Virus record (IMG/VR): IMGVR_UViG_3300045988_163275
Coordinates: 32,001-96,000 of that record
Reading direction: 5' to 3' (one strand)
Length of the DNA: 64,000 nucleotides
Origin: a virus
Taxonomy: Duplodnaviria > Heunggongvirae > Uroviricota > Caudoviricetes
Every line of letters begins with the position of its first letter. Positions within the stretch are counted from its first letter, which is position 1. Shown here in pieces: positions 1 to 64,000 of this stretch. The translations under genes were made by a program, and so were the position numbers. The notes under the pieces are model-generated. The model saw only the letters and a program-made list of their open reading frames with translations, made no database searches and was not told the DNA's origin.

Positions 1-68
1 ATATATTTTTAATGTTAAAAGCGTTTGTAGAAATAGGATTTGAAATCAGTTTACACAAATAAAATCGA

Positions 69-91
69 GCGCCCACTATGGGCGCTTTTTT
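69..91 (+). terminator. rho-independent terminator-like hairpin
   Basis: GCGCCCA / GGGCGC stem with CTAT loop followed by T6 on + strand. Confidence 0.5.
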
Positions 92-113
92 CGTTTCCAA
101 TACTCCCACCATA

Positions 114-139
114 ACGCGCCATCATTGGCGCGTTTTTTA
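114..139 (+). terminator. rho-independent terminator-like hairpin
   Basis: ACGCGCCA / TGGCGCGT stem with TCAT loop followed by T6. Confidence 0.5.
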
Positions 140-469
140 TTGTCCGAAGTTAGCCAAAACAGACCAAAGGCAAGCGCCATAAAAGCGCCAATTTAACGCA
201 TTTTTGCGAGTCGCAGTATCTGACCATTACCCACAATAAAAACACGTTATAGCACGTTTTACAGCGTTTTAGCGTGTTGCTTATTTTGTCGTGTCGTTGG
301 CGTGATCCGCGCTATCCTTCGGGACGTGTCGGCAATATTGGCGCTATCCGTGGGCGCTCGCATATGATTGCCACGTTGGGCAACGTGTACGCGCTTACAG
401 TGGTTTACCCACGGATTCACATAATCACATAGCGAAAGCTATCTGGATGGCCCAGGGGCTGAAACCCCA

Positions 470-660
470 CCAGCGCTACCCCAGCGCCGCTACGCAATTT
501 CTGGCGCGATTCCGGGTTTCTCCCGCTCAGTTTTCTACATAAAGGCGACCCCCGCCGTTTCCCGAAAAAATCTTGGCCGTTTCCCGTCGGCTCATGAATG
601 CGTTCCTCGCCGTTTCTGAAAATTTCCCTGCGGCAGCTGGTGGCTATAGAGAAAGGGCCG
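470..660. repeat. cluster of CCGTTTCC(C/T)G / TTTCCCTG short repeats (copy 1)
   Basis: at least five CCGTTTC-type repeats within ~150 bp; near-identical arrangement recurs at ~4400-4700. Confidence 0.5.
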
Positions 661-679
661 TTTCTGGCCCTCTTCTCAG

Positions 680-1162
680 TTACACGCCATCAAGGATGTG
701 GATGCGGTTGCTTGCGTATACATTCAGCATAAAGTTAGCGCAAAACAGTTTCCATGTGTCAACGCCAGCGGCATACGTAATGTTTTTGCATTTTATTGCA
801 TTGTTGGCGATCCACATCCCCTGCGATACTGCTTCATCGTCGGAAAATTTGAACGACGATTGAGTTTTAATCCAGACAGAAATCTGCGTAGCGAACTCAA
901 TCAGCTTGGACTGGCAGAATCGCCCGGAGCGCACCGGAAAGACGAACGTTCCGAATCCAGAATTTACCACATATGCTTTCTCAAATACCCGCGAGTAACG
1001 ACGATTGCCAATGATGTCGCGTGCAATAATGCATTTTTCTTGTGCTGACAGTTCTACCGTCTCATTGTCGCGCCATGCACCAAGTACTCGTTTTTCAATG
1101 TCAGAGAACGTTACAGCGATATTGCCATGTGCGGGTGCGTTTACAGTAGCGATAAAATTCAT
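680..1162 (-). CDS. hypothetical protein (160 aa)
   Basis: ATG start at 1160-1162; preceded by leader motif A; no recognisable domain. Confidence 0.5.
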   Translation of the reverse strand: MNFIATVNAPAHGNIAVTFSDIEKRVLGAWRDNETVELSAQEKCIIARDIIGNRRYSRVFEKAYVVNSGFGTFVFPVRSGRFCQSKLIEFATQISVWIKTQSSFKFSDDEAVSQGMWIANNAIKCKNITYAAGVDTWKLFCANFMLNVYASNRIHILDGV

Positions 1163-1182
1163 GATTAATTACTTATCGTAAA

Positions 1183-1216
1183 TAACAAATTGTTTTCTTG
1201 TTGGTGTTAATTATCG
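1183..1216 (-). promoter_or_regulatory. leader motif A copy (AACAAATTGTTTTCTTGTTGGTGTTAATTATC)
   Basis: conserved ~35-bp element 20 nt upstream of start of 680..1162. Confidence 0.5.
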
Positions 1217-1338
1217 TTGTACGAATAAGGCGTCAAAGTGGAAAGTTGCGGTAGCCGGACGGGAACAGGTGGGTTTGTCGGTTGCCTGGAGGTAAGAGGT
1301 TGGTGTTTTTAGCCTGCGGGAAACAGGATGGTCATTTA

Positions 1339-1360
1339 AGGCCACCAGCATTGGTGGCCT
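1339..1360 (-). terminator. stem-loop built from Chi-like octamers (GGCCACCAGC-A-TTGGTGGCC)
   Basis: 8-bp stem immediately 3' of stop of 1367..1654; contains CCACCAGC (Chi complement). Confidence 0.4.
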
Positions 1361-1366
1361 TACTCT

Positions 1367-1654
1367 TTAGTGGAGCAGACCGATGTCGATGGTATCCCCT
1401 GAATCATCCACACGGATCATCAGCATGGCGAAGGCGTTTAGTGGATAGCTTGCGTGCCATTCAGGGAAGCGGTCATCTCGCATGAAGTCGGCAATGTCGT
1501 AAACGCAGCCCTCAAAGTGGAAGAATCGCGTGCTTACCTGCTCGTCATATTCCACATGATCCATTTCTTGCTGTTCTGTTTCCGGCAAGTCCAGCCATGA
1601 TTCAAGGAATACATTTTGTGCTTTAGGGGTAATGGTGAAATCAGTCATGAGCAT
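1367..1654 (-). CDS. hypothetical small acidic protein (95 aa)
   Basis: track ORF 1367..1780 begins with TTG and covers motif A; first ATG with GAGGAT SD at 1652-1654 (MLMTDFTITPK...). Confidence 0.45.
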   Translation of the reverse strand: MLMTDFTITPKAQNVFLESWLDLPETEQQEMDHVEYDEQVSTRFFHFEGCVYDIADFMRDDRFPEWHASYPLNAFAMLMIRVDDSGDTIDIGLLH

Positions 1655-1667
1655 ATCCTCACTGCGT

Positions 1668-1700
1668 AAACATATTGTTTTCTTGTTGGTGTAATTATCG
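1668..1700 (-). promoter_or_regulatory. leader motif A copy
   Basis: CATATTGTTTTCTTGTTGGTGTAATTATC 14 nt upstream of ATG at 1654. Confidence 0.5.
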
Positions 1701-1810
1701 CAGTGTAGATAAGGCATAAAAGACGTTAATACAGGCTGAATACACAAGAAAGGTTCTGGAAGTTGATAGCCAGGTTTCAAACTAACCTTCGGTTATTAAA
1801 AGTCATTTAA

Positions 1811-1830
1811 GACCACCAATGCTGGTGGCC
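1811..1830 (-). terminator. stem-loop containing Chi octamer GCTGGTGG
   Basis: GACCACCA-ATGC-TGGTGGCC hairpin 3' of small ORF 1838..1981. Confidence 0.35.
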
Positions 1831-1837
1831 TTAATAA

Positions 1838-1981
1838 TTATCGCCCGATTACGCTAAGGATCTTTTCCTCAACTGATTTGTTGTTGCGACTAAACTGCCT
1901 TGCGTATCTTATGACAGAAGAGGCGTTTCGCTTTCTGACCATCTCGGCTCTCTCCTTCAGGCGTTTCTTGAAATCGCCCAT
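1838..1981 (-). CDS. hypothetical small basic protein (47 aa)
   Basis: ATG at 1979-1981, K/R-rich; not in ORF track (<60 aa); hand-translated. Confidence 0.25.
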   Translation of the reverse strand: MGDFKKRLKERAEMVRKRNASSVIRYARQFSRNNKSVEEKILSVIGR

Positions 1982-1983
1982 AT

Positions 1984-2358
1984 TTACCACCAGGCGCAGA
2001 AGGTCAGTCTATTATTGTGAAAGTCGTGGTTCTTAATCAGATCTTCCACAATCTCTTTCAACTCCCCCACATCATGCCAGTAACCTTCATCGTACTCCTG
2101 ACTGCCGAAGAAAAAACCTTCCTGGGTAGGCAAGTACTCTTCGCAATTACTTTCGTTTATGTGCATCAAATGAGCCTTCAGAAAACAAATGTCATTCATC
2201 GTTAATTCTAAAAGCTCACAATTTTCGACTTCACCTACGTTGCGCTCCATCCACCCAACGAGCGCATTGAACTTACGGAAGTAAGCAACCTGCTTTCTGG
2301 ATGCCTCGTTATTCAGATCGTTTTTTGGCTGCGTCTCGATGTAGATATCAAGCCCCAT
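1984..2358 (-). CDS. hypothetical protein
   Basis: track ORF 1984..2400 starts with GTG; internal ATG at 2356-2358 has AAGGAA SD (MGLDIYIETQ...); alternative ATG at 2392-2394. Confidence 0.45.
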   Translation of the reverse strand: MGLDIYIETQPKNDLNNEASRKQVAYFRKFNALVGWMERNVGEVENCELLELTMNDICFLKAHLMHINESNCEEYLPTQEGFFFGSQEYDEGYWHDVGELKEIVEDLIKNHDFHNNRLTFCAWW

Positions 2359-2416
2359 GATGGTTTCCTTATTAAGTTGCTTCAGTGAAATCATTTTCAC
2401 AAATCAGATAAGGCAG

Positions 2417-2440
2417 AAAACAAATTGTTATCGGGCATAA
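2417..2440 (-). promoter_or_regulatory. leader motif A copy (degenerate)
   Basis: GAAAACAAATTGTTATCGGGCATAAG upstream of 1984..2400. Confidence 0.35.
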
Positions 2441-2475
2441 GAAAATGGCGCGGGGTACGCGCCATTCAAAGAGGA

Positions 2476-2871
2476 TTAAGCGAATACGCTTTCAGGGACA
2501 ATGGTGTCGATCTTTTCGCCGGAGATTATTCGCAGACCGTGTTGTCCCATCCAGGTACTATTGGTATTTAAACTCGATGTATAAACCGCATCGACCTTTT
2601 TCATCAAATTTTCAAACAACGTCTGATCCGCGCCACGGAAATGAGTTTCCAGTTTTATCAGTAAAGGGTCAGAAGCATTACTGATGCTTTGGTAACGCAC
2701 CGAATATTTCCCCTTTGTCGCCTCGCCGGTGCGAGTTAAGGTACTGGTGTGAACTTCTTCGCCGGAGGCATTATCGCGTAGCACAATTGTAATTTTTGCA
2801 ACTTTGTCTCCATTTTCCGTCTCTGATGCATAATACATATCCAGGGTCAGATTTTCGCGTTTAACGGTCAT
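2476..2871 (-). CDS. hypothetical protein (131 aa)
   Basis: ATG at 2869-2871 with AAGGAGAG SD 5 nt upstream. Confidence 0.55.
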   Translation of the reverse strand: MTVKRENLTLDMYYASETENGDKVAKITIVLRDNASGEEVHTSTLTRTGEATKGKYSVRYQSISNASDPLLIKLETHFRGADQTLFENLMKKVDAVYTSSLNTNSTWMGQHGLRIISGEKIDTIVPESVFA

Positions 2872-2908
2872 TTCACTCTCCTTAGTGTTTAATTTTTAAT
2901 TTTATTAT

Positions 2909-2927
2909 CATAAGTAAGTACTTACAA
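2909..2927. promoter_or_regulatory. palindromic operator-like motif B copy (TAAGTAAGTACTTAC)
   Basis: palindrome core TAAGTACTTA, 38 nt upstream of ATG 2871. Confidence 0.5.
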
Positions 2928-2935
2928 TACAAAAA

Positions 2936-2962
2936 AGCCCCGAAGGATTGGCGGGGCTGTCG
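2936..2962 (-). terminator. rho-independent terminator
   Basis: minus strand GCCCCG-loop-CGGGGC followed by TTTTTT, just 3' of stop of 2993..3304. Confidence 0.6.
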
Positions 2963-2992
2963 TACATTCGACTAACTACTGCTTGCACATGT

Positions 2993-3304
2993 TTAAGCTA
3001 CCGCCTGAACAGACGCTCGTTGGATCTCTTGTTGGGCGACACGGTTGGCTTCCATCAGCGCCAGTTCAAGCTGGTCCTCTGGCCACATTTTCTGGACCGA
3101 CATCCACCCTCTTCCACGCTGGCGACGAACTACCATCACATAGCGCGTAAAATTGCCCGCGTCGAAGGTAATGGCTTTTTCACGAAACAGACGGATAGAA
3201 GTCCCATTCGCTACGATATCCAGCAATGTGAGATGCCCCATTAAGGTTGGTTTTTCTTTTCTATCCTGGCCTTCAGCAAGACCCAGCACCAATGAAGTAT
3301 TCAT
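2993..3304 (-). CDS. hypothetical protein (103 aa)
   Basis: ATG at 3302-3304 with GGAG SD; track ORF extends to 3334 over motif A. Confidence 0.5.
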   Translation of the reverse strand: MNTSLVLGLAEGQDRKEKPTLMGHLTLLDIVANGTSIRLFREKAITFDAGNFTRYVMVVRRQRGRGWMSVQKMWPEDQLELALMEANRVAQQEIQRASVQAVA

Positions 3305-3314
3305 CACCACTCCG

Positions 3315-3350
3315 TAAACAAATTGTTTTCTCAATGGCGTAAATAATACC
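3315..3350 (-). promoter_or_regulatory. leader motif A copy
   Basis: AAACAAATTGTTTTCTCAATGGCGTAAATAATAC 11 nt upstream of ATG 3304. Confidence 0.5.
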
Positions 3351-3464
3351 AGTGTAAAAACGGCTACAAAGCATATTGCTCAGGCACATGAATTATCTAA
3401 AGGTGGTTCTGCCCTGCGGCTACAGAGAAGTTAAGCCAGCAGGCGGTGCTGGCTTTGGTTGGGC

Positions 3465-3794
3465 TTACGCGAATAACTCAAGGAATTCCTGCACGTCCCA
3501 ATGCTGGACAAGGTGAAGATAGAGCTTAGAAATCACGTCATTCTCGCTATCGCATGTGAAGTAGTACTTCTGGCTGCGGTTGTATGTGTCCACACAAAAT
3601 TCGCTCATATCCATAAAGTCAGCATCTTCACCCATGTCGCAAATAATCAAAGCAGGAGCATCATCACGAGTCATCAGCTCAAGCACCCAGCGCGAATTGA
3701 TCAGCGTGGAAGACCAACCTTCTAACTCATAAAACTGGTCAAACTCTTTTTGAGTCATTTTCTTGATTTGGTTGATGTCGATATTTGCAAACAT
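3465..3794 (-). CDS. hypothetical protein (109 aa)
   Basis: ATG at 3792-3794 with AAGGAT SD; track ORF extends to 3860. Confidence 0.5.
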   Translation of the reverse strand: MFANIDINQIKKMTQKEFDQFYELEGWSSTLINSRWVLELMTRDDAPALIICDMGEDADFMDMSEFCVDTYNRSQKYYFTCDSENDVISKLYLHLVQHWDVQEFLELFA

Positions 3795-3806
3795 AAAGCA
3801 ATCCTT

Positions 3807-3840
3807 AAACATGTTGTTTTCTGAATTGCGTAAACAATAC
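3807..3840 (-). promoter_or_regulatory. leader motif A copy
   Basis: AAACATGTTGTTTTCTGAATTGCGTAAACAATAC upstream of 3794. Confidence 0.5.
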
Positions 3841-3933
3841 CAGTAAGAAAACGGCCACAAAGTATATCGTTACGGTGCTGCGCTGCCCCGGAGGTTAATA
3901 GCGACAAAAGCCACCGTGCTGGTGGTCTCACTC

Positions 3934-4152
3934 TTAATCTTCGTCGTCCGGGAACTCGCTGTGTACCGCGTCCACCAGCTCCCGCTTTTCATCTTCACTA
4001 AGCAGGTGCCAGATATCCTTCCCTTTGGGCGATTCCCCTTCTGCCGGGACGAACGACCACAACTTGCGGTACAACTCCGGCCCCACTGCATCCAGACACT
4101 CAGCCAGGGAATCCACGCCCCACACCTCAACCGTCACAGGCATCTTAATCAT
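3934..4152 (-). CDS. hypothetical acidic protein (72 aa)
   Basis: ATG at 4150-4152 with GAGGAT SD; preferred over overlapping low-complexity frame 3870..4130. Confidence 0.5.
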   Translation of the reverse strand: MIKMPVTVEVWGVDSLAECLDAVGPELYRKLWSFVPAEGESPKGKDIWHLLSEDEKRELVDAVHSEFPDDED

Positions 4153-4183
4153 CTCTTCATCCTCACTTCGTTTCTATAACGTC

Positions 4184-4218
4184 TAAATATGTTGTTTACT
4201 TGTTGGTGTTATTATCGC
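4184..4218 (-). promoter_or_regulatory. leader motif A copy
   Basis: AAATATGTTGTTTACTTGTTGGTGTTATTATCGC upstream of 4152. Confidence 0.5.
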
Positions 4219-4239
4219 AATAAGACAAAGGCGAAAAAG

Positions 4240-4700
4240 GATTTTATGTCGTGAAAGCCAGGCTGGGCAGTGAATATCCGGGAACGACACGGGAACCAGT
4301 ATTTACGATATTCTGCTCTACGCGCGCCGCAGGGCTGGTGGGCAGAATTTTCTTCTCCCCGAAAACCTACTGAAATCGCTTGAGACCCGAGGATGGTCTG
4401 GCAGACTGGAGTTCAGCAGCTGCACGAGAGGGAACGACACTCCCCCGCGATTTTCAGGCGAGTGAAGAGTAAGGCGCACTCCCGAAGATTTCCCGCACCG
4501 CTCCCGCAGTCGTCTCTCACTCTGTACCGGGATGTACCCGTTTCCCGACCGGCAGCCAGCCTTTTCCCGGTTCGTATAGCGAGATTCCCACCGTTTCCCT
4601 GAAAAACCTCCAGCCTTTTCCCTGCGGCGACGTTCCCGTTCCTGAAAAGGGACATGGCCTTTTCCCTGGATGGCCCGAAGGCTGACCGAAGGGGTGGATA
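4240..4700. repeat. cluster of GGGAAC / CCGTTTCCC / CCTTTTCCC short repeats (copy 2)
   Basis: CCGTTTCCCTGAAAAA ... CCTTTTCCCTGCGGC arrangement mirrors 540-640; ORF-free. Confidence 0.5.
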
Positions 4701-5560
4701 GGGACGTTACGGGGGATGAAAGCTATGGCTTGAATTTATACGAAGAAAGTGGCGATACCCCTCCTTCCCTTCCCACTTATACCTCCCACGAATTTTCTCT
4801 CTTATGTGGGCATAAATCTTCTCTCTGATAACGCTCAATACGGCGACTATTCCTGTGGGTGAAATGGGTGGTTTGTTCTTTCTACCGGCATATGTGGTTT
4901 CGTTCTTCTTGAGGTGGTTCTTCTCTGTGTTTTCGTCAGGGTTGTTCTCGTTGTTTTGGTGATTGTTCTTCTCTGTGTATGGAGTAATGGCAGGTGGGCG
5001 ATTCCTTTCGTTATTGTATTTGAGTTGTTTGTCTTGAGAGCGTGAAAGGCTTTTGTGGTTATTTGTGTATTGAGTAATGGCGTTTCCCCGCGAATGTTCT
5101 GTTTCGTGTCTTTGGGGATTGAGGGAGTCCTTGCGGTAACAGGCTTCGTTAGAGTTTCAGTGGTTCTGGTGTTTATTCGCTGTTTGGGGAATGGCGTGTA
5201 GTGGGTATCGCATGTATGAATGTTTCGAGTTGCCTGTGAAAGTTAGGTTGGTTGTCCGGTAGCCTGGGAAGAAGAGGTGGGTCTTTTCAGTAGCCTGCCA
5301 TAAAGAGGTTGGTTGTTTTTGGGAATGTGGGTAATGGCGTCTCTGGGTTTCCTGTGGGTGTGGTTAGCTTGTTTTCTTGTGTCTGAAAACAACTTGTTTA
5401 GATGTCCAATATAACGCAACGGGAGCGCTTCTGAGCGTGTCTGTTTTTGGGTGGTATCACGAGTCGTTTTTGACGTTTTGGTCGCAGGGAGATGGATTCT
5501 GGTACGCTGGATTTGGGTATAAGAGATGGCGTGCGAAAACATCAACTTTTTAGACCAAAT
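4700..5560. repeat. ORF-free region with extreme G+T strand bias and internal direct repeats
   Basis: plus strand almost entirely G/T; repeated (G)AGTAATGGCG at ~4983, 5073, 5186, 5329 and GTTCTTCTCTGTGT twice; track ORFs here are compositional artefacts. Confidence 0.5.
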
Positions 5561-5595
5561 CAGGGGAAAGCGTTGACTTTACGTTGATGTGTTAT

Positions 5596-5625
5596 TTATT
5601 TGTTTTCTTATGGGTGTAATTAGCT
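5596..5625 (-). promoter_or_regulatory. leader motif A-like copy facing the G+T-rich region
   Basis: TTATTTGTTTTCTTATGGGTGTAATTAGC; would direct minus-strand transcription into 4700-5560. Confidence 0.3.
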
Positions 5626-5741
5626 TAAATGCCTTGTCACGCCTGGGATTGAGTGGGGTAGGGTGGTGGGGAAAGTGGCGATCAACGGACTCTTATAGAA
5701 ATCCTCAATTTGTGACCGCCAATATCAACGAGTTGCAGCCG

Positions 5742-6311
5742 TTAGTTGTTCAGATAGGCATCCGGAACGCGCACATAAAAGTTTCTTTCGCCGGTCAGTT
5801 CCAGAGTAACGTTTATGTCGTTGCCGTTATCCAGCGTAGCCGTCGCTTTATAGAACTTGTCCGTCACCTTGTCCTGAATTGTCACCTTCATACATTTCGG
5901 CGCTGTGGTTCCGTTATTCTCTTTCAGAATGGTCGTTACGAGAGGACAAGCCGCTTCTTCAAGAGCAACCTCTTCCTGGTGTGGGATACCGATGAAGATG
6001 TTACCAGCAAGCAACGCGACGATTACGATAAAAGGAAGTCGACTGCCTTTTGTAACGGTGGCACGTTTCCAGAGATAGACCGGAAGGAGAAATACTCCCC
6101 ACAGGATGGCCGGTGGTTCATACCCTGCATCAGACAATGCCATTCTGTCAGCCACCAGAAAGCCGAGTCCAGCGACTCCACCTATCACTATTGCATAATT
6201 CAAATACTCATCTGGCGGTACTCCAAAGAAGAGAGGCAGTAAAGCTAGAAGCCACGCATAAGCATTATTCAGAGGTTTTGTTTGTTGGTTCTGGGTTTCC
6301 ATCACATCCAT
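5742..6311 (-). CDS. hypothetical integral membrane protein (189 aa)
   Basis: three hydrophobic helices (LLALLPLFFGV, VIGGVAGLGFLV, FIVIVALLAGNIFIG); ATG at 6309-6311. Confidence 0.5.
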   Translation of the reverse strand: MDVMETQNQQTKPLNNAYAWLLALLPLFFGVPPDEYLNYAIVIGGVAGLGFLVADRMALSDAGYEPPAILWGVFLLPVYLWKRATVTKGSRLPFIVIVALLAGNIFIGIPHQEEVALEEAACPLVTTILKENNGTTAPKCMKVTIQDKVTDKFYKATATLDNGNDINVTLELTGERNFYVRVPDAYLNN

Positions 6312-6387
6312 TCCATCAGATTAAAAAGCGGTACTATGTTACCAATTTTCTTCGCTTATATGACATGATTACTCAACGAGTGGGCGA

Positions 6388-6708
6388 TCACCATTCCCAT
6401 GCAGGTAGCCCATCCACCAGCTCGGCGTCGCAATCGAAGTGAACCACGTCAAAGCCGTCATCCAGTATGGTCTGTATGTTGGAGATCGCCTCTTGGGAAA
6501 TGCCGTACTCACGCAGTTCTTCCTTCCAGTCATTCCCTCGCATTCCAGCACGAACAATCCAGCCGTACTGTGTACCGTGTACCCAATTCAACCCGCGATC
6601 AGTAAGTGGGTCGAAGCAGGCAATGGGTAGCCGTTCTGAATCCGCTGCCGTGACGTGGGCGGTGCTGATCACCGCCGTCTTATACGATTCGGTGATTTTC
6701 AGCATCAT
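6388..6708 (-). CDS. hypothetical protein (106 aa)
   Basis: ATG at 6706-6708 with AAAGGAGAAGG SD; overlaps stop of upstream gene. Confidence 0.55.
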   Translation of the reverse strand: MMLKITESYKTAVISTAHVTAADSERLPIACFDPLTDRGLNWVHGTQYGWIVRAGMRGNDWKEELREYGISQEAISNIQTILDDGFDVVHFDCDAELVDGLPAWEW

Positions 6709-6941
6709 GCCTTCTCCTTTGGAAACAGAATGTTGGCCGTGTCAGAAATGACATCCCAATTCACGCCGACGCTGGCGTCATGGCACTCTTTGATTTTTCG
6801 CAAAACCTGAACGCACTGTTCGTCAGTCAGGTCTGGTCGCCCTTCACCTACATCTTCCTTGTGCCACATCACCATCAGCAGCGGCTCGTCTTCTGGGTAG
6901 TTCTCCAGCTTTTCGATAATTTCTTTCGCGGTTCCGAACAT
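6705..6941 (-). CDS. hypothetical protein (78 aa)
   Basis: track ORF starts TTG at 6959; ATG at 6939-6941 with AAGGAG SD 6 nt upstream. Confidence 0.5.
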   Translation of the reverse strand: MFGTAKEIIEKLENYPEDEPLLMVMWHKEDVGEGRPDLTDEQCVQVLRKIKECHDASVGVNWDVISDTANILFPKEKA

Positions 6942-6953
6942 GATTAACTCCTT

Positions 6954-6986
6954 AAACAATTTGTTTTCTTATTGGTATTATTATCT
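6954..6986 (-). promoter_or_regulatory. leader motif A copy
   Basis: AACAATTTGTTTTCTTATTGGTATTATTATC upstream of 6941. Confidence 0.5.
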
Positions 6987-7026
6987 CAAATAACGAAAGG
7001 CAGAAAACAAGATGTTTAAGGGATGA

Positions 7027-7293
7027 CTAGGTGAGTTTGAAGTCGTCTATGTCATCAACAAACTCCATATACCTGGCTTCGACACTCGACAATCTGATCA
7101 GATACGCAAGCCCGTAACTTAGTGAAGTGGGTTGCTCCAGCACAAATTCGAACCCATCCTCATGCGTTTTACCAAGCCAGAACCCCCCACCGTATTCTTT
7201 TTCACGTTGGAAGAAAACGAACTGTCCGGGTATTAGGTGCTTGAGTGCTTCGCCCCTATAGACGATCACATATTTAGAATTCTTGCTGCCCAT
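7027..7293 (-). CDS. hypothetical protein
   Basis: track ORF 7027..7350 starts TTG; ATG with GAGG SD at 7291-7293; start uncertain. Confidence 0.4.
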   Translation of the reverse strand: MGSKNSKYVIVYRGEALKHLIPGQFVFFQREKEYGGGFWLGKTHEDGFEFVLEQPTSLSYGLAYLIRLSSVEARYMEFVDDIDDFKLT

Positions 7294-7381
7294 TGCTCGC
7301 CTCGCAATACTGCACATATAAACAGTGGTATTTATTACGGTACTGGTCAACTTTACGGGTTAATTGAATAACAAGATGGTG

Positions 7382-7400
7382 AAAACAATTTGTTTTGGCG
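7382..7400. promoter_or_regulatory. leader motif A core in divergent intergenic region
   Basis: AAAACAATTTGTTTTGGCG between minus gene ending 7350 and plus gene at 7481. Confidence 0.35.
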
Positions 7401-7480
7401 CTTGAGATTTTGCAAATCGCACCTACATGGAAAACGGCAATTTTTGAAACCTGATTTGACCCATGTGAAAGGAGGAAACG

Positions 7481-7684
7481 ATGAAGACCTATGATCGCAA
7501 CCGTAACACTATCACTACCGGCAGCCGAGTGATGGTGGCAACGAATGGTGCAACGGGAGTCATCAAGGAAATCTGCGGAGAAGGCAAATCAGAAGAACAA
7601 TTACGCCGCTCTGACTGCGTGTCTATCGAAGGTGTGGAAGATCTGTTCTGCCCAATGGATTTAGTTCGCCTGGGATTCCAATAA
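7481..7684 (+). CDS. hypothetical protein (67 aa), plus strand
   Basis: ATG preceded by AAAGGAGGAAACG SD; isolated plus-strand gene. Confidence 0.5.
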   Translation: MKTYDRNRNTITTGSRVMVATNGATGVIKEICGEGKSEEQLRRSDCVSIEGVEDLFCPMDLVRLGFQ

Positions 7685-7698
7685 TTACACCACTAATT

Positions 7699-7712
7699 AA
7701 ACAAATTGTTTA
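7699..7712. promoter_or_regulatory. leader motif A core (partial)
   Basis: AAACAAATTGTTTA next to GGCCACAAATAATGGCC hairpin 7717-7738. Confidence 0.25.
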
Positions 7713-7739
7713 AGGCCACAAATAATGGCCTTATCTGGC

Positions 7740-8438
7740 TTACGGAACAGCAGTAATCAGATCGCAAATGCCTGTTTTAGTTAAATCACTATTTAGCTTC
7801 TGAAAATTGGCATTCAGCATTGCGGTATGTATTCGATTCTCAAGTTCAAAGAAGAGATCGATCTTGCCCTCTTTGGCTGCCACCTTCTTCCAAATATTCA
7901 CCTGGTCATCTGCGATACGACTTGCGCAGGTGAACAAGAACGAACTCCCTCTGGGAAGGGATGTCGTGCTGTAGTATTCACCGTCAACTTCAATATACTT
8001 AGCTCGGAATGACTCCAGAGTTAGCTTTTTACCGCTCTCAGCCTGCTTTGTGTCTGCCTTGCTTGTCTTTTCCTGAACTTCAGGCTGTTTCTGCACAGGC
8101 TTTGGTGTCTCATTGACCACCGCAGTGCTGGCCGAACCATCCAAACTCTTGAGGCCATTAATTTGGATTAGATAAGCCAACTCCAGAGTCTTATCACCAG
8201 TGAGTTTTCCACGCATACTTACCCATTGACGCTGAACCGTCTTTAAGGCGTCTGCGTCCCCCGGGTTTGCTTTGAGTGCGTTGGAATAGGTAGAGCTAAG
8301 TTGTTCGTCTAATTTTGACAGGCGTTCGTTATCGCAGATTTTGTGTTCGATTTCTGCCGAAGCCTTTTGGCAGTCAAAGCTGGCTGCAAATACAGCCGGC
8401 GATGCCACCAACAATGATGCCAGTAGGATATTTTTCAT
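7740..8438 (-). CDS. secreted protein with LprI/DUF1311-like N-terminal domain
   Basis: signal peptide MKNILLASLLVASPAVFA; FDCQKASAEIEHKICDNERLSKLDEQL pattern; ATG 8436-8438 with GGAG SD (track ORF starts at GTG 8444). Confidence 0.6.
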   Translation of the reverse strand: MKNILLASLLVASPAVFAASFDCQKASAEIEHKICDNERLSKLDEQLSSTYSNALKANPGDADALKTVQRQWVSMRGKLTGDKTLELAYLIQINGLKSLDGSASTAVVNETPKPVQKQPEVQEKTSKADTKQAESGKKLTLESFRAKYIEVDGEYYSTTSLPRGSSFLFTCASRIADDQVNIWKKVAAKEGKIDLFFELENRIHTAMLNANFQKLNSDLTKTGICDLITAVP

Positions 8439-8476
8439 ATTCACTCCATAAATATAAAAGCGCCTGACTATAGCAC

Positions 8477-8692
8477 TTAACCGATTGCTTCTCTCATCTG
8501 ATTGTGAAGCTCTTTCAGCCCATTACGTACCGCGTTCATGATACGTTCCAGGTATTGGTATCTGGGGTTTGGCACCGTTGGCCAACCGGCATACCACGGA
8601 TCGTCACCAAACAGACTCAGCAGTTCGTTACCGACACCGAAACAGCAGCAACTTTCTTTTACGTCATCAGCGTTTTCTGCCTCGTCCCACAT
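8477..8692 (-). CDS. hypothetical protein (71 aa)
   Basis: ATG at 8690-8692; reading frame stays open ~23 codons upstream without a start. Confidence 0.35.
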   Translation of the reverse strand: MWDEAENADDVKESCCCFGVGNELLSLFGDDPWYAGWPTVPNPRYQYLERIMNAVRNGLKELHNQMREAIG

Positions 8693-8738
8693 ATTGCGGG
8701 CCTGCTCTGCGTCGATTTCTCTCTCTCCCTGCGCAACT

Positions 8739-8978
8739 TTATGATTTCGGATTTGACGAAAAGCAGGTTTGCGTCGTTGTCATCGTCGACCGTACTGAAG
8801 TGGCACACTGAATTTGGCCGTCTGTAATGGGCAGATCCGGCAACTGTTTAAAAACTTCCATCTGCTCATGGATACGCAGAAACCACCTTGCCAGCTCCAT
8901 CTGCTCACCGCGGGTGAGGGGATTATTCAGCGGGGACTTAACAAAAGCGGAGACTCGCTCGACAAGCAGATCATTCAT
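8739..8978 (-). CDS. hypothetical protein (79 aa)
   Basis: ATG at 8976-8978 overlaps TGA of upstream gene (ATGA coupling). Confidence 0.35.
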   Translation of the reverse strand: MNDLLVERVSAFVKSPLNNPLTRGEQMELARWFLRIHEQMEVFKQLPDLPITDGQIQCATSVRSTMTTTQTCFSSNPKS

Positions 8979-9664
8979 GCCGCGCACCTCTCTGCTTTCT
9001 CCTGCAATTCGCGAACGAACTCGACCAAAGAGCCACCTGGCGGGATCTGGCATTCCTCAACCAACTGGAAGTATATGTCTGCGGCCGCGCGTGTGTTCGA
9101 GCCTTTGTTTAGCTGCTCTTCGCGCAGCGCATCACGTTCATTAATCAAACGGACGCACTCGCCGTTACGCTGATCCACAACGGCCTCAAGTTCAGCGATA
9201 CGTTCGCCAGGAGTCTTACCTTCTTTACGTTGAATGGTGACGGTAAACTCACCCATTTCAGGAACGTCGTACCCCAGCTCCAGGTAGTTTCTGGCCCCGC
9301 TACGAACAAACTCACCGGCAAACATGGTTGCGAACATCGCAGAGGCCATTTCACCTTTAAACAGAGACTCCAAATCTAACGGAGTACCCGCAGCCAGAGC
9401 CGTTTTTTCTGTATCAATTGCAGACATGAATGCATCAAATTCACGAGCACGTTTTTCCAGGTCTCTCCATTGCTCGCTCCAACGTTTAGCAACGAAGTCT
9501 ATGAATGTTTTCGCGGATTCATCATAATCCCCTTCAAACTTAACAGTGCCTTTGTCAATGATGATCTGGTCTACTGCTTCCTCTGCATAACCTCTCATTA
9601 CAAATTTGAAAGGAAAGTCGGCATGGCTTTTGACGTTAAAACGCTCTAACGGAAGATTGCTCAT
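8975..9664 (-). CDS. hypothetical protein (229 aa)
   Basis: ATG at 9662-9664; no recognisable motif. Confidence 0.5.
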   Translation of the reverse strand: MSNLPLERFNVKSHADFPFKFVMRGYAEEAVDQIIIDKGTVKFEGDYDESAKTFIDFVAKRWSEQWRDLEKRAREFDAFMSAIDTEKTALAAGTPLDLESLFKGEMASAMFATMFAGEFVRSGARNYLELGYDVPEMGEFTVTIQRKEGKTPGERIAELEAVVDQRNGECVRLINERDALREEQLNKGSNTRAAADIYFQLVEECQIPPGGSLVEFVRELQEKAERCAA

Positions 9665-9705
9665 GTGTTTTTTCTCTTATCATATAGTCACTATATTCTT
9701 ACATA

Positions 9706-9728
9706 GATTAGGTAAGTATTTACCTCTC
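9706..9728. promoter_or_regulatory. palindromic motif B copy
   Basis: GATTAGGTAAGTATTTACCTCTC between genes. Confidence 0.5.
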
Positions 9729-11412
9729 ATTTAACGCGTTTAAAAACGTATACGCTGACAGTAATCCCGGTGTCTTCAAACATGTTAGTAAACGACTTCC
9801 CTTTGGCATAAACGTAATTATCCAGCGTCATCCAGTTTAGAATTGGCGCGTCGCCCGGCAGCACTGCTACCAGACGCCCACCGACTTTCAGATGTCCCAG
9901 CGCGGCCAACGTGTGCTCTCTGTGACGGCCAAGAGAGTAGGGCGGGTTCATGACGATTTTGTCGAACTGATAACCTGCGTTGTCCTCAGACCACTTCATG
10001 AAGTCGCAGCAGACCGTATTTGTGTACCCCTTGCCAAGCAGGATATCAGCGAAGAGAGGTGCGACTTCTATGCAGGTAACGTCTTCCGGATTGGCGTCGA
10101 TGCAGGCCAGCAGATCTCCGCGCCCGGCTTCAGGCTCCAGCAGCTTCTCACCTGGCTTCAGCTCGATGGCTCTGGCAACGTACTCCGCTATCAAACGCGG
10201 GGTAGGGTAGAACTGGTGTGATTTTGTATCCGGTATTAAGCCGGTGGCCACAATCGTATTGAGCGTATGGCCGATCTCATACGGGAACTGCCAGTGCTTG
10301 TTCTCCTGCACGCCGCCAATAAAGCTCAGTGTACGCTCCAGCTCTTCCACCTGTGACTTCTGAAGACCGGAATCAGAGAAGTACCATACGCGTTTGTCAT
10401 TGCCAGATCGCCCGTCGCGAAGCGCAGTACGCACCGGCTCGGAGATCGTCTTCTGGATTAACCCGAACTGTTTTGGTGCCCGTGTTTTGGGCGCAGTACG
10501 ACATGGAGCCGGGATTGCAGCGGGCATACTGTAAGCCAGCACCTCATTCAGCTTCCAGGCTACGTCAGGATGTATTTCAAAGTGAACGTTGCCGTTCTTA
10601 AACATCTTCACACGCATCAGGTTTCCGTCGACATTCATCCAGTCGCCGGTCTGGCAGTCATTTGCTCGATACGCAGCTGACAGCATCTCGGCCGTGCGGT
10701 TGATGGTGATAAATTCTTTGTGTGCAAAGAAATGCAACATGACGCGCAGGTCGTCTATGTAATCCTCTTTCCGGTAGTTAACGCTGACGCTGTCCCGCCA
10801 GAAATCGGAAATGCAGTCGGCGATGATCAGACGCTCGCTGAAGCCGTTCGTCTTATTGGTCTTGTGAGCAGGACTCAACGCCTTAAACAAGCCATACACG
10901 CGCTCAGAGAGATATTTGTGCCTGTCATTCAGCAAATTAAGCATCGTTGGTATGACCGTTTCTGCTTTGAACTCAGGTACACCAACGAACTCTTTAACCT
11001 TCATTTGATAGCCAGTTCTGTCAGTCTTGATCGTTTCCTGCTTGCCCTCGATAAACTGTTCACGCCACTCGTCGCGGCGGGATGCTGGCATGATCAGCAG
11101 AACGTTGGTCATATCCGTGACCTTCTTCCAGTACTCGGCCCAGATATTTTGTTTCACCCATTCCAGGTCGACTTTGTCCAGCCAGGTTCTGTTAAAGCGT
11201 GTGCGCTCGTCGTCCGGCCGGTGGTTAAGTCGCAGTAGACGGTTAATCATGTTGTGGCGTTCGTCGCCATAAACGAAGTCGTGAACCTTATTCATGAACG
11301 CAATCTCTTTCTCGCATTCGGCCACAATTTCGTGGATAACATTCATTTCCTGCCGGTAGTCAATACCGGTGTCTGGAGTGATAGAGTCAATGATGGAAAG
11401 GGCTGTATTCAT
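9727..11412 (-). CDS. putative amino-methyltransferase (likely DNA N6-adenine) with large N-terminal domain of unknown function
   Basis: C-terminal FYPTP ... LEPEAGRGDLL ... VMNPPYS motifs (AdoMet motif I then NPPY); ATG 11410-11412 (track ORF starts TTG 11430). Confidence 0.55.
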   Translation of the reverse strand: MNTALSIIDSITPDTGIDYRQEMNVIHEIVAECEKEIAFMNKVHDFVYGDERHNMINRLLRLNHRPDDERTRFNRTWLDKVDLEWVKQNIWAEYWKKVTDMTNVLLIMPASRRDEWREQFIEGKQETIKTDRTGYQMKVKEFVGVPEFKAETVIPTMLNLLNDRHKYLSERVYGLFKALSPAHKTNKTNGFSERLIIADCISDFWRDSVSVNYRKEDYIDDLRVMLHFFAHKEFITINRTAEMLSAAYRANDCQTGDWMNVDGNLMRVKMFKNGNVHFEIHPDVAWKLNEVLAYSMPAAIPAPCRTAPKTRAPKQFGLIQKTISEPVRTALRDGRSGNDKRVWYFSDSGLQKSQVEELERTLSFIGGVQENKHWQFPYEIGHTLNTIVATGLIPDTKSHQFYPTPRLIAEYVARAIELKPGEKLLEPEAGRGDLLACIDANPEDVTCIEVAPLFADILLGKGYTNTVCCDFMKWSEDNAGYQFDKIVMNPPYSLGRHREHTLAALGHLKVGGRLVAVLPGDAPILNWMTLDNYVYAKGKSFTNMFEDTGITVSVYVFKRVK

Positions 11413-11423
11413 GATTGCACCAT

Positions 11424-11456
11424 TAAACAAATTGTTTTCTTATTGGTGTTATTTTC
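11424..11456 (-). promoter_or_regulatory. leader motif A copy
   Basis: TAAACAAATTGTTTTCTTATTGGTGTTATTTTCTC upstream of 11412. Confidence 0.5.
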
Positions 11457-11513
11457 TCAAAGCTAAAAAGGCGTAAAAGCAGCATTCACAGGCGTTGCAG
11501 CTGATTTAAGACG

Positions 11514-11536
11514 TAAAAAGGGGGCTTTCGTCCCCT
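11514..11536 (-). terminator. rho-independent terminator
   Basis: minus strand GGGGACGAAAGCCCCC followed by TTTTT, 3' of stop of 11553..12125. Confidence 0.6.
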
Positions 11537-11552
11537 GTACGCAGGTGAGAGA

Positions 11553-12125
11553 TTAGTGGTGTACGTGCTGCGTTTTGTACGGCTGTTTGTTCAGGTTGTG
11601 GCGGTGCATAAGCTCGCGCATCATGTCTTCAAGACGGCTCTTGGTGTCGTCAAGCTGGTCGGCCATTGCCCCCAGCAGCTGGCGAAGGGCCATCGGATCG
11701 TCGCTGTTCAGCTCAGGCATTTTGAACCCAGCCTGGGAAGACATCAGTTTGAAAGCGGCCAGCAACATCGCCAGAGAAGACTTCAGCCCGGCGATTTCAT
11801 GATCTTTGCTGGCGTTGGTTTCATCTGCCTTGACTGAATCCAGTGAGCACTTCGGCTTGCTTACCATTTCCAGAGTTGCCTGAAGTTTGTCGGCGCGTTC
11901 TTTCTCTTCCAGATACGCTTCGCCGAAATGACGCGCCAGCATCACAATTTCAATCGGATCATCAATCATGCTTGAGAACTTGAGAACGCTGAAAAGGCGG
12001 TCAATAGGGGAGGCGTCGTCTTCGTGACCAACCACAAGACCCATGATCTCAACCAGTTCGGCCGCACCAACTTTTTTAATCACGCTTTCAACTTTGGCAT
12101 TAGTTTTTTTGCATTTTTCACACAT
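11553..12125 (-). CDS. hypothetical protein (190 aa)
   Basis: ATG 12123-12125 with AAGGAAG SD. Confidence 0.5.
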   Translation of the reverse strand: MCEKCKKTNAKVESVIKKVGAAELVEIMGLVVGHEDDASPIDRLFSVLKFSSMIDDPIEIVMLARHFGEAYLEEKERADKLQATLEMVSKPKCSLDSVKADETNASKDHEIAGLKSSLAMLLAAFKLMSSQAGFKMPELNSDDPMALRQLLGAMADQLDDTKSRLEDMMRELMHRHNLNKQPYKTQHVHH

Positions 12126-12144
12126 GTGTTCTTCCTTATGCTTT

Positions 12145-12178
12145 TAAACAAGTTGTTTTCTTAATTGTTTAATTGTCT
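12145..12178 (-). promoter_or_regulatory. leader motif A copy
   Basis: TTTTAAACAAGTTGTTTTCTTAATTGTTTAATTG upstream of 12125. Confidence 0.45.
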
Positions 12179-12333
12179 CAAATTCTATGATGATGTGAAG
12201 AGTTGCATTAAGGCGAAAAGACACGCAAAAGGAAAAATCAGGCATACCAGACATTTATTTAAAGTGGCATTCATAGCAGAATGTTCTCATTGCCGAAGTT
12301 CTATTCAGACGTCAGTCCCTAAGAGAGAGCAAA

Positions 12334-13293
12334 ATGTTTGGTAATCTTTTCAAAACGGAAGAAACTAAGGCCCGGGAGGGCTTGGAGTCTCATTATCAGA
12401 AAGTCATGAGCTTCGTTGCTGAAAATGATCTACATGAAGCATGGGAAAAAACACGCAATATCATTTTTCGAAATATGGAAGTTAGAAGCTACATCACGCA
12501 AAACGGCGCGTTCGATCGTAACGATTTTTACTATAAGTCAGCCAAAGAGAAGCTTATTCAAAGCGCCTTCACTTCATACCTACTCATAAAAGTTTTACCT
12601 CAGTTCTATGAAATGCATCTCACCACTTTGAAAAGAAAAGAAAAAACACTCACAACACAGGATGAATACGGGGTCTGGAACTTTGACAAGTGGTTTGATG
12701 AAGTAGACTACTTTTATGACAAGGTAGTAAAAGAGAAAGTTTACGATTGGATCGAAGAGAACACAGGCCGGCTCAACAACCTTTGGTTGGCAGAGTCGGA
12801 GGACAAGAATGCCTGGGGGCGGCCAGTTTACTTTAAATTCCAGTTGCCTGAACAATTTGATCGCTGCGCAATAAATCACATTATGACGGTGGTAGACAAT
12901 ACACCAGAACCTGAATTACCTGAGTACACTTCGCTACTGACCGGGCACGAATATGAGCATTTTGTCGCTGGGGAGTTTATGAAGTATGGATCCGACACCC
13001 AAGTAACTAAGGGCAGCGGCGATCACGGTCTGGATATCCTTGTAACCTATAGAGAAGTTCGAATGGCTGTTCAGTGCAAACACTACCAGTCTAAAGTAGG
13101 CAACAAAGCTATTCAGGAAGCATTTTCCGCGAAACAGTTCTACGATTGCTCCCTCGCAATAGTAGTCAGCAACAGCGAGTTTACCCCTCACGCCAGACAA
13201 GCAGCCAAAAAACTGGACGTTTATCTGTATCACCATGAAGATATACACTTAATAATAGACGCCATTAATAATTGGCTGGATGCGCCGGAGTGA
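12334..13293 (+). CDS. Mrr-like (PD-(D/E)xK) restriction endonuclease-domain protein, N-terminal domain unknown
   Basis: C-terminal GSGDHGLDILV ... VQCKHYQSKVGNKAIQEAF ... IVVSNSEFTPHARQAAKKLDVYL resembles Mrr catalytic domain; plus-strand, AT-rich, amid minus-strand genes. Confidence 0.6.
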   Translation: MFGNLFKTEETKAREGLESHYQKVMSFVAENDLHEAWEKTRNIIFRNMEVRSYITQNGAFDRNDFYYKSAKEKLIQSAFTSYLLIKVLPQFYEMHLTTLKRKEKTLTTQDEYGVWNFDKWFDEVDYFYDKVVKEKVYDWIEENTGRLNNLWLAESEDKNAWGRPVYFKFQLPEQFDRCAINHIMTVVDNTPEPELPEYTSLLTGHEYEHFVAGEFMKYGSDTQVTKGSGDHGLDILVTYREVRMAVQCKHYQSKVGNKAIQEAFSAKQFYDCSLAIVVSNSEFTPHARQAAKKLDVYLYHHEDIHLIIDAINNWLDAPE

Positions 13294-13328
13294 AGATTGA
13301 GGGGCTAATGCCCCCCCCTATTCGTCGG

Positions 13329-13517
13329 TTAAAAGAACCCGAGGATGCCGCCCACTGGAACAATGAAAACTCCCACGACACGCGCAAGTGTCACTCCGGC
13401 ATGAGACTGGAGATCGCCATCGTTCACAAGTTTCACCAGATTCATGATCCAGCCGCTAAACAAAAAAACGGTAAAGCCAACAATCATCAAGGTGAATTTC
13501 TGGAAGTTCCATTTCAT
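13329..13517 (-). CDS. hypothetical small membrane protein (62 aa)
   Basis: two hydrophobic segments (FTLMIVGFTVFLF, VVGVFIVPVGGILGFF). Confidence 0.3.
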   Translation of the reverse strand: MKWNFQKFTLMIVGFTVFLFSGWIMNLVKLVNDGDLQSHAGVTLARVVGVFIVPVGGILGFF

Positions 13518-13526
13518 ACAATAGCC

Positions 13527-14120
13527 TCAGTCACAGCAGAAGGAAGATCCGGAGTCGCAGGTCGAGCTGGAATCGTGTCCATCAGCATCCCATCCAGAGA
13601 GACAGGAGGTCGTTCGGGCAGGGGGGTCATCTGCAAGGCCGTGGTGGCAGTGGAAGTAGTTGTGCCCGGCATCAAAAGGCTCTGACCGGCTGGTACGGTA
13701 ACCGCTGCCAGAGTTGCCAAAATCACTCCGTAGGCCATTGGCTTCAGTCGATTTCGTTGAAAATTTTCCATGAGAACTGTCCTTGTGTGTCCGGGTTTCA
13801 CGCAAAACACGAGAAGCAACGCTATTACGCACCTTCTCCATGCCTACTGTCGTGCCCAGATTAGCTATGGCGGTAGCTTGCGCATTAATGCGCTTCTCCA
13901 GTTCAAACACTCGTTCTTCCAGTTCCGCAAGGCGTGCGGAAACACGACCACTAAACAGCTCGGTCAGCACCAGGCGAATTGAACGGGGACGTTTATTGAA
14001 AGAAGTGAAAGACGTTTGACGGGCCATGTGGATTCCATTCAGTGTCAGAAAGAGTTGCGGCTGGCCAAGCCGCCTTTTGGCGTTCCATCCTGGAACCGTA
14101 CCTAACCGGTACTTCGTCAT
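13527..14120 (-). CDS. hypothetical coiled-coil protein; 3' part overlaps an alternative frame
   Basis: ATG 14118-14120; N-terminal half has LAELEERVFELEKRINAQ heptads; C-terminal third is low-complexity and overlapped by frame 13514..13819 (signal-peptide-like protein). Confidence 0.35.
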   Translation of the reverse strand: MTKYRLGTVPGWNAKRRLGQPQLFLTLNGIHMARQTSFTSFNKRPRSIRLVLTELFSGRVSARLAELEERVFELEKRINAQATAIANLGTTVGMEKVRNSVASRVLRETRTHKDSSHGKFSTKSTEANGLRSDFGNSGSGYRTSRSEPFDAGHNYFHCHHGLADDPPARTTSCLSGWDADGHDSSSTCDSGSSFCCD

Positions 14121-14151
14121 CCTGACGATTTATAAGATACCTGATTTATTA

Positions 14152-14175
14152 TAGTAGGTAAATACTTACTTATCT
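14152..14175. promoter_or_regulatory. palindromic motif B copy
   Basis: TAGTAGGTAAATACTTACTTATC 32 nt upstream of ATG 14120. Confidence 0.5.
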
Positions 14176-14177
14176 TT

Positions 14178-14774
14178 TTATGACAAAAACCCAATGTCAT
14201 GCTTGTGAGGCATATCAGCTGCGGAATAGGCGGCGATCTTCGCCAGACGGTCACACATTTCGTTCTCGCGATGACCTGCATGGCCTTTAACCCACTTCCA
14301 GCGGACATTATGACGACTGGCGGCCGCGTCGAGACGTTTCCAGAGATCCACGTTTTTGACTGGCTTCTTCTCAGACGTGATCCATCCGTTACGCTTCCAG
14401 CCTTTCATCCAGAGCGTCATGCCGTTTTTAAGATACTGGCTGTCGGAATGCAGGATCACGTTGCAGGGGTACTTCAGACGCTCCAGCGCAATCAGGGCGC
14501 CCATCATCTCCATCCGATTGTTGGTCGTGCTGTGGAAGCCCTCAGAAAGCTCGCGCTCTTCGCCTCGATACTGGAGAACGATGCCGTAACCGCCCGGCCC
14601 GCCCGGATTTTTGAGGCAGGAGCCATCACTGAATACTTTTACGGTTTTGAGCTGGGGATTGAACTCGACTACGGGTGTGTTGAAATTGGTACGGGAATGC
14701 TGGTGGGTTTGGCATCTGGCTTTAGACTTCGTGCGGCAGCCAGTGCGTTGCCGGACTGGGTTCTTGGTCGTCAT
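14178..14774 (-). CDS. rnhA: ribonuclease HI with ~40-aa basic N-terminal extension
   Basis: [18 protein letters not shown] ... [11 protein letters not shown] ... HSDSQY ... [13 protein letters not shown] ... [15 protein letters not shown] match RNase HI catalytic motifs; ATG 14772-14774 with GGAG SD. Confidence 0.85.
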
Positions 14775-15368
14775 TTTGGCTCCAGAATCGTGCGCCGCGA
14801 CGATTTTTGTTTTCTCGCGCGTGTGCGCACGCGTGCGTGTAAATAATAAAAAATTTTATAAAAGAAAAACTTACTTCCCAGAACAGGTTTTAATAAAACC
14901 TGAACTGAACGAACGAAGTGAGTGAAGTTCACCTCGAACGAAGTGAGAGGTTGTCTTTTCAGGTAATACTCTCCCAGGGAGGTGAGTACAAAATTTCCTC
15001 ACCAACCTGGTCGTTTCATAACCTGAAAAGTTATGACCTAAGTCTACTGCCAGCTTAGGCTTGGGAAGTTATGGATGACAGCACCCCAGAACCGAGATCT
15101 TCCCACACTTTATGAAGGGGAGTACTGGAATCAACCTCTCGAAACACTCCAGACTCGACAATCATAAAGTGACCCTTCTCTCTGCTCACTTTGGTTCCCC
15201 CTTCCCCAACCCCTAAACGGTGCTGGTTCTACGCTGGTAGTGAGCTTTTTTAAACCTGACGCCAGTGACGCAATCCCCCACCCATCAGGTCGAGCTGCCG
15301 AAAGTATCCGGAAGCGGATAGATTGTATCACTGGTTAGTGGCGCTTTGAATGGTAAGTACTTACCTAT
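14775..15368. other. ~600-bp ORF-poor structured non-coding region
   Basis: alternating GCGCGTGTGCGCACGCGTGCGTG tract, AT-rich block, direct repeat CGAACGAAGTGAG x2, several inverted repeats; only low-complexity ORF 15131..15331. Confidence 0.4.
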
Positions 15369-15370
15369 TA
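15349..15370. promoter_or_regulatory. palindromic motif B copy
   Basis: TGGTAAGTACTTACCTATTA; faces the non-coding region. Confidence 0.5.
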
Positions 15371-15598
15371 TATTGATTGATTAATTTCTCGCCCATGCAG
15401 CTGGACATTCAGAGCAAACACCTCATTGATCAGCTCACCCAACAACTGCTCCACCAGTTCTATGTGCTCGCCTGAATGAAGACACTTGAGCGACCATTCG
15501 TAGAGACTGAAAGCCTTATCGCGATCTTTCATCATGTCGCGTATCTTGGCCAGAAAATCGCTCTCAACGAGCGCTACGACGTTCGTCGGGTATATCAT
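15368..15598 (-). CDS. hypothetical protein (76 aa)
   Basis: ATG 15596-15598 with AAGGAAA SD. Confidence 0.5.
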   Translation of the reverse strand: MIYPTNVVALVESDFLAKIRDMMKDRDKAFSLYEWSLKCLHSGEHIELVEQLLGELINEVFALNVQLHGREINQSI

Positions 15599-15737
15599 GA
15601 TAATTTTCCTTACTGTGGTTCATAAAATCGATTCTAGAGCGTCTGGAGAGGGACTCCAGTGGGTTCTGGAGGTGTAAAACGGTCTGGGAGTTGTTTGGAA
15701 ATCACGTCTTAAAAAGCCTGCGTCTGTATATATTAAT

Positions 15738-15755
15738 AATTAGTACTTAGTTATT
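15738..15755. promoter_or_regulatory. palindromic motif B copy (degenerate) inside larger inverted repeat
   Basis: TAGTACTTAG flanked by CCTGCGTCTGTATATAT / ATATATACGGAAGCAGG arms. Confidence 0.4.
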
Positions 15756-15800
15756 TATATATACGGAAGCAGGTTCTCAAACTAACTCCCAGACTGGTGT

Positions 15801-16394
15801 TTACGCTGCCTTTTTACGTGGTCTCTTCTTCCTGACAACATTGGCAGGGTCATAACCACCCAGCTTTTTCATCACCGCCAGCGGTATCTTGCTGATGGTG
15901 TGCCCAGCTTCCTGACAGTAGCCACGGAAGATAAGCAACATGCTGCCACCAGGGTTGATGTTCACCTCCACCAGCCCAAGTTCAACATCCGGCTCAACGA
16001 ACGCCACGCGGCCGCCAGACAAGATGACGGTTTCGTTGGCGCATTCAGCCGCACGCTCGTACCACTGCGTATCGAGGGATTGTGGTATCAGCATGACCGT
16101 CGTCACTCCACGCGCCTGCTCGCGAATGGCTGCGTCTATCCAGGGGGTGATTTTGGAGTAGGGCGGGTTAAGGAACGCCACAGTGCCAGGTTCTCCCCAA
16201 CTGCACTTGAGCGCATCACGCTCAACACCGATAAAGTTCGGCAGGAGAGCATTATCTTTGTTGCAGGCGACGTCCACATCGAACTTTACGCCTATGTAAC
16301 GTTGGATGGCGACAAACAACCACTGCGGTGTGCGCCAAAGGTCGCGAAGAGAGGCATCACGCTCTCGCTTTTTGATTTTTTCGGCTGCGATCAT
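15801..16394 (-). CDS. dam: phage-type DNA N6-adenine methyltransferase (Dam family)
   Basis: DLWRTPQWLF ... DVACNKDNALLPNF ... FLNPPYS signature; ATG 16392-16394. Confidence 0.8.
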   Translation of the reverse strand: MIAAEKIKKRERDASLRDLWRTPQWLFVAIQRYIGVKFDVDVACNKDNALLPNFIGVERDALKCSWGEPGTVAFLNPPYSKITPWIDAAIREQARGVTTVMLIPQSLDTQWYERAAECANETVILSGGRVAFVEPDVELGLVEVNINPGGSMLLIFRGYCQEAGHTISKIPLAVMKKLGGYDPANVVRKKRPRKKAA

Positions 16395-16405
16395 TACTTT
16401 ACTCT

Positions 16406-16426
16406 GATAGGTAAATACTTACCTAT
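16406..16426. promoter_or_regulatory. palindromic motif B copy
   Basis: GATAGGTAAATACTTACCTAT 12 nt upstream of dam ATG. Confidence 0.55.
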
Positions 16427-16548
16427 TTTTTCATTTAATCCAACGGATAGCAAACAAAGAAGAACGCGCCAGATTCGCAAACGGGAAGCTCTCTGGCGCG
16501 TTTTATCGATGCTGGGTAAGCCAATTCATACCCAGCATCCTAAAGCTC

Positions 16549-17421
16549 TCAGGGTGCTTTAGATCGTGCAGAGGAACATTGTTCAATGGAATACTCCGCT
16601 ATGAATTTTTTGACGATCGGCGACTCTTTATTAAGCGTTAGATTTCCACCTTCTCTGGTGGCAATGCCTGTGGCCGGAAACACAGCCATCATCTGGCCAG
16701 CCTGAGTCGAAGCCGTGTTAAGTGGATATGGTTTCTCCGGGTAGCTCATTAGCGCCAGTTTGATGCTATTGCTGGTCGCCGTGTTCGTATCAAGAATATG
16801 GCGCATTGCGATTACCGTGTAGACGCTGATTTCCGGGCCACCACTAAACCAGTTCAGGAGGTTTAAGATTTTGTCTTTCGCTTTGACCGGCGCGCCTTCA
16901 AATGCGGCAGTAAAGCGCTCACTATCCAGACCGGCTGTCACATAGAACGATTCATCCTTACCCTCCAGCGTGAAGCGAGGTTTGGTCGGCGCACGCTTTG
17001 ATTGTGCCTTCTGGTGTTTTGGCTGCTCTTCTTCAGGTTTAGGCCCAGACTCCACTGAAGGTAAAAGCGTTGGAGCTATATCGGTGGTCTCAGCGCTTCG
17101 AGCATCAAGTTCAGGTGTTGGCTCGTCCACTATCTCCGCAATAGGGCCACGCTCTGGCTCCTCGACCTTCACCGATTCGTGTGCAATCTCAAGCTCTTCC
17201 AGAACGCCACTCAGATCGCCGGTAGAGCTGACATTCATGACTTCATCTGCCACCGCCTCGACTGGTTTTGCGATTGCATCATCCAGACCAGAAAGAAGAT
17301 CGTCGATCTCGTCGACACCGCTCATTTTCGCAGCTTTCTGAACCGGTTCTTCGAGAGATTGCAGCATTGCAGTCAATTCATCCAGGTCATCGTTTTTAAC
17401 AATGTTTGAAACTGCGCTCAT
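16549..17421 (-). CDS. hypothetical acidic protein (290 aa)
   Basis: ATG 17419-17421 with AAGGAG SD (MSAVSNIV...); D/E-rich; track ORF extends to 17505. Confidence 0.5.
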   Translation of the reverse strand: MSAVSNIVKNDDLDELTAMLQSLEEPVQKAAKMSGVDEIDDLLSGLDDAIAKPVEAVADEVMNVSSTGDLSGVLEELEIAHESVKVEEPERGPIAEIVDEPTPELDARSAETTDIAPTLLPSVESGPKPEEEQPKHQKAQSKRAPTKPRFTLEGKDESFYVTAGLDSERFTAAFEGAPVKAKDKILNLLNWFSGGPEISVYTVIAMRHILDTNTATSNSIKLALMSYPEKPYPLNTASTQAGQMMAVFPATGIATREGGNLTLNKESPIVKKFIAEYSIEQCSSARSKAP

Positions 17422-17549
17422 TTTTAACTCCTTATGTTTTCGTTGGTGCATTTCCGCGTTTTGGTTGAGCTTATTCTGGCAAAACCTATCAGGCAGAAAA
17501 GTCATAACTACAGGCAGTTAAAGGAACTGGAGGCAAAGAAAAAGCGCCA

Positions 17550-18104
17550 TCAGGCGCTTTCGAATGGGAGTTTGAAGAAGCCGTATTTCTCTCGGGCTTT
17601 GAAGAAACACTGCATCATCAGATCAGTATCGTAGAGAGCACTGTGGGCTTTCTCACGGTCGTAAGTGAACCCAAGTGAGAATGCCAGCTCTTCCAGGCGT
17701 GGGCGCTTCCCATCCTCGGTAGCCCACAGGGAAAATAGAGTGTCAACCAGAGGGATTTCTGGCAATTTCACTCCATAGCTTCCGAACTCGTGGCGAATGA
17801 ACGGAAGGTCAAAAGCCTCCCCGTTATGGGCGACTAACGCGCTACATGCCCCCATATATGCAGCAATCTTACCTGCGTGATCAGCCAACAGCGGTTCAGC
17901 AGCCAGTTCTTCCAGAGAGATACCATGTACAGCCTGCGCCTTCGGATCGATGCTACGACGCGGGTTGAAGCGCATCTCAAGGCTGTCAATGCGCTTCTGG
18001 GTTTCCAGTTCATAACGAGATATCGCGATTTCGATAATTTTGTGGCCGGATGTGAAGTCCAGCCCCGTGGACTCAATATCGACGCCACCGACAATCGTGG
18101 TCAT
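17550..18104 (-). CDS. DnaQ-like 3'-5' exonuclease (DEDDh)
   Basis: GGVDIESTGLD, AHNGEAFDLPFI, HSALYDTD exo motifs; ATG 18102-18104 with AAGGAG SD. Confidence 0.8.
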   Translation of the reverse strand: MTTIVGGVDIESTGLDFTSGHKIIEIAISRYELETQKRIDSLEMRFNPRRSIDPKAQAVHGISLEELAAEPLLADHAGKIAAYMGACSALVAHNGEAFDLPFIRHEFGSYGVKLPEIPLVDTLFSLWATEDGKRPRLEELAFSLGFTYDREKAHSALYDTDLMMQCFFKAREKYGFFKLPFESA

Positions 18105-18113
18105 TGGTACTCC

Positions 18114-28238: not shown

Positions 28239-28883
28239 TTAAAACGTCTCTGAGGGCTTCTGACGCGCTCTGCTGATGTCTATTACCCCAGCTTTTGGAC
28301 GAGGGTCTACAAGATTCAACTCTTCAGCACTGTGATACTCCGTGTCGAACTCCCGATCGACATGGCGAATGTAAATGGCTGTCAGAAGGCTGTTATCATT
28401 CAGAAAGTGTCCGTAAGATTTGCGAATTACTTCGCCAACCTTCTCAATCTTCTCTCCGCCCATGCAGAGATGGTTAAATCGGCTGTGTTTCCGCAGCATT
28501 TCATCCACCGGGCCTGAGTAGACCTTATCAACTCTCCCGAACCGGATGACATTTCCGGTATCAGCTTCAACCAGACAAACGAGTTTGCCAGGTTCGACAC
28601 GATCTCGCCAAGTGACACCAGAGCGCAGTGTGTTGAAGTAGGGAGCATCCAATCCGATGATCGGTTTACGAAATGCTAGTAGTGGCACGTAACGTATGCA
28701 GCTGTTTAGGTGGAAATGCGCACCGGCGTCGTGGAGTTTAAGCCGGGTTTCGTTAATCGGGCATTTCGAAGCAATGCCGCAAAGGTCGCAGAGCAACTTC
28801 TGTTTGTTCAGACTAGTGTTTGATTCAATGGTGTAGGAGCCATCTTCAAGACGGCGAACCCAGCGCGTGCGTTTAAGATCCAT
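28239..28883 (-). CDS. hypothetical protein (214 aa)
   Basis: ATG 28881-28883; divergent from repA; no SD found. Confidence 0.45.
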   Translation of the reverse strand: MDLKRTRWVRRLEDGSYTIESNTSLNKQKLLCDLCGIASKCPINETRLKLHDAGAHFHLNSCIRYVPLLAFRKPIIGLDAPYFNTLRSGVTWRDRVEPGKLVCLVEADTGNVIRFGRVDKVYSGPVDEMLRKHSRFNHLCMGGEKIEKVGEVIRKSYGHFLNDNSLLTAIYIRHVDREFDTEYHSAEELNLVDPRPKAGVIDISRARQKPSETF

Positions 28884-28969
28884 AATTCTTGTTCAAATAA
28901 TTTTGTCCGGGGCAACGATAACGGATAAGGCGCACCGGAGTTTGCAAATGCCTGTTTACTTATTCACTT

Positions 28970-29045
28970 TATTCACAGGCCCGATCCAATATTTAGATCC
29001 CCAGAGAGATCCTACAGAAGATCAAAAGAGATCCCCGATCGTCTC
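28970..29045. promoter_or_regulatory. GATC-rich origin-like element (6 GATC in ~60 bp), unit 1
   Basis: CACAGGCCCGATCCA ... AGATCC repeats; near-identical block again at 29346-29416. Confidence 0.55.
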
Positions 29046-29077
29046 CAGCGCTTGCGGTTACTGGCTTGAGAAGGGGT

Positions 29078-29183
29078 TACTATCCACTATAGGGAGCAAA
29101 ATAACCACTGTAGAGAGCATAATAACCGCTATGAAGAGCAAAACAACCTCTCTGGAGAGTAGTCGGTATCCACTGTAGTGAGT
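29078..29183 (+). repeat. iteron cluster A (5 direct repeats, ~21-bp period)
   Basis: consensus (A)TAACCACTGTAGAGAGT at ~29078, 29099, 29119, 29140, 29165. Confidence 0.8.
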
Positions 29184-29345
29184 AGGAGACAATGTTTTAA
29201 CTGGATAACTCCGAGCCTGTTTTTCTGCGGCAGATGGCTGATATTCTTGGAAATATTGTAAATTTTGCGTTGCGGCGTGTTTATTTCGATCACACATTAT
29301 CCCCAGAAGGGGAGTGATGCCTGATTTTGTAATTATCTGATTTTT

Positions 29346-29416
29346 ATACACAGGCCCGATCCAGTAATTCAGATCCCTGTTAGAACCAAAGAGAACCACA
29401 AAGACCCAAAGAGATC
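29346..29416. promoter_or_regulatory. GATC-rich origin-like element, unit 2
   Basis: second copy of CACAGGCCCGATCCA-N-AGATCCC plus GAGATCC. Confidence 0.5.
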
Positions 29417-29461
29417 CCCGGACCCTGCAAACCGTTGTGCCACATGGCTTTAGAGGTTATC

Positions 29462-29585
29462 GATATCCACTATAGCGAGAATAACAACCACTATGGAGAG
29501 TAAATCAACCACTATGGAGAGTAGAAAAACCGCTGTAGGCGGTAGGATAACCACTGTGATGGGTGCTACTATCCACTGTAATCAG
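29462..29585 (+). repeat. iteron cluster B (6 direct repeats) immediately upstream of repA
   Basis: six ~19-bp repeats at ~22-bp spacing ending 40 bp before repA ATG. Confidence 0.8.
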
Positions 29586-29625
29586 TAAAGGCACCCAAGC
29601 CGTCGAATAAAAAGAGACATTTGGA

Positions 29626-30681
29626 ATGAGCGTAAACGACAATAAAAACATTGCGATAAGCGAAGCATTTTCCGAAACAGACAAAAAGACCGGCGAAGTT
29701 GTTACGTTAGTTCCTAACACCAACAACACAGTTCAGCCTGTTGCTCTGATGCGTCTTGGTCTCTTCGTTCCGACGCTGAAATCGACATCCAGGGGTAGAA
29801 AGGGGCAAATGGTCTCTATGGACGCCTCCGCTGAACTCAAACAGCTGTCTCTGGCCAAAGCCGAAGGGTACGAGGATATAAGGATTGCTGGTCTTCGTCT
29901 TGATATGGATAACGATTTCAAAACATGGGTGGGCATCATCCACGCGTTCGCCAAGCACAAGGTTGTTGGTGACACCGTCACGTTGCCGTTCGTCGAGTTC
30001 GTCAGACTTTGTGGCATACCAACAGCCAGATCGTCCGCGAAGTTACGTAAGCGCCTGGACAGCTCTCTAAGTCGTATCGCCACAAACACCATCTCATTCC
30101 GCAGCAAAGGCTCTGAAGAGTATTACGTTACGCACCTTGTGCAGACGGCAAAGTACAGTACCAAGAATGACACGGTCGAACTGAAGGCCGATCCTAAGAT
30201 TTTCGAACTTTACCAGTTCGACAAAAAGGTGCTTTTGCAACTTCGGGCCATCAACGAACTCTCCAGAAAGGAATCCGCGCAGGCGCTCTACACCTTCATT
30301 GAAAGTTTGCCACCAGACCCGGCGCCAATCTCATTGGCTCGCTTACGCGCCAGACTTAACTTAACCAGCCGCACCATTACCCAGAATGCGACAGTCAGGA
30401 AGGCGATGGAGCAACTGCGAGAGATCGGCTATCTCGATTACACTGAAGTGAAACGCGGCAGCTCGGTCTACTTCGTCATCCACTATAGACGGCCGAAGTT
30501 ACGTTCGGCACTGCCGCCATCTATGGCCACGCCTGAAGATCCAGAAGATATCTTGCCAGGTGATGATCCGGAGGACATTATCGATGTTGCTCCTGAAGAA
30601 AAAGACGGGGAAATGGTCATGTTGAGCAAGGAAGAACTGGCGATTCTCGAAGAGCTGCGCAAGGCAAAGGCTCGCAAATAG
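29626..30681 (+). CDS. repA: plasmid replication initiator RepA (iteron-binding)
   Basis: flanked on both sides by iterons; [61 protein letters not shown] blocks resemble P1-type RepA as I recall it. Confidence 0.8.
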
Positions 30682-31247
30682 CCCAACCACTGTAGAGAGT
30701 AAAAAGGCTCACTATCCACTGTAGTGAGCCTTTTTGTTTATCGGAAATGCAATATCCACTGTAGTGAGTAAAAGAAACCGAAGAATAACCACTGTAGGCA
30801 GTGCGCACAAATCGCGAAGTAAATGTTAGTGGTTGCAAACATAGATAAAACAAGGGCTGAGAGGTTAGCGGTCACTGGGTATCCATGTTAAGTCTACTCT
30901 CTACAGCGGTTATCGTCGCTCTCTTCATTGTTGACTATCCACTGTGAAGAGCAGAATTGGCTGACTTGACCTTTATCCACTGTAGTGAGTGGATATCTGT
31001 TTAAAACAGCGAAGATTTACTCTCCATAGTGGATATCCGCTGGAGGAGGCATTCCATCACTCTCTATAGTGGTTGTTTGTAGTCAGTGAACGCCTGTTTA
31101 CTCACTACAGTGGATAGTTGATATCGTGGCAGAGGGTTTGCTCACTACAGTGGTTGGGGTGCATACCTGAAGGGTGTTCTACTCGCTACAGTGGTTATGA
31201 GCCGGATTCACACACGGTGAGCTGGCTACTCACCGCAGTGGATAGTG
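30682..31247. repeat. downstream iteron field (~13 repeats in both orientations)
   Basis: direct copies at ~30682, 30710, 30750, 30782, 30933, 30971; inverted copies at ~30891, 31017, 31058, 31097, 31137, 31176, 31225. Confidence 0.8.
30703..30735. terminator. bidirectional terminator-like hairpin after repA (embeds one iteron)
   Basis: AAAAAGGCTCAC-TATCCACTGT-AGTGAGCCTTTTT. Confidence 0.5.
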
Positions 31248-31250
31248 TTA

Positions 31251-31463
31251 TCAGTGGATTTTCTTCAGCAGACCCCAGAGTGTCCCGGCCTTCGTTGCGA
31301 GCTTACCTGTTTCCGGATCGTACATGTGCCATTCACGTCGCTGGTGGACAATATACCCATCTTCACGTTCCAGTCGTTCCAGTACGCCGGACTGCTTGAA
31401 CCCTTTGGCACGCCAGTAGCCGCTTGTTTTTTCGATTTCCAGACCTGTCAGTGTAACCGCCAT
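31251..31463 (-). CDS. hypothetical protein (70 aa)
   Basis: ATG 31461-31463 with AAGGAG SD. Confidence 0.4.
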   Translation of the reverse strand: MAVTLTGLEIEKTSGYWRAKGFKQSGVLERLEREDGYIVHQRREWHMYDPETGKLATKAGTLWGLLKKIH

Positions 31464-31798
31464 CAACTAATCTCCTTGCAGTCATCGAAAAGGTAGCTGT
31501 CGTTCTTCGCGTGAACGCCGTATACATCACCCGATTTGTTGTAAACGAACCTATCTTTACCTACGCCAGATAGTTCGCCGTTACGTTTAGTGAGAAACGG
31601 GGAAGACAGGACGCGATCATCGCGTACCACATAAAACTGTTCGCCGCGGTCCACAACCATCGCGCCGTAATTAGCTTTAACGACGTTACGGATCAGGCCG
31701 TTTTTCGCTTCGACCACAAACATTTCGCACTCATAGACATGTGTGTCCGCAAAGACGGGGAGAGTGAGCAGCGCCAGTACCAGGGCTGTTTTCTTCAT
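31463..31798 (-). CDS. hypothetical secreted protein (111 aa)
   Basis: signal peptide MKKTALVLALLTLPVFA. Confidence 0.5.
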   Translation of the reverse strand: MKKTALVLALLTLPVFADTHVYECEMFVVEAKNGLIRNVVKANYGAMVVDRGEQFYVVRDDRVLSSPFLTKRNGELSGVGKDRFVYNKSGDVYGVHAKNDSYLFDDCKEIS

Positions 31799-31974
31799 GC
31801 CACGACTCCTTTGAAAACGCCTAATGCTGAGTCGAAGACCAGTACTACGGCCAGCGCATTGATCATCACATCATTAACAGGCGCCAGCGCTTTACGGATT
31901 GCCTCTGTGAAGATGCAGTCGAGCACAAAGGCTATCGAGATAATAAGTAACGTAATATCTAATAAAATTTTCAT
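31795..31974 (-). CDS. hypothetical small membrane protein (59 aa)
   Basis: hand-translated MKILLDITLLIISIAFVLDC ... ; stop overlaps downstream ATG; not in track. Confidence 0.35.
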   Translation of the reverse strand: MKILLDITLLIISIAFVLDCIFTEAIRKALAPVNDVMINALAVVLVFDSALGVFKGVVA

Positions 31975-31975
31975 G

Positions 31976-31996
31976 ATAGGTAAATGCTAACTTATA
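31976..31996. promoter_or_regulatory. palindromic motif B copy
   Basis: GATAGGTAAATGCTAACTTAT directly upstream of ATG 31974. Confidence 0.45.
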
Positions 31997-32013
31997 TATT
32001 TTTGCTGTTAATA

Positions 32014-32289
32014 TCACTCAAAAGTGCTGATACCCAAAATGCGCTCAAGATGGGCCGCGTCTTCATCGCTTACCAGCATTGTGTCGTCGACGTACCAGCA
32101 GCTACCGTTGTGCCAACAAACACCGTCATCATCGATATAAATAGAATCCGTATCCATTCCTGTGTATTCAACTAGATTGCGTTCAATTGCCGCTTGAATT
32201 TCTTCATCGTTCAGCCCGTCGCACTTGATCATGAACAACGGGTAAACGTCATAGTCGCTACTAGATGAAATGCGAACCAAAGTCTTCAT
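32014..32289 (-). CDS. hypothetical acidic protein (91 aa)
   Basis: ATG 32287-32289 with AAGGAG SD; track ORF extends over motif B. Confidence 0.45.
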   Translation of the reverse strand: MKTLVRISSSSDYDVYPLFMIKCDGLNDEEIQAAIERNLVEYTGMDTDSIYIDDDGVCWHNGSCWYVDDTMLVSDEDAAHLERILGISTFE

Positions 32290-32305
32290 GTGTTTTCTCC
32301 TTGTT

Positions 32306-32325
32306 GGTAAGTACTTATCTATCTT
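32306..32325. promoter_or_regulatory. palindromic motif B copy
   Basis: GGTAAGTACTTATCTATC 17 nt upstream of ATG 32289; marks left edge of island. Confidence 0.55.
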
Positions 32326-32777
32326 AATGGGCGCTATAAGGCGCACAATCATTGTGTTCAGGCTGGTGGAAAGAACTTCTCCAGCGTGTGGTTGATAGCC
32401 TTATCAATGTGCATCAGGTGGCCAAATTCAGTGTGCCACTTCACTCGAACCCCAAGACCGGCAATGGAATCGCTTTGTAGAGCTAGAGTTAGTGCCGCAT
32501 CCTCGTATTGAGCACAGCGAAGCGATTGAGCTAGACTATGGCATGACGGGGGGCGCTCTAAAGGTTGAGATTAGAGCGGCCTCGGCAGGCTACTTACTCA
32601 GACAATGGAATGTGGATTGTTCTACCAACGCCACACTCCAAGATGGTGGAGCTCAATTGTACTTAAAGAACAGAGCAACACTTTATGGAGTTAAAAACAT
32701 CATGCTAGCTCCAGGGATTGAAAAAGAACTTGGTAACTAATGCACAAAAACGAACTTGGCGCAGAGAATAAATTTTG

Positions 32778-35700
32778 ATGAAAATAATCGATAACCTTAA
32801 CAACCTATTAGGTGACGAGCTTCAACAGACGCTGACACCGAATACAAAGTTAAAGATTGCTGCGTCTTGCTTTTCTATTTATGCGTATGAGGCTCTCAAA
32901 AAGGAGTTAGCGAAGATAGACTCACTTGAGTTCATCTTCACATCACCTACTTTTGTCGCAGATGAAGTTACCGATAAATTCAAAAAAGAAAAACGAGAGT
33001 TCTTTATTCCCAAAGCAGGGCGTGAACGCAGCCTTTACGGAACTGACTTTGAAATACAGTTAAAGAACAAGCTCACTCAAAAGGCGATCGCCAAAGAGTG
33101 TGCAAACTGGATCAGAAAGAAAGCGACATTCAAATCAAACAAAACTGATTCTCCAATGCAGTCGTTTGTTGTGACGGAAGCACCTAGACAGCAAACAGAG
33201 ACAATGAGTGCAGTTTTTGCTCCGGTTAGCGGGTTTACGGCGGTTGATCTAGGGTATCAGCGAGGAAATGCTATTTCGAATTTTGTGCAAAAAATCGATG
33301 AGCCAAATTTCACAGCCCAGTACTTACAGTTATTCGACCAAATTTGGAAAGACCCTGCGAAGCTTCAAGATGTTACTAAAACAATTTGCGAGCATATAGA
33401 GTCTGTCTACCAGGAAAACTCGCCTGAGAAAGTCTATTTCATTATTTTGTATAACATTTTTAATGAGTTCCTTGATGATATTACAGAGGATGTATTACCA
33501 AATGATCGAACCGGCTATCAGGACACCTTGATTTGGAACAAGTTATTCAACTACCAAAAAGATGCCGCGACTGGGATTATCAATAAGTTAGAGACCTATA
33601 ACGGCTGCATTCTGGCTGATAGTGTTGGTCTTGGTAAAACATTTACAGCGTTAGCTGTCATCAAGTATTACGAGCTCAGGAACAAGTCCGTACTTCTACT
33701 GTGTCCGAAAAAATTGGCAGATAACTGGCTCAACTTTAATCGAAACTTAAAGACAAATATTTTTGCTAAAGACCGTTTTAGTTACGATGTTTTGTGTCAC
33801 ACAGATTTGAGTCGAACCTCTGGCGAATCCTTCGGTACTCCGTTGAATAGAATAAACTGGGGTAACTATGACTTGGTCGTCATTGATGAGTCGCATAACT
33901 TTAGAAATAACGATGCAGTGAAAGATCGAGAAACTCGATATCAGAAACTGATGAATAAAGTGATTCGCGCTGGCGTAAAAACCAAGGTGCTGATGCTATC
34001 AGCGACACCAGTGAATAACAGATTTACTGACCTGAGAAACCAGCTCGCGTTAGCTTATGAAGGCGAGTCGAGCAATCTCACAAAGCATCTTAAAACCACA
34101 AAAAGCGTAGAACAGATCTTCAACCAAGCACAAGCCGCATTTAACGCTTGGTCCAAACTCGACCCAGAGACGCGAACAGCTAAAGCCATACTCGATGCCT
34201 TAGATTTTGACTTTTTTGAACTGCTTGATAGCGTCACTATCGCTCGCTCACGAAAGCACATCACAACTTTCTACGACACAACAGATATTGGCCATTTCCC
34301 TGAACGTAACAAGCCAATCTCGTTTCATTGTCCGCTTACTACTCGTTCGGATGTAGTAAGCCTGAATGAGATCTTTGAACAGCTTAAGCTACTCAAACTA
34401 TCTGTTTATGCGCCAGTGAGTTATATCCTCCCGAGTAGATTGAAGAAATATGAGGAGATGTATGACACGGAAGTTGAAGGCGGAAAAGGTAAGTTAAAGC
34501 AAAGCGACCGTGAAAAAAGTTTGGTTGCATTGATGACAACGAACCTCCTAAAGCGTCTTGAGAGCTCCGTATACTCGTTCAGAAGCACCTTGCAATCTCT
34601 CCATGATAACCATGTTCGTGTTCTAGGTATTATCGACGAATTCTATAAGCGAGACGGGCAAACCGAAGTGAGCAGTCTCGTTGAAGCGCTAGAGTCTATT
34701 GAAGCAGATGAAGACGATATGCCTTCTTATCACGATATGGAAATCGGTAACAAAATCAAAATTAAGCTAATGGATATGGATCTTCCATCCTGGCAGCAGG
34801 ATTTAGATGGCGATTTGGAGCTGATCAAAGGGTTACTAGATTCTGTTAGCAAAATTAAGCCAGAAGAAGATGCTAAGTTGCAGCATCTGAAATCACATAT
34901 TGCTGCAAAAATAAATAATCCGATAAATCCTGGAAACCGGAAAATCATCGTGTTCACGGCGTTTGCTGACACCGCTCAGTATCTGTACGAGCAGTTGTCA
35001 CCTGTGATGTTAAGCGAGCATAGAATCCATACTGCGATGATCACTGGTGGTGCCAGTTTACCTAAGACCACCTTAAAAACCGGACGAAAAGGTTACGACA
35101 CACAAGAAGTGCTCACCTTGTTTTCTCCAGTTTCCAAATCGAAAGCCAGTGTATTACCTGACGAACCCGCTGAAATCGATTTGTTGATTGCTACAGACTG
35201 TATCTCTGAAGGGCAGAACTTACAGGATTGCGATTACTTAATTAACTTTGATATTCATTGGAATCCAGTTCGGATTGTTCAGCGCTTTGGGCGTGTTGAC
35301 CGTATTGGCTCGGCGAATAAATGTATTCAGTTAGTTAACTACTGGCCTGATATATCGCTGGATGAGTACATCAACTTAAAAGAACGTGTTGAAAGTCGAA
35401 TGACGATTGTTGACGTAACAGCGACCGGTGATGACAACGTTCTAAGTTGTCAAGCGAATGATGTGTCGTACCGTAAAGAGCAGTTAAAGAAACTACAAGA
35501 AGAAGTCATCGAGCTTGAAGATTTAAAAACGGGGGTTTCTATCACCGATCTAGGTCTAAACGAATTTCGAATGGACCTGCTAAATCTAATGAAACTCTAC
35601 GGCGAACCAAGAAATGCACCAAGCGGCATGCATGCGGTGGTTGAGGCTAAGCCAGAATTAGGGTTATTGCCTGGCGTGGTGTTTGCGCTGAAAAACGTTA

Positions 35701-36110
35701 ATAACAGTATCGATAGAGATCTGCAAAACAGGCTCCACCCTTATTACCTTGTCTATGTATCGAATGAAGGGGACATCGTCGCTAATCATTTTGAGGTAAA
35801 GAGACTATTAGATTTAATCCGAAGTAGCTGTAAAGGTCAAACAGCACCGCTCAGTGAGATTTGTGCTTTATTTAATCGCTTAACGCAAGACGGTCGAGAT
35901 ATGCAGTGTTACTCTCACCTTCTAACAGATGCCATAAAAAGCATGGTTGAAGTTAAGGAAGAAAAAGATATTGATAGTTTGTTCAATGGTGGCGCTACCT
36001 CAGCTTTAGTGAATACATTTGCCGGGCTTGATGACTTTGAATTGCTGGCATTTATTGTGATCCAGCAAAAGCAGCTGATGGAAAACAGTGCCCAGGATGA
36101 GGTTAGCTAA
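32778..36110 (+). CDS. SNF2-family helicase with ~250-aa N-terminal domain of unknown function
   Basis: motif I ADSVGLGKTFTA, motif II LVVIDESHNFRN, motif III LMLSATPVNN, C-terminal helicase motifs ATDCISEGQNLQDCDYLINFDIHWNPVRIVQRFGRVDRIGS; 1110 aa; AT-rich. Confidence 0.85.
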   Translation: MKIIDNLNNLLGDELQQTLTPNTKLKIAASCFSIYAYEALKKELAKIDSLEFIFTSPTFVADEVTDKFKKEKREFFIPKAGRERSLYGTDFEIQLKNKLTQKAIAKECANWIRKKATFKSNKTDSPMQSFVVTEAPRQQTETMSAVFAPVSGFTAVDLGYQRGNAISNFVQKIDEPNFTAQYLQLFDQIWKDPAKLQDVTKTICEHIESVYQENSPEKVYFIILYNIFNEFLDDITEDVLPNDRTGYQDTLIWNKLFNYQKDAATGIINKLETYNGCILADSVGLGKTFTALAVIKYYELRNKSVLLLCPKKLADNWLNFNRNLKTNIFAKDRFSYDVLCHTDLSRTSGESFGTPLNRINWGNYDLVVIDESHNFRNNDAVKDRETRYQKLMNKVIRAGVKTKVLMLSATPVNNRFTDLRNQLALAYEGESSNLTKHLKTTKSVEQIFNQAQAAFNAWSKLDPETRTAKAILDALDFDFFELLDSVTIARSRKHITTFYDTTDIGHFPERNKPISFHCPLTTRSDVVSLNEIFEQLKLLKLSVYAPVSYILPSRLKKYEEMYDTEVEGGKGKLKQSDREKSLVALMTTNLLKRLESSVYSFRSTLQSLHDNHVRVLGIIDEFYKRDGQTEVSSLVEALESIEADEDDMPSYHDMEIGNKIKIKLMDMDLPSWQQDLDGDLELIKGLLDSVSKIKPEEDAKLQHLKSHIAAKINNPINPGNRKIIVFTAFADTAQYLYEQLSPVMLSEHRIHTAMITGGASLPKTTLKTGRKGYDTQEVLTLFSPVSKSKASVLPDEPAEIDLLIATDCISEGQNLQDCDYLINFDIHWNPVRIVQRFGRVDRIGSANKCIQLVNYWPDISLDEYINLKERVESRMTIVDVTATGDDNVLSCQANDVSYRKEQLKKLQEEVIELEDLKTGVSITDLGLNEFRMDLLNLMKLYGEPRNAPSGMHAVVEAKPELGLLPGVVFALKNVNNSIDRDLQNRLHPYYLVYVSNEGDIVANHFEVKRLLDLIRSSCKGQTAPLSEICALFNRLTQDGRDMQCYSHLLTDAIKSMVEVKEEKDIDSLFNGGATSALVNTFAGLDDFELLAFIVIQQKQLMENSAQDEVS

Positions 36111-36113
36111 TCT

Positions 36114-36800
36114 ATGTACTCACCTTGGATATTTCCTGACAAAGCAAAGTTCGGTCGAGTCGTGCCGAAGAACAAAATATACGAACACAGCGCGGCAAGC
36201 GCTGGATTGAAGTCACTTTTTGTAGAGCAAGTAGAGCAAATCCTTTGGGCTTACAAGCTATCGCCTAGCACGCTGAATATTCCTCAAACCAGTGAGGTCA
36301 GTGAAATACAGGTTTTCAGTGTGAAGCTTAAAGGTGACTCGATAGACGACAGCGTACTAAAAGCCATTGATTTGGCGATACCTTTTCCCATTCTATTTGA
36401 GGTATGGGAAGCTCGCGGTGAGCAAGGCCACTACGTTGCTTGCTATAAGCGTAAGGCAGAAAATGATCAGTCAAAATGGTTTTGTAGCCGCTATTTACGC
36501 TCAGAAACCTTCTATTCAAGTGATTCATTAGCAGTGACTTCAGAAGTTTTGGGGTTGCCTACCGCCATCGATATGGCGGAGCTGTATCAAAAGCTTCTTA
36601 CTCGCTTGTTACCCATACCCCAACGAGCCGCTGAGAGTATTGAAGAGGTCATTGAACGCTTGATGGCAATTCAGGCATTGGAAAAGCAAATCTCGCAATA
36701 TAAGAAGAAGGTTCATGCCGAGAAACAGTTTAACCGCAAGGTTGAGCTCAATAAGCAGTTAAAGAATTTAAGGTGCGAGCTTCAAGAGTTACTCGCATAA
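36114..36800 (+). CDS. 228-aa protein of unknown function, coiled-coil C-terminus, coupled to the helicase
   Basis: ATG 3 nt after helicase stop; C-terminal heptad-rich segment; no catalytic motif seen. Confidence 0.7.
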   Translation: MYSPWIFPDKAKFGRVVPKNKIYEHSAASAGLKSLFVEQVEQILWAYKLSPSTLNIPQTSEVSEIQVFSVKLKGDSIDDSVLKAIDLAIPFPILFEVWEARGEQGHYVACYKRKAENDQSKWFCSRYLRSETFYSSDSLAVTSEVLGLPTAIDMAELYQKLLTRLLPIPQRAAESIEEVIERLMAIQALEKQISQYKKKVHAEKQFNRKVELNKQLKNLRCELQELLA

Positions 36801-36873
36801 AGAATAAACAATTTCAATCAGTTAAATAGTGCCACATGCTTTTTATGCAAGGCATCACGCAAAAGGTGAACAC

Positions 36874-38796
36874 ATGGACAAATTAAAGATGCACAGCCCC
36901 GACATGACGCAGCAAAACATAGAGAAAATTCAGGCGTTGTTTCCGAACTGCGTGACGGAATCAAGAGGAGCTAACGGAGAGCTAAAGTTAGTCATTGATT
37001 TTGACCAACTTAAACAAGAGCTATCAAATTCAATCGTTGAAGGCCCGCAAGAGCGCTATCAGCTGAACTGGCCCGGTAAGCGAGAAGCACTACTAACAGC
37101 GAACGCACCTATTGCAAAAACATTAAGACCTTGTCGAGAAGAAAGTGTTAATTTTGATACCACAGAAAACCTCTTTATTGAAGGTGATAACCTTGATGCG
37201 CTAAAAATGTTGCAAGAAACCTATTTGGGCAAGGTTAAGGTGATTTATATAGATCCGCCCTATAATACGGGTAAGGATTTTATATACGAAGACGATTTTG
37301 CTGAAAATTCTGATGGGTTTTTGAAGCGGTCAAATCAAAAGGATGAAGAAGGCAATCGCCTTGTAGCCAATACCGATTCCAACGGTCGCTTTCACTCAGA
37401 CTGGTTGAGCATGATATTTTCGAGACTTAAACTTGCACGCAATATACTAAGTAGTGATGGAATTATCTTTATTAGTATAGATGAAAACGAGCTTGATAAC
37501 CTCTTGAAAATAGGAAAGGAAATATTTGGTGAAGAGAACCACATAACTACGTTTTGTTGGGAAAAAAAGAAGAAACCATCTTTTCTTAATAAAAATGTAG
37601 GTTCGAAATTCGAGTATATTGTCACCTTTTCAAAGAATCGTGATTACACAGGTGCATTTTCCATTGATCTTACAACTGAAGGTAAAAAGTACCCCCTGAA
37701 TAATGCAGGGAACTCACTCGGAAACCTTGTTTTTCCAGCAGGTTCGGTACGATTCAACTTGCCAGACCAGATTATAGAACCGCAAGATATGTCTGAGGGT
37801 AAAATAAAAACCAGGTTAATTAATAGGTTGGAAATAATTGGAGGTAAAAACGTTAATGAATTTATCCTTGAGGGTGAATGGAGATATTCTCAGAATAGAT
37901 TAAATGAAATTCTAGAAAATCGAGAAGAAATTATAATCAGCAAAGTTCCGTTTAGGCCAAATCATGTAAAAGCAGGAGGTGAGATAAAAAAAATGCACAA
38001 CCTCCTAAGTGTCGCTCATTATAAAGTTTCAACTAATGAGGATGCGGATGCCGAAAGTTCAGAGTTGATGGGGAATAAATACTTTGATTACACCAAGCCT
38101 TCAAATTTAATCAAACTATTAATCCAAGCAATAACTTATGACGATCAAGAATGTCTAGTATTAGATTTTTTTGCGGGTTCATCAACAACCGCCCATGCCG
38201 TGATGCAACTTAATGCAGAAGATGGCGGAAATCGAAAATTTATCATGGTTCAGTTGCCTGAAGAGTGTGATAAAAAATCAGAAGCCTTCAAAGCTGGCTA
38301 CAAAACAATTGCTGAGATATCAAAAGAACGCATCCGCCGTGCTGGTGCAAAAATATTAGAAGGGGAGTGCCACAAAGACTGGAATAAAGACGTTGGTTTC
38401 CGAGTGCTTAAAGTTGATACATCCAATATGGCCGATGTCTACTACTCGCCAGAGCAGGTTTCTCAGGGTTCGTTAGACTTATTGGTAGATAATATTAAAT
38501 CAGACCGCACTGATGAAGATTTACTTTTCCAGGTTCTACTTGATTGGGGCGTCGATTTAACCTTGCCAATTAGAAAAGAAACGATTCAAGGTAAATCGGT
38601 ATTCTTTGTCGATGATGATGCACTGGTGGCCTGTTTTGATCTGCGCATAAATGAAGCTTTGATTAAAGAGTTAGCCATAAAAGAACCTCTTCGCGTAGTG
38701 TTCCGTGATGACGGCTTTGAATCTGATGCAGTAAAAATCAATGCTGAGCAGATTTTCAAGCAAGTGTCGCCATATACTGAAGTTAAAGCGATTTAA
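36874..38796 (+). CDS. mod: Type III restriction-modification Mod subunit (beta-class N6-adenine methyltransferase)
   Basis: [13 protein letters not shown] ... [23 protein letters not shown] (motif IV) precedes [16 protein letters not shown] (motif I); ~640 aa; ATG with AAGGTG SD (track ORF starts GTG 36829). Confidence 0.85.
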
Positions 38797-38891
38797 GGGG
38801 GGAGCATGACAAATTTTACCGGATTAAAATTTGCACACAGCCTTGTCGCAGACAAGGTGTGCCCAAAGGGTTGCGTACAGGGAGGTGCGCA

Positions 38892-41800
38892 ATGAAACTT
38901 AAATTCAAAGTCCAGCCTTATCAAACTGTTGCCGTAGAGTCGGTTGTTGACTGCTTTGCGGGGCAACCTAATACCTCCGGTATAACCTACCGAATCGATC
39001 CTGGCATTGCCAAAGATAAATTTGGCAATGCTGGCTGGGATATGAGTGACCAGGATGGGTTTAAAAATGCTGAACTTGCGATCACTGAATCGCAGTTATT
39101 GCAAAATATCCATGGTGTTCAAAGTAGACAGAACCTCCCTGTTTCAGAAGCGTTAGCCAGCAATGCTAGCTCTAAGATTAATCTCGATGTTGAAATGGAA
39201 ACCGGTACAGGTAAGACATATTGCTACATCAAAACTATCTTTGAGATGAATAAACGCTATGGCTGGAGCAAATTTATTATCGTAGTGCCTAGCATTGCCA
39301 TTCGTGAAGGTGTTTACAAGTCGCTACAAATCACAGGTGAGCATTTTGCCCAGAATTACAACGGTAAAAAGGCACGGTTTTTCATCTATAACTCAAAACA
39401 ATTGCACCAGTTAGAGAGTTTTTCTTCTGACAGTGGCATCAATGTCATGATCATTAATATTCAAGCCTTTAATGCATCAGGAAAAGACAATCGACGTATT
39501 TATGAAGAGTTGGATGACTTCCAGTCTAGGCGTCCTATTGATGTTATTAGTGCAAACCGTCCAATCCTGATTTTGGATGAGCCGCAGAAGATGGAAGGTA
39601 AGAAGACATTAGATGCCTTAGCCAAATTCAAACCACTGATGGTACTTCGATATTCGGCCACGCATAAGACAACACATAATAAGGTGCATCGTCTGGATGC
39701 TCTTGACGCTTATAACAATAAGCTGGTTAAGAAAATTGCAGTTCGTGGTATCTCAGTAAAGGGTTTAGCGGGCACTACAGCCTATCTATATCTGGAATCC
39801 ATCGAAATCTCAAAAAAAATGCCAGTGGCTCGTATAGAGATCGAGGTTAAACAACAAAATGGCATCAAACGCATACCCAAGAAGGTCACTAAGGGCGATA
39901 ATCTTTTTGATCTTAGTAATGGTTTGGACCAGTACCGTGATTTTGTGGTTACTGATGTCAACGCGATTAACGACACAGTTGAATTCAAAAATGGCCATGT
40001 TTTAACCGCGGGCGATGCCACGGGAGACGTGACCGAAGAGACCATTCGCCGCATACAGATTCGCGAGACAATTAAAGCACACCTTGAAAAAGAAAAAATA
40101 CTTTTTAACCAGGGTATAAAGGTTCTCTCTCTCTTTTTTATTGACGAAGTCGCAAAGTATAGGGACTACTCTCAAGCCGATGAAAAAGGTGATTATGCTC
40201 GCGTTTTTGAAGAAGAGTATTCCTTGCTTGTACAGGAGTATCTTGATGAGTTGTCCCTTTTGCCAAGTGAGCAGACTGATGCCTATAAAGCCTATCTATC
40301 GGCCATTGAAGGCTCTAGAACGCATAATGGTTACTTCTCAATTGATAAGAAATCAAATCGTCTTCAGAACCCCGGCTTTAAAGTCCGTGGTGAAGATGCC
40401 GGGCTATCAGACGATGTAGATGCCTATGATTTGATTTTAAAAGATAAGGAAAAGTTACTTTCGTTTGAAGAGCCTACTCGATTTATCTTTTCACACTCGG
40501 CCTTGCGCGAGGGGTGGGATAATCCAAACGTATTTGTCATGTGTATGTTGAAACACAGCGACAATACTATCTCTCGTCGTCAAGAAGTTGGACGTGGTTT
40601 ACGTCTGGCCGTCAATAAACATGGTGACAGACAAGATCATCCGGCAACTGTGCATGAAATTAATGTCTTGTCGGTGATTGCAAGTGAAAGCTATAAAGAC
40701 TTTGTCACGAATCTGCAAAAAGAGATCAGCGAGTCTCTCTCAGCGAGACCTAGAAAAGCAGATGAAGCTTATTTTACGGGTAAGACAATTACAACAGCTG
40801 ATGGACCTGTAGAAGTAACACCTGTCATGGCTAAGCAAATTTATAAGTATTTGCTTAAAAATGATTATACCAATGACGTTGACGATTCAATTGCGCCATC
40901 ATTCCACCAGGCTAAGGCTAGTGGGCAGTTAGCGCCAATGCCTGCTGAGTTAGAGCCTTACCGCGAGCAAATATTGACCCTGATTGACGGTGTTTATAGT
41001 GAAGCGCAATTGCCAGGTGTTGGTGATGATCGTAAACCTAAAAACAATCCGTTGAATGCTAATTTTGATAAGAAAGAGTTTCAGGAGCTTTGGCACAAAA
41101 TCAATCGCAAAGCGGTTTATAAGGTTGATTTTGATTCGTCTGAGTTGATTAAAAATTGTATTCGGGTACTCAATAAAGAGCTTAAGGTAACGCCTCTTCA
41201 GTACACGATTCAAGATGGTGTTCAATTGGATGGCATTACCGACGAACAACTCAAAGCTGGACAAAGTTTCAAGGTGAAAAACACTGAGACTGAAACTCAT
41301 CAATCGAGCATTCATTCTGCTGTTCGTTATGACTTGGTTGGTAAGTTGGCTGAAAATTGTGTGCTGACTCGCAAAACAGTCGCCGAAATACTGATGGGTA
41401 TAGAACCTGTAGTATTTGCACAATTTAAGCAGAACCCTGAGCATTTTCTCGCTGAGGCTTCACGCCTTGTGAAAGAGCAAAAGGCATCTGTGATCATCGA
41501 GAAGCTATCATATGATCCAACGAACGAATCTTATGATGTTGATATATTCACGGCAGAGCAAAAAATCACTGATATGACAAAAGCCGTTAGTGGCGTTAAT
41601 AAGCATATTTATGATTATGTTGTCGTTGATTCACAAGGCATTGAACGGGACTTTGTTACCGAGCTTGATACAAGCAAAGAAGTCGTGGTTTATGCAAAAC
41701 TGCCTCGTGGTTTTCTGATACCGACGCCTGTTGGCGACTACAACCCTGATTGGGCGATTTCTTTCAAAGAAGGAAGTGTTAAACACATTTACTTTATTGC

Positions 41801-41969
41801 AGAGACTAAAGGAACGATGTCTTCGCTTGAATTGCGTGGCATAGAAGATCGCAAGATTGAATGTGCTAGGAAATTCTTTGAAAAAATTAATGCAGAGATA
41901 ACGAGTGAAAACGTCAAATATGATGTTGTAACGAGTTACTCGAAATTAATGGAAGTCATAAGCGGTTAG
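38892..41969 (+). CDS. res: Type III restriction enzyme Res subunit (helicase + PD-(D/E)xK nuclease)
   Basis: [23 protein letters not shown]-terminus, Walker [20 protein letters not shown]; C-terminal YNPDWAISF ... [10 protein letters not shown] nuclease motif; strong GGGAGGTG SD. Confidence 0.85.
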
Positions 41970-41990
41970 TTGTTTTCGTTTTTATATCGG

Positions 41991-42024
41991 GCTGTCAGTT
42001 CATCTGGCTGACAGCTCACTTTTA
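41991..42024 (+). terminator. rho-independent terminator ending the island operon
   Basis: GCTGTCAG-TTCATCTG-GCTGACAGC then TCACTTTT. Confidence 0.55.
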
Positions 42025-42211
42025 GTTACATAAAAATAATTGAAAAATTGAGTCAGCAGATTGAGTCTAAATGTCGCTCACTCATGCGGTTATATTTTAA
42101 GTATGGTTGTTGACATGACGGAGAAATAGCATGAATCCTGAAAAGTGAATCGCCACTGCCATCAGATAGAGTTTGATCATGTGTTTTCCTATGTGGCTAT
42201 TGTGTGTAGAT

Positions 42212-42230
42212 GATAAGTAAGTGATTATAT
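42212..42230. promoter_or_regulatory. palindromic motif B copy (degenerate)
   Basis: TGATAAGTAAGTGATTATA downstream of recA stop. Confidence 0.35.
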
Positions 42231-42270
42231 ATTTTCAAGGTATAAAGACGTCCATTCGGACGCCTGAAAA

Positions 42271-44610
42271 TTAATCTTCTAATTCATCTGTCGGTGATGT
42301 CTTCTCGCGCCTGTCATCTATTGCCTGTAACGCAGCAATGATTTCAGCTAATGGCTTCTCCCGGTACATCTCGACGATCTGTGATTTGGTGTATTTCTTC
42401 TCGCCAATTTCCACACGCCCGCTGGCGCTCTTGGGCAGGTATCCTTCCTCCAGCATGTATTCAACCAGAGACTCGACGACGTCCAGCCCGCGAGTCGGGT
42501 CGAAGTAGAATTTCCATGAGCATTTGCCAAACGGAGGCGCGACTTTGTTTTTAATGCACTCGGCGCCAACGTCCTGTCCGATCTTCTCTTTGCCATCCTT
42601 CATGACGGATGCACCCAGACGGATGCGCACCGACGCGTAGAACTTCGGAGAGTCGCCACCCGGAGACGTAGTCGGATCGCCAAACATCACACCAATTTTG
42701 GTACGCACCTGGTTCAAGAAGATGATGCACGCGTTGTACTTACGCGCCCAAAGCGCCAGAGTAGGGAAGTTCGCACTTGTCGCGCGCGCCAGCGCCGTGT
42801 TGTCGTTCATGTTCAGCTGATCTTTGTCCTTCGCAGTGCCTTCTGCCATCTTGTCGAACTTCTCAGCCTTCGAGTTCGGAACCATCGACGCCAGAGAGTC
42901 GGCTACGATGCAGATAGGGGCTGTTTCCGGAATAAGCTCTTCGTCGCGCACCAGCTTGAGGATTGTGCCGATCAGCTCTACGGAGTCTTCGAAGGTATCC
43001 GGCTGTTTGTAGACCCACTGACCGTCGTCTTCGTCGGCGTTCAGTCCGTTCGCTACCGCCAGACCAACGTCGAAACTGTTTTCGTGGTCAAGGAATACGG
43101 CCAGACCATCCTGTTTTTGTGCTGACACCATCGCAGCTGTCGCGAGGAATGTGTTGTGGCTGATAATCCCGTTAGACCAGAAAGAGTGTGTTTCCGGCAT
43201 CGCTACGTCGAACGTTGGTGCTTCACCTTCCTCAATAGCCACGACTTCGTCGTAGAACAAGTTAGAGTCAATTACCGCTGCCAGTTGTGCAAACAGATGC
43301 TCGTTAAAACGATTCTTTCTGCTAATGAAGGAGACATAGATTTCTCGCAGTTTGTCTATTCCGACACGATCGCCGCGGCCAATAACGTGATCTACCAGAA
43401 CGTAGTCTTTACGAGAGGTCTTGGTGAGTGACTCGTAGAGTGATTTCACTAAGCCGCTGATGTGCGGAACGTAGCCTAAATAAGTGCGGTCAAAACTAAT
43501 GTCCCGTTTGGTTGCCACTGCTAAACGAGCCGGAGACTCGAACCCAATCGTTGACAGGAAAAGGTCGTAGTTAGAGCCACTGAATGACAGCCGGTAATAT
43601 ATGTTTTTATAACCTGCGACGTGTTTTTCAGAGATAGTTGACGTAATCCCCAGATTCAGGAGCATGAGGCGAATTTGCTGTAGCAGCAGCCCACTCGCGC
43701 TCACAACCTCAATGCAGCGACCATCATTGATGTGGCATTCCAGCTCAAAGTAGCCGCGAAGGAATGCAATTTGAGCCTCGCTATTGGCGCGACGCACACT
43801 CAACGGAACCTGCTTGCCAGCAGCTTTCTCATACTCCAGACCATATTCTTTAAAAAGCAGCGAACGCACCTCTTTGCTAAACAGCACATGGTCTTCCGAG
43901 CCGTTATGTTTTCTCGTAACTGGCATCTTGTCTGATACCAGCGAAATGAGGCGGTAGTACTCATCCTTGATGAATGGATCTGTGTTAGAAAAATGCACAG
44001 AATTTTCAGAGGCCACGTATCCGTCAGCAATTAAATAGCCCATCAGTTTTGCGATATTGGCATCCAAGTGCTGATCGCCGAATTGATGTGTGCCAACCAT
44101 TGAAGGAATCGTGTCGCCTACACTGATTTTTTCAGCATACCGCCAGACGATATTGCCTAAGTCGTCAACCACACGAATTGGGTGACGGAACGTAGCCTCG
44201 ATGTAACCCCCTGATGCCAGCTTAATGCGCTTGAATTTGCGACGGTTGTTCCATGTCAGGTGTGAGGTCTTCTCTATCACGCCATTTTCATTGATGAGTC
44301 CAACGTTATGCTCTACATCGCGAGTAGTGCATGTTGCTTTGTGCCCCTCAATCTCAAACAGTTCTTTCACTGTTACCATTCCACGCTCCGTCAGCAGCAT
44401 GGTGTCTGCGGTAACACATTTCCCCGCGCTTGGTGGCCCGAAGACTTCAACGATACGCCCACACGGAAAACCACCGTCGTAACGTCCGGAAATGGCTTTG
44501 TTCAGTGGAGGGAAACCGGAGTCAATCCAGTGGGAGACCTTCTGAATCTCGTCATTGCTGCCGATTTTCTTTTTCAGCGCCAGTGCCAGTGCGGATTTGC
44601 CTTTTGCCAT
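42271..44610 (-). CDS. recA: RecA recombinase interrupted by a 422-aa intein
   Basis: exteins total ~357 aa with GPPSAGK P-loop and IFLNQVRTKIGVMFGDPTTSPGGDSPKFYASVRIRLG core; ATG with AAGGAG SD. Confidence 0.9.
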   Translation of the reverse strand: MAKGKSALALALKKKIGSNDEIQKVSHWIDSGFPPLNKAISGRYDGGFPCGRIVEVFGPPSAGKCVTADTMLLTERGMVTVKELFEIEGHKATCTTRDVEHNVGLINENGVIEKTSHLTWNNRRKFKRIKLASGGYIEATFRHPIRVVDDLGNIVWRYAEKISVGDTIPSMVGTHQFGDQHLDANIAKLMGYLIADGYVASENSVHFSNTDPFIKDEYYRLISLVSDKMPVTRKHNGSEDHVLFSKEVRSLLFKEYGLEYEKAAGKQVPLSVRRANSEAQIAFLRGYFELECHINDGRCIEVVSASGLLLQQIRLMLLNLGITSTISEKHVAGYKNIYYRLSFSGSNYDLFLSTIGFESPARLAVATKRDISFDRTYLGYVPHISGLVKSLYESLTKTSRKDYVLVDHVIGRGDRVGIDKLREIYVSFISRKNRFNEHLFAQLAAVIDSNLFYDEVVAIEEGEAPTFDVAMPETHSFWSNGIISHNTFLATAAMVSAQKQDGLAVFLDHENSFDVGLAVANGLNADEDDGQWVYKQPDTFEDSVELIGTILKLVRDEELIPETAPICIVADSLASMVPNSKAEKFDKMAEGTAKDKDQLNMNDNTALARATSANFPTLALWARKYNACIIFLNQVRTKIGVMFGDPTTSPGGDSPKFYASVRIRLGASVMKDGKEKIGQDVGAECIKNKVAPPFGKCSWKFYFDPTRGLDVVESLVEYMLEEGYLPKSASGRVEIGEKKYTKSQIVEMYREKPLAEIIAALQAIDDRREKTSPTDELED
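43153..44418 (-). mobile_element. intein with LAGLIDADG homing-endonuclease domain inserted in the RecA P-loop
   Basis: starts CVTADTMLL after GPPSAGK, TFRHP block, LMGYLIADGYV and FLRGYFELECH dodecapeptides, ends IISHN followed by T; boundary codons checked by hand. Confidence 0.8.
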
Positions 44611-44612
44611 GA

Positions 44613-44879
44613 TTAGGCTCCTTTTGATTCGTTGATTCGCTTCGAAGCAGCGGCTTCGTCAAACTTGATTGCGTCGTGGTTCAGGTGTTTGGCGACGCGA
44701 GCGATGATCTTCACGACCTGCTCACTGACCAGCGCGAACTCACGCTCAGTAGCAGAAATGCCAGCAGCGCCCAGAATGTTCGGCAGCGCTACCACAGCGT
44801 GCTCGCCGTGGCAGAAAACAATCTCCTTTGCCAGCATGGTTGGCGTAGTTGCCCCGCCATTAATGATGGATTTCAGCAT
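44613..44879 (-). CDS. hypothetical protein (88 aa)
   Basis: ATG overlaps stop of flap endonuclease; ends 3 nt before recA ATG. Confidence 0.45.
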   Translation of the reverse strand: MLKSIINGGATTPTMLAKEIVFCHGEHAVVALPNILGAAGISATEREFALVSEQVVKIIARVAKHLNHDAIKFDEAAASKRINESKGA

Positions 44880-45823
44880 CAGCAATACCTCTCAAACGGC
44901 AGAACAAACACTTCCAGATCTTCCAGAAACGAACGGAAATTCAGCTCGTAACACATCTGTTCAAAGGCGCTCATATCGCGTGCGCCTTTAATCGACTCGA
45001 TTTCGCTGGGTGGGAATTTTGTGTCGATAAGGTTCATCAGCATCATGTTGCGCTTAAAGGCTTCGAGCATCCGGCAGCCCGTCTTCTCGTTGAAGGCGTT
45101 CTTTGCCAGCTTGTTGAATGCCGTCTTATAGCGACCTTTGTTGATGACAATGGAACCGTCGTTAATGCCGCGTACCATTGCGGCCACGCTTCCCCATTCA
45201 TGAAGCAGCTCTTTCGCGCCACCATCACCAATGCCACCTACGCCTTTGATGTTGTCCGAGTTATCGCCCTGCAACGCTTTCGCTTCCAGAAACGCGCGTG
45301 GGGTCGGCAGACCGGTCAGCTCTGCGAACTGTTCGAAGTTCACCTGCTTGTGCTTGGCGTCTTCACGCAGGCTTATCCAGCTCACGTTCTCACGAACAAG
45401 CTGGAGCCAGTCGCCATCGCCCGTTAGCAGATAGATATGGTCAACAGTCGGCTGCGGAGCCAGACGAGAGACCAGCATTCCAGCCAGGTCATCCGCTTCT
45501 GCGTCCTTTGCAATGAGTTGGTTAACGCCCAGCGCGGTCATCATTTTCAAGATGTACGGCTTCTGGATGGCAAAGCCTTCTTTCATCTTCTTCATGTCCG
45601 GGTCGTCGTCGCGGTTCGCTTTGTACTCCGGGTAGAAGTCGCGACGTTTGTCGCTGAATCCATCCCACAAGATCATTGGCCGGGCATGGAGAATTGAGGC
45701 GTAACGACGAACGTTCTTCACGAAGCCAAAAGTCGCCTGAACTTCCATCTCGCCGTTGTGTAATTTGTCGGATTGCTGGTGGTAATAGCCCAGGCTGTTA
45801 CCGTCCACAAAGAGATAATTCAC
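44879..45823 (-). CDS. 5'-3' exonuclease / flap endonuclease (FEN)
   Basis: NYLFVDGNSLGYY, EADD, LLTGDGDWLQL, GDNSDNIKGVGGIG; probable GTG start at 45821-45823 with GGAAGGAG SD (track ORF starts 45874). Confidence 0.8.
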   Translation of the reverse strand: MNYLFVDGNSLGYYHQQSDKLHNGEMEVQATFGFVKNVRRYASILHARPMILWDGFSDKRRDFYPEYKANRDDDPDMKKMKEGFAIQKPYILKMMTALGVNQLIAKDAEADDLAGMLVSRLAPQPTVDHIYLLTGDGDWLQLVRENVSWISLREDAKHKQVNFEQFAELTGLPTPRAFLEAKALQGDNSDNIKGVGGIGDGGAKELLHEWGSVAAMVRGINDGSIVINKGRYKTAFNKLAKNAFNEKTGCRMLEAFKRNMMLMNLIDTKFPPSEIESIKGARDMSAFEQMCYELNFRSFLEDLEVFVLPFERYC

Positions 45824-45842
45824 CGGTACACTCCTTCCAAAA

Positions 45843-45866
45843 AGTAAGGCGTCCGCAGACGCCTTA
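45843..45866 (-). terminator. intercistronic hairpin between SSB and FEN genes
   Basis: AAGGCGTC-TGCG-GACGCCTT; possible attenuator. Confidence 0.35.
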
Positions 45867-45883
45867 CTGGTCACGTTATGGGA

Positions 45884-46900
45884 TTACAGAGCGTCCAGTT
45901 CAGCCAGCAGGTTATCGAGACCTTCATCAGCTGGTACAGATGCAGCGGCAGCAGATGCTGAAGCACTTGCGGCTTCGGTGGCTTCCGGAGCTTTCGCTTC
46001 TTCCGGTTTGAACTCAGCTTCAGCTGCACGCAGGATCTCTTCATCAACCAGGCTGGTGGACTCTGGCGCCGGAGTATGTGCTGTAGCGACAGCAGCTGCG
46101 CCTTCCGTATGTCCAGTGATAGAGCCAAAGCCTGGCAGTCCAGCTGCGGCTGATTTTGCAGCGGAAGAAATGGCTGGTGAGGACATAGTTGCTGCCGGAG
46201 CCGCAATACCAATCAGACGACCCATAGTGCGAGCCGTGGACAGCAAACGAGTTTCGTCAGACTGGTTCGCATATGCGATCAGATCGTGTTGGGTAGTCCA
46301 GAGCTTCTCAGGAATGTCGCCTTTGTAGACTTTACGTTTCGGGGATACGTCGTACTTGGTGTCACGACCGGAACCGGTGCGTTTAATCAGGAACGCATAG
46401 CCTTCTTCTTTGCTCAGTGGGTTGCCAATATCGTCCGCAATATCTTCGGACATCACTTTGCAGATATCGTCGAAGACCGTAGACGGCAGCTCAATTAGCT
46501 GGCATTTCTCTGCGTCCGCAAAGTCTTCACGCGCAGACAGAACACCGTTGACCAGATAACGCGGCGTAGCACGCATACTATTAATGCGCTCTTCCATCGC
46601 TTTGTTGCCCTTAAAGCGAGCGCGACCTTCCATAACCATCTCACACAGCTGGCAAGCGTGGCCGTGGGTGTGTTGTTCGCAGATATAGGCGGTGGTTACA
46701 TCTTTGCCTTCCTCATTCTGATGCTTAACGTAGTGCATACCGAAAGTCTGGAAGAACACGCCATTCGGATCGTCCTTGTTCGGAAAAATGCGCAGATAGT
46801 TATTGCCATCTTTCAGACGGGTCAAATCAATGTTATTGCCACGTTTGGAAGCAATATCGCCACGGGTCTTGTTAAGCAGATCAAGTAATGACTTAGACAT
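45884..46900 (-). CDS. putative ssDNA-binding protein (gp32-like) with acidic C-terminal tail
   Basis: GNNYLRIFPNKDDPNGVFFQTFGMHYVKH followed by H/C cluster (CEQHTHGHACQLC); A/E-rich tail; AAGGAG SD. Confidence 0.55.
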   Translation of the reverse strand: MSKSLLDLLNKTRGDIASKRGNNIDLTRLKDGNNYLRIFPNKDDPNGVFFQTFGMHYVKHQNEEGKDVTTAYICEQHTHGHACQLCEMVMEGRARFKGNKAMEERINSMRATPRYLVNGVLSAREDFADAEKCQLIELPSTVFDDICKVMSEDIADDIGNPLSKEEGYAFLIKRTGSGRDTKYDVSPKRKVYKGDIPEKLWTTQHDLIAYANQSDETRLLSTARTMGRLIGIAAPAATMSSPAISSAAKSAAAGLPGFGSITGHTEGAAAVATAHTPAPESTSLVDEEILRAAEAEFKPEEAKAPEATEAASASASAAAASVPADEGLDNLLAELDAL

Positions 46901-46986
46901 GTATTTCTCCTTGTTGTGATTGTGGCCATTGGCGCTATGCGCATTGGGCGTTCGTTTGTTCGTGGCTCTTTCGAGCGAGAAGAATG

Positions 46987-47010
46987 ATAGATCAGTACTT
47001 ACTTACTATC
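46987..47010. promoter_or_regulatory. palindromic motif B copy
   Basis: GATAGATCAGTACTTACTTACTATC upstream of SSB gene. Confidence 0.5.
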
Positions 47011-47019
47011 TAGCATAAA

Positions 47020-47493
47020 TTAACGGGGTAAATGGAATCGTTCGGCCCCCAGACGCTCTATCTCTACGATAGCCATCTTCGACGCCTGGACAATCATATC
47101 GCGGCGGTGGGAGAAGGCGGCTACAGCGTGCTTGTACAGGTCTGCAATGTGTCGAGCATCGTCGAGTTTCTGGCGCTTTGCGAGGTATTGCGGGTTGGTT
47201 CTAACCTTCGCTTCCAGTACTGATTCATTAAACTTAATTCCATTCATACTCAAGCTCTTACGCTCGTTGTCATAGATTTTTGCCTCGATCGCGTCGAGAG
47301 AGAGTTTTGCATCTGCAACCTCACGTTCTGCCCGTGCCAGCTTAGAGCCATACTCCATCAACAGACGCGGTTGCTGACGCCAGACTTCCTCCAGATTGTC
47401 GCGGTCGAACTCCAGATCGGACATGATTTTTTCGTAGATATCGGTGCTCATAAAGTTATCTATATACTTATTTTCGTATATCAATTTTATCAT
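47020..47493 (-). CDS. hypothetical coiled-coil protein (157 aa)
   Basis: ATG at 47491-47493, no SD. Confidence 0.35.
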   Translation of the reverse strand: MIKLIYENKYIDNFMSTDIYEKIMSDLEFDRDNLEEVWRQQPRLLMEYGSKLARAEREVADAKLSLDAIEAKIYDNERKSLSMNGIKFNESVLEAKVRTNPQYLAKRQKLDDARHIADLYKHAVAAFSHRRDMIVQASKMAIVEIERLGAERFHLPR

Positions 47494-47560
47494 GTTGGAA
47501 TCAGGCGGTGGAGCTGGCTTGCTGAAGAACTTGAGGGCTGACGTAGATAAGCTGATGTAA

Positions 47561-48121
47561 ATGGGGATAATTCTGATAACCTGTAGTCAGTACTGCGTAG
47601 TCGCAGATGCTCTGTATAGCCACGGTTGCGATGATGCGCTCATTTGCTACTACGGAAACTCAGTGTATGTAGAATTTGACCGAGAAGCTAAATCTTTAGA
47701 TGAAGCAATCGAATCGGCAATCCTTGATATTGAAACAGCAGGCATTGGCGCAGTGGTGGAATCGGTAGATTCAGCACTGGTAGGCTTGAGCGATATTGCT
47801 CAACTCTCTGGCTTAACGCGCCAGGCTATTACTCTGCTTAAAGACGGATTACGTGGCAAAGGTGATTTTCCTTGCCCTGTTCAGCGTATCAGCGGTCAGT
47901 CTCCACTCTGGGACTGGGCGGAAGTCGCTAAATGGTTGAATGACTGCGGTCGTCTTGACAGCAAAGACGAAAAAGCACGGGAAGAACTGGTGCGTAACGC
48001 GCGCACATTGAGTACGTGGAATCTTGCCCTGCGTATAAGATCGTTGGGCGACATTCATGAGGTGGAGAGAGTTACTCGCTCACTCAGTCACTCGCAAGAC
48101 TGCGAAAAAATTTGCGCATAA
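47561..48121 (+). CDS. putative transcriptional regulator with AlpA-like HTH C-terminal domain
   Basis: LSDIAQLSGLTRQAITLLKDGLRGKGDFPCPVQRISGQSPLWDWAEVAKWL; terminator follows; start uncertain. Confidence 0.45.
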   Translation: MGIILITCSQYCVVADALYSHGCDDALICYYGNSVYVEFDREAKSLDEAIESAILDIETAGIGAVVESVDSALVGLSDIAQLSGLTRQAITLLKDGLRGKGDFPCPVQRISGQSPLWDWAEVAKWLNDCGRLDSKDEKAREELVRNARTLSTWNLALRIRSLGDIHEVERVTRSLSHSQDCEKICA

Positions 48122-48150
48122 AACCCGCCAAATGGCGGGTTTTTCTTTAT
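48121..48150. terminator. bidirectional rho-independent terminator
   Basis: AACCCGCC-AAAT-GGCGGGTT then TTTTCTTTATT, between convergent genes. Confidence 0.6.
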
Positions 48151-51100
48151 TACTTATTTATCGTCTCCGCAATATCAGTCAGAATGGCCTCCAGTCGCTC
48201 TCCTTCTTCCGGTCGGAAGTAAAGGATATTCGGGTTAAATCCGTAGAAAACGGTCGCATCCAGCTCCGGCAGATACTCTTTGCGTCCAACCAGGTCGGAT
48301 GGTTTGCTCTTGTTGTTGAAGAGCGACGTCGCCCGGCTGCCACACGTCAGTACATAGGTCGGACGCACCAGATTGATCTCTTCACGCATAAAGTCGGTGA
48401 ACTGGCCGATCTCGTCTTTGGTGTAGTCCTTCTCTTTGTCCTTCACCTTTTTGCACACGCCGGTGACGTAGAGATCGCCCATACGCAGATCGCCGGCAGT
48501 AAGCAACTTCGCCTTAAAGTCGTCGTAGCCGTTCTCCATGAAGTAGCCGGTACGCCCATCATTGCCGTTCGCGTTGTCCAGAATGACCATGATTTTCGGC
48601 TTAATGCCAATGCTTGGGCGGATCAGGTCGTCTCCCAGACCCATTTCGGCCGCCATGCGAGTCATCAGTGCATTCACCTCGGCAGAGCGCTTAGGGTTCA
48701 TCTCGAACGGTCGAGAGGCTTTTACAGCGTCGATCACCAGATTGCCCATCAACTCTGCCTGGTCGCGCAGTCGTTCCGGATCTGTCGCTGGCAGACTGCC
48801 AGACTCAATCGATGCGAACGCACCGACTCTTTGCAGTGATTCGCGTACCCGGCTGTTACATGCACGCTTCTCGACCGCTTCCTCAAATTGCTCAAGTGAC
48901 TCGAATTTGCCGCCAACTTTCTCACGCGCTCTCATGATGGCCTGGCAACCATTCTCAGAGCAGCCTTTCACAGCAGAGAATGGTGCATACAGAACCTGAC
49001 TGCCGTCTTCCAGCGTGCGGATCTCAATTCGGTTAGATGACACGTTAACGTCTGGTGGCAATACGCGAATGCCATAGGTCAGCGCATCCTTAACCAGCCC
49101 CTGGTGCTTATCCTCGCCCAGAATGGTGAGCGCAGCAGCGAAGAACTCAGCAGGGTAATGTGTCTTTAACCACATAGACTGATAGCTGATTAAAGAATAA
49201 GCAACACTGTGTGATTTGTTGAAGGCATATCCACCGAACTTCTCAAAGGCGTCCCATATTTCTTGGGCTTTTTCCTTACTGAGACCTTCTTGTTCAGAGA
49301 CGATCTCCACGTAGTCTATGCCGTCACTAATAGCCTCGCTGTAGCTTCTACGCTTACCGTCTGAGCAATCCAATTTTGCGTGTTTGTGAACCTCTACAGT
49401 ACCTCCATTTTTGAGTGACAGTGTCACCCAGCCTGCTTGTGCTCGTTCTACAAAATCGCTGCCGATCGCTTTCATCTTATCCATGTTCTTTTTACCGATA
49501 GCGGAACGCAGAGCGTCTGCTTCGGCCATAGAGAACCCGGCAAGTACTCGGGAACTTTGCATGATTTGTTCCTGATAGAGCAAAACACCATTAGTCTCCC
49601 GGGTGACTTCCTCAAGACGCGGATGAATTGAATGTGGAGCCATGAAGCCTTTGGCCACGGAGACATAGTCGTCCAACATGCCGGATTGGATCGGGCCAGG
49701 TCGGAAGAGTGCGGTCGTGGCGACAACGGTTTTGAAGCTCATTGGCTCAATGCCACCGCCCAGATCTTTAAGCAGCTTGCGCATGGGGCCGGACTCCAGC
49801 TGGAATACGCCTTGCGTGTACCCTGCAGCGAACCCATCCAGAACCTTACGATCGTCCAGTGGAATAGCATCGAGATTGATGTCTTCCCCGGTACTCTCTT
49901 TGATGTAGCGTTTCGCGCTATCCAGCAGATCGAGCGTTGCCAGACCGAGAACGTCCAGCTTAATCAGCCCCATCGCCTCGCAGTAACGTTTATCGAACGC
50001 AATACAGCGAGCGTTGCCACGCAGCTCGACGGGCGTGCGCTCTACCAGTGGAACGCCAGCGACGATCATCCCCGCAGCGTGACGACCAAAACCACGCATC
50101 AGGCTTTGCAGCTTACACGCCGCTTTGAACGCTTCCGGGTTTTTCGTGGCGTATTTGTCCAGGCTGGCCAGTTGCTCGCGCAGCTCTTCCAGAGACAGGC
50201 TATCGTCTTCCAGATTCTTGAACTCTTTGGATACCGCCATATCCGCAGCGTCGACACCGTAAATACGCGCAGTGTCTCGCAGCGCAGAAGCGGCGCCCAG
50301 ATAGGTGAAGTTTGGAATACCGGCAACGTAATCTTCGCCATAGCGTTCATTCAGATACTCGATCACCTCATGACGACGTGCCTGGCTGAAGTCCAGATCC
50401 GCATCCGGTAAGTCAAGACGTTCAGGGTTGATGAAACGCTCAAACAGAAGACCGTGACGGATAGGATCGACGTTGGTTATGCCTATGCACCACGCTACCA
50501 GAGAACCCGCTGACGAACCACGCCCTGGCCCAACCGGTATTCCTGTTTCACGGCTGTGATTCATCAGATCGCGTACCATCAGGAAGTAGCCACAGAAGCC
50601 CAGACGGGTCAGTGTGTCCATTTCGTACTTCAGTCGCTCAACATACACTCGGTGCTCAGAAGCCGGTGGTGTGTAGCCAAACTCTTTAGTAGTTAGACGC
50701 TTGCGTAGCCCCGCGACAGCCAGCTTCAGCAGCGTTGCAGGCTCGTCGTCTGCCATCTTGGGCAGTGCTGGTGGCAGTTCATGCCAGCGCCATGTGCAGG
50801 CTTCAATAATGGTGTCCTGCGTTGTTGAGGCCATTGCAGCTGTTACCGGTACGCCCATGCGAACGGAGAAGGCCTTCAGCGCTTCAAGGAGATGGCGACG
50901 ACCATTAACAGCGTTATCTCGCTGGTGGGGGATGCGCAGACGATGCGGCTGGTCGATTTTGATGTTGTTCGTAACCATGTGCGCAATGTCTTTAATGTCA
51001 GCGTCGTCGATCGCTTCGTAATAAGCGGGATAGAACGCCACTGGCTCTATTTTCAGTGCGCTCGCCACTTTCATCGCCCGGACGTTAATCTGGTCGTAGA

Positions 51101-51656
51101 ATGGGGTAGGGTGCGGATAAACCACGCTGTAGAAGTTATCGCGACCGCCAGCTGTGACCAGCGTACCGATAATTTTTGCGAAGTCCCGGCGCTGGAATAC
51201 ACTGCCAATGTCGGACGTCAGCAGGATGATGTTGCCTTTGGCATATGCGGCTGCCAGCTGCTCAAGCGCCAGACGCGGGACAAAGTAGAATTGCTCGCGC
51301 TTGTTCGCTAAGGTCATCAGTTCGCACACGTCGCGATAACCTTGTTCATTCTTTATCAGTGCCGTGAAGCAGTAGCTGCGATCACGAACTAATGATTCCA
51401 TACATCTTCCTGACTCTTTCGCCAAGCGAGCGCGGTGCTCGTATGTCGGATCGTCGACAACATTCAGCTTAACGCCACAAATTACCGACATGTCGTCGCC
51501 AGCGGCACGTTGCAGAGGGATTACACTGGCAATATTCATGCTGTCGGCGGAAATGACAGCGGTGTAGCCAGCGTCTCTCGCGATTTTCACCGCGTTTTCT
51601 GCTTTTAGAGCTGACTCTCCCAGGGAGAAGTCAGTTCTGACCATCAGAGCCTTCAT
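48150..51656 (-). CDS. dnaE: DNA polymerase III alpha (DnaE)-like replicative polymerase
   Basis: N-terminal PHP-like region; GYFLMVRDLMNHSRETGIPVGPGRGSSAGSLVAWCIGITNVDPIRHGLLFERFINPERLDLPDADLDF matches DnaE palm block; 1168 aa. Confidence 0.9.
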   Translation of the reverse strand: MKALMVRTDFSLGESALKAENAVKIARDAGYTAVISADSMNIASVIPLQRAAGDDMSVICGVKLNVVDDPTYEHRARLAKESGRCMESLVRDRSYCFTALIKNEQGYRDVCELMTLANKREQFYFVPRLALEQLAAAYAKGNIILLTSDIGSVFQRRDFAKIIGTLVTAGGRDNFYSVVYPHPTPFYDQINVRAMKVASALKIEPVAFYPAYYEAIDDADIKDIAHMVTNNIKIDQPHRLRIPHQRDNAVNGRRHLLEALKAFSVRMGVPVTAAMASTTQDTIIEACTWRWHELPPALPKMADDEPATLLKLAVAGLRKRLTTKEFGYTPPASEHRVYVERLKYEMDTLTRLGFCGYFLMVRDLMNHSRETGIPVGPGRGSSAGSLVAWCIGITNVDPIRHGLLFERFINPERLDLPDADLDFSQARRHEVIEYLNERYGEDYVAGIPNFTYLGAASALRDTARIYGVDAADMAVSKEFKNLEDDSLSLEELREQLASLDKYATKNPEAFKAACKLQSLMRGFGRHAAGMIVAGVPLVERTPVELRGNARCIAFDKRYCEAMGLIKLDVLGLATLDLLDSAKRYIKESTGEDINLDAIPLDDRKVLDGFAAGYTQGVFQLESGPMRKLLKDLGGGIEPMSFKTVVATTALFRPGPIQSGMLDDYVSVAKGFMAPHSIHPRLEEVTRETNGVLLYQEQIMQSSRVLAGFSMAEADALRSAIGKKNMDKMKAIGSDFVERAQAGWVTLSLKNGGTVEVHKHAKLDCSDGKRRSYSEAISDGIDYVEIVSEQEGLSKEKAQEIWDAFEKFGGYAFNKSHSVAYSLISYQSMWLKTHYPAEFFAAALTILGEDKHQGLVKDALTYGIRVLPPDVNVSSNRIEIRTLEDGSQVLYAPFSAVKGCSENGCQAIMRAREKVGGKFESLEQFEEAVEKRACNSRVRESLQRVGAFASIESGSLPATDPERLRDQAELMGNLVIDAVKASRPFEMNPKRSAEVNALMTRMAAEMGLGDDLIRPSIGIKPKIMVILDNANGNDGRTGYFMENGYDDFKAKLLTAGDLRMGDLYVTGVCKKVKDKEKDYTKDEIGQFTDFMREEINLVRPTYVLTCGSRATSLFNNKSKPSDLVGRKEYLPELDATVFYGFNPNILYFRPEEGERLEAILTDIAETINK

Positions 51657-51834
51657 GTGCTTTTACCTTTCTGGTTTTCTTGATTTTATCATTGGGGAAG
51701 CCAACGAACTTCCCATACATCGAAATCGCAACCTCTTTGGCTGACTGGTGGCACTCGGGTCTATCCGGACATGCCAAACAAGCACTGCCAGTTTCAGACG
51801 CTGCGATAAGAGAGCCGAAACATCCTTTACGCAC
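51631..51834 (-). CDS. hypothetical small Cys-containing protein (67 aa)
   Basis: GTG start 3 nt after upstream stop; overlaps dnaE start. Confidence 0.25.
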   Translation of the reverse strand: MRKGCFGSLIAASETGSACLACPDRPECHQSAKEVAISMYGKFVGFPNDKIKKTRKVKAHEGSDGQN

Positions 51835-51836
51835 GA

Positions 51837-53072
51837 TTAACCAAAGATCTTCTGAACCACTTCACGCGCTGCCTGTGCAGACGTGGATGGAAGTTTATTG
51901 ATAAACGACTTTTCGATGCCGGCAGAGAAATCACCGCGCATCATTCCGATTTTGGCGGACAGCAGCAGCTCACGAGGCCCGATTGGCTGGCTAATCTGAT
52001 GCTTTTCATAACCTTCACGGATAAGATTCGCGAACTTCACCATCTTCTCGGCGTATTCGCGGATGACGCCTGCTTCAGCCAGCATGTTGACTTCTGCCTT
52101 CGTACTCATGTACTTCACGTTTGAAACAATGCCAAAACGCGAGAAGTTCGCTGCGTTCTGGATGTTTGTGCCTTGATAGAGACCTGTTTCGTCGCCAGAG
52201 CCGTTAGTGTTGCCAGTGCCAATGAAGGCAAAGCGTTTATGCGGGGTGATGCGGCGCCAGTCCGCAGTTGCCTCTTTGATGATCAGCGGCTCTCCTTCAA
52301 GAACTGGCTGATACACACCCAGAATCTGCGGGAACGCGAAGTCATATTCATCAGCGAGGTAAACCCAACCATTTTTCATCGCCAGCGCTAGTAAACCCGG
52401 TTCGAAATAGGTGGAACCATCGCGAGCGAGGATCTGGCCTGTAACGTGCGCTTCCTCCATAGACGCCGTATGCTGGGCGCGGATCAGTGGTCGATTTAGC
52501 AGGGCACATAGCTGCGTAGGAAGAGAAGATTTACCGGTTCCTGCATGGCCCCAGAGATAACCCGGGATTCCGATTTCCAGCATCATAAAGATGTCTTTGA
52601 TCAGGTCGAAGTCGCCATACACATAGTTTTTCTTCGCTTCCGGTACGAACTCCGGATAGGGCGTGTTGACGTTGACTGTCACCTGTAGTGGCTTTCCGCG
52701 TGGCGTTCCCAGCTCTTTGATCGTTACGCCAAGCAGCTCGTGCGCGGCCACCAGTTCGGTCTTGTATTCGACCGTTCCTGCGTAGCCCGGATGTGCGCTA
52801 ATCTCCGCTACTTTTCCTTCGCCTGAATGCTTTTCGGCACGCTTCTCATTGAGTTTGGCCAGTGCCGTGCGAGAGATCGTTGGTTCATCTGGAAACGCAG
52901 AGGTGTACATCTTCACCACTTCGTCCACGTCCAGACCCTTCGCAGACTCAGGAATATTCTCGCAACGGCCCATAGAGATATGGGATTTCAGGTAATGAAA
53001 GGATTTGCCACACCACTTGCAGACGATGGCTTCCGGCAAATGTTCTTCTTGCTGTAGTGCAGTAGCGGTCAT
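51837..53072 (-). CDS. AAA+ ATPase (MoxR/CobS-like) with N-terminal zinc finger
   Basis: CKWCGKSF ... GRCEN; Walker A GHAGTGKSS; Walker B YLADEYDF; AAGGAAAA SD. Confidence 0.7.
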   Translation of the reverse strand: MTATALQQEEHLPEAIVCKWCGKSFHYLKSHISMGRCENIPESAKGLDVDEVVKMYTSAFPDEPTISRTALAKLNEKRAEKHSGEGKVAEISAHPGYAGTVEYKTELVAAHELLGVTIKELGTPRGKPLQVTVNVNTPYPEFVPEAKKNYVYGDFDLIKDIFMMLEIGIPGYLWGHAGTGKSSLPTQLCALLNRPLIRAQHTASMEEAHVTGQILARDGSTYFEPGLLALAMKNGWVYLADEYDFAFPQILGVYQPVLEGEPLIIKEATADWRRITPHKRFAFIGTGNTNGSGDETGLYQGTNIQNAANFSRFGIVSNVKYMSTKAEVNMLAEAGVIREYAEKMVKFANLIREGYEKHQISQPIGPRELLLSAKIGMMRGDFSAGIEKSFINKLPSTSAQAAREVVQKIFG

Positions 53073-53131
53073 GTTTTTTCCTTACTGTTTGTCGTTTGTG
53101 GGGTATATCTTATAGAAATATATTAGGCTGT

Positions 53132-53150
53132 ATAGTAAGTAGTTACTTAT
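53132..53150. promoter_or_regulatory. palindromic motif B copy
   Basis: ATAGTAAGTAGTTACTTAT upstream of the AAA+ gene. Confidence 0.45.
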
Positions 53151-53167
53151 TTTTAAGGGTAAAGCTA

Positions 53168-55399
53168 TTACCAAAGAATGATACGAGATAACTCAGTGAC
53201 GACTGACGGCCCTAACTCTTCAACACTGTTAACCAGTGCGTAATTTTTGTAGTAACGCCGTGGTTCGTCGGTCAGAATGCCGATAGCCATCAGTTCGATG
53301 TCGCTCAAGGTCTCAATTTCTTTGGTGACGGTTCGTAAATGCTGATGGAATCCACTACCTGTAGCACATGGCTCCCCATCACTCATAACCAGCATGATCT
53401 TTTTGTCCTCCATTCGCCCTGCAAACAGGGTAGCCAGTTGCGCGACACTCTCACCATCGACGTTATTGAGCAGGGGGAACGTCTCACATACGCATCCCAT
53501 GCGAGCACGGATCTCTGGAGAGTTTGCTTTCTCATTCCAGTTTTTGATAATGGGCAGCATGAGCGCCTCGAAGCGTGTAAACCCGCGCTTCGACCTGGTT
53601 TCATAATCTGGGCTACCGAACGTGGTAAAGCCGGTGATGATGTTGGGGACATTGATACGATCTAAAGCATCCGCAATGGTATAGGCACTGGCTAGGGCCA
53701 GTTGAATCTTCACGCCATCCATTGAGCCGGACAAGTCGATGACCTGCTGGACACACGCATTCACCGCTCTATGGTCTTCCTTCTTGCGGAACACTCGGTC
53801 GTCGTTCATTGCCAGACGATACAGGCTCGCGCCATGTATCCGCCCACGCCTCTGACCAGGTATAAACTGAACTCGGTTGCGGCTGGCGATGGCCCGCTCC
53901 AGGTCTTTGGCCAGCGTCGAAGAAACGCCTGCAGACAGATGTTTTTCGATTTTCAGTTCAAAGAGTTTTCTGCCTTCTGGCACCATACGGTAGCGGTCGA
54001 CTGGTGAGTGCATTGGTATTGCACCGAACGTCTTTCTGGTGCGCTTCACATGCTCTTCGGCTCCATCAATCAACCCGATAAAGTCGTATGATCGATCGTA
54101 TGGCCGATAATCAGAAGGTGAGACGCTCATAAGCTCTTTGCTGATGGTGGCCGACAGTGCGTCTTCGGTCATTTCACCGATTCCGTCTTCCATCTCGTCG
54201 AGCGCCTTTAGCGCCTCCTCCAGAGTCATTTCATCCGGCGCAGGAACAAAGCCAGACTCACTGTCTTTGGGCACTTCCGCACCATCTTTATTTTTTTTGC
54301 CTTCGACGTCTTCTTCTTCAGTTTCCCCACGATCAGTATCGGAGTCCTCACCGCCATCACCATCGGTGTCAGAGTCACTTGATTTCATGCCGATAGCATC
54401 GGATTCTGGGGTGTCTCCTGACTCTTCGTGGCCTGCTTCTGTATATTTACTTTCTGTATCACTAATATCTTTAACGTGTGTAGGTAAGTCCTTATCTAAC
54501 GAATCAGGCAAATCGGAATCCCCAGAATCTTCCTCTTCTGATGCATCATCTTCTCGTTCTTCCTTGTCATCGCCTTCGCCTTTGGCAGGCTTAGATGCAG
54601 AGTCACCATGAGATGGCTCGTCACCTGATTCTGGCGTTTCCTCGGACTCGTCTTTGCTCTCCGACGGATTTCTGGCAGATGATTTAAGTTCTGGTAATTT
54701 GCCCTCTGGCTTGTCTTTCATATCCTGCATGATTTGGGCTATAGCAGCAGCGACCTTCACGCAATCCTCAGTGTTCGACATATTGCGAACGGCCACGTCT
54801 ATACCATGCTCCTTTAGTAAGGCTACCGGCCTCTCGATAAGGCGCCAGTGTTCTTCCATAAAATCGATGAAGGGGCTTTGTCCATCCCAGGCGCGGACGA
54901 CCGGGCAAAGGAAGAATTTCAAAAACAATTCACGCTGGTCTCCGTGACAGGCTAAAACCGCTTCTGGTACTTTATTCCTGAAGTATTTGTCGATAACCAG
55001 ACTCTGTGTTGCAAGTAAATTACGCCGGGTTCCGTTAAAGACCTGCCCCATTCTGCGTTCAATAAAAACGTCTTCCAGCGCATTCCAAAGCCCCGTAGAC
55101 GGAGCCTTTCCTCTTTCGCGCATCTGCATTGCGACTTTCGGTTCAGTAAAGAGAATATGGGCCACCTCATGGTCGAGAAAACCACGCACTGCGTTCATGA
55201 GGGTTGGCGACGCGTCGTCCGGTATAGATGGGATGTTTACCAGCACTGGTTCGCCGCGCCGGTTATAGCGGACATATGCTTCATTGCCTCGTTCTGCAAC
55301 AGGTATCTGTTTACCTGAAAGCATCGCTACAACTCGTTTTACACAGTCGCGAAAATCCTGCACCTCTTTCAGTACAGCTTTGGTGGTTTTTTTGGACAT
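53168..55399 (-). CDS. von Willebrand factor A (vWA) domain protein with acidic low-complexity linker
   Basis: C-terminal MIDAS DLSGSMDG and LVMSDGEP; central D/E/S-rich region; ATG 55397-55399 with AAGGGAA SD (track ORF extends to 55468). Confidence 0.7.
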   Translation of the reverse strand: MSKKTTKAVLKEVQDFRDCVKRVVAMLSGKQIPVAERGNEAYVRYNRRGEPVLVNIPSIPDDASPTLMNAVRGFLDHEVAHILFTEPKVAMQMRERGKAPSTGLWNALEDVFIERRMGQVFNGTRRNLLATQSLVIDKYFRNKVPEAVLACHGDQRELFLKFFLCPVVRAWDGQSPFIDFMEEHWRLIERPVALLKEHGIDVAVRNMSNTEDCVKVAAAIAQIMQDMKDKPEGKLPELKSSARNPSESKDESEETPESGDEPSHGDSASKPAKGEGDDKEEREDDASEEEDSGDSDLPDSLDKDLPTHVKDISDTESKYTEAGHEESGDTPESDAIGMKSSDSDTDGDGGEDSDTDRGETEEEDVEGKKNKDGAEVPKDSESGFVPAPDEMTLEEALKALDEMEDGIGEMTEDALSATISKELMSVSPSDYRPYDRSYDFIGLIDGAEEHVKRTRKTFGAIPMHSPVDRYRMVPEGRKLFELKIEKHLSAGVSSTLAKDLERAIASRNRVQFIPGQRRGRIHGASLYRLAMNDDRVFRKKEDHRAVNACVQQVIDLSGSMDGVKIQLALASAYTIADALDRINVPNIITGFTTFGSPDYETRSKRGFTRFEALMLPIIKNWNEKANSPEIRARMGCVCETFPLLNNVDGESVAQLATLFAGRMEDKKIMLVMSDGEPCATGSGFHQHLRTVTKEIETLSDIELMAIGILTDEPRRYYKNYALVNSVEELGPSVVTELSRIILW

Positions 55400-55426
55400 T
55401 AGAATTCCCTTGTTGTTAAAACAATT

Positions 55427-55460
55427 TGTTTTCTGATGTGCGTAATTTATCACTGTACGA
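55427..55460 (-). promoter_or_regulatory. leader motif A copy
   Basis: TAAAACAATTTGTTTTCTGATGTGCGTAATTTATC upstream of 55399. Confidence 0.5.
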
Positions 55461-55511
55461 ACAGGCATCTAATCTGTTCGTACAGGCGCTAGAGAGGATG
55501 GGAGGGGGGTG

Positions 55512-55724
55512 TTAAATTGTGCGGACGGCTACTGAACCGCAGCCGGTATTGATGAGAGTGAAGCACTTGCCCTTTAGCTCAAAGATGTATGCGGTTGCGT
55601 CTTTCATGCCAAGTAACAAAGACTTTGTTGGCAGTTCAGTGAGTATGGCTGCTGCCCCGTCAGCGTCAATTGAAACCGTATGTCCGACCTTAAGGGCGAT
55701 CAAATTAGAAGTTATTTTTTTCAT
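55512..55724 (-). CDS. hypothetical protein (70 aa)
   Basis: ATG 55722-55724; weak SD. Confidence 0.35.
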   Translation of the reverse strand: MKKITSNLIALKVGHTVSIDADGAAAILTELPTKSLLLGMKDATAYIFELKGKCFTLINTGCGSVAVRTI

Positions 55725-55932
55725 TTCATATCATCCAACTGAACACGTAAATGCCTTGCAATACTACTACCTATTGTATCAATACGGAATACTTATATAT
55801 CAAATACAACTTAGTTTTAAGTTCTTAAATGAGTTGTTTTTTAGATAGTTGTCTATTAATGAAGCCTTTTGCGGTCAATAACTCTACGAAAAAAAATAGA
55901 TAAGTCTTTACAACACTAACCTTTGATGTAAT

Positions 55933-55952
55933 ATCAGTAAGCACTTACCATA
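55933..55952. promoter_or_regulatory. palindromic motif B copy upstream of XRE regulator gene
   Basis: ATCAGTAAGCACTTACCATA ~30 nt upstream of ATG 55981. Confidence 0.5.
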
Positions 55953-55980
55953 TAAAATCAAAACACGCAGGTTGATAATT

Positions 55981-56370
55981 ATGGCTACCAACGAAATAAC
56001 AGAAGCTAAAGTAGGTCGCTATGCTGCTTACATTGACGCTTTAATCGCGATTTCTCCGAAAAGCCAGGCGACCATCGCGAAAGAAGCAGGCTATAAAAAT
56101 CCTAACAATCTTTCACTTATCAAGAGCGGCAAAATCCCGCTTCCGATCGACAAGGTCAGAGCGTTGGCTAAAGCATTGGATGCCGATTCGGTCCGATTGA
56201 TGCTAATGGTGCTGGAAGAGCGTCATCCAGAGCTGTTAGCGTTTTTTCGCGACGAAGGCACAGCCCCTCTGACTAAAGATGAAAAACTAGTTCTGGAAGC
56301 CTTCCGTCGACGTTTCGGTGACCAACGTGGTGCGTCGGAGCGGGTTGTTGAGGCAATCAAGTCGCTATGA
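55981..56370 (+). CDS. XRE-family helix-turn-helix transcriptional regulator (candidate repressor)
   Basis: SQATIAKEAGYKNPNNLSLIKSGKIPLPIDKVRALAKAL; divergent from lytic-type operon, convergent with recombinase. Confidence 0.55.
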   Translation: MATNEITEAKVGRYAAYIDALIAISPKSQATIAKEAGYKNPNNLSLIKSGKIPLPIDKVRALAKALDADSVRLMLMVLEERHPELLAFFRDEGTAPLTKDEKLVLEAFRRRFGDQRGASERVVEAIKSL

Positions 56371-57468
56371 GAAATTTACACGGATTAGCTCAGTAGCGAG
56401 TCGATCTCCCTTGAACTTATGATCTATCTCCTCTAAATCCTGTTTCTCTACGATTGATGCGATGTACGCCGAAAAACTGTTTAAGGCGTCTCGCATCTCG
56501 TCTATATAATCGTGTCGATCGTATACTCGATCTATCCCCTCAAGACTGTGGTTCATAATTTTGCGGGATACCTCCTGACTTATGCCTAACGCGGGGAAGT
56601 AACTACGCGCAGTACGACGCAAATCTCGGGGGGTAAATGGCTCAAGCTCCATCAACTCTGGACGTTCTAAAATCCTTCTCAACGCCTGTGATATGGCCAC
56701 CTTAGACATTGGCACATCCTCACCCTGTTTCTTGTTTGAAGGAACAAGCCACTGGCTGCCTTTTCCGTATTTGATCAGCTCCTCAACACATTTGCGCATT
56801 AGCGGGCTTAATGGTAACGAGTGCTGGCGAGCCGATTTATTCCTCGTTCCTTGATTCCATAAATTATATTCGAGGTTGAATTCTGATCTTTTAGCTCGGA
56901 GCACTTCATCTGGTCGTCTGGCCGCTACAAGGCATAATCTGGCCGCCCACTTTGTACCCTCACATACGTTGAAGTAGTCCCATACATTCCAAAAGACCCA
57001 GACCTCTGCGTCGGTCAGTTTGCGCTCGCGCGGCGTGGGCTTCGCGCCACCGGCTACTCTGTTAAGCGACATATCGTTCAATGGGGATGTATCAATTAAG
57101 CCCTGAAATGCACACCAACTGAGAAACTGCTTCATCAGCGAGAACACACGTCTGCCCTGGACGATCTTACCTTCCAGTATCAGTGGGTTCACCAGCTGGT
57201 TGACCAAGACCCTACTTATATCACTTACCTTTACATCAGAGATATGCGGCATTACATGTATCAAAACACAATGAACGGCTATTTCAGGTCGACGCCTCGT
57301 TATCAGTAAAGATAAGCGAGTGAATAACATGAAGGCAGAAGAAAACGACATGTCTCCGTCGAATTTGGCGGTCGACACTGCCGACAAACCGGAAGCGCGT
57401 TCGAGGTACTCGATGGCTTCCCGAGAGGTATTTTCTGCTGCGCGTGCTTTATCAAAGGTGTTTTTCAT
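56365..57468 (-). CDS. tyrosine site-specific recombinase / integrase
   Basis: FTPRDLRRTARSYF and VYDRHDY C-terminal catalytic-region motifs; 367 aa. Confidence 0.8.
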   Translation of the reverse strand: MKNTFDKARAAENTSREAIEYLERASGLSAVSTAKFDGDMSFSSAFMLFTRLSLLITRRRPEIAVHCVLIHVMPHISDVKVSDISRVLVNQLVNPLILEGKIVQGRRVFSLMKQFLSWCAFQGLIDTSPLNDMSLNRVAGGAKPTPRERKLTDAEVWVFWNVWDYFNVCEGTKWAARLCLVAARRPDEVLRAKRSEFNLEYNLWNQGTRNKSARQHSLPLSPLMRKCVEELIKYGKGSQWLVPSNKKQGEDVPMSKVAISQALRRILERPELMELEPFTPRDLRRTARSYFPALGISQEVSRKIMNHSLEGIDRVYDRHDYIDEMRDALNSFSAYIASIVEKQDLEEIDHKFKGDRLATELIRVNFS

Positions 57469-57493
57469 CGTCCACTCACTGAGTGAAGCCTTT

Positions 57494-57513
57494 TACTGTA
57501 TATATAAACAGTA
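57494..57513. promoter_or_regulatory. LexA (SOS) box
   Basis: TACTGTATATATAAACAGTA = CTGT-N8-ACAG with AT-rich spacer, ~26 bp upstream of recombinase ATG. Confidence 0.65.
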
Positions 57514-57640
57514 TATTAGGCATAAGTTTTTGTATGATCAACCATAAAATAGCCTGTTTTATACAATGATTCCATACTTAATAGGTATGGAATCATTTAA
57601 GGACGGAAATTTAAATTCTGAGATTTTATTAGCGTGATTG

Positions 57641-58051
57641 TCACGGATTAGTGAGAGCTTGAAATGCGGCGGCGTATGCAGCGATATCGGCCATAATTTT
57701 TGGATCTTTCGCAAACTGATGTGCGTTGTTAGGGAAGATTGCCAATAGGCTATACACATCTTGGAAATGTGCATGTTGACTGTAAACGAGTGCGCGGTCG
57801 CTTGTGCAATTGAATCTGTTGCGGCTGCTGGTTCGTTCTTGCTTCGTGAGCAAGAGATGAACGTGATAAACGCGGGAGGACACAATAGCACCCGGAGCCG
57901 TATACGGGCCATCTTTCCCGAATACGGTTGGGTACATGCCTTGTTTAAGCGACGTGAAATCGTTGAGTAACGTGATCTTTAAATCAGGCTTTATATCGAA
58001 GGTCGGCTGTAAAAATTGGGCGTAACTATCACTGTTCCATGTGACCTTCAT
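57641..58051 (-). CDS. YafO-like toxin candidate
   Basis: VFGKDGPY ... RVYHVHLL ... ALVYSQHA ... LLAIFPNNAHQFAKDPKIMADIAAYAAAFQ follows the YafO pattern as recalled; SD inside 3' end of upstream gene. Confidence 0.5.
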   Translation of the reverse strand: MKVTWNSDSYAQFLQPTFDIKPDLKITLLNDFTSLKQGMYPTVFGKDGPYTAPGAIVSSRVYHVHLLLTKQERTSSRNRFNCTSDRALVYSQHAHFQDVYSLLAIFPNNAHQFAKDPKIMADIAAYAAAFQALTNP

Positions 58052-58060
58052 CGATCAACC

Positions 58061-58669
58061 TCAATGGAATGAGAAGTTGGCGAAGACGTCCTCATCGATG
58101 AGGCCAGTCTGCGATTCGATGACGTCTACGTCGTTAAAACACTGATTTAAAATCAATAGCAGATCAGAGATAGCCAAACGATACTCAGTTACAGAATCGC
58201 TCAGGCGTTTCAAGTAGGGATGAGGTTGCTCAGAGTCACGAATCAACTTGTTAACGAATCCCTCCAAACCACGAATGGTCAGGTCAACGTTCTTCAATTC
58301 TTCGTAACGGCTTTCACCGAAGCTGGTGCGAATCTTTTCCGCTTTCCATCCAGAGATGGCATGAGCCAGGCGAACGTGTTTCGCCGTCAATTCTGCGAGC
58401 TTGCTTTCGATCTCCGCCAGCTGCGCCGCATCGCTGTTCTCTTGAACAGGTATACCTGCGGTTCTCACATAGGCTTGTTCTTTGAATCCAGCAAATTTCG
58501 CAGAGTGCTTCACCGTGCCACGGAAGCGTCGATAGCCAAGCGGCTCAATAAAGGCACGCCCAAATTTAGCTTTAGGCTTTGCAGTTGAAAAGCGCGAGGC
58601 GTTAGAGGTCACAGTAGCAAGGGCATTGCTAATGACACTCATATCTTCCAGGCAATTTTCTAAACGCAT
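58061..58669 (-). CDS. hypothetical protein (202 aa); possible antitoxin partner
   Basis: ATG with AAGAGG SD; ends 10 nt before toxin ATG. Confidence 0.45.
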   Translation of the reverse strand: MRLENCLEDMSVISNALATVTSNASRFSTAKPKAKFGRAFIEPLGYRRFRGTVKHSAKFAGFKEQAYVRTAGIPVQENSDAAQLAEIESKLAELTAKHVRLAHAISGWKAEKIRTSFGESRYEELKNVDLTIRGLEGFVNKLIRDSEQPHPYLKRLSDSVTEYRLAISDLLLILNQCFNDVDVIESQTGLIDEDVFANFSFH

Positions 58670-58764
58670 AAAACCTCTTAACTACTCAATGGCTCGTAAC
58701 TAAGTGTACGCTGTGTTGATGAAAGCGACAAATAATAAACGGCCCCAAAAGGAGCCGTATTGTA

Positions 58765-59010
58765 TTACAGAGTGCTCGCAAAAGCAGCAAATTCTGTATA
58801 GCCGCCGATAGGATCACCATTAACGAACACCTGCGGTATGGTTTCCACCGGTTTGCCAACCAGGTCGCTCAACTTCTCTTTGTCGATGCCGGCAGACACA
58901 ATATCGATGTATTCGTAATCGCCAAAGCCGTGGCCGTGCAGCTGCTTCGCCAGCTCGACCGCACGTTTGCAGTATGAGCAATTATCGCGTCCGTAGATAA
59001 CGACCTTCAT
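58765..59010 (-). CDS. glutaredoxin-like protein
   Basis: VVIYGRDNCSYCKRAVELAK with CxxC site and C-terminal VFVNGDPIGGYTEF; ATG overlaps PhoH-like stop. Confidence 0.8.
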   Translation of the reverse strand: MKVVIYGRDNCSYCKRAVELAKQLHGHGFGDYEYIDIVSAGIDKEKLSDLVGKPVETIPQVFVNGDPIGGYTEFAAFASTL

Positions 59011-59630
59011 CACTTCGCCTCGTGCAGCTGCTGCTTGAGAAGATAGCCTTCCAGCGGCCAGATTTTGGCAATCGCGTTCTGACGTGTAATTTTACGCCCG
59101 ATCTCCGGGTCAAAGTTCTCCGGGCTGGCGCACGCAGACTCGCCGGTTACGGTAAAGCCGTTCTTGGCCACCTCTGGCTTTAAGCAATATTCAAGGAATG
59201 AGCCACCCAAACGCTTCTGTAGCACGTCATAGACGGGCCGGAAGAACGGAGCGAACTTCTCGCTCATGTCGCCCGGAAGGAAGCCCAGATCTTCTTCTGC
59301 TTGCAATACCGGACGCGTCACGATGATCTTCCCGACTTCCTTATCCAGCAGACGCTGCGCTGCGACGGCAGCAGCCAGGTAGGTTTTGCCGCAGCCGGCT
59401 TCACCAGTGGCGAACGTCAGAGATTTGGTGTCGAGGGAGATAAGATAGTGGGCCTGGGCCTCGTTTCGCGCTTCGATGGGAGAGTTGTCGCGTTTAGGTT
59501 TTGGTGGCAGAGCAGGGGCGACAGCCAGCTCGTCAACGATGATTGTGTCAATTTCGTAGCCGTGGATGCGTGGCTTTGACTTCAGTGCCTGACGAGCTGC
59601 GCGACGCGCCTGTTTACGTTTGTTTCCCAT
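59010..59630 (-). CDS. PhoH-like P-loop ATPase lacking the usual C-terminal half
   Basis: FATGEAGCGKTYLAAAVAAQ ... IIVTRPVLQAEEDLGFLPGDMSEKFAPFFRPVYD; ATG 59628-59630 with AAAGGA SD. Confidence 0.65.
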   Translation of the reverse strand: MGNKRKQARRAARQALKSKPRIHGYEIDTIIVDELAVAPALPPKPKRDNSPIEARNEAQAHYLISLDTKSLTFATGEAGCGKTYLAAAVAAQRLLDKEVGKIIVTRPVLQAEEDLGFLPGDMSEKFAPFFRPVYDVLQKRLGGSFLEYCLKPEVAKNGFTVTGESACASPENFDPEIGRKITRQNAIAKIWPLEGYLLKQQLHEAK

Positions 59631-59676
59631 ATTGAGTCCTTTCAAGTGAGTAACTGAAAGAACTATACCGACAAAT

Positions 59677-59697
59677 AATAGGTAAGTCATTACCTAT
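59677..59697. promoter_or_regulatory. palindromic motif B copy
   Basis: AATAGGTAAGTCATTACCTAT 47 nt upstream of PhoH-like ATG. Confidence 0.5.
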
Positions 59698-59743
59698 TTT
59701 TCGTGCATTATCCCTCTACCATGTAGAGGGATATCGTCATGAC

Positions 59744-60532
59744 TCACGGCAGTTTTGCTCTAATTTCGAGTAATTTCTGTGCCGTTATGCTGATTTCATA
59801 CGCCAAATCTTGTGTTTGGTTAATGATTCCGTAATAGCGCTCAACCTGATCAGGATAAAAACGTCTGATATGGGGGATATCGATATAATCATAATACCCA
59901 AGCCCTCCAGCAGAATGTTCTCTGAACAGCGCCCAAAAGTTGTTCACTTTCCCGACCAACTCCATACGGATTGTTTCTAAAACAACATCATTGAAGCTGT
60001 AAAAGGGGTTATGGGCAATATTATCAAATGCGTAGAGAGGGTCGGTAATGTCGGTGCTAACTTTTGCCCGGAACTGTTCGCTCTTCAGAATTTGGAGGTA
60101 GTTGTAATTAAAAATATCAGTAATGGCTTTTAAAACACCGACATCTCTTTCTGAGTAATTGTTCTGACTCACCTGGTGCGTCATCTGAAGCAGAAGAGAT
60201 TGTTGAGTTTCGGCCAGCTGCTTCCAGTTTTTCAATTGCTCAACGGAATAGATAGTGTAGTCAGAGTCAATGAGTGCGCCATGTGAACGACACATCCATA
60301 TACCGTTATCAATCGAGCTTCGCTGTTCTGGGGTCAAGCTAGGATCATATCTCGGTCCACCCGGCGCTGCTGCTGTAATATGTGCCGCGATACCATTATT
60401 AATCCTGCCGTTTGTATCACTGCTATCTGGGCCGACTGTTACCTGGTTGCATCCAAGAAAAGAGCACTTCCAGCCTACGCGTTCGGCTAGTGTTCGCTTC
60501 ACCGATGGAGAAAAATCATCTCTGTTACTCAC
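59744..60532 (-). CDS. HNH nuclease-domain protein with C-terminal region of unknown function
   Basis: KCSFLGCNQ ... IAAHITAAAPGGPRY ... NGIWMCRSHGALID; probable GTG start with GAGGT SD. Confidence 0.55.
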   Translation of the reverse strand: MSNRDDFSPSVKRTLAERVGWKCSFLGCNQVTVGPDSSDTNGRINNGIAAHITAAAPGGPRYDPSLTPEQRSSIDNGIWMCRSHGALIDSDYTIYSVEQLKNWKQLAETQQSLLLQMTHQVSQNNYSERDVGVLKAITDIFNYNYLQILKSEQFRAKVSTDITDPLYAFDNIAHNPFYSFNDVVLETIRMELVGKVNNFWALFREHSAGGLGYYDYIDIPHIRRFYPDQVERYYGIINQTQDLAYEISITAQKLLEIRAKLP

Positions 60533-60571
60533 GTTTACCTCGCTGTGTTTAAACAATCTTATGGCTATTTG

Positions 60572-61126
60572 TTAGTGGCGTTTATCTTCTTCCAGACGAG
60601 CCGTTTTTAATTGTTTATCGGTAAAGGTAAGCAACGTTACGCCCTCTTTTTCGTTCAAAAGGCCTGCACCGTTAATCACCATTACTAACCGATCCTTCCC
60701 TCGATAGACTTCATAATACTTGCCCGCACCACAGGTCTTTGTCTCAATACAGTCCATACCAGATATAGCTTCTTGGTCGAAAATTCTGTCTTTCGTTGCT
60801 ACCGGTTTTCCGTACTCCTTTGTCAGCATTTCACCGATCTGCATGAACGTATACTTGCCGACATTTGTCGTTAAAGACGATTCAACCTTTCCATCAATGA
60901 GATTGCCATACGTATGCGGTTCCTGCTCCTTCGGTGCATTTTTATCTTGAAGTGCGAAGGCTTCAATATTGGGTGTTTGCTCTTGGAACTGGGCTTTATA
61001 GTTCTGTGCAAGATCGCTTTTATCTCTACCTATTAAGGTGATTTTGTCGATCTCCGACTCGTTACATCCCGTCAGAGCGAACGCGATCACCAGAGATGCG
61101 AGAATATTGAGGTTGCGCTTTTTCAT
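60572..61126 (-). CDS. lipoprotein (184 aa)
   Basis: MKKRNLNILASLVIAFALTGC lipobox; ATG 61124-61126 with GGAG SD. Confidence 0.55.
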   Translation of the reverse strand: MKKRNLNILASLVIAFALTGCNESEIDKITLIGRDKSDLAQNYKAQFQEQTPNIEAFALQDKNAPKEQEPHTYGNLIDGKVESSLTTNVGKYTFMQIGEMLTKEYGKPVATKDRIFDQEAISGMDCIETKTCGAGKYYEVYRGKDRLVMVINGAGLLNEKEGVTLLTFTDKQLKTARLEEDKRH

Positions 61127-61428
61127 TGGCTTATCTCCATGTTTTACTGCCACATCCTATCACCCACATGCAGGCAGTCTAATGCTGCCGTTGCTAAATG
61201 AAGGCCCAAAGGTGGTAAAACCATACGTGGAAATATTCTGGAGTCAACCCAGCAAAAAAGGGGCCGAAGCCCCTTTGATTTTTGCGCTAAAAAGTGTTGG
61301 TACAATGCTAAGAAGCAATGGTTAAGAACGTCTGCCGTGTCTATCACAGCGCTGAACGGTCTGGCGACATTTGCGGAGTCTTTCCGTTCGGACGGTGGTG
61401 GCGAACTCCAAACCGTTCAGCGCTATGT

Positions 61429-61503
61429 TGGCGATGGTGGGTGGACTCGAACCACCGACCAGTTGATTAACAGTCAACCGCTCTACCACTGAGCTACACC
61501 ATC
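61429..61503 (-). tRNA. tRNA-Asn (anticodon GTT), CCA encoded
   Basis: hand-folded cloverleaf: acceptor GATGGTG/CACCATC, anticodon stem GTTGA/TCAAC with loop CTGTTAA, T-arm GGTGGTTCGAGTCCACC; differs from E. coli tRNA-Asn. Confidence 0.85.
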
Positions 61504-62233
61504 ATTTTTCGCGGCGGTACTTGTTCATGGACAACCAGGCAACCAAGAACTTTCCCGCAACTTGCACTTTACGTTAGTGCCAGACGAGGCTTGTGGCTCG
61601 CTCACATAGAGCGAAGATCTGGAATCCTTCTCGGCTGTTGATGGCCGCCAGACTCTTCGATCTTATTGGATGTATGGAATCATCCATGTTGTGAAACCAG
61701 GGGCTACATAGGCAACAATGATTTCACCAGAGGGTTAAAGAATCCTGCTTTCACAACGTTGAGGCCACTGAACCGATTTATGTTCGACCCAACATATTGA
61801 TCAGTCACTACAGCTCTGTGGAATCACCTGTATGATTAAAAGAAAAACAGTGACCTCAACGTTGTGCGCTGGCTAACCAAGCCAGCCGGGTTACGTCGCC
61901 GCTTTTAACCCAAGATTAAACGACATAAGTAATGGAAATGACGTAACAGGATGGACGGTCAGCTGGCTGAAACCGGGATGATGGAATGGAATGAGGAAAC
62001 CAACCGCCCATCCTGTTACTTCATCGAATAGGGCATGGGTGGTGCAACATGCCCTATCCTGCGTTCTGCAATCACACTCGCTCAGTGTGTCCCATTTCGG
62101 TGACGAGGCTGGAAACTGACCTCGCTGGTGTTTGGCTTCTTAGGCTACTGCCAGGTATGCATCTTCGTTTGCAGTTATATTTAACGTTCAAACAGTCGCA
62201 TCTCAACGAAAACAAAGTGATCTTATACATATT

Positions 62234-62260
62234 AGATAAGTAAGTAAATACTTATCTATC
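62234..62260. promoter_or_regulatory. palindromic motif B copy
   Basis: TAGATAAGTAAGTAAATACTTATCTATC overlapping stop of 62252..62557. Confidence 0.5.
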
Positions 62261-62557
62261 TGTAATGCGTTTAGTTGCTATCTTTTTGATCAGGCTCCCC
62301 TTTTGTTCCGGAGTTCTCGTGATGATGGCGGTAAAACGCTTCGCTTGAATAGTGATAGTTTCGTTTTCCTTGAGTTCGCCGTAATGCGTCTCTAACAGGG
62401 ACCCCAGACGCCACAGACCGTCGTCTATGCGTTTATGGCTGGCGAATCTTATCAGCAGTAGCTTTACGATTAACTGACCAACGTAAAAGGCAAATCCGAA
62501 GCCGGCCGCAACAAGGTAGGTTGCCAGCCACCAGTCGAAGGAAGTCAAATTGCTCAT
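62252..62557 (-). CDS. hypothetical membrane protein (101 aa)
   Basis: N-terminal TM segment WWLATYLVAAGFGFAFYVGQLIV; ATG with GGGAG SD. Confidence 0.5.
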   Translation of the reverse strand: MSNLTSFDWWLATYLVAAGFGFAFYVGQLIVKLLLIRFASHKRIDDGLWRLGSLLETHYGELKENETITIQAKRFTAIITRTPEQKGSLIKKIATKRITDR

Positions 62558-62706
62558 TTTCGCACTCCCGTCTCGTGAACAACCCGATACACACGCTTAC
62601 CGACACGAAGTGTTTTGGTTTTCAGTTCCTGCTGGACCAGGGCGCGGCAGATTGCGAGGCCGAGACCCACGCCACCAGTGAATGATAAAATGATGTATGG
62701 AATCAT
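62554..62706 (-). CDS. hypothetical small membrane protein (50 aa)
   Basis: hand-translated MIPYIILSFTGGVGLGLAICRAL...; overlapping start/stop with neighbours; not in track. Confidence 0.3.
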   Translation of the reverse strand: MIPYIILSFTGGVGLGLAICRALVQQELKTKTLRVGKRVYRVVHETGVRK

Positions 62707-62918
62707 CAGTATGCCCCCGCCTCAGTCAATTGCTGCAACAACAAATAACCTTTTTCAGTCAGTTGATAGTTCTCAATACATCCCTTTGGAGAAACGTTGG
62801 CGACAAGATTCATGCGCTCCAGTTTGGCTCTGGTCTTCGGCTTCCAGTTGGCATAGAACTCCTTCCACTTGCTAATTTCACGCAGGGTTTCCTTCTCTCG
62901 TTTACTTAACATGATCAT
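62706..62918 (-). CDS. hypothetical protein (70 aa)
   Basis: ATG with AAGGAG SD. Confidence 0.45.
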   Translation of the reverse strand: MIMLSKREKETLREISKWKEFYANWKPKTRAKLERMNLVANVSPKGCIENYQLTEKGYLLLQQLTEAGAY

Positions 62919-63081
62919 CCTTAATCTCCTTCAGTGTGTCCGTGATATCTACTATGCGATAAATACGACCTCGCCTTTGCATGACACCGGCTTTTACGTA
63001 ATCGTGGATACAGCTGGACATAACCAGACTTCCGATAACAATGCCGACGACTAAAAATACAAACATCCAGCCGAGCATCAT
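62902..63081 (-). CDS. hypothetical small membrane protein (59 aa)
   Basis: hand-translated MMLGWMFVFLVVGIVIGSLVM...; GGAGATAAAGA SD; not in track. Confidence 0.35.
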   Translation of the reverse strand: MMLGWMFVFLVVGIVIGSLVMSSCIHDYVKAGVMQRRGRIYRIVDITDTLKEIKDDHVK

Positions 63082-64000
63082 TCTTTATCTCCAATACGAT
63101 CTTCGGTATCTCGAAGACATTTAGGCCACTTCAGACGTGGATGACGCAAGCTACCATCTGGCGTTTTCTCATGGCAGTGAACCTCAACGATGCGTCCACG
63201 ATACTTCTCCTGATTGTTCCAGATTTCATCCAGGTATTTATGCTTGATACCGCTGGCACGAACGATGACGCCGTTCTCCAGACGAATCACTATCTTGCCT
63301 AGCGTATGCGCAAATCCAGAATCCGGATCGCCAGGCTCGAAGTCGATGATTTCACCGTCTTCTGAATCCTCGTCTTTCAGCTTCCACCAGCTGCGGGTAC
63401 GTTTGAACTCGTAAACTGAATCCGGATCTTTGCCCATCTCTCCCTCTTCATTCTCGTCCAGTCGCTTCATGAAACGTTCGATGAAATCTTCGTGGCTATG
63501 GATGATGTAGAACGGATGAAGGTGGATATCTTGCGCATAATCTTCCACGCAAGTGTTGCGGAACAACGCCACCAGCATAGCCAGGCGCTCTTTCAGCTTC
63601 ATACCGGTCTTCAGGTACTCTTTGCTTTTTGCCTGAGCACGCCACTCCGGTAAGAAGAAATCGAAAATGTGGTAAACGGCACCAATGGCTTTCACGTTCT
63701 TCTTACGAAGCGCCGACACTGACTGGTTGAATGTACCTGCAGTGCCCTCTCCATCGAAGAAGATGTGATTGAAGCCGGAGAGTCTGCCCCGCTCCAGCAT
63801 GGCTGGTTTAAGGTGATCGAGTGACGTAATCGGATTGCCGGTGCGCGTCAGGAAATTGACCTCACCCTCGTCCACGATGACTTCGCAGATAACCCGGAGA
63901 CCATCGAGTTTGAGACTGCCGATCATTGGCCACTTGGCCTTTGGATTTGGTTTAAATGGGTATTTGTCGCCTTTCTCCTTGTACGGAGACGCCAGCTGTA
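63078..64000 (-). CDS. ATP-dependent DNA ligase, 5' end outside window
   Basis: KLDGLRV adenylation motif only 6 residues after first in-window ATG; frame stays open to position 64000; FDGEGT and SWWKLK motifs. Confidence 0.8.
   Translation of the reverse strand, partial: QLASPYKEKGDKYPFKPNPKAKWPMIGSLKLDGLRVICEVIVDEGEVNFLTRTGNPITSLDHLKPAMLERGRLSGFNHIFFDGEGTAGTFNQSVSALRKKNVKAIGAVYHIFDFFLPEWRAQAKSKEYLKTGMKLKERLAMLVALFRNTCVEDYAQDIHLHPFYIIHSHEDFIERFMKRLDENEEGEMGKDPDSVYEFKRTRSWWKLKDEDSEDGEIIDFEPGDPDSGFAHTLGKIVIRLENGVIVRASGIKHKYLDEIWNNQEKYRGRIVEVHCHEKTPDGSLRHPRLKWPKCLRDTEDRIGDKE

Follow-up and report, generated by a model that had tools for sequence, protein, structure and literature searches.

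The question raised by this locus is why DNA that holds no conserved gene should be composed, on one strand, predominantly of G and T. The locus lies at 4700–5560 of the window, by which we mean the whole 64-kb stretch of DNA that was analysed and which is an SSU5-like phage-plasmid. A literature search found no paper that describes this region, the lytic origin of SSU5 or its operators, and a 2026 preprint on the copy number of phage-plasmids deals with another family.

A conserved non-coding block with an extreme strand bias

4153–5741, no strand assigned: whole conserved non-coding block of 1.6 kb, unannotated in RefSeq, matched in PLSDB and lacking a conserved ORF
4853–5725, minus strand: C-rich, G-poor and structure-poor leftward RNA, corresponding to the G+T-rich stretch of the plus strand that constitutes the finding itself (from composition, folding and relatives)

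Base counts of the plus strand give a G+T content of 66.2% at 4700–5560 and 73.3% in the core at 4860–5380 (A 71, C 68, G 170, T 212). The peak value over 300 nt is 74.7%, approximately 6 standard deviations from the 64-kb window mean of 50.4% (sd 3.9), and in a scan of the 64 kb all 300-nt segments above 66% or below 34% G+T start between 4761 and 5311. The extreme bias reported in the initial annotation is thus real, correctly placed and unique in the 64 kb, but its description of the strand as almost entirely G and T is an overstatement because ~27% of the bases are A or C. The right limit of the skewed zone is located at ~5725, beyond the 5560 given there. Read as leftward RNA, 4853–5725 is an 873-nt run with C at 0.31 and G at 0.14, the longest C-rich/G-poor run in the window (defined as C of at least 28% and G of at most 16%), the second longest on the minus strand being 204 nt. 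Predicted folding energy of this RNA is −0.095 to −0.16 kcal/mol per nt, compared with a window mean of −0.267 (sd 0.044), placing its foldability far below that of every control segment. Relative to shuffled sequence, folding energies on both strands across the block gave z values of −1.6 to +1.1, with no structured-RNA signal.

SSU5-like phage-plasmids occur frequently among clinical Klebsiella, E. coli, Enterobacter and Salmonella, and 858 enterobacterial plasmid records in PLSDB, from at least six genera, match 4153–5741 at 72–99% identity. The G+T bias is retained in all clades, with core G+T ranging from 0.62 to 0.82 along its length in 20 non-redundant relatives, and conservation in relatives, which the initial annotation had proposed as a check, is thereby confirmed. 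Skew is present even at ~5012–5257, where clades no longer align; its retention without alignable sequence argues for a constraint on one strand. The substitution spectrum, in which G<->T changes make up 28% in the core vs 12% in the left part, was dropped as a test of composition selection and is not counted as evidence because low-complexity misalignment could give the same pattern.

The block is bordered on the left by a conserved gene (3934–4152, minus strand) and on the right by a variable accessory gene (5742–6311), with every flanking gene on the minus strand. In all relatives compared, the block ends on the right at ~5730–5741 and different genes lie beyond; its conservation is 68–85% vs 74–90% for neighbouring genes in the same relatives. 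In L007, the neighbouring cargo is on the opposite strand and the block is still kept. A defence island has carried the right part of the block with it into other plasmids, and this part is a breakpoint of exchange. Pfam and PHROGs searches left all flanking proteins with function unknown, except for a DUF5983 match. Replication genes are present on the element, at least 13 kb from the block, as are the packaging genes. One canonical Chi site is present in the block (4334–4341) and zero in the skewed core, compared with 20 across the window vs 1.4 expected; a Chi hotspot was rejected, the enrichment being window-wide and absent from the skewed core.

Mechanical ORFs of 43–100 aa exist in the stretch, so that the term ORF-free, applied to it initially, is literally untrue; the accompanying view that these ORFs are artefacts holds, none being conserved. 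They are disrupted in most of the 20 non-redundant relatives, among which an excess of third-codon-position substitutions is absent, and alignment gaps occur in multiples of three in 38 of 175 cases (22%). A protein-coding gene was rejected on these frame breaks, gap lengths and substitution pattern.

Probable leftward transcription and conserved hairpins

4172–4238, minus strand: functional-looking leader of gene 3934–4152, with an extended −10 promoter (TGCGATAAT) and operator; conservation 0.94
5580–5626, minus strand: conserved leader-like motif followed by no ORF, with a degenerate −10 (GCTAAT) without TG extension and half an operator palindrome (from leader alignment)
5677–5720, minus strand: conserved stem-loop without U-tract, 22 nt past the upstream gene's stop codon (from folding of variants)
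5645–5676, minus strand: 32 nt of leftward RNA lacking any G (CUUUCCCCACCACCCUACCCCACUCAAUCCC), immediately downstream of the stem-loop (read from sequence)
4727–4776, minus strand: hairpin with a purine-rich and a pyrimidine-rich arm, stem 4742–4767, where the C-rich zone ends (from folding of variants)
1163–1366, minus strand: smaller spacer of the same layout, comprising stop codon, hairpin without U-tract, C-rich stretch with 30-bp units and the next leader promoter

The leader-like sequence that the initial annotation had seen pointing into the region is one of a 9-copy family lying within the first 13 kb, every member of which is in minus orientation and thus points leftward; its own −10 is degenerate. 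No good fit to the sigma-70 consensus was detected anywhere in the block by promoter scan. Leftward is the transcription direction best supported by context, based on the flanking genes, the leader motifs and the two conserved hairpins. The earlier proposal of leftward transcription is supported by the minus orientation of all flanking genes and by both hairpins, which are predicted to be more stable in minus than in plus RNA in most or all variants.

The stem-loop at 5677–5720, in which 5677–5684 pairs with 5713–5720 to form the outer stem, has a predicted stability of −13 to −21 kcal/mol in 49 of 49 variants. Its 8 outer pairs are never broken, two natural single changes still pairing on minus RNA, and its inner helix takes three alternative paired forms. 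On the minus strand one of the pairs is G.U, which would become A.C on the plus strand. The adjoining G-free run at 5645–5676 is, from its sequence, a candidate primary Rho-loading site; in relatives its sequence varies and is still pyrimidine- and C-rich. Its plus strand is a G-quadruplex-capable run that contains GGGTAGGG.

The 4742–4767 hairpin is observed in 28 of 28 distinct variants, with a mean of −12.4 kcal/mol in minus RNA vs −7.4 in plus RNA, and its arms differ between clades. It is followed by GUAUAAAUUC in this window and by GUAUUUAUUC in many relatives, and a terminator scan flagged it in the relative Cyrano and left it unflagged in this window. Intrinsic terminators are defined by a G+C-rich hairpin that leads straight into a U-tract. 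As modelled, the 4742–4767 hairpin may represent a weak, intrinsic-terminator-like back-stop.

Possible Rho-type termination and insulation

We tentatively favour the possibility that the block is a Rho-type termination and insulation zone for leftward transcription, a reading that follows from the C-rich, G-poor and unfolded nature of the leftward RNA. Both the involvement of Rho and selection for insulation are inferences. The 3' ends that Dar and Sorek (2018, PMC6061677) mapped as Rho-dependent in E. coli carry a stable stem-loop without U-tract followed by an excess of C over G. Three features by which Rho-dependent terminators are recognised are seen here: an untranslated RNA segment of ~80 nt or more in which C clearly exceeds G, provided by the 873-nt run; little structure in the putative loading region, as predicted from folding energy; and a stable stem-loop without U-tract just before the candidate loading site, at 5677–5720, an element that in mapped terminators marks the steady-state 3' end (PMC6061677). 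The layout is repeated by the smaller spacer at 1163–1366, in which C is 0.33 and G 0.14 between 1183 and 1348.

RNA-seq of Cyrano lysogens from GSE154648, covering one relative at gene level with strandedness unstated, gave 45–590 FPKM for the upstream gene CYRAN_102 and 0–14 FPKM for CYRAN_103, the equivalent of ~5240–5620 here. Together with the lack of a good promoter, of predicted RNA structure and of an Rfam match, these lysogen data agree better with transcription followed by termination or degradation than with a stable non-coding RNA gene.

The mechanism would operate as follows. RNA polymerase would run out of the last accessory gene past the stop codon at 5742, ribosomes would fall off, and the stem-loop without U-tract would fold at 5677–5720. 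The 32 G-free nucleotides would emerge, followed by ~800 nt of C-rich, G-poor, unfolded RNA, and since such RNA is open to Rho, the factor could load, overtake the polymerase and release it. Exonucleases would shorten the RNA tail back to the stem-loop. Polymerases starting at weak leader-like sites inside the block would produce the same type of RNA and meet the same fate, with the 4742–4767 hairpin as back-stop. The zone lies where the variable accessory-gene hotspot, to its right, meets the conserved, repressor-controlled early genes to its left, and these early genes would then run only from their own operator-controlled promoters, whatever cargo the hotspot holds.

Several observations count against Rho-type termination. 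The block is conserved in sequence about as strongly as the neighbouring genes, although Rho loading needs composition only; its ~870 nt are several times the length of known Rho-loading sites; and it is kept beside the opposite-strand cargo of L007. In addition, termination offers no reason for the conserved 27-nt motif, the 30-bp units, the RTCAACG boxes or the phased TTTCCC array described below.

Repeats, operators and alternative explanations

4541–4672, no strand assigned: array of six to seven CCAGCC(G/T)TTTCCC(G/T) repeats in 22-bp phase, in the same block and outside the coordinates reported initially
4916–4978, plus strand: 24-nt tandem repeat of 2.6 copies, unit GGTTCTTCTCTGTGT / GGTTCTTCTCTGTGTTTTCGTCAG (from tandem-repeat detection)
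4963–5339, plus strand: four copies of a ~27-nt motif, GTTCTTCTC(C/T)GTGTATGGAGTAATGGC(R), ending at 4992, 5082, 5196 and 5339 (from repeat and motif search)
5229–5313, plus strand: three tandem 30/31-bp units, GTAGCCTG-N7-GAGGTGGGT (from repeat and pattern search)
5387–5399, no strand assigned: perfect copy of the operator palindrome AAACAACTTGTTT, family D6, away from any gene start and invariant in relatives
5534–5583, no strand assigned: inverted repeat CGAAAAC(A/G)TCAAC ... GTTGACTTT(A/T)CG, family I8, at least 90% conserved (from repeat search)

The 27-nt motif is the best-conserved island of the core. GTAATGGC(A/G) or GGAATGGCG occurs at 4984, 5074, 5188 and 5331, all on the plus strand, and a fifth, weaker copy of the motif ends near 5531 on the same strand. 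Relatives contain 2–5 exact matches to the motif core (4–5 in most) in one orientation and at similar spacing. The motif was not found elsewhere in the element, and no antisense partner was detected in the 64-kb window or in 50 kb more of the element. Resemblance to a type I-F CRISPR repeat extends to ~13 of 28 positions; mimicry of a CRISPR repeat was rejected, as the hairpin is lost in other copies and no Rfam CRISPR-DR model matched. The 30/31-bp pattern has five matches in the window vs 0.11 expected, two of them outside the block at 1251–1335 and followed by a third, weaker copy, and both boxes of the unit are at least 90% conserved. Five RTCAACG boxes, also at least 90% conserved, extend from 5538 to 5730 and include the inverted repeat, which holds two back-to-back −35-like TTGAC hexamers; the promoter-like sites located there are weak and conserved on both strands (18 of 20 and 14 of 20 relatives). 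The operator palindrome is present at 13 sites in the window vs 0.4 expected, 12 of them within 1.1–12.2 kb, and the copy at 5387–5399 lies beside a second leader-like remnant at 5348–5370. The 22-bp phasing of the 4541–4672 array is retained in all clades, with a TT/TTT periodicity of 10.9 bp that exceeds the 95th percentile of shuffles; no helical periodicity was found in the skewed core.

These repeats bear most directly on a somewhat unlikely alternative, that the block acts in cis as DNA and presents an array of sites for proteins, for instance a lytic replication origin, a site for partition or silencing, or some other assembly platform, with the strand skew arising as a side-effect of asymmetric sites that all face the same direction. 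Consistent with this are sequence conservation at the level of coding genes, the regular copies of the 27-nt motif, the two arrays of 30/31-bp units with two conserved boxes each, the phased TTTCCC repeats with their significant periodicity and the five RTCAACG boxes and inverted repeat around an AT-rich segment at 5590–5630. No RNA was detected at gene level in Cyrano lysogens, and the element has its own replication genes and no described lytic origin. However, the skew extends into inter-motif spacers and unalignable parts, where binding sites would not need it, and the spacing of motif copies differs by non-helical amounts (135 vs 143). DnaA boxes are absent, and the distance to replication and packaging genes also argues against an origin. 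Specific candidates of this type failed. An iteron or copy-control array of the oriR or incA type was rejected, since the sequence of the RepA iterons at 29.07–31.25 kb, TATCCACTGTAGTGAGT, bears no relation to the block motifs, and a partition site was rejected because no repeats are common to the block and the ParA-like locus. R-loop-forming zones have ~40% G or more on the non-template strand over at least 100 nt, and such an origin zone was rejected with plus-strand G at 32.6% in 4860–5380. Cumulative skew was rejected as an origin signal, as it tracks gene direction, gene orientation being dominant. The alternative raised by the initial annotation, a protein-binding or recombination region, may apply, given the conserved sequence-specific motifs and the movement of the right part of the block with the defence island into other plasmids.

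That the block is a genuine gene for a non-coding RNA is unlikely. The product would be CA-rich, unfolded and ~0.8 kb long and would appear only upon induction or infection, starting at the leader-like or inverted-repeat promoters near 5510–5610 and ending at the 4742–4767 hairpin. It would act in trans, perhaps as a decoy that binds a single-strand RNA-binding factor (Rho, for instance) or by pairing with other RNAs. The leader-like motif and early-regulon operators at the upstream end fit this proposal, and as a result silence in lysogens would be expected. The position of a conserved hairpin exactly at the end of the C-rich zone, with a U-rich tail in many clades, is also in agreement, and the repeated, conserved motifs could be RNA recognition sites. 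Nevertheless, no candidate promoter has a good −10, the RNA itself would be an ideal Rho substrate and a search of the 64 kb and of 50 kb more of the element gave no complementary partner of the motifs. CA-rich sponge RNAs bind the distal face of Hfq through (ARN)n and AAYAAYAA; here these do not exceed the composition expectation, and an Hfq/Crc-type sponge was rejected on counts equal to those of shuffles. Rfam 15, including its CRISPR repeat families, gave no match at gathering score, the sole match at E<=5 being a human lncRNA model, by chance. The CA-rich non-coding transcript suggested initially is therefore unsupported in a stable form, given 0–14 FPKM in Cyrano lysogens, the lack of a good promoter, the unstructured nature of the RNA and the absence of an Rfam match.

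A related proposal, which we regard as quite unlikely, is that a structure-free, CA-rich RNA of ~0.8 kb in the lytic phase, or equivalent exposed single-strand DNA, uses the conserved motifs to recruit a phage or host single-strand-binding factor. It may be an RNA decoy titrating Rho or another RNA-binding protein in lytic growth, or a single-strand replication/recombination element. If true, this would be a phage regulator of a kind so far undescribed.

It is decidedly improbable that the block is a relic of evolution, made up of decayed leaders (promoter plus operator) whose genes have been lost, and serves at most as homology for cargo exchange. The leader itself is G+T-rich on the plus strand (~69% in the functional leader, counted by eye), leader-like remnants are present at 5580–5626 and 5348–5405, and isolated operator half-sites, TTGTTTT(C/G), occur at 4951, 5313, 5369 and 5600. 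Repeat families D6, D12 and D19 connect core segments with the leader, and exchange with other plasmids uses the right part of the block as a breakpoint. Unconstrained DNA should not align at this clade divergence, yet most of the block aligns, the 858 records from at least six genera speak against decay, and the top conserved motif, GGAGTAATGGC, is not part of the leader.

Least credible, to the point of near dismissal, is a series of tiny plus-strand peptides of 16–26 aa started at the ATGGC of the repeated motif after a purine-rich run: five ATG GC(G/A) starts each lie behind GGAG, GGGG or GGGT and two of the peptides are alike within the closest clade, but the GGAG-to-ATG gap is only 2 nt (read from sequence), lengths and frames vary between clades, the conserved part is upstream of the ATG, the conserved 'ENNLF' is the DNA operator and gaps show no 3-nt pattern, so that these peptides were rejected on the same frame breaks, gap lengths and substitution pattern as a longer gene.

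Significance and comparison with known systems

The hotspot beside the block carries defence, virulence and resistance cargo. Insulation by the block, if real, would account for the exchange of widely different cargo without disturbance of the phage early programme, and the block would then be a natural model of a Rho-loading zone that is unusually long and clean. Should the motifs mark an origin, a binding platform or a lytic-phase RNA instead, the SSU5-like family would gain its first defined cis or RNA element.

Dispersed operator regulons of plasmid prophages are exemplified by the P1 C1 operators and by the N15 centromere sites inside phage control regions. As in these systems, one palindromic operator is found over many early-region promoters and also inside the block; it differs in covering only ~13–40 bp of the block and not the skewed 0.8 kb. 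Iteron-type origins, represented by lambda ori and P1 oriR/incA, resemble the 4541–4672 array in its 22-bp phasing and helical periodicity, within a region that is non-coding and conserved. In contrast to these origins, the block repeats are unlike the element's own RepA iterons, no motif being common to the block and either the iterons or the par locus, no initiator gene or DnaA boxes are nearby and the skewed core lacks helical periodicity. CrcZ and CrcY of Pseudomonas are CA-rich protein-sponge RNAs, long, A- and C-rich, weakly structured and containing repeated short motifs, all properties that the predicted block RNA would share; it differs in that AAnAAnAA and (ARN)n are not enriched, no stable RNA is observed in Cyrano lysogens and a good promoter is lacking.

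For Rho-type termination, the comparison cases are lambda tR1, the Rho-based silencing of prophage genes and the E. coli terminators in which Rho loads past a protective stem-loop. E. coli and phage Rho-dependent terminators extend over roughly 80–100 nt, whereas the block is ~870 nt long, strongly conserved in sequence and furnished with repeated motifs, and its use of Rho is putative. Shared with these terminators is untranslated RNA of little predicted structure, with C in excess of G, directly after a stable stem-loop without U-tract (PMC6061677). An apparent loss of RNA signal past the stem-loop, at gene level in Cyrano lysogens, is in line with them, as is a placement that would keep read-through out of the prophage lytic genes.

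Conservation of a non-coding block in SSU5-type phage-plasmids

The region matches SSU5-type phage-plasmids. Its identity is 99% with the E. coli plasmid NZ_CP010244.1 (IncFIB, non-mobilizable), 90% with Salmonella phage SSU5 and ∼80% with Escherichia phage Cyrano. A 1.6 kb block at 4153-5741 containing the skewed stretch, without annotation in RefSeq, separates two minus-strand genes, a small gene at 3934..4152 and a gene at 5742..6311, and lies ∼25 kb from repA and its iterons (28.9-31.3 kb). Iterons of the TATCCACTGTAGTGAGT type, numbering more than 20 and in both orientations, are found on either side of repA at 29070-31250, an arrangement resembling a P1-like oriR/incA layout. A tRNA-Asn (GTT) gene is also carried by the phage-plasmid (61429-61503, minus strand).

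By sensitive BLAST, 858 PLSDB records contain the block at 72-99% identity, their hosts being Klebsiella, Escherichia, Enterobacter, Salmonella, Citrobacter and Cronobacter, at least 80% of the block being covered in 674 of the 858, and the majority of matching records are unannotated over it. Block identity is similar to that of flanking genes within the same relatives, for example 74% and 79% vs 74% for the gene in a Klebsiella relative. In an alignment of 20 non-redundant sequences out of 55 full-length copies, IMG/VR contigs included, 38 of 175 gaps are divisible by three. Mechanical ORFs are present, the longest of 100 aa, and, as suspected, none is upheld on comparison with relatives. 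The feature is both real and conserved, and it is undescribed. In the SSU5 clade, the leader promoter is separated from the remaining block by an extra 240-bp segment (SSU5 locus L001, 7537-7850; inserted at window position ∼4224), which holds a small plus-strand ORF, SSU5_110.

Composition and anatomy

The G+T bias of the plus strand is real and located where first described, but 'almost entirely G and T' overstated it, as G+T amounts to 66.2% over 4700-5560 and 73.3% over the core at 4860-5380. The top 300-nt window reaches 74.7% vs a window-wide mean of 50.4% (sd 3.9), and all 300-nt outliers across the 64 kb are located in this stretch. Leftward (minus-strand) RNA of 4853-5725 forms the longest C-rich/G-poor run of the window (873 nt, C 0.31, G 0.14), the second-longest on the minus strand being 204 nt, and is predicted to be much less foldable than every control window. 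Neither strand of the block was found to fold better than shuffled sequence, and Rfam gave no RNA family match for it. The repeats named initially are present, and the leader-motif-like sequence noted near 5596-5625 is one of nine leader copies, all in minus orientation.

Features of the block, in leftward order
5742, minus: stop codon of the upstream gene
5677-5720, minus: conserved extended stem-loop without a U-tract, -13 to -21 kcal/mol in 49/49 variants
5645-5676, leftward RNA: G-free run of 32 nt
5580-5626, minus: leader-like motif with a degenerate -10, member of the nine-copy family
5534-5583: inverted repeat with two back-to-back TTGAC hexamers
5387-5399: exact match to the operator palindrome of the early region, a second leader remnant adjoining
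5229-5313: three 30/31-bp units, GTAGCCTG-N7-GAGGTGGGT
4-5 copies, always plus: 27-nt motif ending in GTAATGGC(R), spacing similar across clades
4916-4978: tandem repeat, 24-nt unit
4742-4767: hairpin of a purine and a pyrimidine arm, at the exact end of the skew
4541-4672: TTTCCC repeat array, 22-bp phase, 10.9-bp periodicity
4334-4341: Chi site
4172-4238, minus: functional-looking leader of the next gene

In the stem-loop at 5677-5720, the inner helix exists as three distinct paired versions while the outer 8 pairs are unbroken throughout, two natural single changes preserving pairing on minus RNA. The hairpin at 4742-4767 is present in 28/28 variants, with a mean of -12.4 kcal/mol on minus RNA vs -7.4 on plus RNA; a terminator scan is positive for it in Cyrano and negative in the window. 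The plus strand of 5645-5676 reads GGG-N7-GGGG-N2-GGG-N4-GGGG, predicted to be G-quadruplex-capable, and includes GGGTAGGG, a match to the FtsK-orienting KOPS consensus, the run being only partly retained in relatives.

Conservation among relatives is at least 90% for the 27-nt motif, the 30-bp units and the RTCAACG boxes, none of which was found elsewhere in the element, except for a second 30-bp array. The two arrays of three 30/31-bp units (1251-1335 and 5229-5313) each occupy a C-rich intergenic spacer of the leftward early region. At the RNA level, the sequence of these units is ACCCACCUCUU, with a likeness to the 16S rRNA 3' end, and the units are complementary in part to the purine arm (4759-4775). 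The array at 4541-4672 comprises six to seven CCAGCC(G/T)TTTCCC(G/T) repeats with a TT periodicity of 10.9 bp, kept in all clades; it resembles iterons or a centromere but bears no relation to the iterons of RepA.

There are 13 copies of the palindrome AAACAANTTGTTT vs 0.4 expected, 12 at 1183-12158 and one at 55419. They usually have an extended -10 promoter (TGnGATAAT) on one side and the ribosome-binding site of a small minus-strand gene on the other, and together look like the operator set of a single repressor over the early small-gene region. A second palindrome, TAGGTAAGTACTTACCTA, occupies 13 places at 9709-62258 (25 strand matches vs 0.02 expected), with zero sites within the first 9 kb, and probably marks a second regulon spanning replication and other genes. 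Over the 64 kb, both strands together carry 20 canonical Chi sites, GCTGGTGG, vs 1.4 expected (for example at 467, 636, 1342, 1821, 3918, 3972, 4334 and 6414), several of them lying within GGCCACCAGC...GCTGGTGGCC-type hairpins between genes.

Cargo exchange at the right end

Left-flank genes are common to the relatives fetched with their flanks, whereas right-flank genes change: a 189-aa protein, a 396-aa protein, an opposite-strand DUF262 gene or small ORFs adjoin the block, with Ivy lysozyme inhibitor or metG slightly beyond its right edge in some. The right limit of the block is constant in the fetched relatives (∼5730-5741). The part at 5257-5735 is also present in large non-phage Klebsiella plasmids, where it immediately precedes an island of DUF262 plus type I restriction-modification genes; in L086 6001-6462 and L087 6001-6460, from plasmids of 143-204 kb, the right 480 bp are all that is present of the block. 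The same island comes after the block in the Klebsiella phage-plasmid L007, and the block is therefore a junction for cargo exchange. The right end may also carry a rightward promoter, TTGACT-16-TTTATT, conserved in 14/20 relatives.

Direction of transcription and expression

Neighbouring genes and leader copies are all on the minus strand, and in both conserved hairpins G.U pairs on minus RNA would be A.C mismatches on plus RNA. Core G+T ranges from 0.62 to 0.82 throughout the 20 relatives, the bias being retained even at ∼5012-5257, where BLAST fails to align some clades. A strand-specific bias which outlasts sequence conservation is most simply explained by a constraint acting on one strand only, namely the RNA.

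The sole expression data found are from lysogens of Cyrano, the LF82 phage-plasmid, in a re-analysis of GSE154648 with featureCounts, strandedness not stated (PMC9928086). CYRAN_102, adjoining the block upstream, gives log2(FPKM+5) of 5.6-9.2, or 45-590 FPKM (PMC9928086). CYRAN_103, an artefactual ORF equivalent to ∼5240-5620, gives 2.32-4.27 (0-14 FPKM; the two LB replicates are both zero), and CYRAN_104, an artefactual ORF in the left part of the block, gives 6-20 FPKM (PMC9928086). At gene level, therefore, RNA appears not to build up over the block in Cyrano lysogens, even though transcription reaches its edge. Outside the block, CYRAN_43 (Cyrano record 40268-40822, function unknown), which adjoins the integrase and repressor genes, is expressed at ∼700 times the prophage background in LF82 lysogens.

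Interpretation

At the right end, a stop codon is followed by a stable stem-loop that lacks a U-tract, beyond which C exceeds G. This corresponds to the model of Dar and Sorek for Rho-dependent 3' ends in E. coli, in which termination is diffuse downstream and the transcript is trimmed back to a stem-loop (PMC6061677). The same layout is observed in the shorter spacer at 1163-1366, with a stop codon, a hairpin, ∼150 nt of C 0.33/G 0.14 holding the 30-bp units, and the next leader promoter. Combined, these two layouts lead us to suggest, tentatively, that the skewed stretch is an extended zone of Rho-type termination and of insulation. Such a zone would block transcription of swappable cargo from entering the conserved early genes, each of which has its own extended -10 promoter and operator, and would likewise keep transcription from weak internal starts out of them.

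A Rho-loading site requires composition alone, whereas most of the block is conserved at the sequence level. The conserved motifs, beyond any need of composition, and the TTTCCC array, helically phased like protein-binding arrays, therefore keep a DNA-level element, such as a lytic origin or other binding platform, as a serious if unlikely rival. A lytic-phase non-coding RNA with the motifs as recognition sites is a further serious though still less probable rival, its chief weakness being the absence of a good -10 from every candidate promoter. Part of the core resembles decayed leader units, which may explain the origin of the skew but not its retention. On the most likely reading, the feature is a lengthened form of an already known type of terminator zone in which further motifs are embedded; it would be of greater interest should those motifs turn out to mark an origin or a trans-acting RNA.

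Follow-up and report, generated by a model that had tools for sequence, protein, structure and literature searches.

Shedu (SduA) is a defence system made up of one PD-(D/E)xK nuclease, whose N-terminal regulatory domains vary and are thought to gate its activity, and in ZorD of Zorya type I, LmuA of Lamassu and Avs4, the nuclease stays inactive until a sensor has fired. SSU5/pHCM2-type phage-plasmids are a common finding in E. coli, Salmonella, Citrobacter and Enterobacter of clinical origin. Epona, from the Vibrio cholerae superintegron, is a single-gene cassette joining two transmembrane (TM) helices to an Mrr_cat domain and is reported to be anti-phage when expressed in E. coli (bioRxiv 10.1101/2024.07.02.601686). 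SNIPE, which combines a TM segment, DUF4041 and a GIY-YIG domain, is a membrane-tethered nuclease whose middle domain is required (bioRxiv 10.1101/2025.11.03.685801).

Here we describe a gene from an SSU5/pHCM2-like phage-plasmid, analysed in a stretch of 64,000 nucleotides (the window), that is plausibly a moron-like, single-gene defence or exclusion nuclease. The coding sequence (12334..13293 on the plus strand, including the stop codon) encodes a stand-alone Mrr-type nuclease of 319 aa, identified by Pfam and homolog alignment; on near-identical plasmids, the same product is annotated as 'restriction endonuclease' (WP_089591471). A first-pass annotation, made from the sequence alone, had proposed a C-terminal Mrr-type PD-(D/E)xK domain, and a domain search bears this out: Pfam Mrr_cat (PF04471) matches residues 202–303 (76.6 bits, gathering threshold 21; E = 2.1e-21), and Pfam, alignments and Foldseek together delimit the PD-(D/E)xK core at residues 200–305 (12931..13248, plus strand). 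The putative catalytic codons, all on the plus strand, are those of E208 (12955–12957), D234 (13033–13035), Q247 (13072–13074) and K249 (13078–13080). These four residues and D230 (13021–13023, plus strand) are invariant in an alignment of 11 sequences, and conservation of E208, D230 and D234 is 90% or higher across a family alignment of 125 sequences. From the PD-(D/E)xK pattern, we infer catalytic roles for E208, D234 and Q247-x-K249. The gene is under functional constraint, with dN of 0.2–0.45 and dS saturated; because synonymous sites are saturated, region-wise dN/dS is not estimable and only the excess of dS far above dN is usable. By its sequence, the protein is classed as a Mrr-type DNA-cutting enzyme that is apparently active. 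It also matches NA-iREase1 (PF22722, NACHT-associated inactive REase; E = 3e-11), but less strongly than Mrr_cat. We rejected this identity because the nuclease keeps all its putative catalytic residues, and because NACHT is absent both from the protein and from its neighbours. NCBIfam holds no family for the protein, PHROGs gave matches to the nuclease domain only, and a sequence search of solved structures returned nothing at E < 0.8. Homology to a housekeeping family, looked for as a refutation of the first-pass proposal of a defence or exclusion module, does not place the protein in any such family.

The nuclease domain is related to those of several multi-component defence systems. Its best PADLOC matches are the nuclease domains of ZorD (E = 1.5e-15) and LmuA (E = 5e-5), and its fold matches in Foldseek include AF1548, MspJI, AspBHI, Hjc and Avs4 nuclease domains, so that ZorD, LmuA and Avs4 (the last by fold) share with it a Mrr-type nuclease domain. 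Unlike in those systems, however, the window protein and its neighbours contain no SNF2 helicase, ZorABC, LmuB/SMC or STAND ATPase, and any sensor in the window protein would have to be its own 200-aa N-terminal region. Zorya type I was therefore rejected, the match covering only positions 948–1057 of the 1,071-residue ZorD profile with no helicase and no zor genes nearby, as was Lamassu of the LmuA–Mrr kind, for which the LmuA match is weak and confined to the nuclease and no SMC-like neighbours occur in the window or at homolog loci. The PADLOC candidate PDC-S02, a computationally proposed singlet, resembles the window protein in length (profiles of 324–390 aa) and in its C-terminal Mrr_cat, with a best profile match of E = 8e-11. 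We nevertheless rejected this identity because the PDC-S02 profiles never align to the N-terminal parts described below: for the window protein and nine relatives, only profile positions of about 190–300 of 334, the nuclease, are aligned. Two systems reported on Salmonella SSU5-type elements were also set aside, DS-33 because the DefensePredictor tables give it as a two-gene unit with the construct code GNAT, and DS-37 because it is a different hypothetical protein (WP_000982358.1). Signature peptides of the family are absent from the supplements of the DefensePredictor paper, a weak negative given that the sequences there are incomplete. A literature search found no experimentally tested homolog of the window nuclease.

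The 200 residues preceding the nuclease have no match in Pfam, NCBIfam, the PDB or viral structures, in keeping with the first-pass view that they belong to no recognized family. They comprise three parts. The head (residues 1–84; 12334..12585, plus strand) is soluble and helical in AF2 models (pLDDT about 90), begins with an invariant MFGNLFK-type peptide that recurs in a soluble-head subfamily, and is the fastest-evolving part of the protein, with a mean pairwise identity of 53% compared with 55% for the linker and 78% for the nuclease; this faster divergence of head and linker may reflect sensor-like evolution. By a Kyte–Doolittle scan, the window protein has no TM segment. The head is followed by a module (residues 85–136; 12586..12741, plus strand), delimited by HMM search, with a helix, β-hairpin, helix arrangement and the pattern HLxTLKRKxxTL..DxYG..(F/Y)(D/E)KW..E.DYF (in short, TLxRK..DxYG..W..E..YF), in which R101, K102, D110, Y112, W120 and E123 are invariant. 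An acidic linker (residues 137–199; 12742..12930, plus strand) of helices and a low-confidence loop leads to the nuclease. The net charge is 0 for the head, −1 for the module and −7 for the linker, and the pI of the whole protein is 5.4.

An exhaustive HMM search recovered 206 representative clusters (E < 1e-3) that have only the module region in common. Mrr_cat is present in 114 of 125 module-bearing proteins scanned, and the module lies N-terminal to it in every protein that has both (124/124), at a distance of 33–99 aa and in one to three tandem copies; the window protein, with its module at 85–136 and its nuclease from residue 200, fits this layout. No Pfam model covers the module, and a profile search of a word-indexed protein database added no further named distant members. 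Judged by sequence, residues ~85–136 are a previously undescribed module, found ahead of Mrr_cat in about 200 clusters. In the wider family, module and nuclease are retained and the heads are swapped for TM anchors or for signal-peptide and extracytoplasmic domains, with over half of the members membrane-anchored by one or two N-terminal TM helices ahead of Mrr_cat.

These layouts can be set against the described single-protein systems. Epona, as its authors describe it, likewise joins a non-catalytic N-terminal part to Mrr_cat in a single polypeptide, and its architecture resembles that of the membrane-anchored majority of the TLxRK..DxYG family, but its two N-terminal TM helices have no counterpart in the window protein. 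As in Shedu, a conserved PD-(D/E)xK nuclease shares one polypeptide with an N-terminal domain that varies rapidly, whereas the nuclease subfamily is a different one, the N-terminal domains are unrelated in sequence and fold, and neither DUF4263 nor a Shedu model is among the Pfam and PADLOC matches of the window protein. For the membrane-anchored majority, SNIPE offers a parallel in concept, although it has a GIY-YIG fold and another middle domain, and the window protein is not membrane-anchored.

The setting of the gene is that of an accessory insertion. It is the sole plus-strand gene amid minus-strand neighbours and has a GC content of 43.0% compared with about 50% in its flanks, so that the first-pass description of an isolated, AT-rich gene facing against local transcription holds. 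Together with its signals, it makes up the entire content of a swappable cassette of 1154 bp (12177..13330, strand not applicable), defined by BLASTN breakpoints and junction alignments: backbone homology to two relatives, L002 and L003, stops at 12176 and restarts at 13331, and both junctions are sharp, the left one lying inside a repeated intergenic element. The backbone genes flanking the cassette, both on the minus strand and without assigned function, are homologs of SSU5_094 (left, 11553..12125; phrog_5508) and of SSU5_092 (right, 13329..13517; phrog_6006), the stop codon of the latter adjoining the cassette edge.

A promoter-like element is predicted within the cassette (12254..12282, plus strand), consisting of a weak −35 sequence, TTTATT (12254–12259), a 17-nt spacer and a −10-like CAGAAT (12277–12282). 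The core GCAGAAT is kept upstream of all close homologs, and G[CT]AGAAT stands 46–59 nt upstream of the ATG in five independent genomic contexts in which the surrounding DNA is unalignable, the chance of such a motif in a 30-nt band being about 0.005 per sequence. From this conserved element, the nuclease gene is predicted to have its own promoter; a generic promoter scan did not call the element. A Shine–Dalgarno-like AAGAGAGAG (12321..12329, plus strand), read from the sequence, ends 4 nt before the ATG, and homolog loci have purine-rich tracts at the same position. Between the convergent stop codons, a GC-rich hairpin (13299..13316, strand not applicable) is predicted from its folding energy, with a minimum free energy of −12.3 kcal/mol on the plus strand and −15.9 kcal/mol on the minus strand (z = −2.7). 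It is a possible insulating terminator, a role that is uncertain because the hairpin lacks a U-tract and was not called by a terminator scan. An Rfam scan of 11400–14200 gave nothing credible, c-di-GMP-I appearing below threshold (E = 0.76). Phage morons share with this locus a promoter-like element of their own, a possible terminator, opposite orientation, lower GC content and presence/absence or replacement polymorphism; here the −10-like element, the GC content of 43% versus 50%, the opposite strand and the slot polymorphism were all read from sequence alone.

In SSU5 and most of its relatives, the slot holds a 980-bp Ant/Rha antirepressor cassette, and three states of the slot, Ant/Rha, nuclease and empty, are found in PLSDB. 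A diverged Cronobacter plasmid carries a 66%-identical homolog in the same slot. The immediate neighbours of the gene in the window are phage DNA-metabolism genes, none of them for defence; the surrounding block includes a Dam-like methyltransferase, RNase H and a DUF4942-methyltransferase, and in one relative, L001, the same block includes a 3′–5′ exonuclease, dihydrofolate reductase (DHFR) and thymidylate synthase. The first-pass annotation had likened the gene to a larger island of the window at 32.8–42 kb (SNF2, DUF4391, methyltransferase and helicase genes), but a functional link to it was rejected because the island is also present on Ant/Rha-bearing relatives that lack the nuclease.

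A position inside the DNA-metabolism block raises the question of whether the nuclease serves the phage-plasmid itself, in its life cycle or maintenance, and not immunity. It could act during lytic growth, in host-DNA degradation or in the processing of recombination or replication intermediates, or else in post-segregational killing. The relationship of the Mrr_cat fold to Hjc-type resolvases fits such a role, as does the filled slot of the diverged Cronobacter element, which indicates a long association with the backbone. However, the gene is missing from most SSU5-like elements, phage SSU5 among them, and some slots are empty, which shows that the life cycle can do without it. Moreover, it runs against the transcription of the DNA-metabolism genes and has its own promoter-like element, it occurs in non-phage contexts (a Klebsiella chromosomal locus, an IncFII contig and integrative islands), and it has no antitoxin-like partner for a killing module. 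We consider this explanation improbable.

An optional, AT-richer, single-gene intergenic insert with sharp junctions between conserved phage genes could also be a selfish, homing-like, free-standing endonuclease cassette that cuts nuclease-free alleles of the slot and is copied in by repair, and both the presence/absence polymorphism among related elements and the left junction inside a repeated intergenic element are in line with this. Yet the contexts of the gene share no flanking target sequence: beyond the promoter-like core, the flanks of the five contexts are unalignable. The cassette replaces another cassette instead of interrupting a conserved target, the largely membrane-anchored wider family is a poor fit, and Mrr_cat is, to our knowledge, no homing-endonuclease family. 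Homing is accordingly a very improbable account.

The host element encodes three DNA methyltransferases; those near the nuclease (9727–11430 and 15801–16394) belong to the backbone and are present also in relatives without it, and no cognate methyltransferase both adjoins and co-occurs with the nuclease here or in the other contexts compared. A Type II restriction–modification system was rejected on these grounds, the cassette having one gene, the methyltransferases being backbone and the neighbours varying by context. A Type IV, modification-dependent enzyme like E. coli Mrr, in which the N terminus reads a modified base and Mrr_cat cuts nearby, would need no methyltransferase partner, since it would not cut self DNA that is unmodified or carries Dam methylation only. 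The likeness to E. coli Mrr and other Type IV enzymes extends to a solitary gene without a methyltransferase (the cognate enzyme being absent in all five contexts), a Pfam Mrr_cat C terminus and the layout of an N-terminal region followed by a nuclease. The modification-dependent MspJI and AspBHI are among the fold matches, several members of the wider family match PADLOC 'mREase_IV' models weakly, and the invariant module residues R101, K102, D110, Y112, W120 and E123 could form a base-binding pocket. In contrast to E. coli Mrr, however, the window protein has an unrelated N terminus that is acidic rather than basic, with no Mrr_N winged helix, SRA-like or other known reader domain found; an acidic or neutral N-terminal region is not what one would normally expect of a DNA reader. 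At E ≤ 1, no mREase_IV model matches the window protein itself. Further, a family that is more than half membrane-anchored, with extracytoplasmic domains in some members, is a better fit to a nuclease controlled by signal or location than to a scanning reader, and the three element-borne methyltransferases narrow the modifications that could be targeted without self-harm. A Type IV enzyme therefore seems unlikely to us, if a more serious contender than a life-cycle nuclease.

Outside the phage-plasmids, the gene has homologs on integrase islands of E. coli, at a chromosomal locus of Klebsiella and on a contig of the IncFII type. One E. coli integrative island holds a homolog together with a validated PD-Lambda-2 system, and related E. 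coli islands have other cargo at the homolog's position. There is no conserved partner gene, the neighbours differing in every homolog context examined. The gene is thus an autonomous unit of promoter-like element and open reading frame that moves between mobile elements without a partner. Among 12 loci of distant family members, neighbours include DarTG, AbiJ, integrases and resolvases, many others being housekeeping genes, and the enrichment in defence and mobility functions is modest in this survey, which had no control set.

The gene is rare. Its phage-plasmid version is found in 6 of 5426 complete E. coli genomes, and the full architecture in 1 of 185,579 species-representative genomes. 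The view that most elements with the nuclease are plasmids in decay or cointegrates was rejected, as members of the nuclease cluster are on contigs of 106–115 kb in E. coli, Citrobacter and Salmonella. Shortened copies of the gene are present in some E. coli genomes, and the gene is therefore dispensable. Rarity and shortened copies are what a decaying or functionless remnant without a current role would show, but homologs of 37% to 83% identity keep the full-length open reading frame, in which the putative catalytic residues are invariant, dN lies far below the saturated dS, and the upstream element is retained in all contexts. Of the alternatives weighed here, a remnant is the least probable.

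Our best explanation, to which we give about even credence, is a moron-like accessory gene for a single-polypeptide, sensor-controlled DNA endonuclease, which most probably defends against, or excludes, incoming phages or rival mobile DNA. The first-pass proposal of a single-gene module stands as far as its genetics go, the nuclease being the sole gene of a swappable cassette with its own promoter-like element and neither partner nor methyltransferase; a role in defence or exclusion is favoured by context (the PD-Lambda-2 island and the ZorD-, LmuA- and Avs4-like nuclease) and remains a candidate one. Under the defence or exclusion explanation, the gene would be transcribed from its weak promoter during plasmid-prophage residence, and the acidic, helical N-terminal region, made up of the variable head and the module, would keep the nuclease inactive on self DNA. 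A cue derived from an invader would then be recognized by this region, which would link recognition to activation, probably through oligomerization that brings nuclease domains together in pairs, in the manner of other Mrr-domain defence effectors. Once active, the enzyme would cut DNA in a Mg2+-dependent manner, such that the invader genome is destroyed or the infection aborted. As the N-terminal domain has no recognizable sensor fold, we infer the autoinhibition, the oligomerization and the trigger.

More tentatively, and as a possibility we find less probable than the defence or exclusion role itself, the family may be a widespread one of modular 'receptor-nucleases', in which the module couples interchangeable N-terminal inputs to a Mrr-type nuclease. 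The inputs would be a soluble helical head, one or two TM anchors, or a signal peptide with an extracytoplasmic domain and a TM helix; the adaptor would span ~50–100 aa in one to three tandem copies, and the window protein would be the soluble-head representative. This would be a new architecture of single-protein immunity, traded by mobile elements, SSU5-type phage-plasmids among them, as an alternative to an antirepressor.

If confirmed, a defence or exclusion role would give SSU5/pHCM2-type phage-plasmids a further nuclease system, compact and encoded by a single gene, and would mark the Ant/Rha slot as an exchange point for accessory functions. It would also give a function to the unnamed module before Mrr_cat in ~200 clusters annotated only as 'restriction endonuclease', and the range of heads, from soluble through membrane-anchored to extracytoplasmic, would make the family a tractable system for studying how PD-(D/E)xK nucleases are gated. 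Should the protein prove a conventional Type IV enzyme instead, improved annotation would be the chief benefit.

The plus-strand ORF at 12334–13293 encodes 319 residues from an ATG preceded by a purine-rich, Shine–Dalgarno-like tract read from the sequence (12321–12329, plus strand). A Pfam search places Mrr_cat (PF04471) at residues 202–303 with a score of 76.6 bits (cutoff 21 bits; E = 2.1e-21), in line with the C-terminal Mrr-type PD-(D/E)xK nuclease claimed in the first-pass annotation; the related PD-(D/E)xK models NA-iREase1, RRG7 and Mrr_cat_2 overlap this region with weaker scores. Across the window protein and ten homologs, E208, D230, D234, Q247 and K249 are invariant, an E...D...(Q)xK pattern as expected for an active Mrr-type site, from which we infer the catalytic roles; the nuclease domain is intact. 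Residues 1–200 have no match in Pfam or NCBIfam, permissive thresholds included, and no sequence match among PDB entries, and are therefore as unfamiliar as had been claimed. The reported AT-richness (gene 43.0% GC; flanking backbone 50.7% and 50.2%; window 47.8%) and orientation against local transcription also hold, with every credible gene around it, from 8975 to 17505, lying on the minus strand. The earlier observation is confirmed; its interpretation, a possible single-gene defence or exclusion module, is partly supported: the cassette fills an accessory slot with one gene that is mobile and has no partner, and the gene is a credible candidate for such a role.

Non-mobilizable IncFIB plasmids from E. 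coli, Salmonella, Citrobacter, Enterobacter and Klebsiella match the region, and its flanks are ~93% identical to Salmonella phage SSU5; the window is therefore an SSU5/pHCM2-type phage-plasmid. The gene occupies a slot between homologs of SSU5_094 (left, 11553–12125, minus strand) and SSU5_092 (right, 13329–13517, minus strand). This slot holds a minus-strand Ant/Rha antirepressor gene (phrog_63) in SSU5 and most relatives, the plus-strand nuclease gene in the window and seven E. coli plasmids from PLSDB, or nothing, being only ~117 bp long in one group of Citrobacter, Enterobacter and Salmonella elements. Homology with Ant-type elements stops at 12176 and restarts at 13331, which delimits a 1,154-bp cassette with the nuclease gene as its sole gene. 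On the right the cassette adjoins the SSU5_092-homolog stop codon; on the left its edge falls within the final copy of a repeated intergenic element, ~50 bp upstream of where the SSU5_094 homolog starts. That a nuclease in this slot serves the life cycle or maintenance of the element is decidedly unlikely.

Several nuclease-bearing elements are cointegrates of 158–240 kb. In plasmid pLR-46_1, an additional 417-bp ORF lies between the methyltransferase and SSU5_094-homolog genes (L004 5188–5604), and ISKpn26 copies truncate the backbone directly right of the nuclease hairpin (L004 8722–11895). In the Cronobacter plasmid pCsaCS931a, DUF3927 and TerB-family genes separate the nuclease gene from the SSU5_092 homolog (L013 7976–8574), showing that the slot is not limited to a single accessory gene.

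When the DNA upstream of the gene is compared across five independent contexts, only a core, G(C/T)AGAAT, aligns, and it sits 46–59 nt before the ATG in all five; the chance of its falling in a 30-nt band is ~0.005 per sequence. In the window this core contains a −10-like CAGAAT (12277–12282, plus strand) with a weak −35 TTTATT 17 nt upstream, a site that a generic promoter scan did not call. We take the core to be a putative promoter, and since it is common to all five contexts, the mobile unit would comprise promoter and ORF. Downstream, between the convergent genes, lies a modest GC-rich hairpin (13299–13316, −12 to −16 kcal/mol); it has no U-tract, and its role as a terminator is uncertain. 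Together, the promoter-like element, hairpin, opposite orientation, lower GC content and slot polymorphism fit the definition of a phage moron. The Ant, nuclease or empty slot, together with the conserved travelling promoter-like element, goes beyond the first-pass annotation.

On a Cronobacter sakazakii plasmid whose SSU5-like backbone has diverged, the slot is filled by a 66%-identical homolog in the same orientation, and the backbone genes next to it are similarly diverged (57–66% amino-acid identity), which argues for a long-standing alternative occupant of the slot rather than a single insertion event. Close relatives that share at least 90% identity with the window protein are found on 106–115 kb contigs of E. 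coli, Citrobacter and Salmonella. Outside this near-identical group, full-length homologs (50–83% identity) lie in integrase-bearing islands that occupy two distinct chromosomal sites in E. coli and E. marmotae, on a contig with an IncFII replicon gene, and, in the Klebsiella oxytoca complex, at a chromosomal locus next to a bacteriocin/lysis cluster; a 37%-identical homolog adjoins a resolvase and a RecD-like helicase. No neighbour gene is shared across homolog contexts, and none of the contexts compared contains a cognate methyltransferase. The gene is thus autonomous, mobile and partner-less; that it is a homing-like selfish cassette is very improbable. The full architecture is rare, occurring in 6 of 5,426 complete E. 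coli genomes, 1 of 185,579 species-representative genomes and 2 IMG/VR contigs. Pairwise dN of 0.2–0.45 with dS saturated or not computable, which makes region-wise dN/dS unreliable, points to old divergence under purifying selection, and a functionless remnant is scarcely credible. Truncated island-type copies within long chromosomal E. coli contigs (P0188, P0192 and P0195, 139 aa) suggest occasional gene inactivation.

The N-terminal region contains an adaptor module that no Pfam model covers. When 1.84 billion representative proteins were searched exhaustively with an HMM profile of the N-region, 206 clusters matched at E < 1e-3; a few close relatives aside, these have in common only profile positions ~85–135, with the motif HLxTLKRKxxTL..DxYG..(F/Y)(D/E)KW..E.DYF. 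Mrr_cat is present in 114 of 125 scanned module proteins, and wherever both parts were detected (124 of 124) the module lies N-terminal to the nuclease, separated by 33–99 aa and present in one to three tandem copies. The head upstream of the conserved module is exchangeable and varies among members: at least 56% carry one or two TM helices, which mostly begin within residues 1–10, and in the window subfamily the head is soluble and helical, with the conserved N terminus MFG(N)LFK, the window protein itself having no TM helices. In two distant members (P0016, 653 aa; P0025, 549 aa), a signal peptide, a ~220-aa extracytoplasmic domain and a TM helix come before two or three tandem modules and Mrr_cat, an arrangement reminiscent of a transmembrane receptor whose output is a nuclease. 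In the close family, pairwise identity averages 78% in the nuclease, 63% in the module, 55% in the linker and 53% in the head; this combination of a conserved effector and adaptor with a fast-changing, exchangeable input matches the pattern of sensor–effector immunity proteins.

All database names across the family are a generic 'restriction endonuclease'. The best PADLOC matches of the window protein are to the ZorD Mrr-like nuclease domain of Zorya I (E = 1.5e-15), the candidate singlet PDC-S02 (E = 8e-11) and LmuA of Lamassu (E = 5e-5), but for this protein and nine relatives the alignments are limited to the nuclease domain and the required partner genes are absent, so membership was rejected. 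The nearest experimentally supported architecture found, compared by description only, is Epona, a cassette from the superintegron of Vibrio cholerae that showed anti-phage activity in E. coli and in which, per its authors, two TM helices are fused to Mrr_cat (bioRxiv 10.1101/2024.07.02.601686); the window protein, by contrast, has none. SNIPE (TM, DUF4041 and GIY-YIG; bioRxiv 10.1101/2025.11.03.685801) is no more than an analogue. A phage-plasmid survey reports several defence systems on SSU5-type elements, none of them a counterpart of this gene (bioRxiv 10.1101/2025.09.12.675607).

The main rival explanation is that the enzyme acts by a Type IV, modification-dependent mechanism, which fits a solitary Mrr_cat gene; we regard this as possible but improbable. 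The E. coli Mrr-type architecture does not apply because Mrr_N or any other reader domain is absent; the acidic N-region and the membrane-anchored relatives also weaken the case. Furthermore, the element carries three DNA methyltransferases, which leaves fewer possible targets for a co-resident modification-dependent nuclease: a phage Dam-like N6-adenine methyltransferase (15801–16394, minus strand), a 567-aa DUF4942 protein (9727–11430, minus strand) with a weak sub-threshold N6_Mtase match and named methyltransferase in relatives, both backbone genes without an adjacent nuclease partner, and one in an AT-rich island (32775–41969, 37–43% GC). The four plus-strand ORFs of this island (1,111, 228, 655 and 1,036 aa), an RM-like defence cluster, are named SNF2-related protein, DUF4391 protein, site-specific DNA methyltransferase and DEAD/DEAH (DEAD-Res) helicase in near-identical plasmids. 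The proposed tie between the nuclease gene and this island fails, as the island also occurs on relatives with Ant/Rha in the slot and no Mrr-type gene, and is therefore unrelated.

The intergenic element at the cassette edge, 43–69 nt long, recurs between 1170 and 12199 (copies starting at 1170, 1655, 3303, 3794, 4172, 5580, 6941, 11412 and 12133) directly upstream of minus-strand gene starts. It consists of a palindromic core, AAACAAnTTGTTT, followed by TCTT(A/G)TTGGTGT(A/T)ATTAT, and two copies contain sigma70-like sites in a promoter scan; the repeat probably serves SSU5-type elements as a reiterated early promoter/operator. A second palindromic motif, TAGGTAAATACTTACCTAT, is repeated at intergenic positions 9699–9735, 14145–14181, 15344–15369, 15730–15755 and 16398–16434, between minus-strand genes of the DNA-metabolism block. 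A c-di-GMP-I riboswitch match at 13694–13779 (minus strand; Rfam 20.1 bits versus a gathering score of 35, E = 0.76) falls within a coding region and is most likely due to chance.

Homolog neighbourhoods lend modest support to a defence role. An E. coli island with a 70%-identical homolog encodes, ~5 kb upstream of it, full-length matches to subunits B and C (E = 3e-187 and 1e-157) of the validated system PD-Lambda-2, following a HigB-like gene (L005 2487–5111; also L007 and L009). The 94 neighbours of 12 distant members include DarT/DarG, AbiJ, three integrases, two resolvases and TnpB-like genes, with many housekeeping genes among them as well, in a survey without a control set, and some of their PADLOC matches are evidently housekeeping SMC. 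Two islands with different integrases and insertion sites share a 6.7-kb unit (a 275-aa ORF, DUF5906, resolvase, nuclease, a 196-aa ORF and an OB-fold protein), and related islands have different cargo downstream of the same recombinase.

Shedu is a single protein in which a PD-(D/E)xK nuclease is gated by a variable N-terminal domain; it offers a mechanistic analogue, but from a different nuclease subfamily. We propose that, while the element resides as a plasmid prophage, the weak promoter carried by the window gene would drive its expression, that the N-terminal region may hold the nuclease off self DNA and couple an invader-derived cue to its activation, probably via oligomerisation, and that the activated enzyme would then cut DNA, resulting in defence or exclusion; we give this mechanism as a whole about an even chance. 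The gene is a credible candidate for a single-gene defence or exclusion nuclease, and, beyond the first-pass annotation, its previously undescribed module defines an Mrr_cat subfamily of considerable size whose N-terminal inputs are exchangeable.

Follow-up and report, generated by a model that had tools for sequence, protein, structure and literature searches.

A probable overlapping gene, read in a second frame, in SSU5/pHCM2-type phage-plasmids

Our comparisons of related elements suggest that gene A of this phage-plasmid overlaps a second protein-coding gene, gene B, which is read in another frame. We estimate that there is about a three in four chance that B is a real gene that overlaps A out of frame and has its own initiation site and that A is translated through the overlap, with a tail that is largely a passenger apart from a conserved SGWD block and the acidic, Cys-rich end. 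The first-pass annotation had left several options for these overlapping frames, and of these, an embedded gene is best supported by the comparative evidence. Strictly speaking, B is overlapping rather than embedded, as it ends 13 nt past A.

The window that we analyzed is a stretch of 64,000 nucleotides. Positions 12300-14800 match non-mobilizable IncFIB-type plasmids of about 100-110 kb from E. coli, Klebsiella, Enterobacter, and Salmonella, with 80-99% identity, and the matches are plasmids in every case and chromosomes in none. The same positions also match Salmonella phage SSU5 (92% match). Given the plasmid matches and the SSU5 match, the window is, by its sequence, an SSU5/pHCM2-type phage-plasmid. 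This family includes pHCM2 of Salmonella Typhi and the phage-plasmids of around 110 kb from Klebsiella, E. coli, Enterobacter, and Cronobacter, and it is clinically widespread. On the minus strand, rnhA is followed by A and then by C, with ORF B overlapping A (Table 1). Across the annotated relatives, the neighbors of the A/B locus are rnhA, a methylase, and other early and nucleotide-metabolism genes, along with an Mrr-like nuclease or TerB and Rha.

Table 1. Features of the A/B/C locus and its surroundings, in window coordinates.
Feature	Position	Strand	Comment
rnhA	14774..14178	-	upstream of gene A
Gene A	13527..14027	-	166 aa; ORF and start annotated alike in all annotated relatives
Single-frame part of A	13772..14027	-	codons 1-85
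A's last 14 codons (..TCDSGSSFCCD)	13527..13568	-	selection signal back in frame A (suggestive)
Shine-Dalgarno-like AAGGA	13780..13784	-	8 nt upstream of B's ATG
Gene B (probable)	13514..13771	-	85 aa; +1 frame of A; begins at A codon 86
ATGA overlap	13514..13517	-	B stop 13516..13514 and C start 13517..13515
Gene C	13329..13517	-	62 aa; ATG overlaps B stop
Mrr-like restriction endonuclease	12334..13293	+	converges on the rnhA/A/C genes

Limits and products of the three genes

Gene A had been described as a 197-aa frame at 13527..14120. That open reading frame is present, but the length is overstated: on comparative grounds, A most likely starts at the ATG at 14027 and probably has 166 amino acids. 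In every annotated relative, A starts at the equivalent of this ATG and never at 14120, and the protein has 166 amino acids in the window and its closest relatives and 155-179 elsewhere. The extension upstream of 14027 is in a different frame from A in lineage L083, and it contains a terminator-like hairpin (14073..14057).

AlphaFold2, run with an alignment of 15 sequences, predicts one long helix in A (residues 17-83, with pLDDT up to 91), while residues 86-166 have pLDDT below 50. This tail is rich in Ser, Gly, Asp, and His, contains five Cys, and ends in CCD. The predicted order ends at residue 83, and B's ATG is at codon 86, which is exactly where the 81-residue disordered tail begins. So the earlier observation that the last third of the coiled-coil frame becomes low in complexity where the second frame runs is correct. 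We found no hydrophobic segment in A (the highest 15-residue Kyte-Doolittle value is 0.91). These predictions suggest that A is a cytoplasmic, coiled-coil-like protein with a long helix and a disordered tail. Peptides that are specific to the tail are SDFGNSGSGYR and SEPFDAGHNYFHCHHGLADDPPAR.

A signal-peptide-like, proline-rich second frame had been placed at 13514..13819. There is indeed an open reading frame of 101 amino acids there, if one begins at a TTG, but these limits are too wide, as the conserved ATG at 13771 gives 85 amino acids. B most likely starts at this ATG, to judge from the alignments: it is the only B start that is kept in all lineages. The second Met of B (residue 12), which is where the PHROG profile begins, is absent in L083 and in the distant lineage L088, so we take the first ATG to be B's conserved start. 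All 10 of the 10 lineage representatives have a GGA-containing block of purines 7-9 nt before this ATG (AAGGA, GGAGAG, AGGGAAAAG, or GGAAGG). The ATG itself is invariant, and the base directly 5' of it is C, A, G, or T, depending on the lineage. Because this base varies, the A residue at that codon (H, N, D, or Y) is unconstrained.

At its other end, B's stop is constantly 13 nt beyond A's stop, and the two genes share about 245 bp (13527-13771, minus strand). B's stop and C's start combine as ATGA in the lineages that have C, with GTGA in the Klebsiella clade. In the lineages that lack C, B ends in TAA at the equivalent position (ATAA in L083 and GTAA in L088).

The earlier description of B's sequence holds for the shorter protein, which has a charged N terminus, one hydrophobic segment (residues 11-30), and a remainder that is rich in Thr and Pro. 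By inspection, the n-region MENFQRNRLKP has a net charge of +2, the h-region is MAYGVILATLAAVTV (a 15-residue core), and VPAGQS comes next; the candidate cleavage sites, chosen by eye only, are after the A of V-P-A-G or after the S of G-Q-S-L. Across lineages, the hydrophobic core shows substitutions among hydrophobic residues only, and the Thr/Pro-rich part contains a conserved LDGM..D.IP block. The AlphaFold2 model of B is of low confidence (pLDDT 55). The tryptic peptides PPVSLDGMLMDTIPAR and PATPDLPSAVTEAIV are specific to B.

Gene C was already recognized as a 62-aa membrane ORF with two helices. It lies exactly where it had been placed and has two hydrophobic segments. C is missing in L083 and L088 and truncated in L009 and L010, and in the Klebsiella clade, it starts with GTG and is not annotated. 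From this distribution, C seems to be an accessory partner that is absent or replaced in some lineages.

In protein family databases, A, B, and C match phrog_10411 (E=7e-84), phrog_15659 (E=3e-14), and phrog_6006 (E=5e-20), respectively, each of which is labeled "unknown function" in PHROG. These matches imply that all three genes are annotated in at least some phage genomes, and B is called sporadically as a gene in public data. Nevertheless, the RefSeq (PGAP) records of close relatives that we examined annotate A and leave out B. Gene callers suppress out-of-frame overlapping genes by design. So the suggestion of an annotation artefact applies to the omission of B but not to A, whose long frame cannot be an artefact because there is no stop codon before 13527. 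Searches of Pfam, NCBIfam, and PADLOC found nothing significant for A, B, or C, and family searches with the three proteins gave only weak coiled-coil noise (for example, SlyX-like models with E=0.02-0.12). Outside of this group of elements, a profile search with the A family that exhaustively covered 1.84 billion representative proteins gave only low-complexity noise, and protein searches found no homologs of B or C. Within the group, there are several hundred homologs on plasmids (681 matching records).

Conservation and selection in the two frames

We collected loci from annotated phages and plasmids, from IMG/VR viral contigs (60 loci), from GTDB genomes (3 loci), and, by protein search, from contigs with divergent homologs of A. 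The resulting set has 54 distinct nucleotide sequences, which fall into about nine lineages: window/SSU5/pHCM2; Cyrano/PhiR41_1 of E. coli, with the sub-lineage L037; pJN2-26 of Klebsiella; Cronobacter; RHB20-C16 of Citrobacter; Salmonella Infantis; the distant metagenomic L088; and recombinants. The hosts that are represented are E. coli, Salmonella, Klebsiella, Enterobacter, Citrobacter, Cronobacter, Kluyvera, and Buttiauxella. Because these sequences are related and recombine (as in L074, P0014, and P0017), the lineages cannot be counted as independent of each other.

The overlap is free of stop codons in both frame A and frame B in 54 of 54 sequences, and the third sense frame (-1) has 3-9 stops. 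Even L088, whose A has limited residue identity to the window's A, is open in both frames. All of the indels between lineages are multiples of three. The most divergent lineage also keeps the C.SGW(D/N)..G.D block and the acidic, Cys-rich end of A.

How surprising is it that both frames are open? If we hold the protein sequence of A's tail fixed and resample its codons from the window's codon usage, then frame B is open in 9-73% of these synonymous reshufflings. Given A's tail composition, the openness of B is not informative by itself. In the reverse simulation, A is open given the B protein in only 4-19% of trials per lineage. The features that do go beyond chance are the codon-position and dN/dS-type signals in frame B, the conservation of B's ATG and ribosome-binding site, the double openness in all 54 sequences, and the 4-19% probability that A is open given the B protein.

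For the analysis of selection, we wrote an OLGenie-style estimator, in which sites and differences are classed as synonymous or nonsynonymous in A and in B (Table 2). By these rates, codons 1-85 of A are under purifying selection. In B's first 42 or so codons, the rates indicate purifying selection in frame B, and A is not constrained there. From the A-only region to the overlap, dSN drops by 0.50 [0.32-0.69]. In a sliding window, the switch takes only a few codons around B's ATG: the A-synonymous rate is 0.5-1.2 before it and 0.08-0.18 after it, and the B-synonymous rate climbs to 0.47-0.65.

Table 2. Substitution rates by segment of the alignment, with intervals in brackets. Frame B is a mock frame in the A-only segment.
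Segment	Codon columns	dNN	dNS	dSN	omega_A	omega_B
A-only	2-88	0.26	0.38	0.77	0.34 [0.25-0.45]	0.70 [0.53-0.92] (mock)
B N-terminal half	94-135	0.19	0.56	0.11	1.73 [0.92-3.9]	0.33 [0.21-0.52]
Indel-rich middle	136-152	0.49	0.50	0.64	0.77	0.98
SGWD/LDGM block	153-166	0.17	0.18	0.20	0.84	0.90
A's last 14 codons	167-180	0.36	0.30	0.77	0.47 [0.17-0.94]	1.23

Counts of changes by A codon position show the same shift. In the A-only region, the raw parsimony counts are 59:40:101 (p=4.5e-7), which is the periodicity of A. In the N-terminal half of B, they are 46:27:22 (p=0.006), which corresponds to B positions 3 > 1 > 2, the periodicity of frame B. When the overlap is averaged as a single segment, the signal is weak (omega_A 0.96 and omega_B 0.58), and the codon-position counts are not significantly non-uniform (p=0.12); the signal emerges only after segmenting. 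Also, the estimator is biased downward for this relation of frames, as shown by the value below 1 for the mock frame B. Because of this bias and the weak signal over the whole overlap, our claim for B rests mainly on its N-terminal half.

Farther along, there is no constraint in either frame in the indel-rich middle, and in the SGWD/LDGM block, all three codon positions are conserved. At the C terminus of A, there are A-synonymous changes, such as TGT/TGC and GAC/GAT, that alter B residues. The rates for A's last 14 codons are only suggestive of constraint as frame A, as there are few alignment columns and the raw counts are uninformative there.

An RNA element could also suppress synonymous changes. 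RNAalifold found zero consensus pairs from -50 to +40 around B's ATG, and no Rfam family matched above its threshold (the c-di-GMP-I model scored 20.1 bits versus a threshold of 35, E=0.27). With neither a conserved structure nor an Rfam family, an RNA element does not explain the suppression.

Alternative explanations

How would A and B be expressed? Gene A would be translated from the ATG at 14027 and would continue to 13527 for want of a stop, which would yield a cytoplasmic protein with a long helix and the 81-residue disordered tail. A second set of ribosomes would initiate at the internal ribosome-binding site and the ATG at 13771 and would make the 85 residues of B in the +1 frame. From the conservation of both ORFs, the frame-specific selection, and the start signals, we infer that B is translated. 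Its product is probably exported or anchored in the membrane, and the ATGA overlap would fit with translational coupling of B to C, the small membrane protein with two segments. Selection would be partitioned, with the N-terminal half of B kept as frame B, where the tail of A is a passenger, and the acidic, Cys-rich C terminus of A apparently kept as frame A.

It could be argued instead that only A is real and that frame B is open by accident, because a tail that is rich in Ser, Gly, Asp, and His seldom gives stop codons in the +1 frame. The reshufflings agree with this, as does the fact that the annotated records we examined show A alone over the overlap, and the downward bias of the estimator (0.70 for the mock frame) would exaggerate the signal for B. 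But an accidentally open frame would not explain why, in B's first 42 or so codons, the third positions of A are the least variable and the first positions the most variable, or why changes that are synonymous in A occur there at about one-seventh of the rate found in the rest of the gene (dSN of 0.11 versus 0.77), with omega_A of 1.7. Nor would it explain why the ATG, the ribosome-binding site, and the fixed position of the stop are kept in all lineages or why B's hydrophobic core keeps its character. We consider it quite unlikely that A is the only gene.

Another idea, and one that the first-pass annotation had listed, is that ribosomes translating A shift into frame B, so that B has no start of its own and the product is a fusion of about 168 amino acids with the coiled coil, the membrane segment, and the Pro-rich tail. 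Before B's ATG, there are a further 9-24 codons without a stop in frame B, which would permit this, and in most lineages there is a GGAAAATTTTCAA run just past the A/B junction. However, this run of T is not conserved: it is replaced by GGATCAATTTCAA in Klebsiella, AATTATCAA in L081, and AACTTTCAG in L088, and it is not conserved in Citrobacter either. Furthermore, neither a slow codon nor a stop follows the run, the -1 frame is closed, and there is no conserved RNA structure within 40 nt downstream of the ATG. As neither the slippery run nor a stimulatory structure is conserved, we rejected this as a programmed frameshift site. The switch in selection falls at B's ATG, and the ATG and its ribosome-binding site are kept even though the A residue there varies (H, N, D, or Y). 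Public databases do contain such fusion proteins, but these arise from indels in the DNA, and their junctions are at many different points. The commonest of them, P0029 (132 index blocks), comes from the clean loss of one nucleotide, which destroys the tail of A and the C-terminal half of B. Programmed +1 frameshifting is improbable, in our view.

Such fusions do show that indel-derived products occur in public assemblies, and an indel had been raised as something to exclude by resequencing. Nevertheless, we think there is almost no chance that the window's two frames are due to an error in sequencing or assembly or to a pseudogene. The window's arrangement is the majority state among the 54 distinct sequences, which come from many genera and sequencing projects, and the indels between lineages preserve the frame.

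The rival to B as a gene overlapping a translated A that we take most seriously is that B is the sole functional reading and that the tail of A is functionless read-through, which stays open due to the composition of B or the proximity of A's stop to C's start. Consistent with this, omega_A comes to 0.96 for the overlap as a whole and to 1.7 for its first half, and disorder is predicted for the tail of A. One successful lineage no longer has this tail, and the 4-19% chance per lineage that A would be open is not negligible. On the other hand, A is open in all of the roughly nine lineages with its stop at a constant place, and the block around SGW(D/N) and the acidic, Cys-rich end are kept in the most divergent lineage. 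For the final 14 codons of A, omega_A is 0.47 [0.17-0.94], with the changes that are synonymous in A but alter B. Also, the B-synonymous rate in the overlap (0.42-0.56) is lower than the A-synonymous rate in the A-only part (0.77). We regard a functionless tail as a real possibility, although not as the likelier one.

If B is a genuine gene with its own start, as we think is probable, then the gene repertoire of this family gains a protein that is probably exported, and the A/B overlap would be a case in which selection is divided by segment between two frames. The two genes could also be separated cleanly by mutation: replacing T with C at 13770 on the minus strand would remove B's ATG (to ACG) and would be silent in A (His, CAT to CAC). 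The biological importance of all this may be modest. Because the widespread P0029 lineage lacks both the tail of A and the C-terminal half of B, these parts are not essential for the persistence of the element, and the element tolerates their loss in at least one successful lineage.

Possible role and comparison with known systems

Our guess at a function, which we hold with low confidence, is an accessory role that is directed at the cell envelope, with expression alongside the early and replication genes. A broader proposal, about which we are doubtful, is that A and B (with or without C) form an unrecognized module of SSU5/pHCM2-type phage-plasmids that consists of a cytoplasmic coiled-coil protein, an exported peptide rich in Pro and Thr, and a small membrane protein with two segments. 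B and the tail of A would be dual-coded, with one of the readings born by overprinting and with selection partitioned by segment, and the module would act at the envelope, for instance in exclusion, host takeover, or the timing of lysis. The literature that we searched contained no account of this locus or of A and B as overlapping genes.

Overprinted genes are known from very small phages: for example, gene E within D and gene K within A/C in phiX174, as well as the lysis gene L of MS2-type RNA phages. As in those cases, A and B appear to show out-of-frame dual coding with a short product that is targeted to the membrane, and the other frame is poorly constrained in the overlap. But phiX174 and MS2 have tiny genomes that are constrained in size, and their lysis products have known targets, whereas this element has about 100 kb of double-stranded DNA and ample non-coding space. 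The tail assembly chaperones G and GT of phage lambda are similar in that the 3' end of a single gene is read in two frames. They differ in that G/GT relies on a conserved -1 slippery heptamer and makes a fusion without an independent start, while B, in the +1 frame, comes with a ribosome-binding site and an ATG of its own. Out-of-frame overlaps are well known from tiny phages and from spanin pairs, but to our knowledge, few are documented elsewhere in large double-stranded DNA phages.

The closest resemblance in layout is to two-component spanins, whose genes have embedded or overlapped architectures, as in Rz/Rz1 of lambda (Kongari et al. 2018, PMC6139136). Like Rz1, B would be a small, Pro-rich protein with an N-terminal export signal that is encoded in the +1 frame, with its own start, at the 3' end of a coiled-coil gene. 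B is also like the second gene of a spanin pair in being out of frame and overlapping, and because it ends 13 nt after A, the layout is "overlapped" in the terms of PMC6139136. However, the proteins are different. An i-spanin has an N-terminal transmembrane domain and periplasmic coiled coils, and A lacks a transmembrane domain, while the true i-spanin of SSU5 has one. An o-spanin has a lipobox with an invariant Cys; the window's B lacks Cys altogether, B has neither a conserved Cys nor, in any lineage, a conserved lipobox-like L-x-[GAS]-C motif, and the true o-spanin of SSU5 has VSGC. Spanin pairs adjoin the holin and the endolysin, and the A/B locus does not. In SSU5, the overlapped spanin pair is SSU5_028/029 (28586-29000), beside the holin and the endolysin (Kongari et al. 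2018 supplement, PMC6139136), and this lysis cassette is about 51 kb from the A/B locus and is not in the window. Given the lack of a transmembrane domain in A and of a lipobox in B, and with the SSU5 spanins located elsewhere, we rejected the identification of A and B as spanins: by their sequence features, they have a spanin-like layout, but they are not a spanin pair. If the module that we have tentatively described is real, then it would be an out-of-frame gene pair beyond the spanin paradigm in a large double-stranded DNA phage.

Changes within the A/B overlap

Two kinds of change fall where gene A, which encodes a coiled-coil-like protein, overlaps gene B, which lies in its +1 frame. In the widespread lineage of the fusion protein P0029 (132 index blocks), B is truncated by a deletion of 1 nt within the overlap, from GACGACACCCC to GACGAC-CCCC, which also joins A to the final 43 B residues. 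In the loci that carry P0029 (L085-L087), rnhA is absent from the genes called upstream of A. There are also mosaic recombinants, namely the locus L074 and the proteins P0014 and P0017, whose breakpoints are inside the overlap: an N-terminus from the window clade is joined to a tail from the E. coli clade, or the other way round.

Coordinates of the features discussed, in the window or in relatives
Feature	Sequence	Position	Strand	Length
Mrr-like restriction endonuclease (variable slot)	window	12334-13293	+	
Open antisense ORF	window	13272-13685	+	137 aa
Hairpin GGGGC-TAAT-GCCCC	window	13301-13314		
c-di-GMP-I riboswitch match	window	13694-13779	-	
rnhA ORF, intact	window	14178..14774		198 aa
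rnhA and phage N-6-adenine methyltransferase, annotated as frameshifted pseudogenes	pYLPI6a (L001)	7870-8549 and 9506-10100		
P0029	L085-L087	1501-2007		
Gene C homologue	L005	~1300-1500		

Gene C and rnhA in relatives

Gene C, which encodes two hydrophobic segments, has an intact homologue in each of the Klebsiella-clade loci L005, L013, and L014, and the GTG start of this homologue overlaps the stop of B (GTGA). Because it is annotated in none of these records, the homologue is a probable missed gene. The closest relative of the window is pYLPI6a (99% identical). Besides its two pseudogenes, it has genes of nucleotide metabolism, among them dfrA51 and thymidylate synthase, on the same strand, a few kb away beyond rnhA.

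Candidate RNA and antisense features

The start of B falls within a sub-threshold match to the Rfam c-di-GMP-I riboswitch (20.1 bits, as compared to a gathering score of 35; E = 0.27). No conserved structure was found for this region across the lineages, so the match is probably due to chance. The window also has an open reading frame on the strand opposite C and the A/B overlap, but it is probably not a gene, as stops interrupt this reverse frame in the other lineage representatives. The hairpin lies where the Mrr-like gene and gene C converge, in the gap between their ends; it has no T-run and for this reason was not called in the terminator scan.

A variable slot downstream of gene C

Across the relatives, the slot 3' of gene C is a hotspot of variation. 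The Mrr-like gene that occupies it in the window is also found in a few E. coli plasmids. In both Citrobacter and K. pneumoniae F81, a HypX-like gene lies there and truncates C. SSU5 and pHCM2 have Rha/Ant in this slot, and the E. coli, Klebsiella, and Cronobacter clades have TerB, which resembles TciA of P1, together with the TciB-like DUF3927.

Follow-up and report, generated by a model that had tools for sequence, protein, structure and literature searches.

A probable gene for a highly folded non-coding RNA in SSU5-like phage-plasmids

Among large structured non-coding RNAs carried by phages and prophages, ROOL and GOLLD are established as Rfam families and belong to Firmicutes or rumen phages. 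The c4 RNA of phages P1 and P7 and the CI RNA of P4 are about 70-80 nt long, and their short complementary boxes lie just downstream in the same transcript. Leader transcripts offer another precedent, in the lambda pR'-tR' 6S transcript with Q, the HK022 put RNA and leader attenuators, and models for origins primed by RNA are provided by ColE1 RNA II and the mitochondrial LSP/CSBII system. SSU5-like phage-plasmids are common in clinical Enterobacteriaceae and spread resistance genes; to our knowledge, little is understood of how they control lysogeny and replicate. An RNA of the locus considered here was not found described in the literature, nor was a mapped lytic origin of SSU5 or pHCM2.

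The locus and its distribution

The window (the whole stretch of viral DNA that was analysed, 64,000 nt) derives from an SSU5-like phage-plasmid with 94.7% identity to Salmonella phage SSU5. A preliminary description, made from the letters of the window, had singled out a structured non-coding region of about 600 bp "downstream of rnhA" as a possible lytic origin or structured RNA. The region is bounded by the stop codon of a 76-amino-acid ORF and the start codon of rnhA; as rnhA is on the minus strand, the region lies 5' of it, and "downstream" is incorrect in the transcriptional sense. The reading preferred here, with a probability of roughly 0.7, is that 14872-15315 on the minus strand constitutes a previously unannotated gene for a highly folded non-coding RNA of about 445 nt with its own promoter. 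The features of the locus are as follows.

14178-14774, minus: rnhA, encoding RNase HI with an N-terminal extension of about 40 amino acids (Pfam RNase_H, E = 6.5e-46); downstream neighbour
14804-14871, no strand assigned: spacer from rnhA to the RNA, with the AT-rich block and the alternating GC tract; outside the conserved RNA
14872-15315, minus: probable non-coding RNA gene, about 444 nt (conservation, fold, covariation, RNA-seq)
14873-15069, minus: 3' domain of the RNA, closed by ACUUCCCA/UGGGAAGU; nearly invariant in the main clades, loops included
14910-14947, no strand assigned: two copies of a 13-nt direct repeat (plus strand CGAACGAAGTGAG; RNA CUCACUUCGUUCG) on either side of a short hairpin
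14952-15063, minus: hairpin module H10-H12, the best-supported sub-structure (covariance model R1, 135.6 bits)
15055-15189, minus: spurious 44-amino-acid ORF, equivalent to CYRAN_81; a hypothetical protein in some records
15073-15205, minus: multi-helix 5' domain (helices 4-8), closed by helix 4, with an invariant G-rich block GGGGAAGGGGGAACC
15253-15291, minus: hairpin P1, 15 pairs with 3 compensatory double changes; kept in divergent lineages
15294-15315, minus: 5'-terminal hairpin, clade-specific in sequence and conserved in pairing
15322-15350, minus: predicted sigma-70 promoter of the RNA (scan match 9/12, with TG), its architecture kept in 9 clades
15352-15365, no strand assigned: operator-like palindrome GGTAAGTACTTACC, with 1 nt between it and the -35 box
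15368-15598, minus: 76-amino-acid ORF (phrog_5343), upstream neighbour in every examined locus with an intact RNA

The sequence elements named in the preliminary description were all recovered: an alternating purine-pyrimidine GC tract (CTCGCGCGTGTGCGCACGCGTGCGTGT, 14813-14840) with an adjoining AT-rich block (14841-14870), the direct repeat in exactly two copies (14910-14922 and 14935-14947, 12 nt apart), inverted repeats (nine pairs, of 9-26 nt) and the flanking palindrome. A role for the GC tract as a repeated regulatory motif was ruled out by its single occurrence in the window. The idea of one structured unit of about 600 bp held in part, in that 14872-15315 is a conserved structured element and the GC tract and AT-rich block (14804-14871) lie outside it. 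The latter stretch is 78-86% identical to the non-SSU5 relatives compared and 94% identical to SSU5, folds no better than shuffles (z = -0.9), and is probably the 5' region of rnhA.

Conservation, on which the preliminary description had let its proposal depend, was found: the element is nearly unchanged in hundreds of SSU5-like phage-plasmids, whose hosts are E. coli, Klebsiella, Salmonella and Enterobacter. With plasmid counts from PLSDB and an identity cut-off of at least 90%, the 14872-15315 core is present at 90-100% identity in 686 plasmids. It occurs in 232 of 5,426 complete E. coli genomes (about 4%), with 232 of 234 matches plasmid-borne and no annotated feature beneath the element in any of the eight matches listed from these genomes. 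Compared with phage Cyrano, the 3' domain is 99% and the 5' domain 97% identical, against only 76-81% for Dam, the 76-amino-acid ORF and rnhA. A scan of bacterial genome contigs gave three real matches (one in Buttiauxella, two in Kluyvera) and two chance matches; on the Buttiauxella contig a shortened copy of the element is fused to another gene, and the adjoining ORFs look chromosomal, not phage-like.

The upstream 76-amino-acid ORF has no Pfam, PDB sequence or fold match and is predicted to form a three-helix protein. The 3' side of the element is variable, being occupied by rnhA, by a 2-kb two-ORF insert, or by DUF7557 and Tad2-like genes, and this window carries an Mrr-type nuclease in place of the SSU5 Ant gene. 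The RNA is kept in two loci (L144, L148) though the two-ORF insert interrupts rnhA, and in another (L161) whose downstream gene has been replaced by a DUF7557-like one, while rnhA occurs without the RNA in L108 and L118. Retention of the RNA where rnhA is split or replaced shows that it is independent of rnhA.

Conserved fold of the probable minus-strand transcript

The start of the RNA, G15315, was placed from the promoter, and its 3' boundary at the end of conservation, after an invariant CUGGGAAGUAA. The 441-nt core folds better than 100 of 100 dinucleotide shuffles on both strands (z = -3.7 on the plus and -4.2 on the minus strand); the minus-strand consensus fold has -146.4 kcal/mol and 128 pairs, and the plus-strand consensus, from a slightly smaller sequence set, -116. 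Compensatory changes were found, among sequences that are related, at 9 of the 128 pairs (87 cells) against 6.0±0.5 pairs (23 cells) in shuffles, a level that 0 of 500 shuffles reach. Slid controls gave 0-3 pairs, and 99.7% of cells are paired in the real alignment. Twenty-two pairs vary between Watson-Crick and G·U and only 4 to A·C, and 10 more G·U pairs are invariant; this asymmetry favours a minus-strand transcript, and the wobble-compatible substitutions point to selection on RNA and not on duplex DNA. The covariance model scores 135 bits on the minus strand versus 35 bits on the plus strand. Divergent homologues, at 69% identity, keep helices despite their changed sequence. Together, these comparisons show that the helices persist through substitutions of a compensatory or wobble-compatible kind, and that these substitutions fit a minus-strand transcript only.

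At the 5' end, the terminal hairpin is formed by different arms in different clades: GCUUCCG/CGGCAGC in the window, UUUCCAGUC/GACUGGAGA in Cyrano, GCUGGCAGA/UCUGCCAGC in Cronobacter, GAUUUCGA/UCGAAAUC in Klebsiella and GCUUUC/GAAAGC in pSTM_Phi. Pairing in helix 1 is complete (100%), and in 2 of its pairs both partners have changed; the intermediates of the double changes in P1 are G·U on the minus strand. The RNA-like strand of the 5' domain has a GC skew of +0.26 to +0.48. Three loci (L161, L163, L166) retain P1, H6 and H7 of the 5' domain, and H10, H11 and H12 with different sequence; H9 is retained in L166 and L163 but not in L161.

The 3' domain is 93-99% identical between clades, and its helices never vary within the main clades; they are confirmed by divergent lineages, the support for most of them coming from three such lineages and an alignment fitted to the covariance model. 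Within module H10-H12, in an alignment that includes divergent lineages and was fitted to the model, 10 of 35 pairs are compensatory, versus 3.4±1.5 in shuffles (0 of 500 reach), with 0-2 pairs in slid controls and 97.1% of cells paired. The first copy of the 13-nt repeat is the loop of a CCUC...GAGG hairpin, and L161 (69% identical) keeps a second, near-identical copy.

These properties suggest that the product would act as RNA, in trans, in the plasmid-prophage state, most likely as a protein-bound or self-assembling scaffold or as a regulatory RNA. In the 3' domain, near-invariance extends over the stems and most of the loops, which points to numerous sequence-specific contacts and away from a short antisense seed. 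The 5' hairpin may serve to stabilise the RNA. A search for an antisense target or second copy within the 64-kb window (of a genome of about 110 kb) gave best matches no better than shuffled queries; in a TIR-by-TIR duplex screen the rnhA start region was no outlier, and the output as a whole was uninterpretable.

Alternatively, the extreme identity might be chiefly a product of recurrent homologous exchange at the edge of a hotspot of variable cargo, with the transcript incidental. Such an anchor for recombination would fit the variability 3' of the element and the shortened Buttiauxella copy, fused to another gene in chromosomal-looking surroundings, but would leave unexplained the compensatory changes, the asymmetry between G·U and A·C, the retention of helices at 69% identity, and the conserved promoter and second, unrelated RNA of the same slot described below. 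As the main cause it is very improbable, though recombination between lineages at the edge of the variable cargo spot could be a partial source of the identity.

Predicted promoter, expression and a second RNA in the same slot

The putative promoter has a -35 box TTCAAA (15350-15345), a 17-nt spacer, an extended -10 TG (15330-15329) and a -10 box TACAAT (15327-15322), with +1 at G15315, 6 nt past the -10 box. The arrangement TT[CT]A.. / 17 nt / TGn / TA..AT / 6 nt / G is present in 9 clades despite divergence of the spacer, and the -10 box ends in two bases that never vary, within a stretch that is otherwise variable. Judged from this sequence pattern, a conserved extended -10 sigma-70 promoter is shown that would place the start at the invariant G opening the clade-specific 5' hairpin. 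The "operator" label given earlier to the adjacent palindrome is plausible, as the motif recurs across the genome and adjoins the -35 box of the RNA: GTAAGTACTTAC, with at most 2 mismatches, occurs 18 times in the window versus 1.3 expected. In other lineages a different inverted repeat lies at the same site, abutting or overlapping the -35 box. A protein binding the palindrome may tune the RNA promoter.

RNA-seq coverage, proposed earlier as a check, is available in published form for an E. coli LF82 lysogen of Cyrano (GSE154648; PMC9928086 Table 1, S1 Table), in which CYRAN_81 was reported at 117 fpkm, a gene-level count over 135 nt from a library that may not be strand-specific, and the repressor (CYRAN_45) at 96. 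Both neighbours were near 9 (CYRAN_80 9.5 fpkm, rnhA 8.4; PMC9928086). In the lysogen the segment is thus shown to be about 12-fold above both flanking genes and near the level of the phage repressor mRNA, indicating that the RNA gene is transcribed while the phage resides as a plasmid. Covariation, the conserved promoter and these expression data all favour the structured-RNA side of the preliminary description.

The same reads could be credited to a 44-amino-acid peptide, since they map to CYRAN_81, and the records of phage Cyrano and of some plasmids give the ORF as a CDS. That the expressed product is this peptide deserves almost no credence: the ORF starts with GTG, its frame breaks beyond about codon 14 in several clades, the Klebsiella one among them, and is broken or shortened in 13 of 41 distinct sequences; it has no PHROG family and was not called here by NCBI's PGAP, and conservation reaches at least 130 nt beyond it on both sides without a codon pattern. 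The element is shown not to be protein-coding. Inspection by eye of the region's ORFs of at least 30 amino acids, on both strands, revealed no long hydrophobic stretch as in a hok/sok-type toxin.

Nor did the covariance-model search suggested at the outset assign the region to an RNA family. Rfam 15 has no family at E <= 1 inside 14872-15315, the region alone at E <= 10 gave only matches of 7-17 bits versus gathering scores of 47-211, and scans of the region, the surrounding 4 kb and the loci of the second RNA type gave no family match. A match to the Yersinia sRNA Ysr197 was rejected as noise (13 bits versus a gathering score of 167).

In a sister lineage, represented by 30 Klebsiella plasmids, an unrelated structured RNA of about 480 nt occupies the same slot (z = -5.96; 15 compensatory pairs in 6 sequences). 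Neither nhmmer nor the covariance model gave a match between the first and second types, and the k-mers they share do not exceed chance. Inside the second type, a hairpin with U7 behind it lies about 110 nt ahead of rnhA; in L159 and L160 this RNA is retained although the gene that follows has the opposite orientation. It is tentatively possible, though on balance unlikely, that the slot after the phrog_5343 gene holds interchangeable unrelated RNAs of about 450-480 nt with operator-coupled promoters, the RNA being part of an undescribed phage-plasmid function; the first type is known from about 690 plasmids and the second from about 30 Klebsiella plasmids, and the operators are lineage-specific. 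If true, one option would be an RNA-based lysogeny, immunity or exclusion module, and the other an R-loop primer cut by the phage RNase HI, with initiation like that of ColE1 or mitochondria in a large tailed phage.

The slot also bears on whether the element is a cis-acting leader of rnhA and later early genes, with the lysogen transcript ending or being processed before rnhA and read-through by antitermination or attenuation on induction. The element is directly upstream of rnhA on the same strand, and with an active promoter but a silent rnhA (117 versus 8.4 fpkm), transcripts must stop or be cut in between. The U-rich tract that follows the long-range helix and invariant 3' end in most clades would suit a leader, as would the hairpin and U7 of the second type and the direct repeats, which flank a complementary segment such that alternative hairpins are possible. 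However, no canonical intrinsic terminator (GC-rich hairpin and U tract) was found on the minus strand in 14775-14900 for the main RNA type, the downstream gene is inconstant (rnhA, two-ORF insert or DUF7557-like gene), and rnhA also occurs without the element. Because the second type precedes an opposite-strand gene in L159 and L160, it cannot be a leader there. No Rfam leader or riboswitch matches, and 445 nt of near-invariant sequence far exceeds the needs of known attenuators. A leader is accordingly rather doubtful, a little more so than the interchangeable slot.

The proposed lytic origin found no support in iteron, DnaA-box, GC-skew or substitution-pattern tests. There is no iteron array, as only the two 13-mers are present and Tandem Repeats Finder returned nothing; the region has one 8/9 DnaA-like box and one GATC site, with no DnaA-box cluster; and GC skew has no turning point or extremum near 15 kb. 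The only version of the origin idea still viable is a primer RNA or R-loop origin, in which a persistent RNA-DNA hybrid would be trimmed by the phage RNase HI into a (lytic) replication primer. Consistent with this are a structured transcript of about 445 nt with a constitutive-looking promoter beside the RNase HI gene, an invariant G-cluster block GGGGUUGGGGAAGGGGG about 100-190 nt past the start, where the GC skew of the RNA strand reaches +0.48, the AT-rich block after the RNA, and stems conserved at the sequence level. Against it, the plus strand at 15200-15320 has no antisense RNA I-type promoter or terminator, no Rfam RNA is similar (ColE1 RNA I included, if in release 15), linkage to rnhA is breakable in both directions, and the plasmids carry several Rep-protein replicon types with the RNA unchanged; the missing iterons, DnaA-box cluster and skew turning point weigh against it as well. 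A primer is therefore improbable, more so than a leader.

Comparison with described RNAs

The preferred reading, a non-coding RNA gene with its own promoter, can be set against the described systems. Like the lambda pR' 6S and HK022 put RNAs, the RNA is a short lysogen transcript upstream of silent same-strand phage genes; unlike them, it has no canonical terminator, is much larger and more conserved, and is followed by a variable gene, or, in the case of the sister RNA type, by one of opposite orientation. It resembles ColE1 RNA II as a structured transcript of about 0.5 kb with G-rich segments and a fold that matters, and the adjacent rnhA makes a role of RNase H conceivable, but there is no antisense RNA I unit and no sequence or Rfam similarity, the linkage to rnhA is not obligatory, and the replicons have Rep proteins.

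With the c4 and CI RNAs it shares being a lysogen-made non-coding RNA of a phage-plasmid, upstream of same-strand early genes; in SSU5 these include the antirepressor Ant, 2 kb downstream of the RNA and absent from this window. It differs in its length of about 445 nt and in having no above-chance complementarity in the 64-kb window, and, from c4, in the lack of an Rfam match (c4 family included, if in release 15).

The RNA is as conserved as housekeeping RNAs, reaches the abundance of the repressor mRNA, and has been left unannotated or mis-annotated as a peptide, which together mark it as an obvious candidate for regulating the plasmid-prophage state; "morons" scored by gene-level RNA-seq can thus be RNA genes. 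Closest in character are ROOL and GOLLD, which it resembles in being several hundred nucleotides long and phage-borne, with a multi-domain fold backed by covariation and no coding capacity. As no Rfam family was found in the element at E <= 1, it does not match ROOL or GOLLD, if release 15 holds them. In contrast to both, the SSU5-type RNA resides in phage-plasmids of Enterobacteriaceae, is shorter (about 445 nt), does not lie beside tRNA genes, and is expressed in the lysogen, from what appears to be an operator-flanked sigma-70 promoter. It would thus represent a new class of large structured RNA from Proteobacteria, for which the unrelated second class in the same slot provides a natural comparative system.

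Position and conservation of the element

Every gene of the window between ~13.5 and 18.5 kb lies on the minus strand, and the stretch 14100-15700 shares 94.7% identity with Salmonella phage SSU5; it is also related to sequences of E. coli (phage Cyrano = pLF82) and of Klebsiella phage-plasmids. The features concerned are:

14774..14178, minus strand: rnhA (Pfam RNase_H, E = 6.5e-46)
~14872-15315, minus strand, read 15315 to 14872: the conserved structured element (core)
14873..15069, minus strand: 3' domain of the element
14952..15063, minus strand: H10-H12 module
15073..15205, minus strand: 5' domain
15253..15291, minus strand: hairpin P1
15598..15368, minus strand: 76-aa ORF, function unknown (phrog_5343)
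within ~13.5-18.5 kb, minus strand: Dam methylase gene
within ~13.5-18.5 kb, minus strand: DnaQ-like exonuclease gene

The preliminary description had placed a non-coding region of ~600 bp downstream of rnhA. Such a region exists, but because the genes are on the minus strand it lies 5' of rnhA, in the interval from the 76-aa ORF's stop codon to the rnhA start codon. Also present are its alternating GC tract (14813-14840) and AT block (14841-14870), the direct repeat, as exact 13-nt copies at 14910 and 14935, and inverted repeats, of which nine pairs were found. The GC tract and AT block are outside the conserved element, with 78-86% identity to the non-SSU5 relatives compared and 94% to SSU5, and significant structure was not found in them. 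The gap carries no annotation in SSU5 or RefSeq plasmids; in Cyrano, a 44-aa "hypothetical protein" (CYRAN_81) is annotated there. This GTG ORF was rejected as a protein gene, because its frame is shifted or cut short in 13 of the 41 distinct sequences, among them the entire Klebsiella clade, and no PHROG family was found for it. Rfam 15 gave no family inside the element at E = 1 or better. Nearby, on the opposite strand, a protein with an Mrr-type restriction endonuclease domain (12334-13293, plus strand; Pfam Mrr_cat, E = 2e-21) stands roughly where SSU5 has the antirepressor Ant, a swap of accessory genes within the early region.

A four-way alignment shows hardly any difference among Salmonella, E. 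coli and Klebsiella elements across ~14872-15295, in contrast to the divergent flanking genes, as detailed below for Cyrano; against a Klebsiella phage, the 3' domain retains 94% and the 5' domain 90%, with flanking genes at ~78%.

Identity between the window and Cyrano
Element, 3' domain: 99.0%
Element, 5' domain: 96.9%
rnhA: 81%
76-aa ORF: 79%
Dam: 76%

The core occurs at 90% identity or more in 686 PLSDB plasmids from Klebsiella, Escherichia, Enterobacter, Salmonella, Citrobacter and Cronobacter, and in 232 of 5,426 complete E. coli genomes, where 232 of 234 matches are plasmid-borne; none of the eight E. coli matches listed has an annotated feature under it. A separate 369-bp fragment, equivalent to window 14826-15193 at 97.6% identity, was seen in Buttiauxella gaviniae ATCC 51604 (L068 4795-5163, on a 57.8-kb contig), joined in frame to the 3' end of a 387-aa ORF that carries putative metallophosphoesterase-like motifs (GDTFH, GNHD). 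Read by eye, as were these motifs, the neighbouring ORFs are MFS-transporter-like and LysR-like and look chromosomal, not phage-like; the fragment looks like a recombination remnant.

Structure and strand of the RNA

Folding of the core beats all shuffles on both strands (z = -3.7 and -4.2). For 41 distinct sequences aligned in minus-strand orientation, the RNAalifold consensus has 128 pairs at -146.4 kcal/mol, compared with -116 for the plus strand (computed in-house on a slightly smaller sequence set), and 99.7% of cells at consensus pairs are paired. Both sides changed in 9 pairs (87 cells), against 6.0±0.5 pairs (23 cells) in shuffles (0/500) and only 0-3 in slid controls. Through one-sided substitutions, 22 pairs exchange Watson-Crick and G·U on the minus strand and only 4 exchange with A·C, and 10 G·U pairs are invariant; this asymmetry is expected of a minus-strand RNA and not of a plus-strand RNA or a DNA-only element.

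The 3' domain does not vary in the main clades and is uninformative there, and distant relatives were therefore sought through the 76-aa neighbour protein. Three divergent homologues were obtained with nhmmer (L166, L163 and L161, the last at 69% identity), in all of which P1, H6, H7, H10, H11 and H12 are kept with different sequences; H9 is kept in L166 and L163 and absent in L161. Thus H6 changes from CACUUUAUGA/UCAUAAAGUG to CACUGUAGG/CCUACAGUG, H10 from CCUAAG/CUUAGG to CCGGGA/UCUCGG or GCAGAGA/UCUCUGC, and H12 from GGUGAG/CUCACC to AGCG-GGG/CCC-UGCU. A covariance model of H10-H12 scored 135 bits for the minus strand, against 35 for the plus strand. In the alignment fitted to this model, 97.1% of cells pair and 10 of 35 pairs are double-changed, against 3.4±1.5 in shuffles (0/500) and 0-2 in slid controls. 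Part of the element's identity may come from recombination at a cargo hotspot, but a role as recombination anchor cannot explain the covariation.

Promoter, putative operator and expression in the lysogen

A scan located a minus-strand promoter, TTCAAA-17-TACAAT with TG upstream of the -10, at 15350-15322. Nine clades share one order: palindrome, 1 nt, -35 (TT[CT]A..), 17-nt spacer, TGn (TTn in the Klebsiella clade), -10 (TA..AT), 6 nt and G, the spacer sequences being unrelated. The invariant G (15315) opens a hairpin that differs in sequence in every clade and always keeps its pairing; such 5'-terminal stems are typical for stable RNAs. Conservation ends on the 3' side with an invariant CUGGGAAGUAA (to 14872). 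A U-rich tract comes next in most clades, but no canonical terminator was found there. A 14-nt segment of P1 (15262-15275, GAUUGCGUCACUGG in RNA) is 86% complementary to its own extended -10 region (15321-15334), partly so in SSU5 and no longer in the E. coli clade, and this is probably chance.

The palindrome GGTAAGTACTTACC, earlier described as an operator, is present at 15352-15365, but its motif is not specific to this locus. With up to two mismatches, GTAAGTACTTAC has 18 copies in the window against 1.3 expected, at 2914, 9712, 14158, 15353, 16411, 21254, 21404, 22529, 27961, 32307, 46991, 53135, 55937 and other sites, and because of this excess "operator" is a reasonable label. Three sites examined (14158, 15353 and a related one near 15745) are intergenic, beside TATAAT-like hexamers, and the set looks like the phage repressor's operators or a phage-specific promoter element. 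Sister lineages carry other palindromes (TAAGTAAnnnnTTACTTA; AAATAG...CTATTT). That the operator adjoins the -35 box suggests that a lineage-specific DNA-binding protein would control the promoter. The gap separating Dam from the 76-aa ORF holds a long AT-rich, near-perfect inverted repeat, CCTGCGTCTGTATATATTAATAATTAGTACTTAGTTATTTATATATACGGAAGCAGG (15708-15781), centred on a related palindrome, TAGTACTTAG; Rfam gave only spurious microRNA-family matches to it.

Gene-level counts from E. coli LF82 lysogenic for Cyrano provide independent evidence for a discrete transcript, because CYRAN_81 lies within the RNA (~15055-15189). It was expressed at 117 fpkm, against 9.5 for CYRAN_80 (the 76-aa ORF) and 8.4 for CYRAN_82 (rnhA), with the putative repressor CYRAN_45 at 96 (PMC9928086, S1 table), and the high value beside low neighbours recurred in 10/10 samples (PMC9928086). 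By far the most expressed Cyrano feature in that data set is CYRAN_43 (723-fold over background, ~7,000 fpkm; PMC9928086), a hypothetical protein annotated at OV696614 40268-40822 beside the integrase and repressor genes, which may be worth examining in like manner as a possible RNA or toxin-type locus.

Neighbouring genes, a second RNA and interpretation

The RNA and rnhA are not obligately linked. In L108 and L118 an rnhA body of 99% identity stands in another context that lacks the RNA, and the RNA is kept where rnhA, just downstream of it, is split by a ~2-kb insert (L144, L148; 1046-2992) with two co-oriented ORFs of 222 and 315 aa, for neither of which a Pfam family was found. In L161, a DUF7557-like gene follows the RNA, then a Tad2-like gene. 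With such insertion and replacement, the stretch on the 3' side of the RNA stands out as a spot of variable cargo, which may comprise defence or anti-defence genes. The 76-aa ORF was upstream in every examined locus with intact RNA.

In 30 more distant SSU5-like Klebsiella plasmids of PLSDB, the same gene order encloses an equal-size gap of unrelated sequence, holding a second RNA type of ~480 nt after the phrog_5343 homologue (L154 2660-3145, K. oxytoca pCAV1335-118; also L155 and L157-L160, with a divergent copy in L165). Folding of its sense strand gives z = -5.96; six sequences show 15 compensatory pairs, and the consensus is -171 kcal/mol sense against -115 antisense. Its promoter, TTTACT-17-TATGAT, is inside the palindrome TAAGTAAnnnnTTACTTA, and an internal hairpin is followed by U7. 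No Rfam family was found for it, and no homology to the first type was detectable. A 970-bp AT-rich gap without annotated gene in Moellerella wisconsensis plasmid pNX2019-MW3 (L156 3679-4648), shortly after the phrog_5343 homologue with one small hypothetical ORF between and rnhA absent, resembles neither type.

A leader or attenuator would account for the silent rnhA, but fits poorly with downstream genes that vary or, as in L159 and L160 where the second RNA is nevertheless kept, lie on the opposite strand; we consider it unlikely. The second type favours reading the slot as a locus for RNAs and speaks against a pure leader function. Of the two earlier suggestions, a structured RNA is supported by folding, covariation, promoter and lysogen expression, whereas a lytic origin, or R-loop primer, is very improbable: only the adjoining rnhA and an invariant G-cluster block with positive GC skew suggest it, all other testable origin signatures being absent.

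In summary, the element is a transcription unit that is conserved, structured and non-coding, has its own promoter and is expressed in the lysogen. Because the RNA accumulates while its neighbours are silent, and is still present where the downstream gene has been replaced, it would most likely function in trans, as an RNA, during the plasmid-prophage state. In the 3' domain the stems and most loops are nearly invariant, to a degree comparable with housekeeping RNAs, which points to numerous specific contacts, as in a ribonucleoprotein or a self-assembling RNA, and not to a short antisense seed. A literature search found no paper on this RNA, which is rated as a new structured ncRNA class. Closest in kind are ROOL and GOLLD, orphan large structured phage RNAs, with the small immunity RNAs of P1 and P4, ColE1 RNA II and constitutive leader transcripts such as lambda 6S, from each of which it is set apart by those membership features that are testable.

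Follow-up and report, generated by a model that had tools for sequence, protein, structure and literature searches.

The window (the whole stretch of 64,000 nucleotides analyzed here) carries a repA gene flanked on both sides by arrays of short direct and inverted repeats. An earlier note, made from the letters alone, had described the region as an iteron replicon, and both the homology of RepA and the mapped arrays agree with that description. The features of the locus, together with one gene outside the replicon, are as follows (positions are those of the window):

15801 to 16394, minus strand: phage-type N6-adenine DNA methyltransferase of the Dam family, outside the replicon (PF05869, E = 5e-37)
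28960 to 28977, plus strand: two DnaA boxes in tandem at the left edge of the distal module, TTATTCACT (one mismatch) and TTATTCACA (consensus TTATNCACA)
28983 to 29040: GATC block 1, six GATC in repeats of the AGATCC type, homologous to the core of P1 oriR that holds its Dam sites
29079 to 29185, plus strand: iteron cluster 1, five direct, 21-bp-phased iterons (matrix scan)
29186 to 29343: inter-module spacer, poorly conserved
29200 to 29208, minus strand: DnaA-box-like element TTATCCAGT with two mismatches, at the right end of module 1
29344 to 29352, plus strand: DnaA box of the proximal module, TTATACACA, consensus
29358 to 29416: GATC block 2, three GATC
29462 to 29588, plus strand: iteron cluster 2, six direct iterons (matrix scan)
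29626 to 30681, plus strand: repA, 351 aa, Rep3-family (WH1/WH2) initiator (Pfam Rep3_N, E = 2.4e-11)
30682 to 31246: downstream array of 13 iterons, equivalent of P1 incA, mostly 40 to 41 bp apart

In addition to Rep3_N, RepA matches Pfam Rep3_C just under the cut-off of that profile. By BLASTP it is 64% identical to RepA of F RepFIB (E = 2e-144) and 49% identical to P1 RepA (E = 1e-92), and it shares 92.9% identity with RepA of phage SSU5; a sequence search of the PDB with RepA gave no match. At the nucleotide level, the replicon region is 99.5% identical to Escherichia coli plasmids typed IncFIB, 89.6% identical to SSU5 across 2.5 kb, and ~90% identical to Yersinia pestis pMT. The genes up- and downstream of the replicon are syntenic with those of SSU5, and the 214-aa and 71-aa genes that flank it are shared. 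Nucleotide identity, synteny, and the IncFIB typing of near-identical records all place the element in the SSU5/pHCM2/pMT1 group, and we identify the locus on these comparisons as the plasmid-maintenance replicon of an SSU5/pHCM2/pMT1-type phage-plasmid. The homologous initiator, the DnaA-GATC-iteron core upstream of repA (present twice), and the mixed-orientation array downstream are those of the P1/RepFIB iteron replicons, of which it appears to be an ordinary member apart from having its origin core doubled in tandem. GC skew was uninformative as an origin marker, since its cumulative minimum, at ~26 to 32 kb, falls where gene orientation switches and where there is also a low-GC island. 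An Rfam scan of 28.8 to 31.4 kb returned one sub-threshold chance match only, and thus no evidence of a regulatory RNA. A repA-focused phage-plasmid preprint that we considered concerns a CopA/CopT-type replicon unrelated to the present one.

To inventory the iterons, we scanned the 64 kb with a matrix built from copies listed by hand. The scan returned 24 iterons scoring 18.8 to 31.4 bits, all within positions 29079 to 31246, while the best site outside the replicon reached 14.9 bits. Five and six of these lie upstream of repA and 13 downstream (six forward and seven reverse), which matches the earlier count of about 24 copies, 11 upstream in two clusters and about 13 downstream in both orientations. 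The iterons of cluster 1 start at 29079, 29100, 29121, 29142, and 29165 (spacing, 21/21/21/23 bp), and those of cluster 2 start at 29462, 29483, 29504, 29525, 29546, and 29568. Downstream, forward iterons start at 30682, 30711, 30751, 30784, 30934, and 30972 and reverse iterons at 30894, 31017, 31057, 31098, 31138, 31179, and 31226; the copy number of this array ranges from 11 to 18 among relatives. Two subtypes can be distinguished: 11 of the 24 iterons contain TATCCACT, and the other 13 contain (T/C)AACC(A/G/T)C, mostly AACCAC. With T for a TATCCAC iteron and a for an AACCAC iteron, the order is T-a-a-a-T in cluster 1 and T-a-a-a-a-T in cluster 2, and in every relative examined the first and last positions of each upstream cluster are held by the TATCCAC subtype.

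Upstream of repA, two origin cores, each with a DnaA box, GATC repeats, and iterons, lie in tandem with a period of 375 bp. The distal module extends from 28960 to 29208, and the proximal module, which adjoins repA, extends from 29344 to 29588. Alignment with P1 oriR, whose annotation lists a DnaA site, five Dam sites, and five incC iterons, extends across the whole of both modules, in keeping with the tandem duplication of a GATC-plus-iteron module that had been proposed. Within the distal module, the tandem boxes at 28960 to 28977 correspond in the alignment to the DnaA-binding site annotated in P1 oriR, and the second of them (28969 to 28977) is a consensus DnaA box. The reported six and three GATC in blocks of ~60 bp were counted at 28983 to 29040 and 29358 to 29416, and the opening CACAGGCCCGATCCA said to be common to both blocks was located at 28973 and 29348. 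Both blocks open with CACA, the last bases of a consensus DnaA box, a point that the earlier note missed. Its description of the blocks as near-identical was too strong, as the two modules are ~75% identical across 219 aligned bases and reach 89% only in the first ~27 nt. Six GATC in 58 bp, compared with a window average of 4.1 per kb, correspond to a Poisson P of 2e-7 per 58-bp window, or ~0.014 across the 64 kb, and none of 200 shuffles gave six GATC in such a window. The three GATC of block 2 are not significant alone and gain meaning only through the homology of the block to block 1. Three of its internal repeats now read GAACC, GAACC, and GACCC, and it has a ~10-nt insertion, with the 10-bp repeat phasing retained. 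At the DnaA-like element with which module 1 ends on the right, TGGATAACT is unchanged across clades. Consensus DnaA boxes in reverse follow the iterons in an IncFIB/IncHI1B plasmid and in a Pantoea relative, and forward DnaA-like boxes follow them in a pKpn-type phage-plasmid and in P1.

We examined the conservation of the doubled core among relatives. The double module was present in all 333 PLSDB records with at least 80% identity to a two-module query, and natural single-module deletion variants of this lineage were not found among these 333 records. It was also present, always with six GATC in the distal and three in the proximal module, in 4 genome contigs and 23 IMG/VR contigs recovered by a pattern search that demanded both modules, so that single-module loci lay outside its reach. 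All but four of these contig loci have five and six iterons, and those four were one short at the scoring threshold used. The relatives form three clades with 99%, 90%, and 78% identity to the window. Among six relatives, 76% of the columns in the distal GATC block and 84% of those in the proximal GATC block are invariant. In the spacer, 50 to 54% of the columns vary. Across 24 distinct relatives, variable columns in the distal block number 0 of 24 within GATC and 16 of 40 elsewhere (P = 1.3e-4, or 4.2e-4 when the first GATC, demanded by the search pattern, is omitted). In the proximal module, 1 of 9 columns in the DnaA box and 14 of 68 in the GATC block vary, and the non-GATC state of the three altered repeats is fixed in all relatives. 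From these patterns of variation, the distal block appears to be under selection specific to GATC, and the duplication itself appears to be selected rather than decaying. The ancestral state was most probably one module, since P1, F RepFIB, the pKpn-type phage-plasmid, and the IncFIB/IncHI1B plasmid each have one, with five to six GATC.

The GATC blocks had been taken to suggest methylation-gated initiation by a Dam methylase that the element itself encodes. A gene of the Dam family is indeed present: the product of 15801 to 16394 also scores 111.6 bits against TIGR01712 (cut-off, 97). Its connection to the origin is speculative, however, because single-module relatives on ordinary plasmids (F and IncFIB) have the same GATC block and because enterobacterial hosts possess Dam of their own. 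Methylation gating as such would be the expected behavior, since both modules show base-for-base homology to P1 oriR, in which five GATC are annotated Dam sites. Both P1 oriR and RepFIB/REPI are reported to be Dam dependent in works cited in PMC2865523, and we infer Dam dependence of the present origin from P1 and REPI.

Between the modules, the spacer holds a DnaA-like box, TTATCCCCA, at 29297 to 29305 and an IHF-like site at 29330 to 29342 on the minus strand. Homology between it and the repA leader was not detected, and with similarity no higher than in shuffles, we rejected the idea that it descends from a duplicated repA 5' end. A candidate repA promoter lies in cluster 2, where an extended -10 element, TGcTACTAT, was assigned by eye at 29564 to 29572 and a hexamer identical to the -10 of P1 PrepA, TAGGAT, at 29543 to 29548. 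These promoter-like features are confined to the proximal module and are absent from the distal one. A scan for consensus promoters and terminators placed no repA promoter, its match count being no higher than in shuffles.

On balance, we consider it somewhat probable that this P1/RepFIB-type replicon has divided the labor between its two modules. The distal module (28960 to 29208) would be the firing, methylation-gated origin, and the proximal module (29344 to 29588) would serve mainly as the autoregulated repA promoter and operator and as an extra RepA-binding or pairing site. By homology, RepA monomers are predicted to bind the phased 19- to 21-bp iterons, and host DnaA would bind the boxes that flank them. 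The duplex would open in the neighboring AGATCC repeats, which would require methylation by Dam and be sequestered when hemimethylated. The 13 downstream iterons would titrate RepA and pair with the origin iterons, holding the copy number down. Consistent with this assignment, the distal module retains the tandem DnaA boxes, six GATC, five iterons, and the right-hand DnaA-like box, and the proximal module has lost three GATC and gained a sixth iteron.

Several observations sit uneasily with this proposal. The proximal GATC block is conserved at least as well as the distal one (84% compared with 76% invariant columns), and it therefore probably has a specific role beyond that of an operator only. 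The proximal module is also the positional equivalent of the single origin of P1 and F. Finally, for the promoter of the proposed operator, the consensus scan was empty and the candidate is one extended -10 read by eye. In a more general and more tentative form, the locus might be an old tandem duplication whose copies have split their roles, with one a Dam/SeqA-gated origin and the other either a methylation-blind origin or an operator/pairing module. In such a split, the second copy would have shed its methylation sites specifically while keeping its repeat phasing, DnaA box, and iterons. If the second copy is an operator/pairing module, RepA autoregulation would be separated from origin firing, two functions that overlap in one set of iterons in P1. 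The TATCCAC iterons fixed at the cluster edges might, in addition, act as low-affinity DnaA sites.

We next weighed the possibility that the roles are reversed, with the proximal module as the working origin and the distal module as an accessory, either a DnaA/RepA-loading enhancer or a pairing control locus. In P1, F RepFIB, the pKpn-type phage-plasmid, and the IncFIB/IncHI1B plasmid, the single origin occupies the position that the proximal module has here, and the DnaA box and GATC block of this module are the best-conserved parts, with the 1 of 9 and 14 of 68 variable columns noted above. Against this, it is without three of its six GATC, including those of internal repeats, and without the right-hand DnaA box, while the distal module has the complete P1-like set and GATC sites that appear to be under site-specific selection. 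We therefore regard a reversal of roles as doubtful.

It is also unlikely, in our estimation, that both modules act as origins, one fully dependent on Dam and SeqA and the other largely insensitive to methylation and called on in other circumstances, for example for establishment after infection, in hosts or states whose Dam activity is altered, or as a backup. Both modules are conserved, each with a consensus DnaA box and phased iterons, and in the proximal block the AGAnCC repeats are still phased at 10 bp, with the methylatable T/A specifically missing. According to a review, P1 itself can use its second DnaA-box array as a secondary origin (PMC4980987). The Pantoea relative has four to five GATC in each module, and both may therefore be origins there. 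In P1, however, the GATC repeats are reportedly needed for opening (Abeles and Austin), so a block without them would be expected to be weak.

A further question was whether the iterons double as DnaA boxes, such that DnaA and RepA share or compete for sites. The earlier note had found TTATCCACT, one mismatch from the DnaA box, in several iterons, and had described the iterons as resembling DnaA boxes. We counted as a DnaA box any 9-mer with at most one mismatch to TTATNCACA. Only one of the 24 iterons falls within this limit, at 30973 to 30981, and this is also the one iteron that contains TTATCCACT; 10 have two mismatches, and 13 have three or more, so the iterons as a class do not qualify. 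The base preceding TATCCAC is T in 1 of 11 iterons, and the final base is T, never A. Separate, genuine DnaA boxes exist outside the iterons, at 28960, 28969, 29297, and 29344. Dual use draws some support from the annotation of TTATCCACT as part of the DnaA site in P1 and from the 11 iterons with TATCCACT, a subtype always found at both ends of each upstream cluster in every relative examined. However, nearly all iterons of the Pantoea relative are of the AACCAC type, and the iterons of F RepFIB share the 3' half CTGTAGTnAGT without the DnaA-like 5' half. The resemblance is lineage specific, because related replicons (F RepFIB, pKpn-type, and P1) have unrelated iterons beside the same DnaA/GATC core. 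Given the single fit among 24, the AACCAC iterons of Pantoea, and the different 5' half in F RepFIB, it looks like drift of the RepA site, and dual use of the iterons seems highly improbable. As for the duplication being a neutral relic in which one copy is a decaying pseudo-origin without function, the loss of three GATC from the proximal block would fit, but we give it almost no credence: both copies are retained with unchanged GATC counts in every relative down to 78% identity, iteron counts at the scoring threshold used are constant too save for three or four sub-threshold iterons, the 160-bp spacer has diverged freely between the retained modules, and the lost GATC positions are fixed rather than variable.

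Elements of the SSU5/pHCM2/pMT1 type make up most IncFIB-typed phage-plasmids (PMC7969092), and the group includes the Y. pestis virulence plasmid pMT1. Phage-plasmids as a class are described in PMC9600943 as often bearing antibiotic resistance genes. The maintenance replicon of such elements is commonly annotated just as "repA," and recognizing a P1-oriR-type origin in two conserved copies gives a testable map of DnaA boxes, Dam sites, origin iterons, and control iterons. This map can serve the design of mini-replicons and of incompatibility-based curing cassettes, which should include only the controlling (downstream) iterons according to an NAR 2025 study of FIB replicons. The duplication is also a natural experiment. 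P1 incC serves in origin firing as well as in repA autorepression, and the question here is whether these tasks can be parted physically and how much Dam gating an iteron origin needs. Only the tandem origin core is unusual; the replicon type and mechanism are textbook, and the general significance is therefore modest.

Among known systems, pMT1, pHCM2, and SSU5 have the same replicon, with ~90% nucleotide identity, two modules, six and three GATC, and five and six upstream iterons. They differ from it by point substitutions and in the number of downstream iterons (15 in SSU5 and 13 here). A cloned pMT1 replicon is reported to cure pMT1 through incompatibility (PMC6199537), which indicates that the pMT1 replicon is functional. 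A 180-kb plasmid of Pantoea agglomerans (NZ_CP143419, rep_cluster_807) likewise has two tandem origin modules upstream of rep, a Rep that is 70% identical, and the same iteron family. Unlike the present replicon, it has four to five GATC in both modules, five and five iterons that are almost all AACCAC, and a shorter module period (344 bp, compared with 375 bp); its typing is that of a plasmid, and no phage context was seen within the stretch examined. Pairwise identities between its modules and those described here are all 61 to 68%, values that fit a shared duplication, independent duplications, or gene conversion alike.

The closest characterized RepA is that of RepFIB of F, P307, and pO157 (also REPI of pColV-K30). 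F RepFIB has the same DnaA box followed by GGCCCGATCCAGTAA opening the GATC block, and the iteron 3' half CTGTAGTnAGT is common to both. In contrast, the iteron 5' half is ATAAGC in F and TATCCAC or AACCAC here, and F has a single origin module. In RepFIB, iterons BCDD', upstream, are assigned to the origin, and iterons E to K, downstream, to control and handcuffing (PMC11983097).

The P1 replicon likewise belongs to the plasmid prophage of a phage-plasmid, and its origin core aligns base for base with those described here, from the tandem DnaA boxes through the GATC repeats and a CTGGCTT linker to five iterons phased at 21 bp. As in P1 incA, the downstream array has both orientations and a spacing of 30 to 41 bp. 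The iteron sequence is unrelated, being GATGTGTGCTGGAGGGAAA in P1, and RepA is 351 aa here, with N- and C-terminal extensions, compared with 286 aa in P1. P1 has five GATC and nine incA iterons (three forward and six reverse), whereas the present replicon has six plus three GATC and 13 downstream iterons, and the origin core that is single in P1 is doubled here.

The 2.5-kb replicon region is 99.5% identical to ~106-kb Escherichia coli plasmids typed IncFIB and 89.6% identical to Salmonella phage SSU5, and it matches 340 plasmids in PLSDB, 63 of them from Yersinia; for the one Y. pestis pMT record examined, identity over the upstream region is ~90%. The flanking genes are as in SSU5, with a 214-aa open reading frame upstream and a 71-aa Cra-like one downstream. 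RepA is 64% identical to the F RepFIB initiator, 49% to P1 RepA, and 70% to Rep from the Pantoea plasmid NZ_CP143419.1. By sequence similarity, the region is the predicted maintenance replicon of an SSU5/pHCM2/pMT1-type phage-plasmid, a group that makes up the majority of IncFIB-typed phage-plasmids (PMC7969092). Its features are as follows.

28960-28968, DnaA box TTATTCACT, directly before the next box
28969-28977, consensus DnaA box TTATTCACA, distal module
29079-29185, iteron cluster 1, five copies spaced 21/21/21/23 bp
29200-29208, reverse, DnaA-like element TGGATAACT after iteron cluster 1, invariant across all clades
29297-29305, DnaA box with one mismatch, TTATCCCCA
29344-29352, consensus DnaA box TTATACACA, proximal module (the module nearest repA)
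29462-29588, iteron cluster 2, six copies
29543-29548, candidate promoter element TAGGAT, proximal module
29564-29572, candidate promoter element TGcTACTAT, proximal module
29626-30681, repA (Pfam Rep3_N)
30682-31246, downstream array past the repA stop codon, 13 iterons (6 forward, 7 reverse), mostly 40 to 41 bp apart

A 21-column matrix built from the iteron copies was run over both strands of the 64 kb and returned 24 sites scoring 18.8 to 31.4 bits, all confined to 29079-31246; the next-ranked site in the 64 kb scored 14.9 bits. An iteron-like, half-strength site within repA (GTCATCCACTATAGACGGCCG, 30475-30495, plus strand, 14.5 bits) overlaps codons of RepA's conserved VIHYRRP motif; it may have arisen by chance or may bind RepA weakly within the gene. 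Two iteron subtypes occur, TATCCAC (n = 11, here T) and (T/C)AACC(A/G/T)C, mostly AACCAC (n = 13, here a). The T subtype always stands at both ends of each upstream cluster, in the orders T-a-a-a-T and T-a-a-a-a-T, and the second cluster of the relatives in the ~78% identity clade reads T-T-a-a-a-T; this placement is a real, conserved pattern.

The window contains 264 GATC sites (4.1 per kb). Six lie within 58 bp at 28983-29040 (block 1), for which the Poisson probability is 2e-7 per 58-bp window and ~0.014 over the whole 64 kb, and a count of six was never attained in 200 shuffles. A further three are found at 29358-29416 (block 2), and both blocks start with CACAGGCCCGATCCA. The counts and coordinates in the earlier note were therefore right, both for GATC (six and three, with a shared start) and for the repeats (about 24, with 11 upstream in two clusters and ~13 downstream in both orientations), which the matrix scan resolved as 5 + 6 and 13. 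Its description of the GATC modules as near-identical was too strong, their overall identity being only ~75%, and TTATCCACT, said to occur in several iterons, is present in just one (30973-30981). It also missed that the CACA opening each block is the tail of a consensus DnaA box. Four DnaA boxes with at most one mismatch occur in ~400 bp, compared with 0.9 per kb across the window. Immediately 5' of the proximal box is an IHF-consensus-like site, AATCAGATAATTA (29330-29342, minus strand; one mismatch to WATCAANNNNTTR); in P1, an IHF site adjoins one of the DnaA-box arrays (PMC4980987).

The two-module arrangement is fixed in this lineage. In PLSDB, 333 records cover at least 80% of a two-module query, and 333 records are at least 80% identical to it. 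A contig search whose sole requirement was the presence of both DnaA-box/GATCCA starts recovered 4 genome contigs (two from Kluyvera, one each from Y. pestis and Buttiauxella) and 23 IMG/VR contigs. In all of them the first block holds six GATC and the second three, and almost all carry five and six upstream iterons; the exceptions, at the scoring threshold, are three ~78%-clade loci one iteron short in cluster 1 and one locus (L034) with five in cluster 2. In a six-sequence alignment including the ~78% clade (L007, Cyrano), 76 to 84% of columns are invariant in both GATC blocks and both iteron clusters, compared with 54% in the spacer. Among 24 distinct sequences, 0 of 24 GATC columns in the distal block vary, against 16 of 40 other columns (hypergeometric P = 1.3e-4, or 4.2e-4 without the GATC fixed by the search pattern). 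Where the proximal block once had its three other GATC, every sequence has GAACC or GACCC, with the 10-bp repeat phasing retained; this block is under constraint and is not decaying. Over their first ~27 nt (28968-28994 and 29343-29369), the two modules are 89% identical in the window's clade and the SSU5 clade, with CACAGGCCCGATCCA in both; in the ~78% clade the module starts differ (in L007, CACTGGATAGATCCA, which is P1-like, at 1568-1590 versus CACAGGCTCGATCCA at 1945-1965), a pattern that suggests gene conversion between modules or replacement of one start by recombination.

By homology, RepA would bind the iterons and DnaA the flanking boxes, the GATC repeats would form an opening region that requires methylation, hemimethylated origins would be sequestered, and the downstream iterons would titrate RepA and handcuff the origin. 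Dam dependence has reportedly been seen for P1 and for REPI. We infer, with a slight preference, that the two modules divide the labor, so that the distal one would be the firing origin and the proximal one mainly the repA operator. The distal module carries a complete set of origin features; in the proximal module, three GATC are gone, a sixth iteron has been added, and there is one box on the left and none on the right. Promoter-like elements occur in the proximal module only, and the TAGGAT hexamer is that of the annotated P1 PrepA -10.

Weighing most against such a division are how strongly the proximal block is conserved and the case of a Pantoea agglomerans relative (NZ_CP143419.1, a 180-kb plasmid) with the same iteron family. 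At 2030-2640 this plasmid has two tandem DnaA/GATC/iteron modules with 5 + 5 iterons and a consensus reverse DnaA box after the first; it keeps five and four GATC, compared with 6 + 3 in the window. Because it is a large non-phage plasmid, the two-module architecture is not confined to phage-plasmids; pairwise identities between its modules and those of the window fit one shared duplication and distinct events alike. A reversed assignment of the module roles is unlikely, and two separate origins are less likely still. Dual use of the iterons by RepA and DnaA, in line with the resemblance to DnaA boxes drawn in the earlier note, is highly improbable: the base before TATCCAC is T in 1 of 11 copies, the last base of the TATCCAC-type 9-mer is always T where a DnaA box requires A, and the Pantoea iterons are nearly all of the AACCAC type; TATCCAC iterons would make poor DnaA boxes.

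The element does encode a phage-type N6-adenine methyltransferase (197 aa; 15801-16394, minus strand), as had been proposed in support of methylation-gated initiation. Enterobacterial hosts have Dam, however, and plasmids lacking a phage-type methyltransferase gene carry the same GATC block, so the enzyme is not needed to explain the origin. A 570-aa protein (9730-11439, minus strand) with DUF4942, an NPPY methyltransferase motif, and a weak PADLOC mad2 match is a candidate second DNA methyltransferase. A low-GC island (32775-41966, plus strand; 0.40 to 0.43 versus ~0.49 elsewhere) lies ~1.5 kb past the iteron array and carries genes for an HKD+Snf2 helicase (1111 aa), a DUF4391 protein, and two Type III enzymes, a methyltransferase of 656 aa and a restriction enzyme of 1060 aa; since SSU5 has different genes at this position, the island looks like an acquired defence cassette.

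A FIB study showed that control lies with the downstream iterons and that those upstream are part of the origin (PMC11983097). Downstream iterons number 11 to 18 across relatives, and otherwise near-identical replicons differ in this incA-like array (13 in the window, 14 in L010, 15 in SSU5, 12 in Cyrano, and 18 in CP088502.1 at 2033-2801, where a run of 41-bp units with AACCAC-type iterons has expanded); such differences could translate into different copy numbers or incompatibility strengths. In Klebsiella pneumoniae NZ_CP026134.1 (3683-3803), the annotated "RepB family" CDS start falls inside the five upstream iterons; translation probably begins instead at the ATG at 3804, which follows a TATCCACA box, and the annotation looks like a RefSeq start-site error.

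In the P1 record (AF234172), the annotated oriR consists, in order, of one DnaA site, five Dam sites, and five incC iterons that enclose PrepA; repA and nine incA iterons come next. Each upstream module aligns colinearly with P1 oriR over the DnaA boxes, AGATCC repeats, CTGGCTT linker, and five 21-bp-phased iterons. A review describes two DnaA-box arrays in P1, one of them 5' of the unwinding element (PMC4980987). Of the P1 incA iterons, as read from the sequence, three are forward and six are reverse, which makes mixed orientation a trait of the family. The iterons of F RepFIB have just their 3' half (CTGTAGTnAGT) in common with those of the window. The DnaA box and six-GATC block are the widely shared part of the replicon, with matches at ~79% identity in ~2,500 other plasmids, most of them Klebsiella IncFIB, whose iterons are unrelated. 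The replicon is of a known kind, its sequence long known; a literature search that did not reach the 1998 pMT1 sequence papers found no published description or test of a duplicated P1-type origin core. P1, F RepFIB, a pKpn-type phage-plasmid, and an IncFIB/IncHI1B plasmid have one origin module each, whereas two, 375 bp apart, are present in the window's lineage; this conserved tandem P1-type origin core, in which one copy has lost half of its Dam sites, is a variant specific to the lineage.
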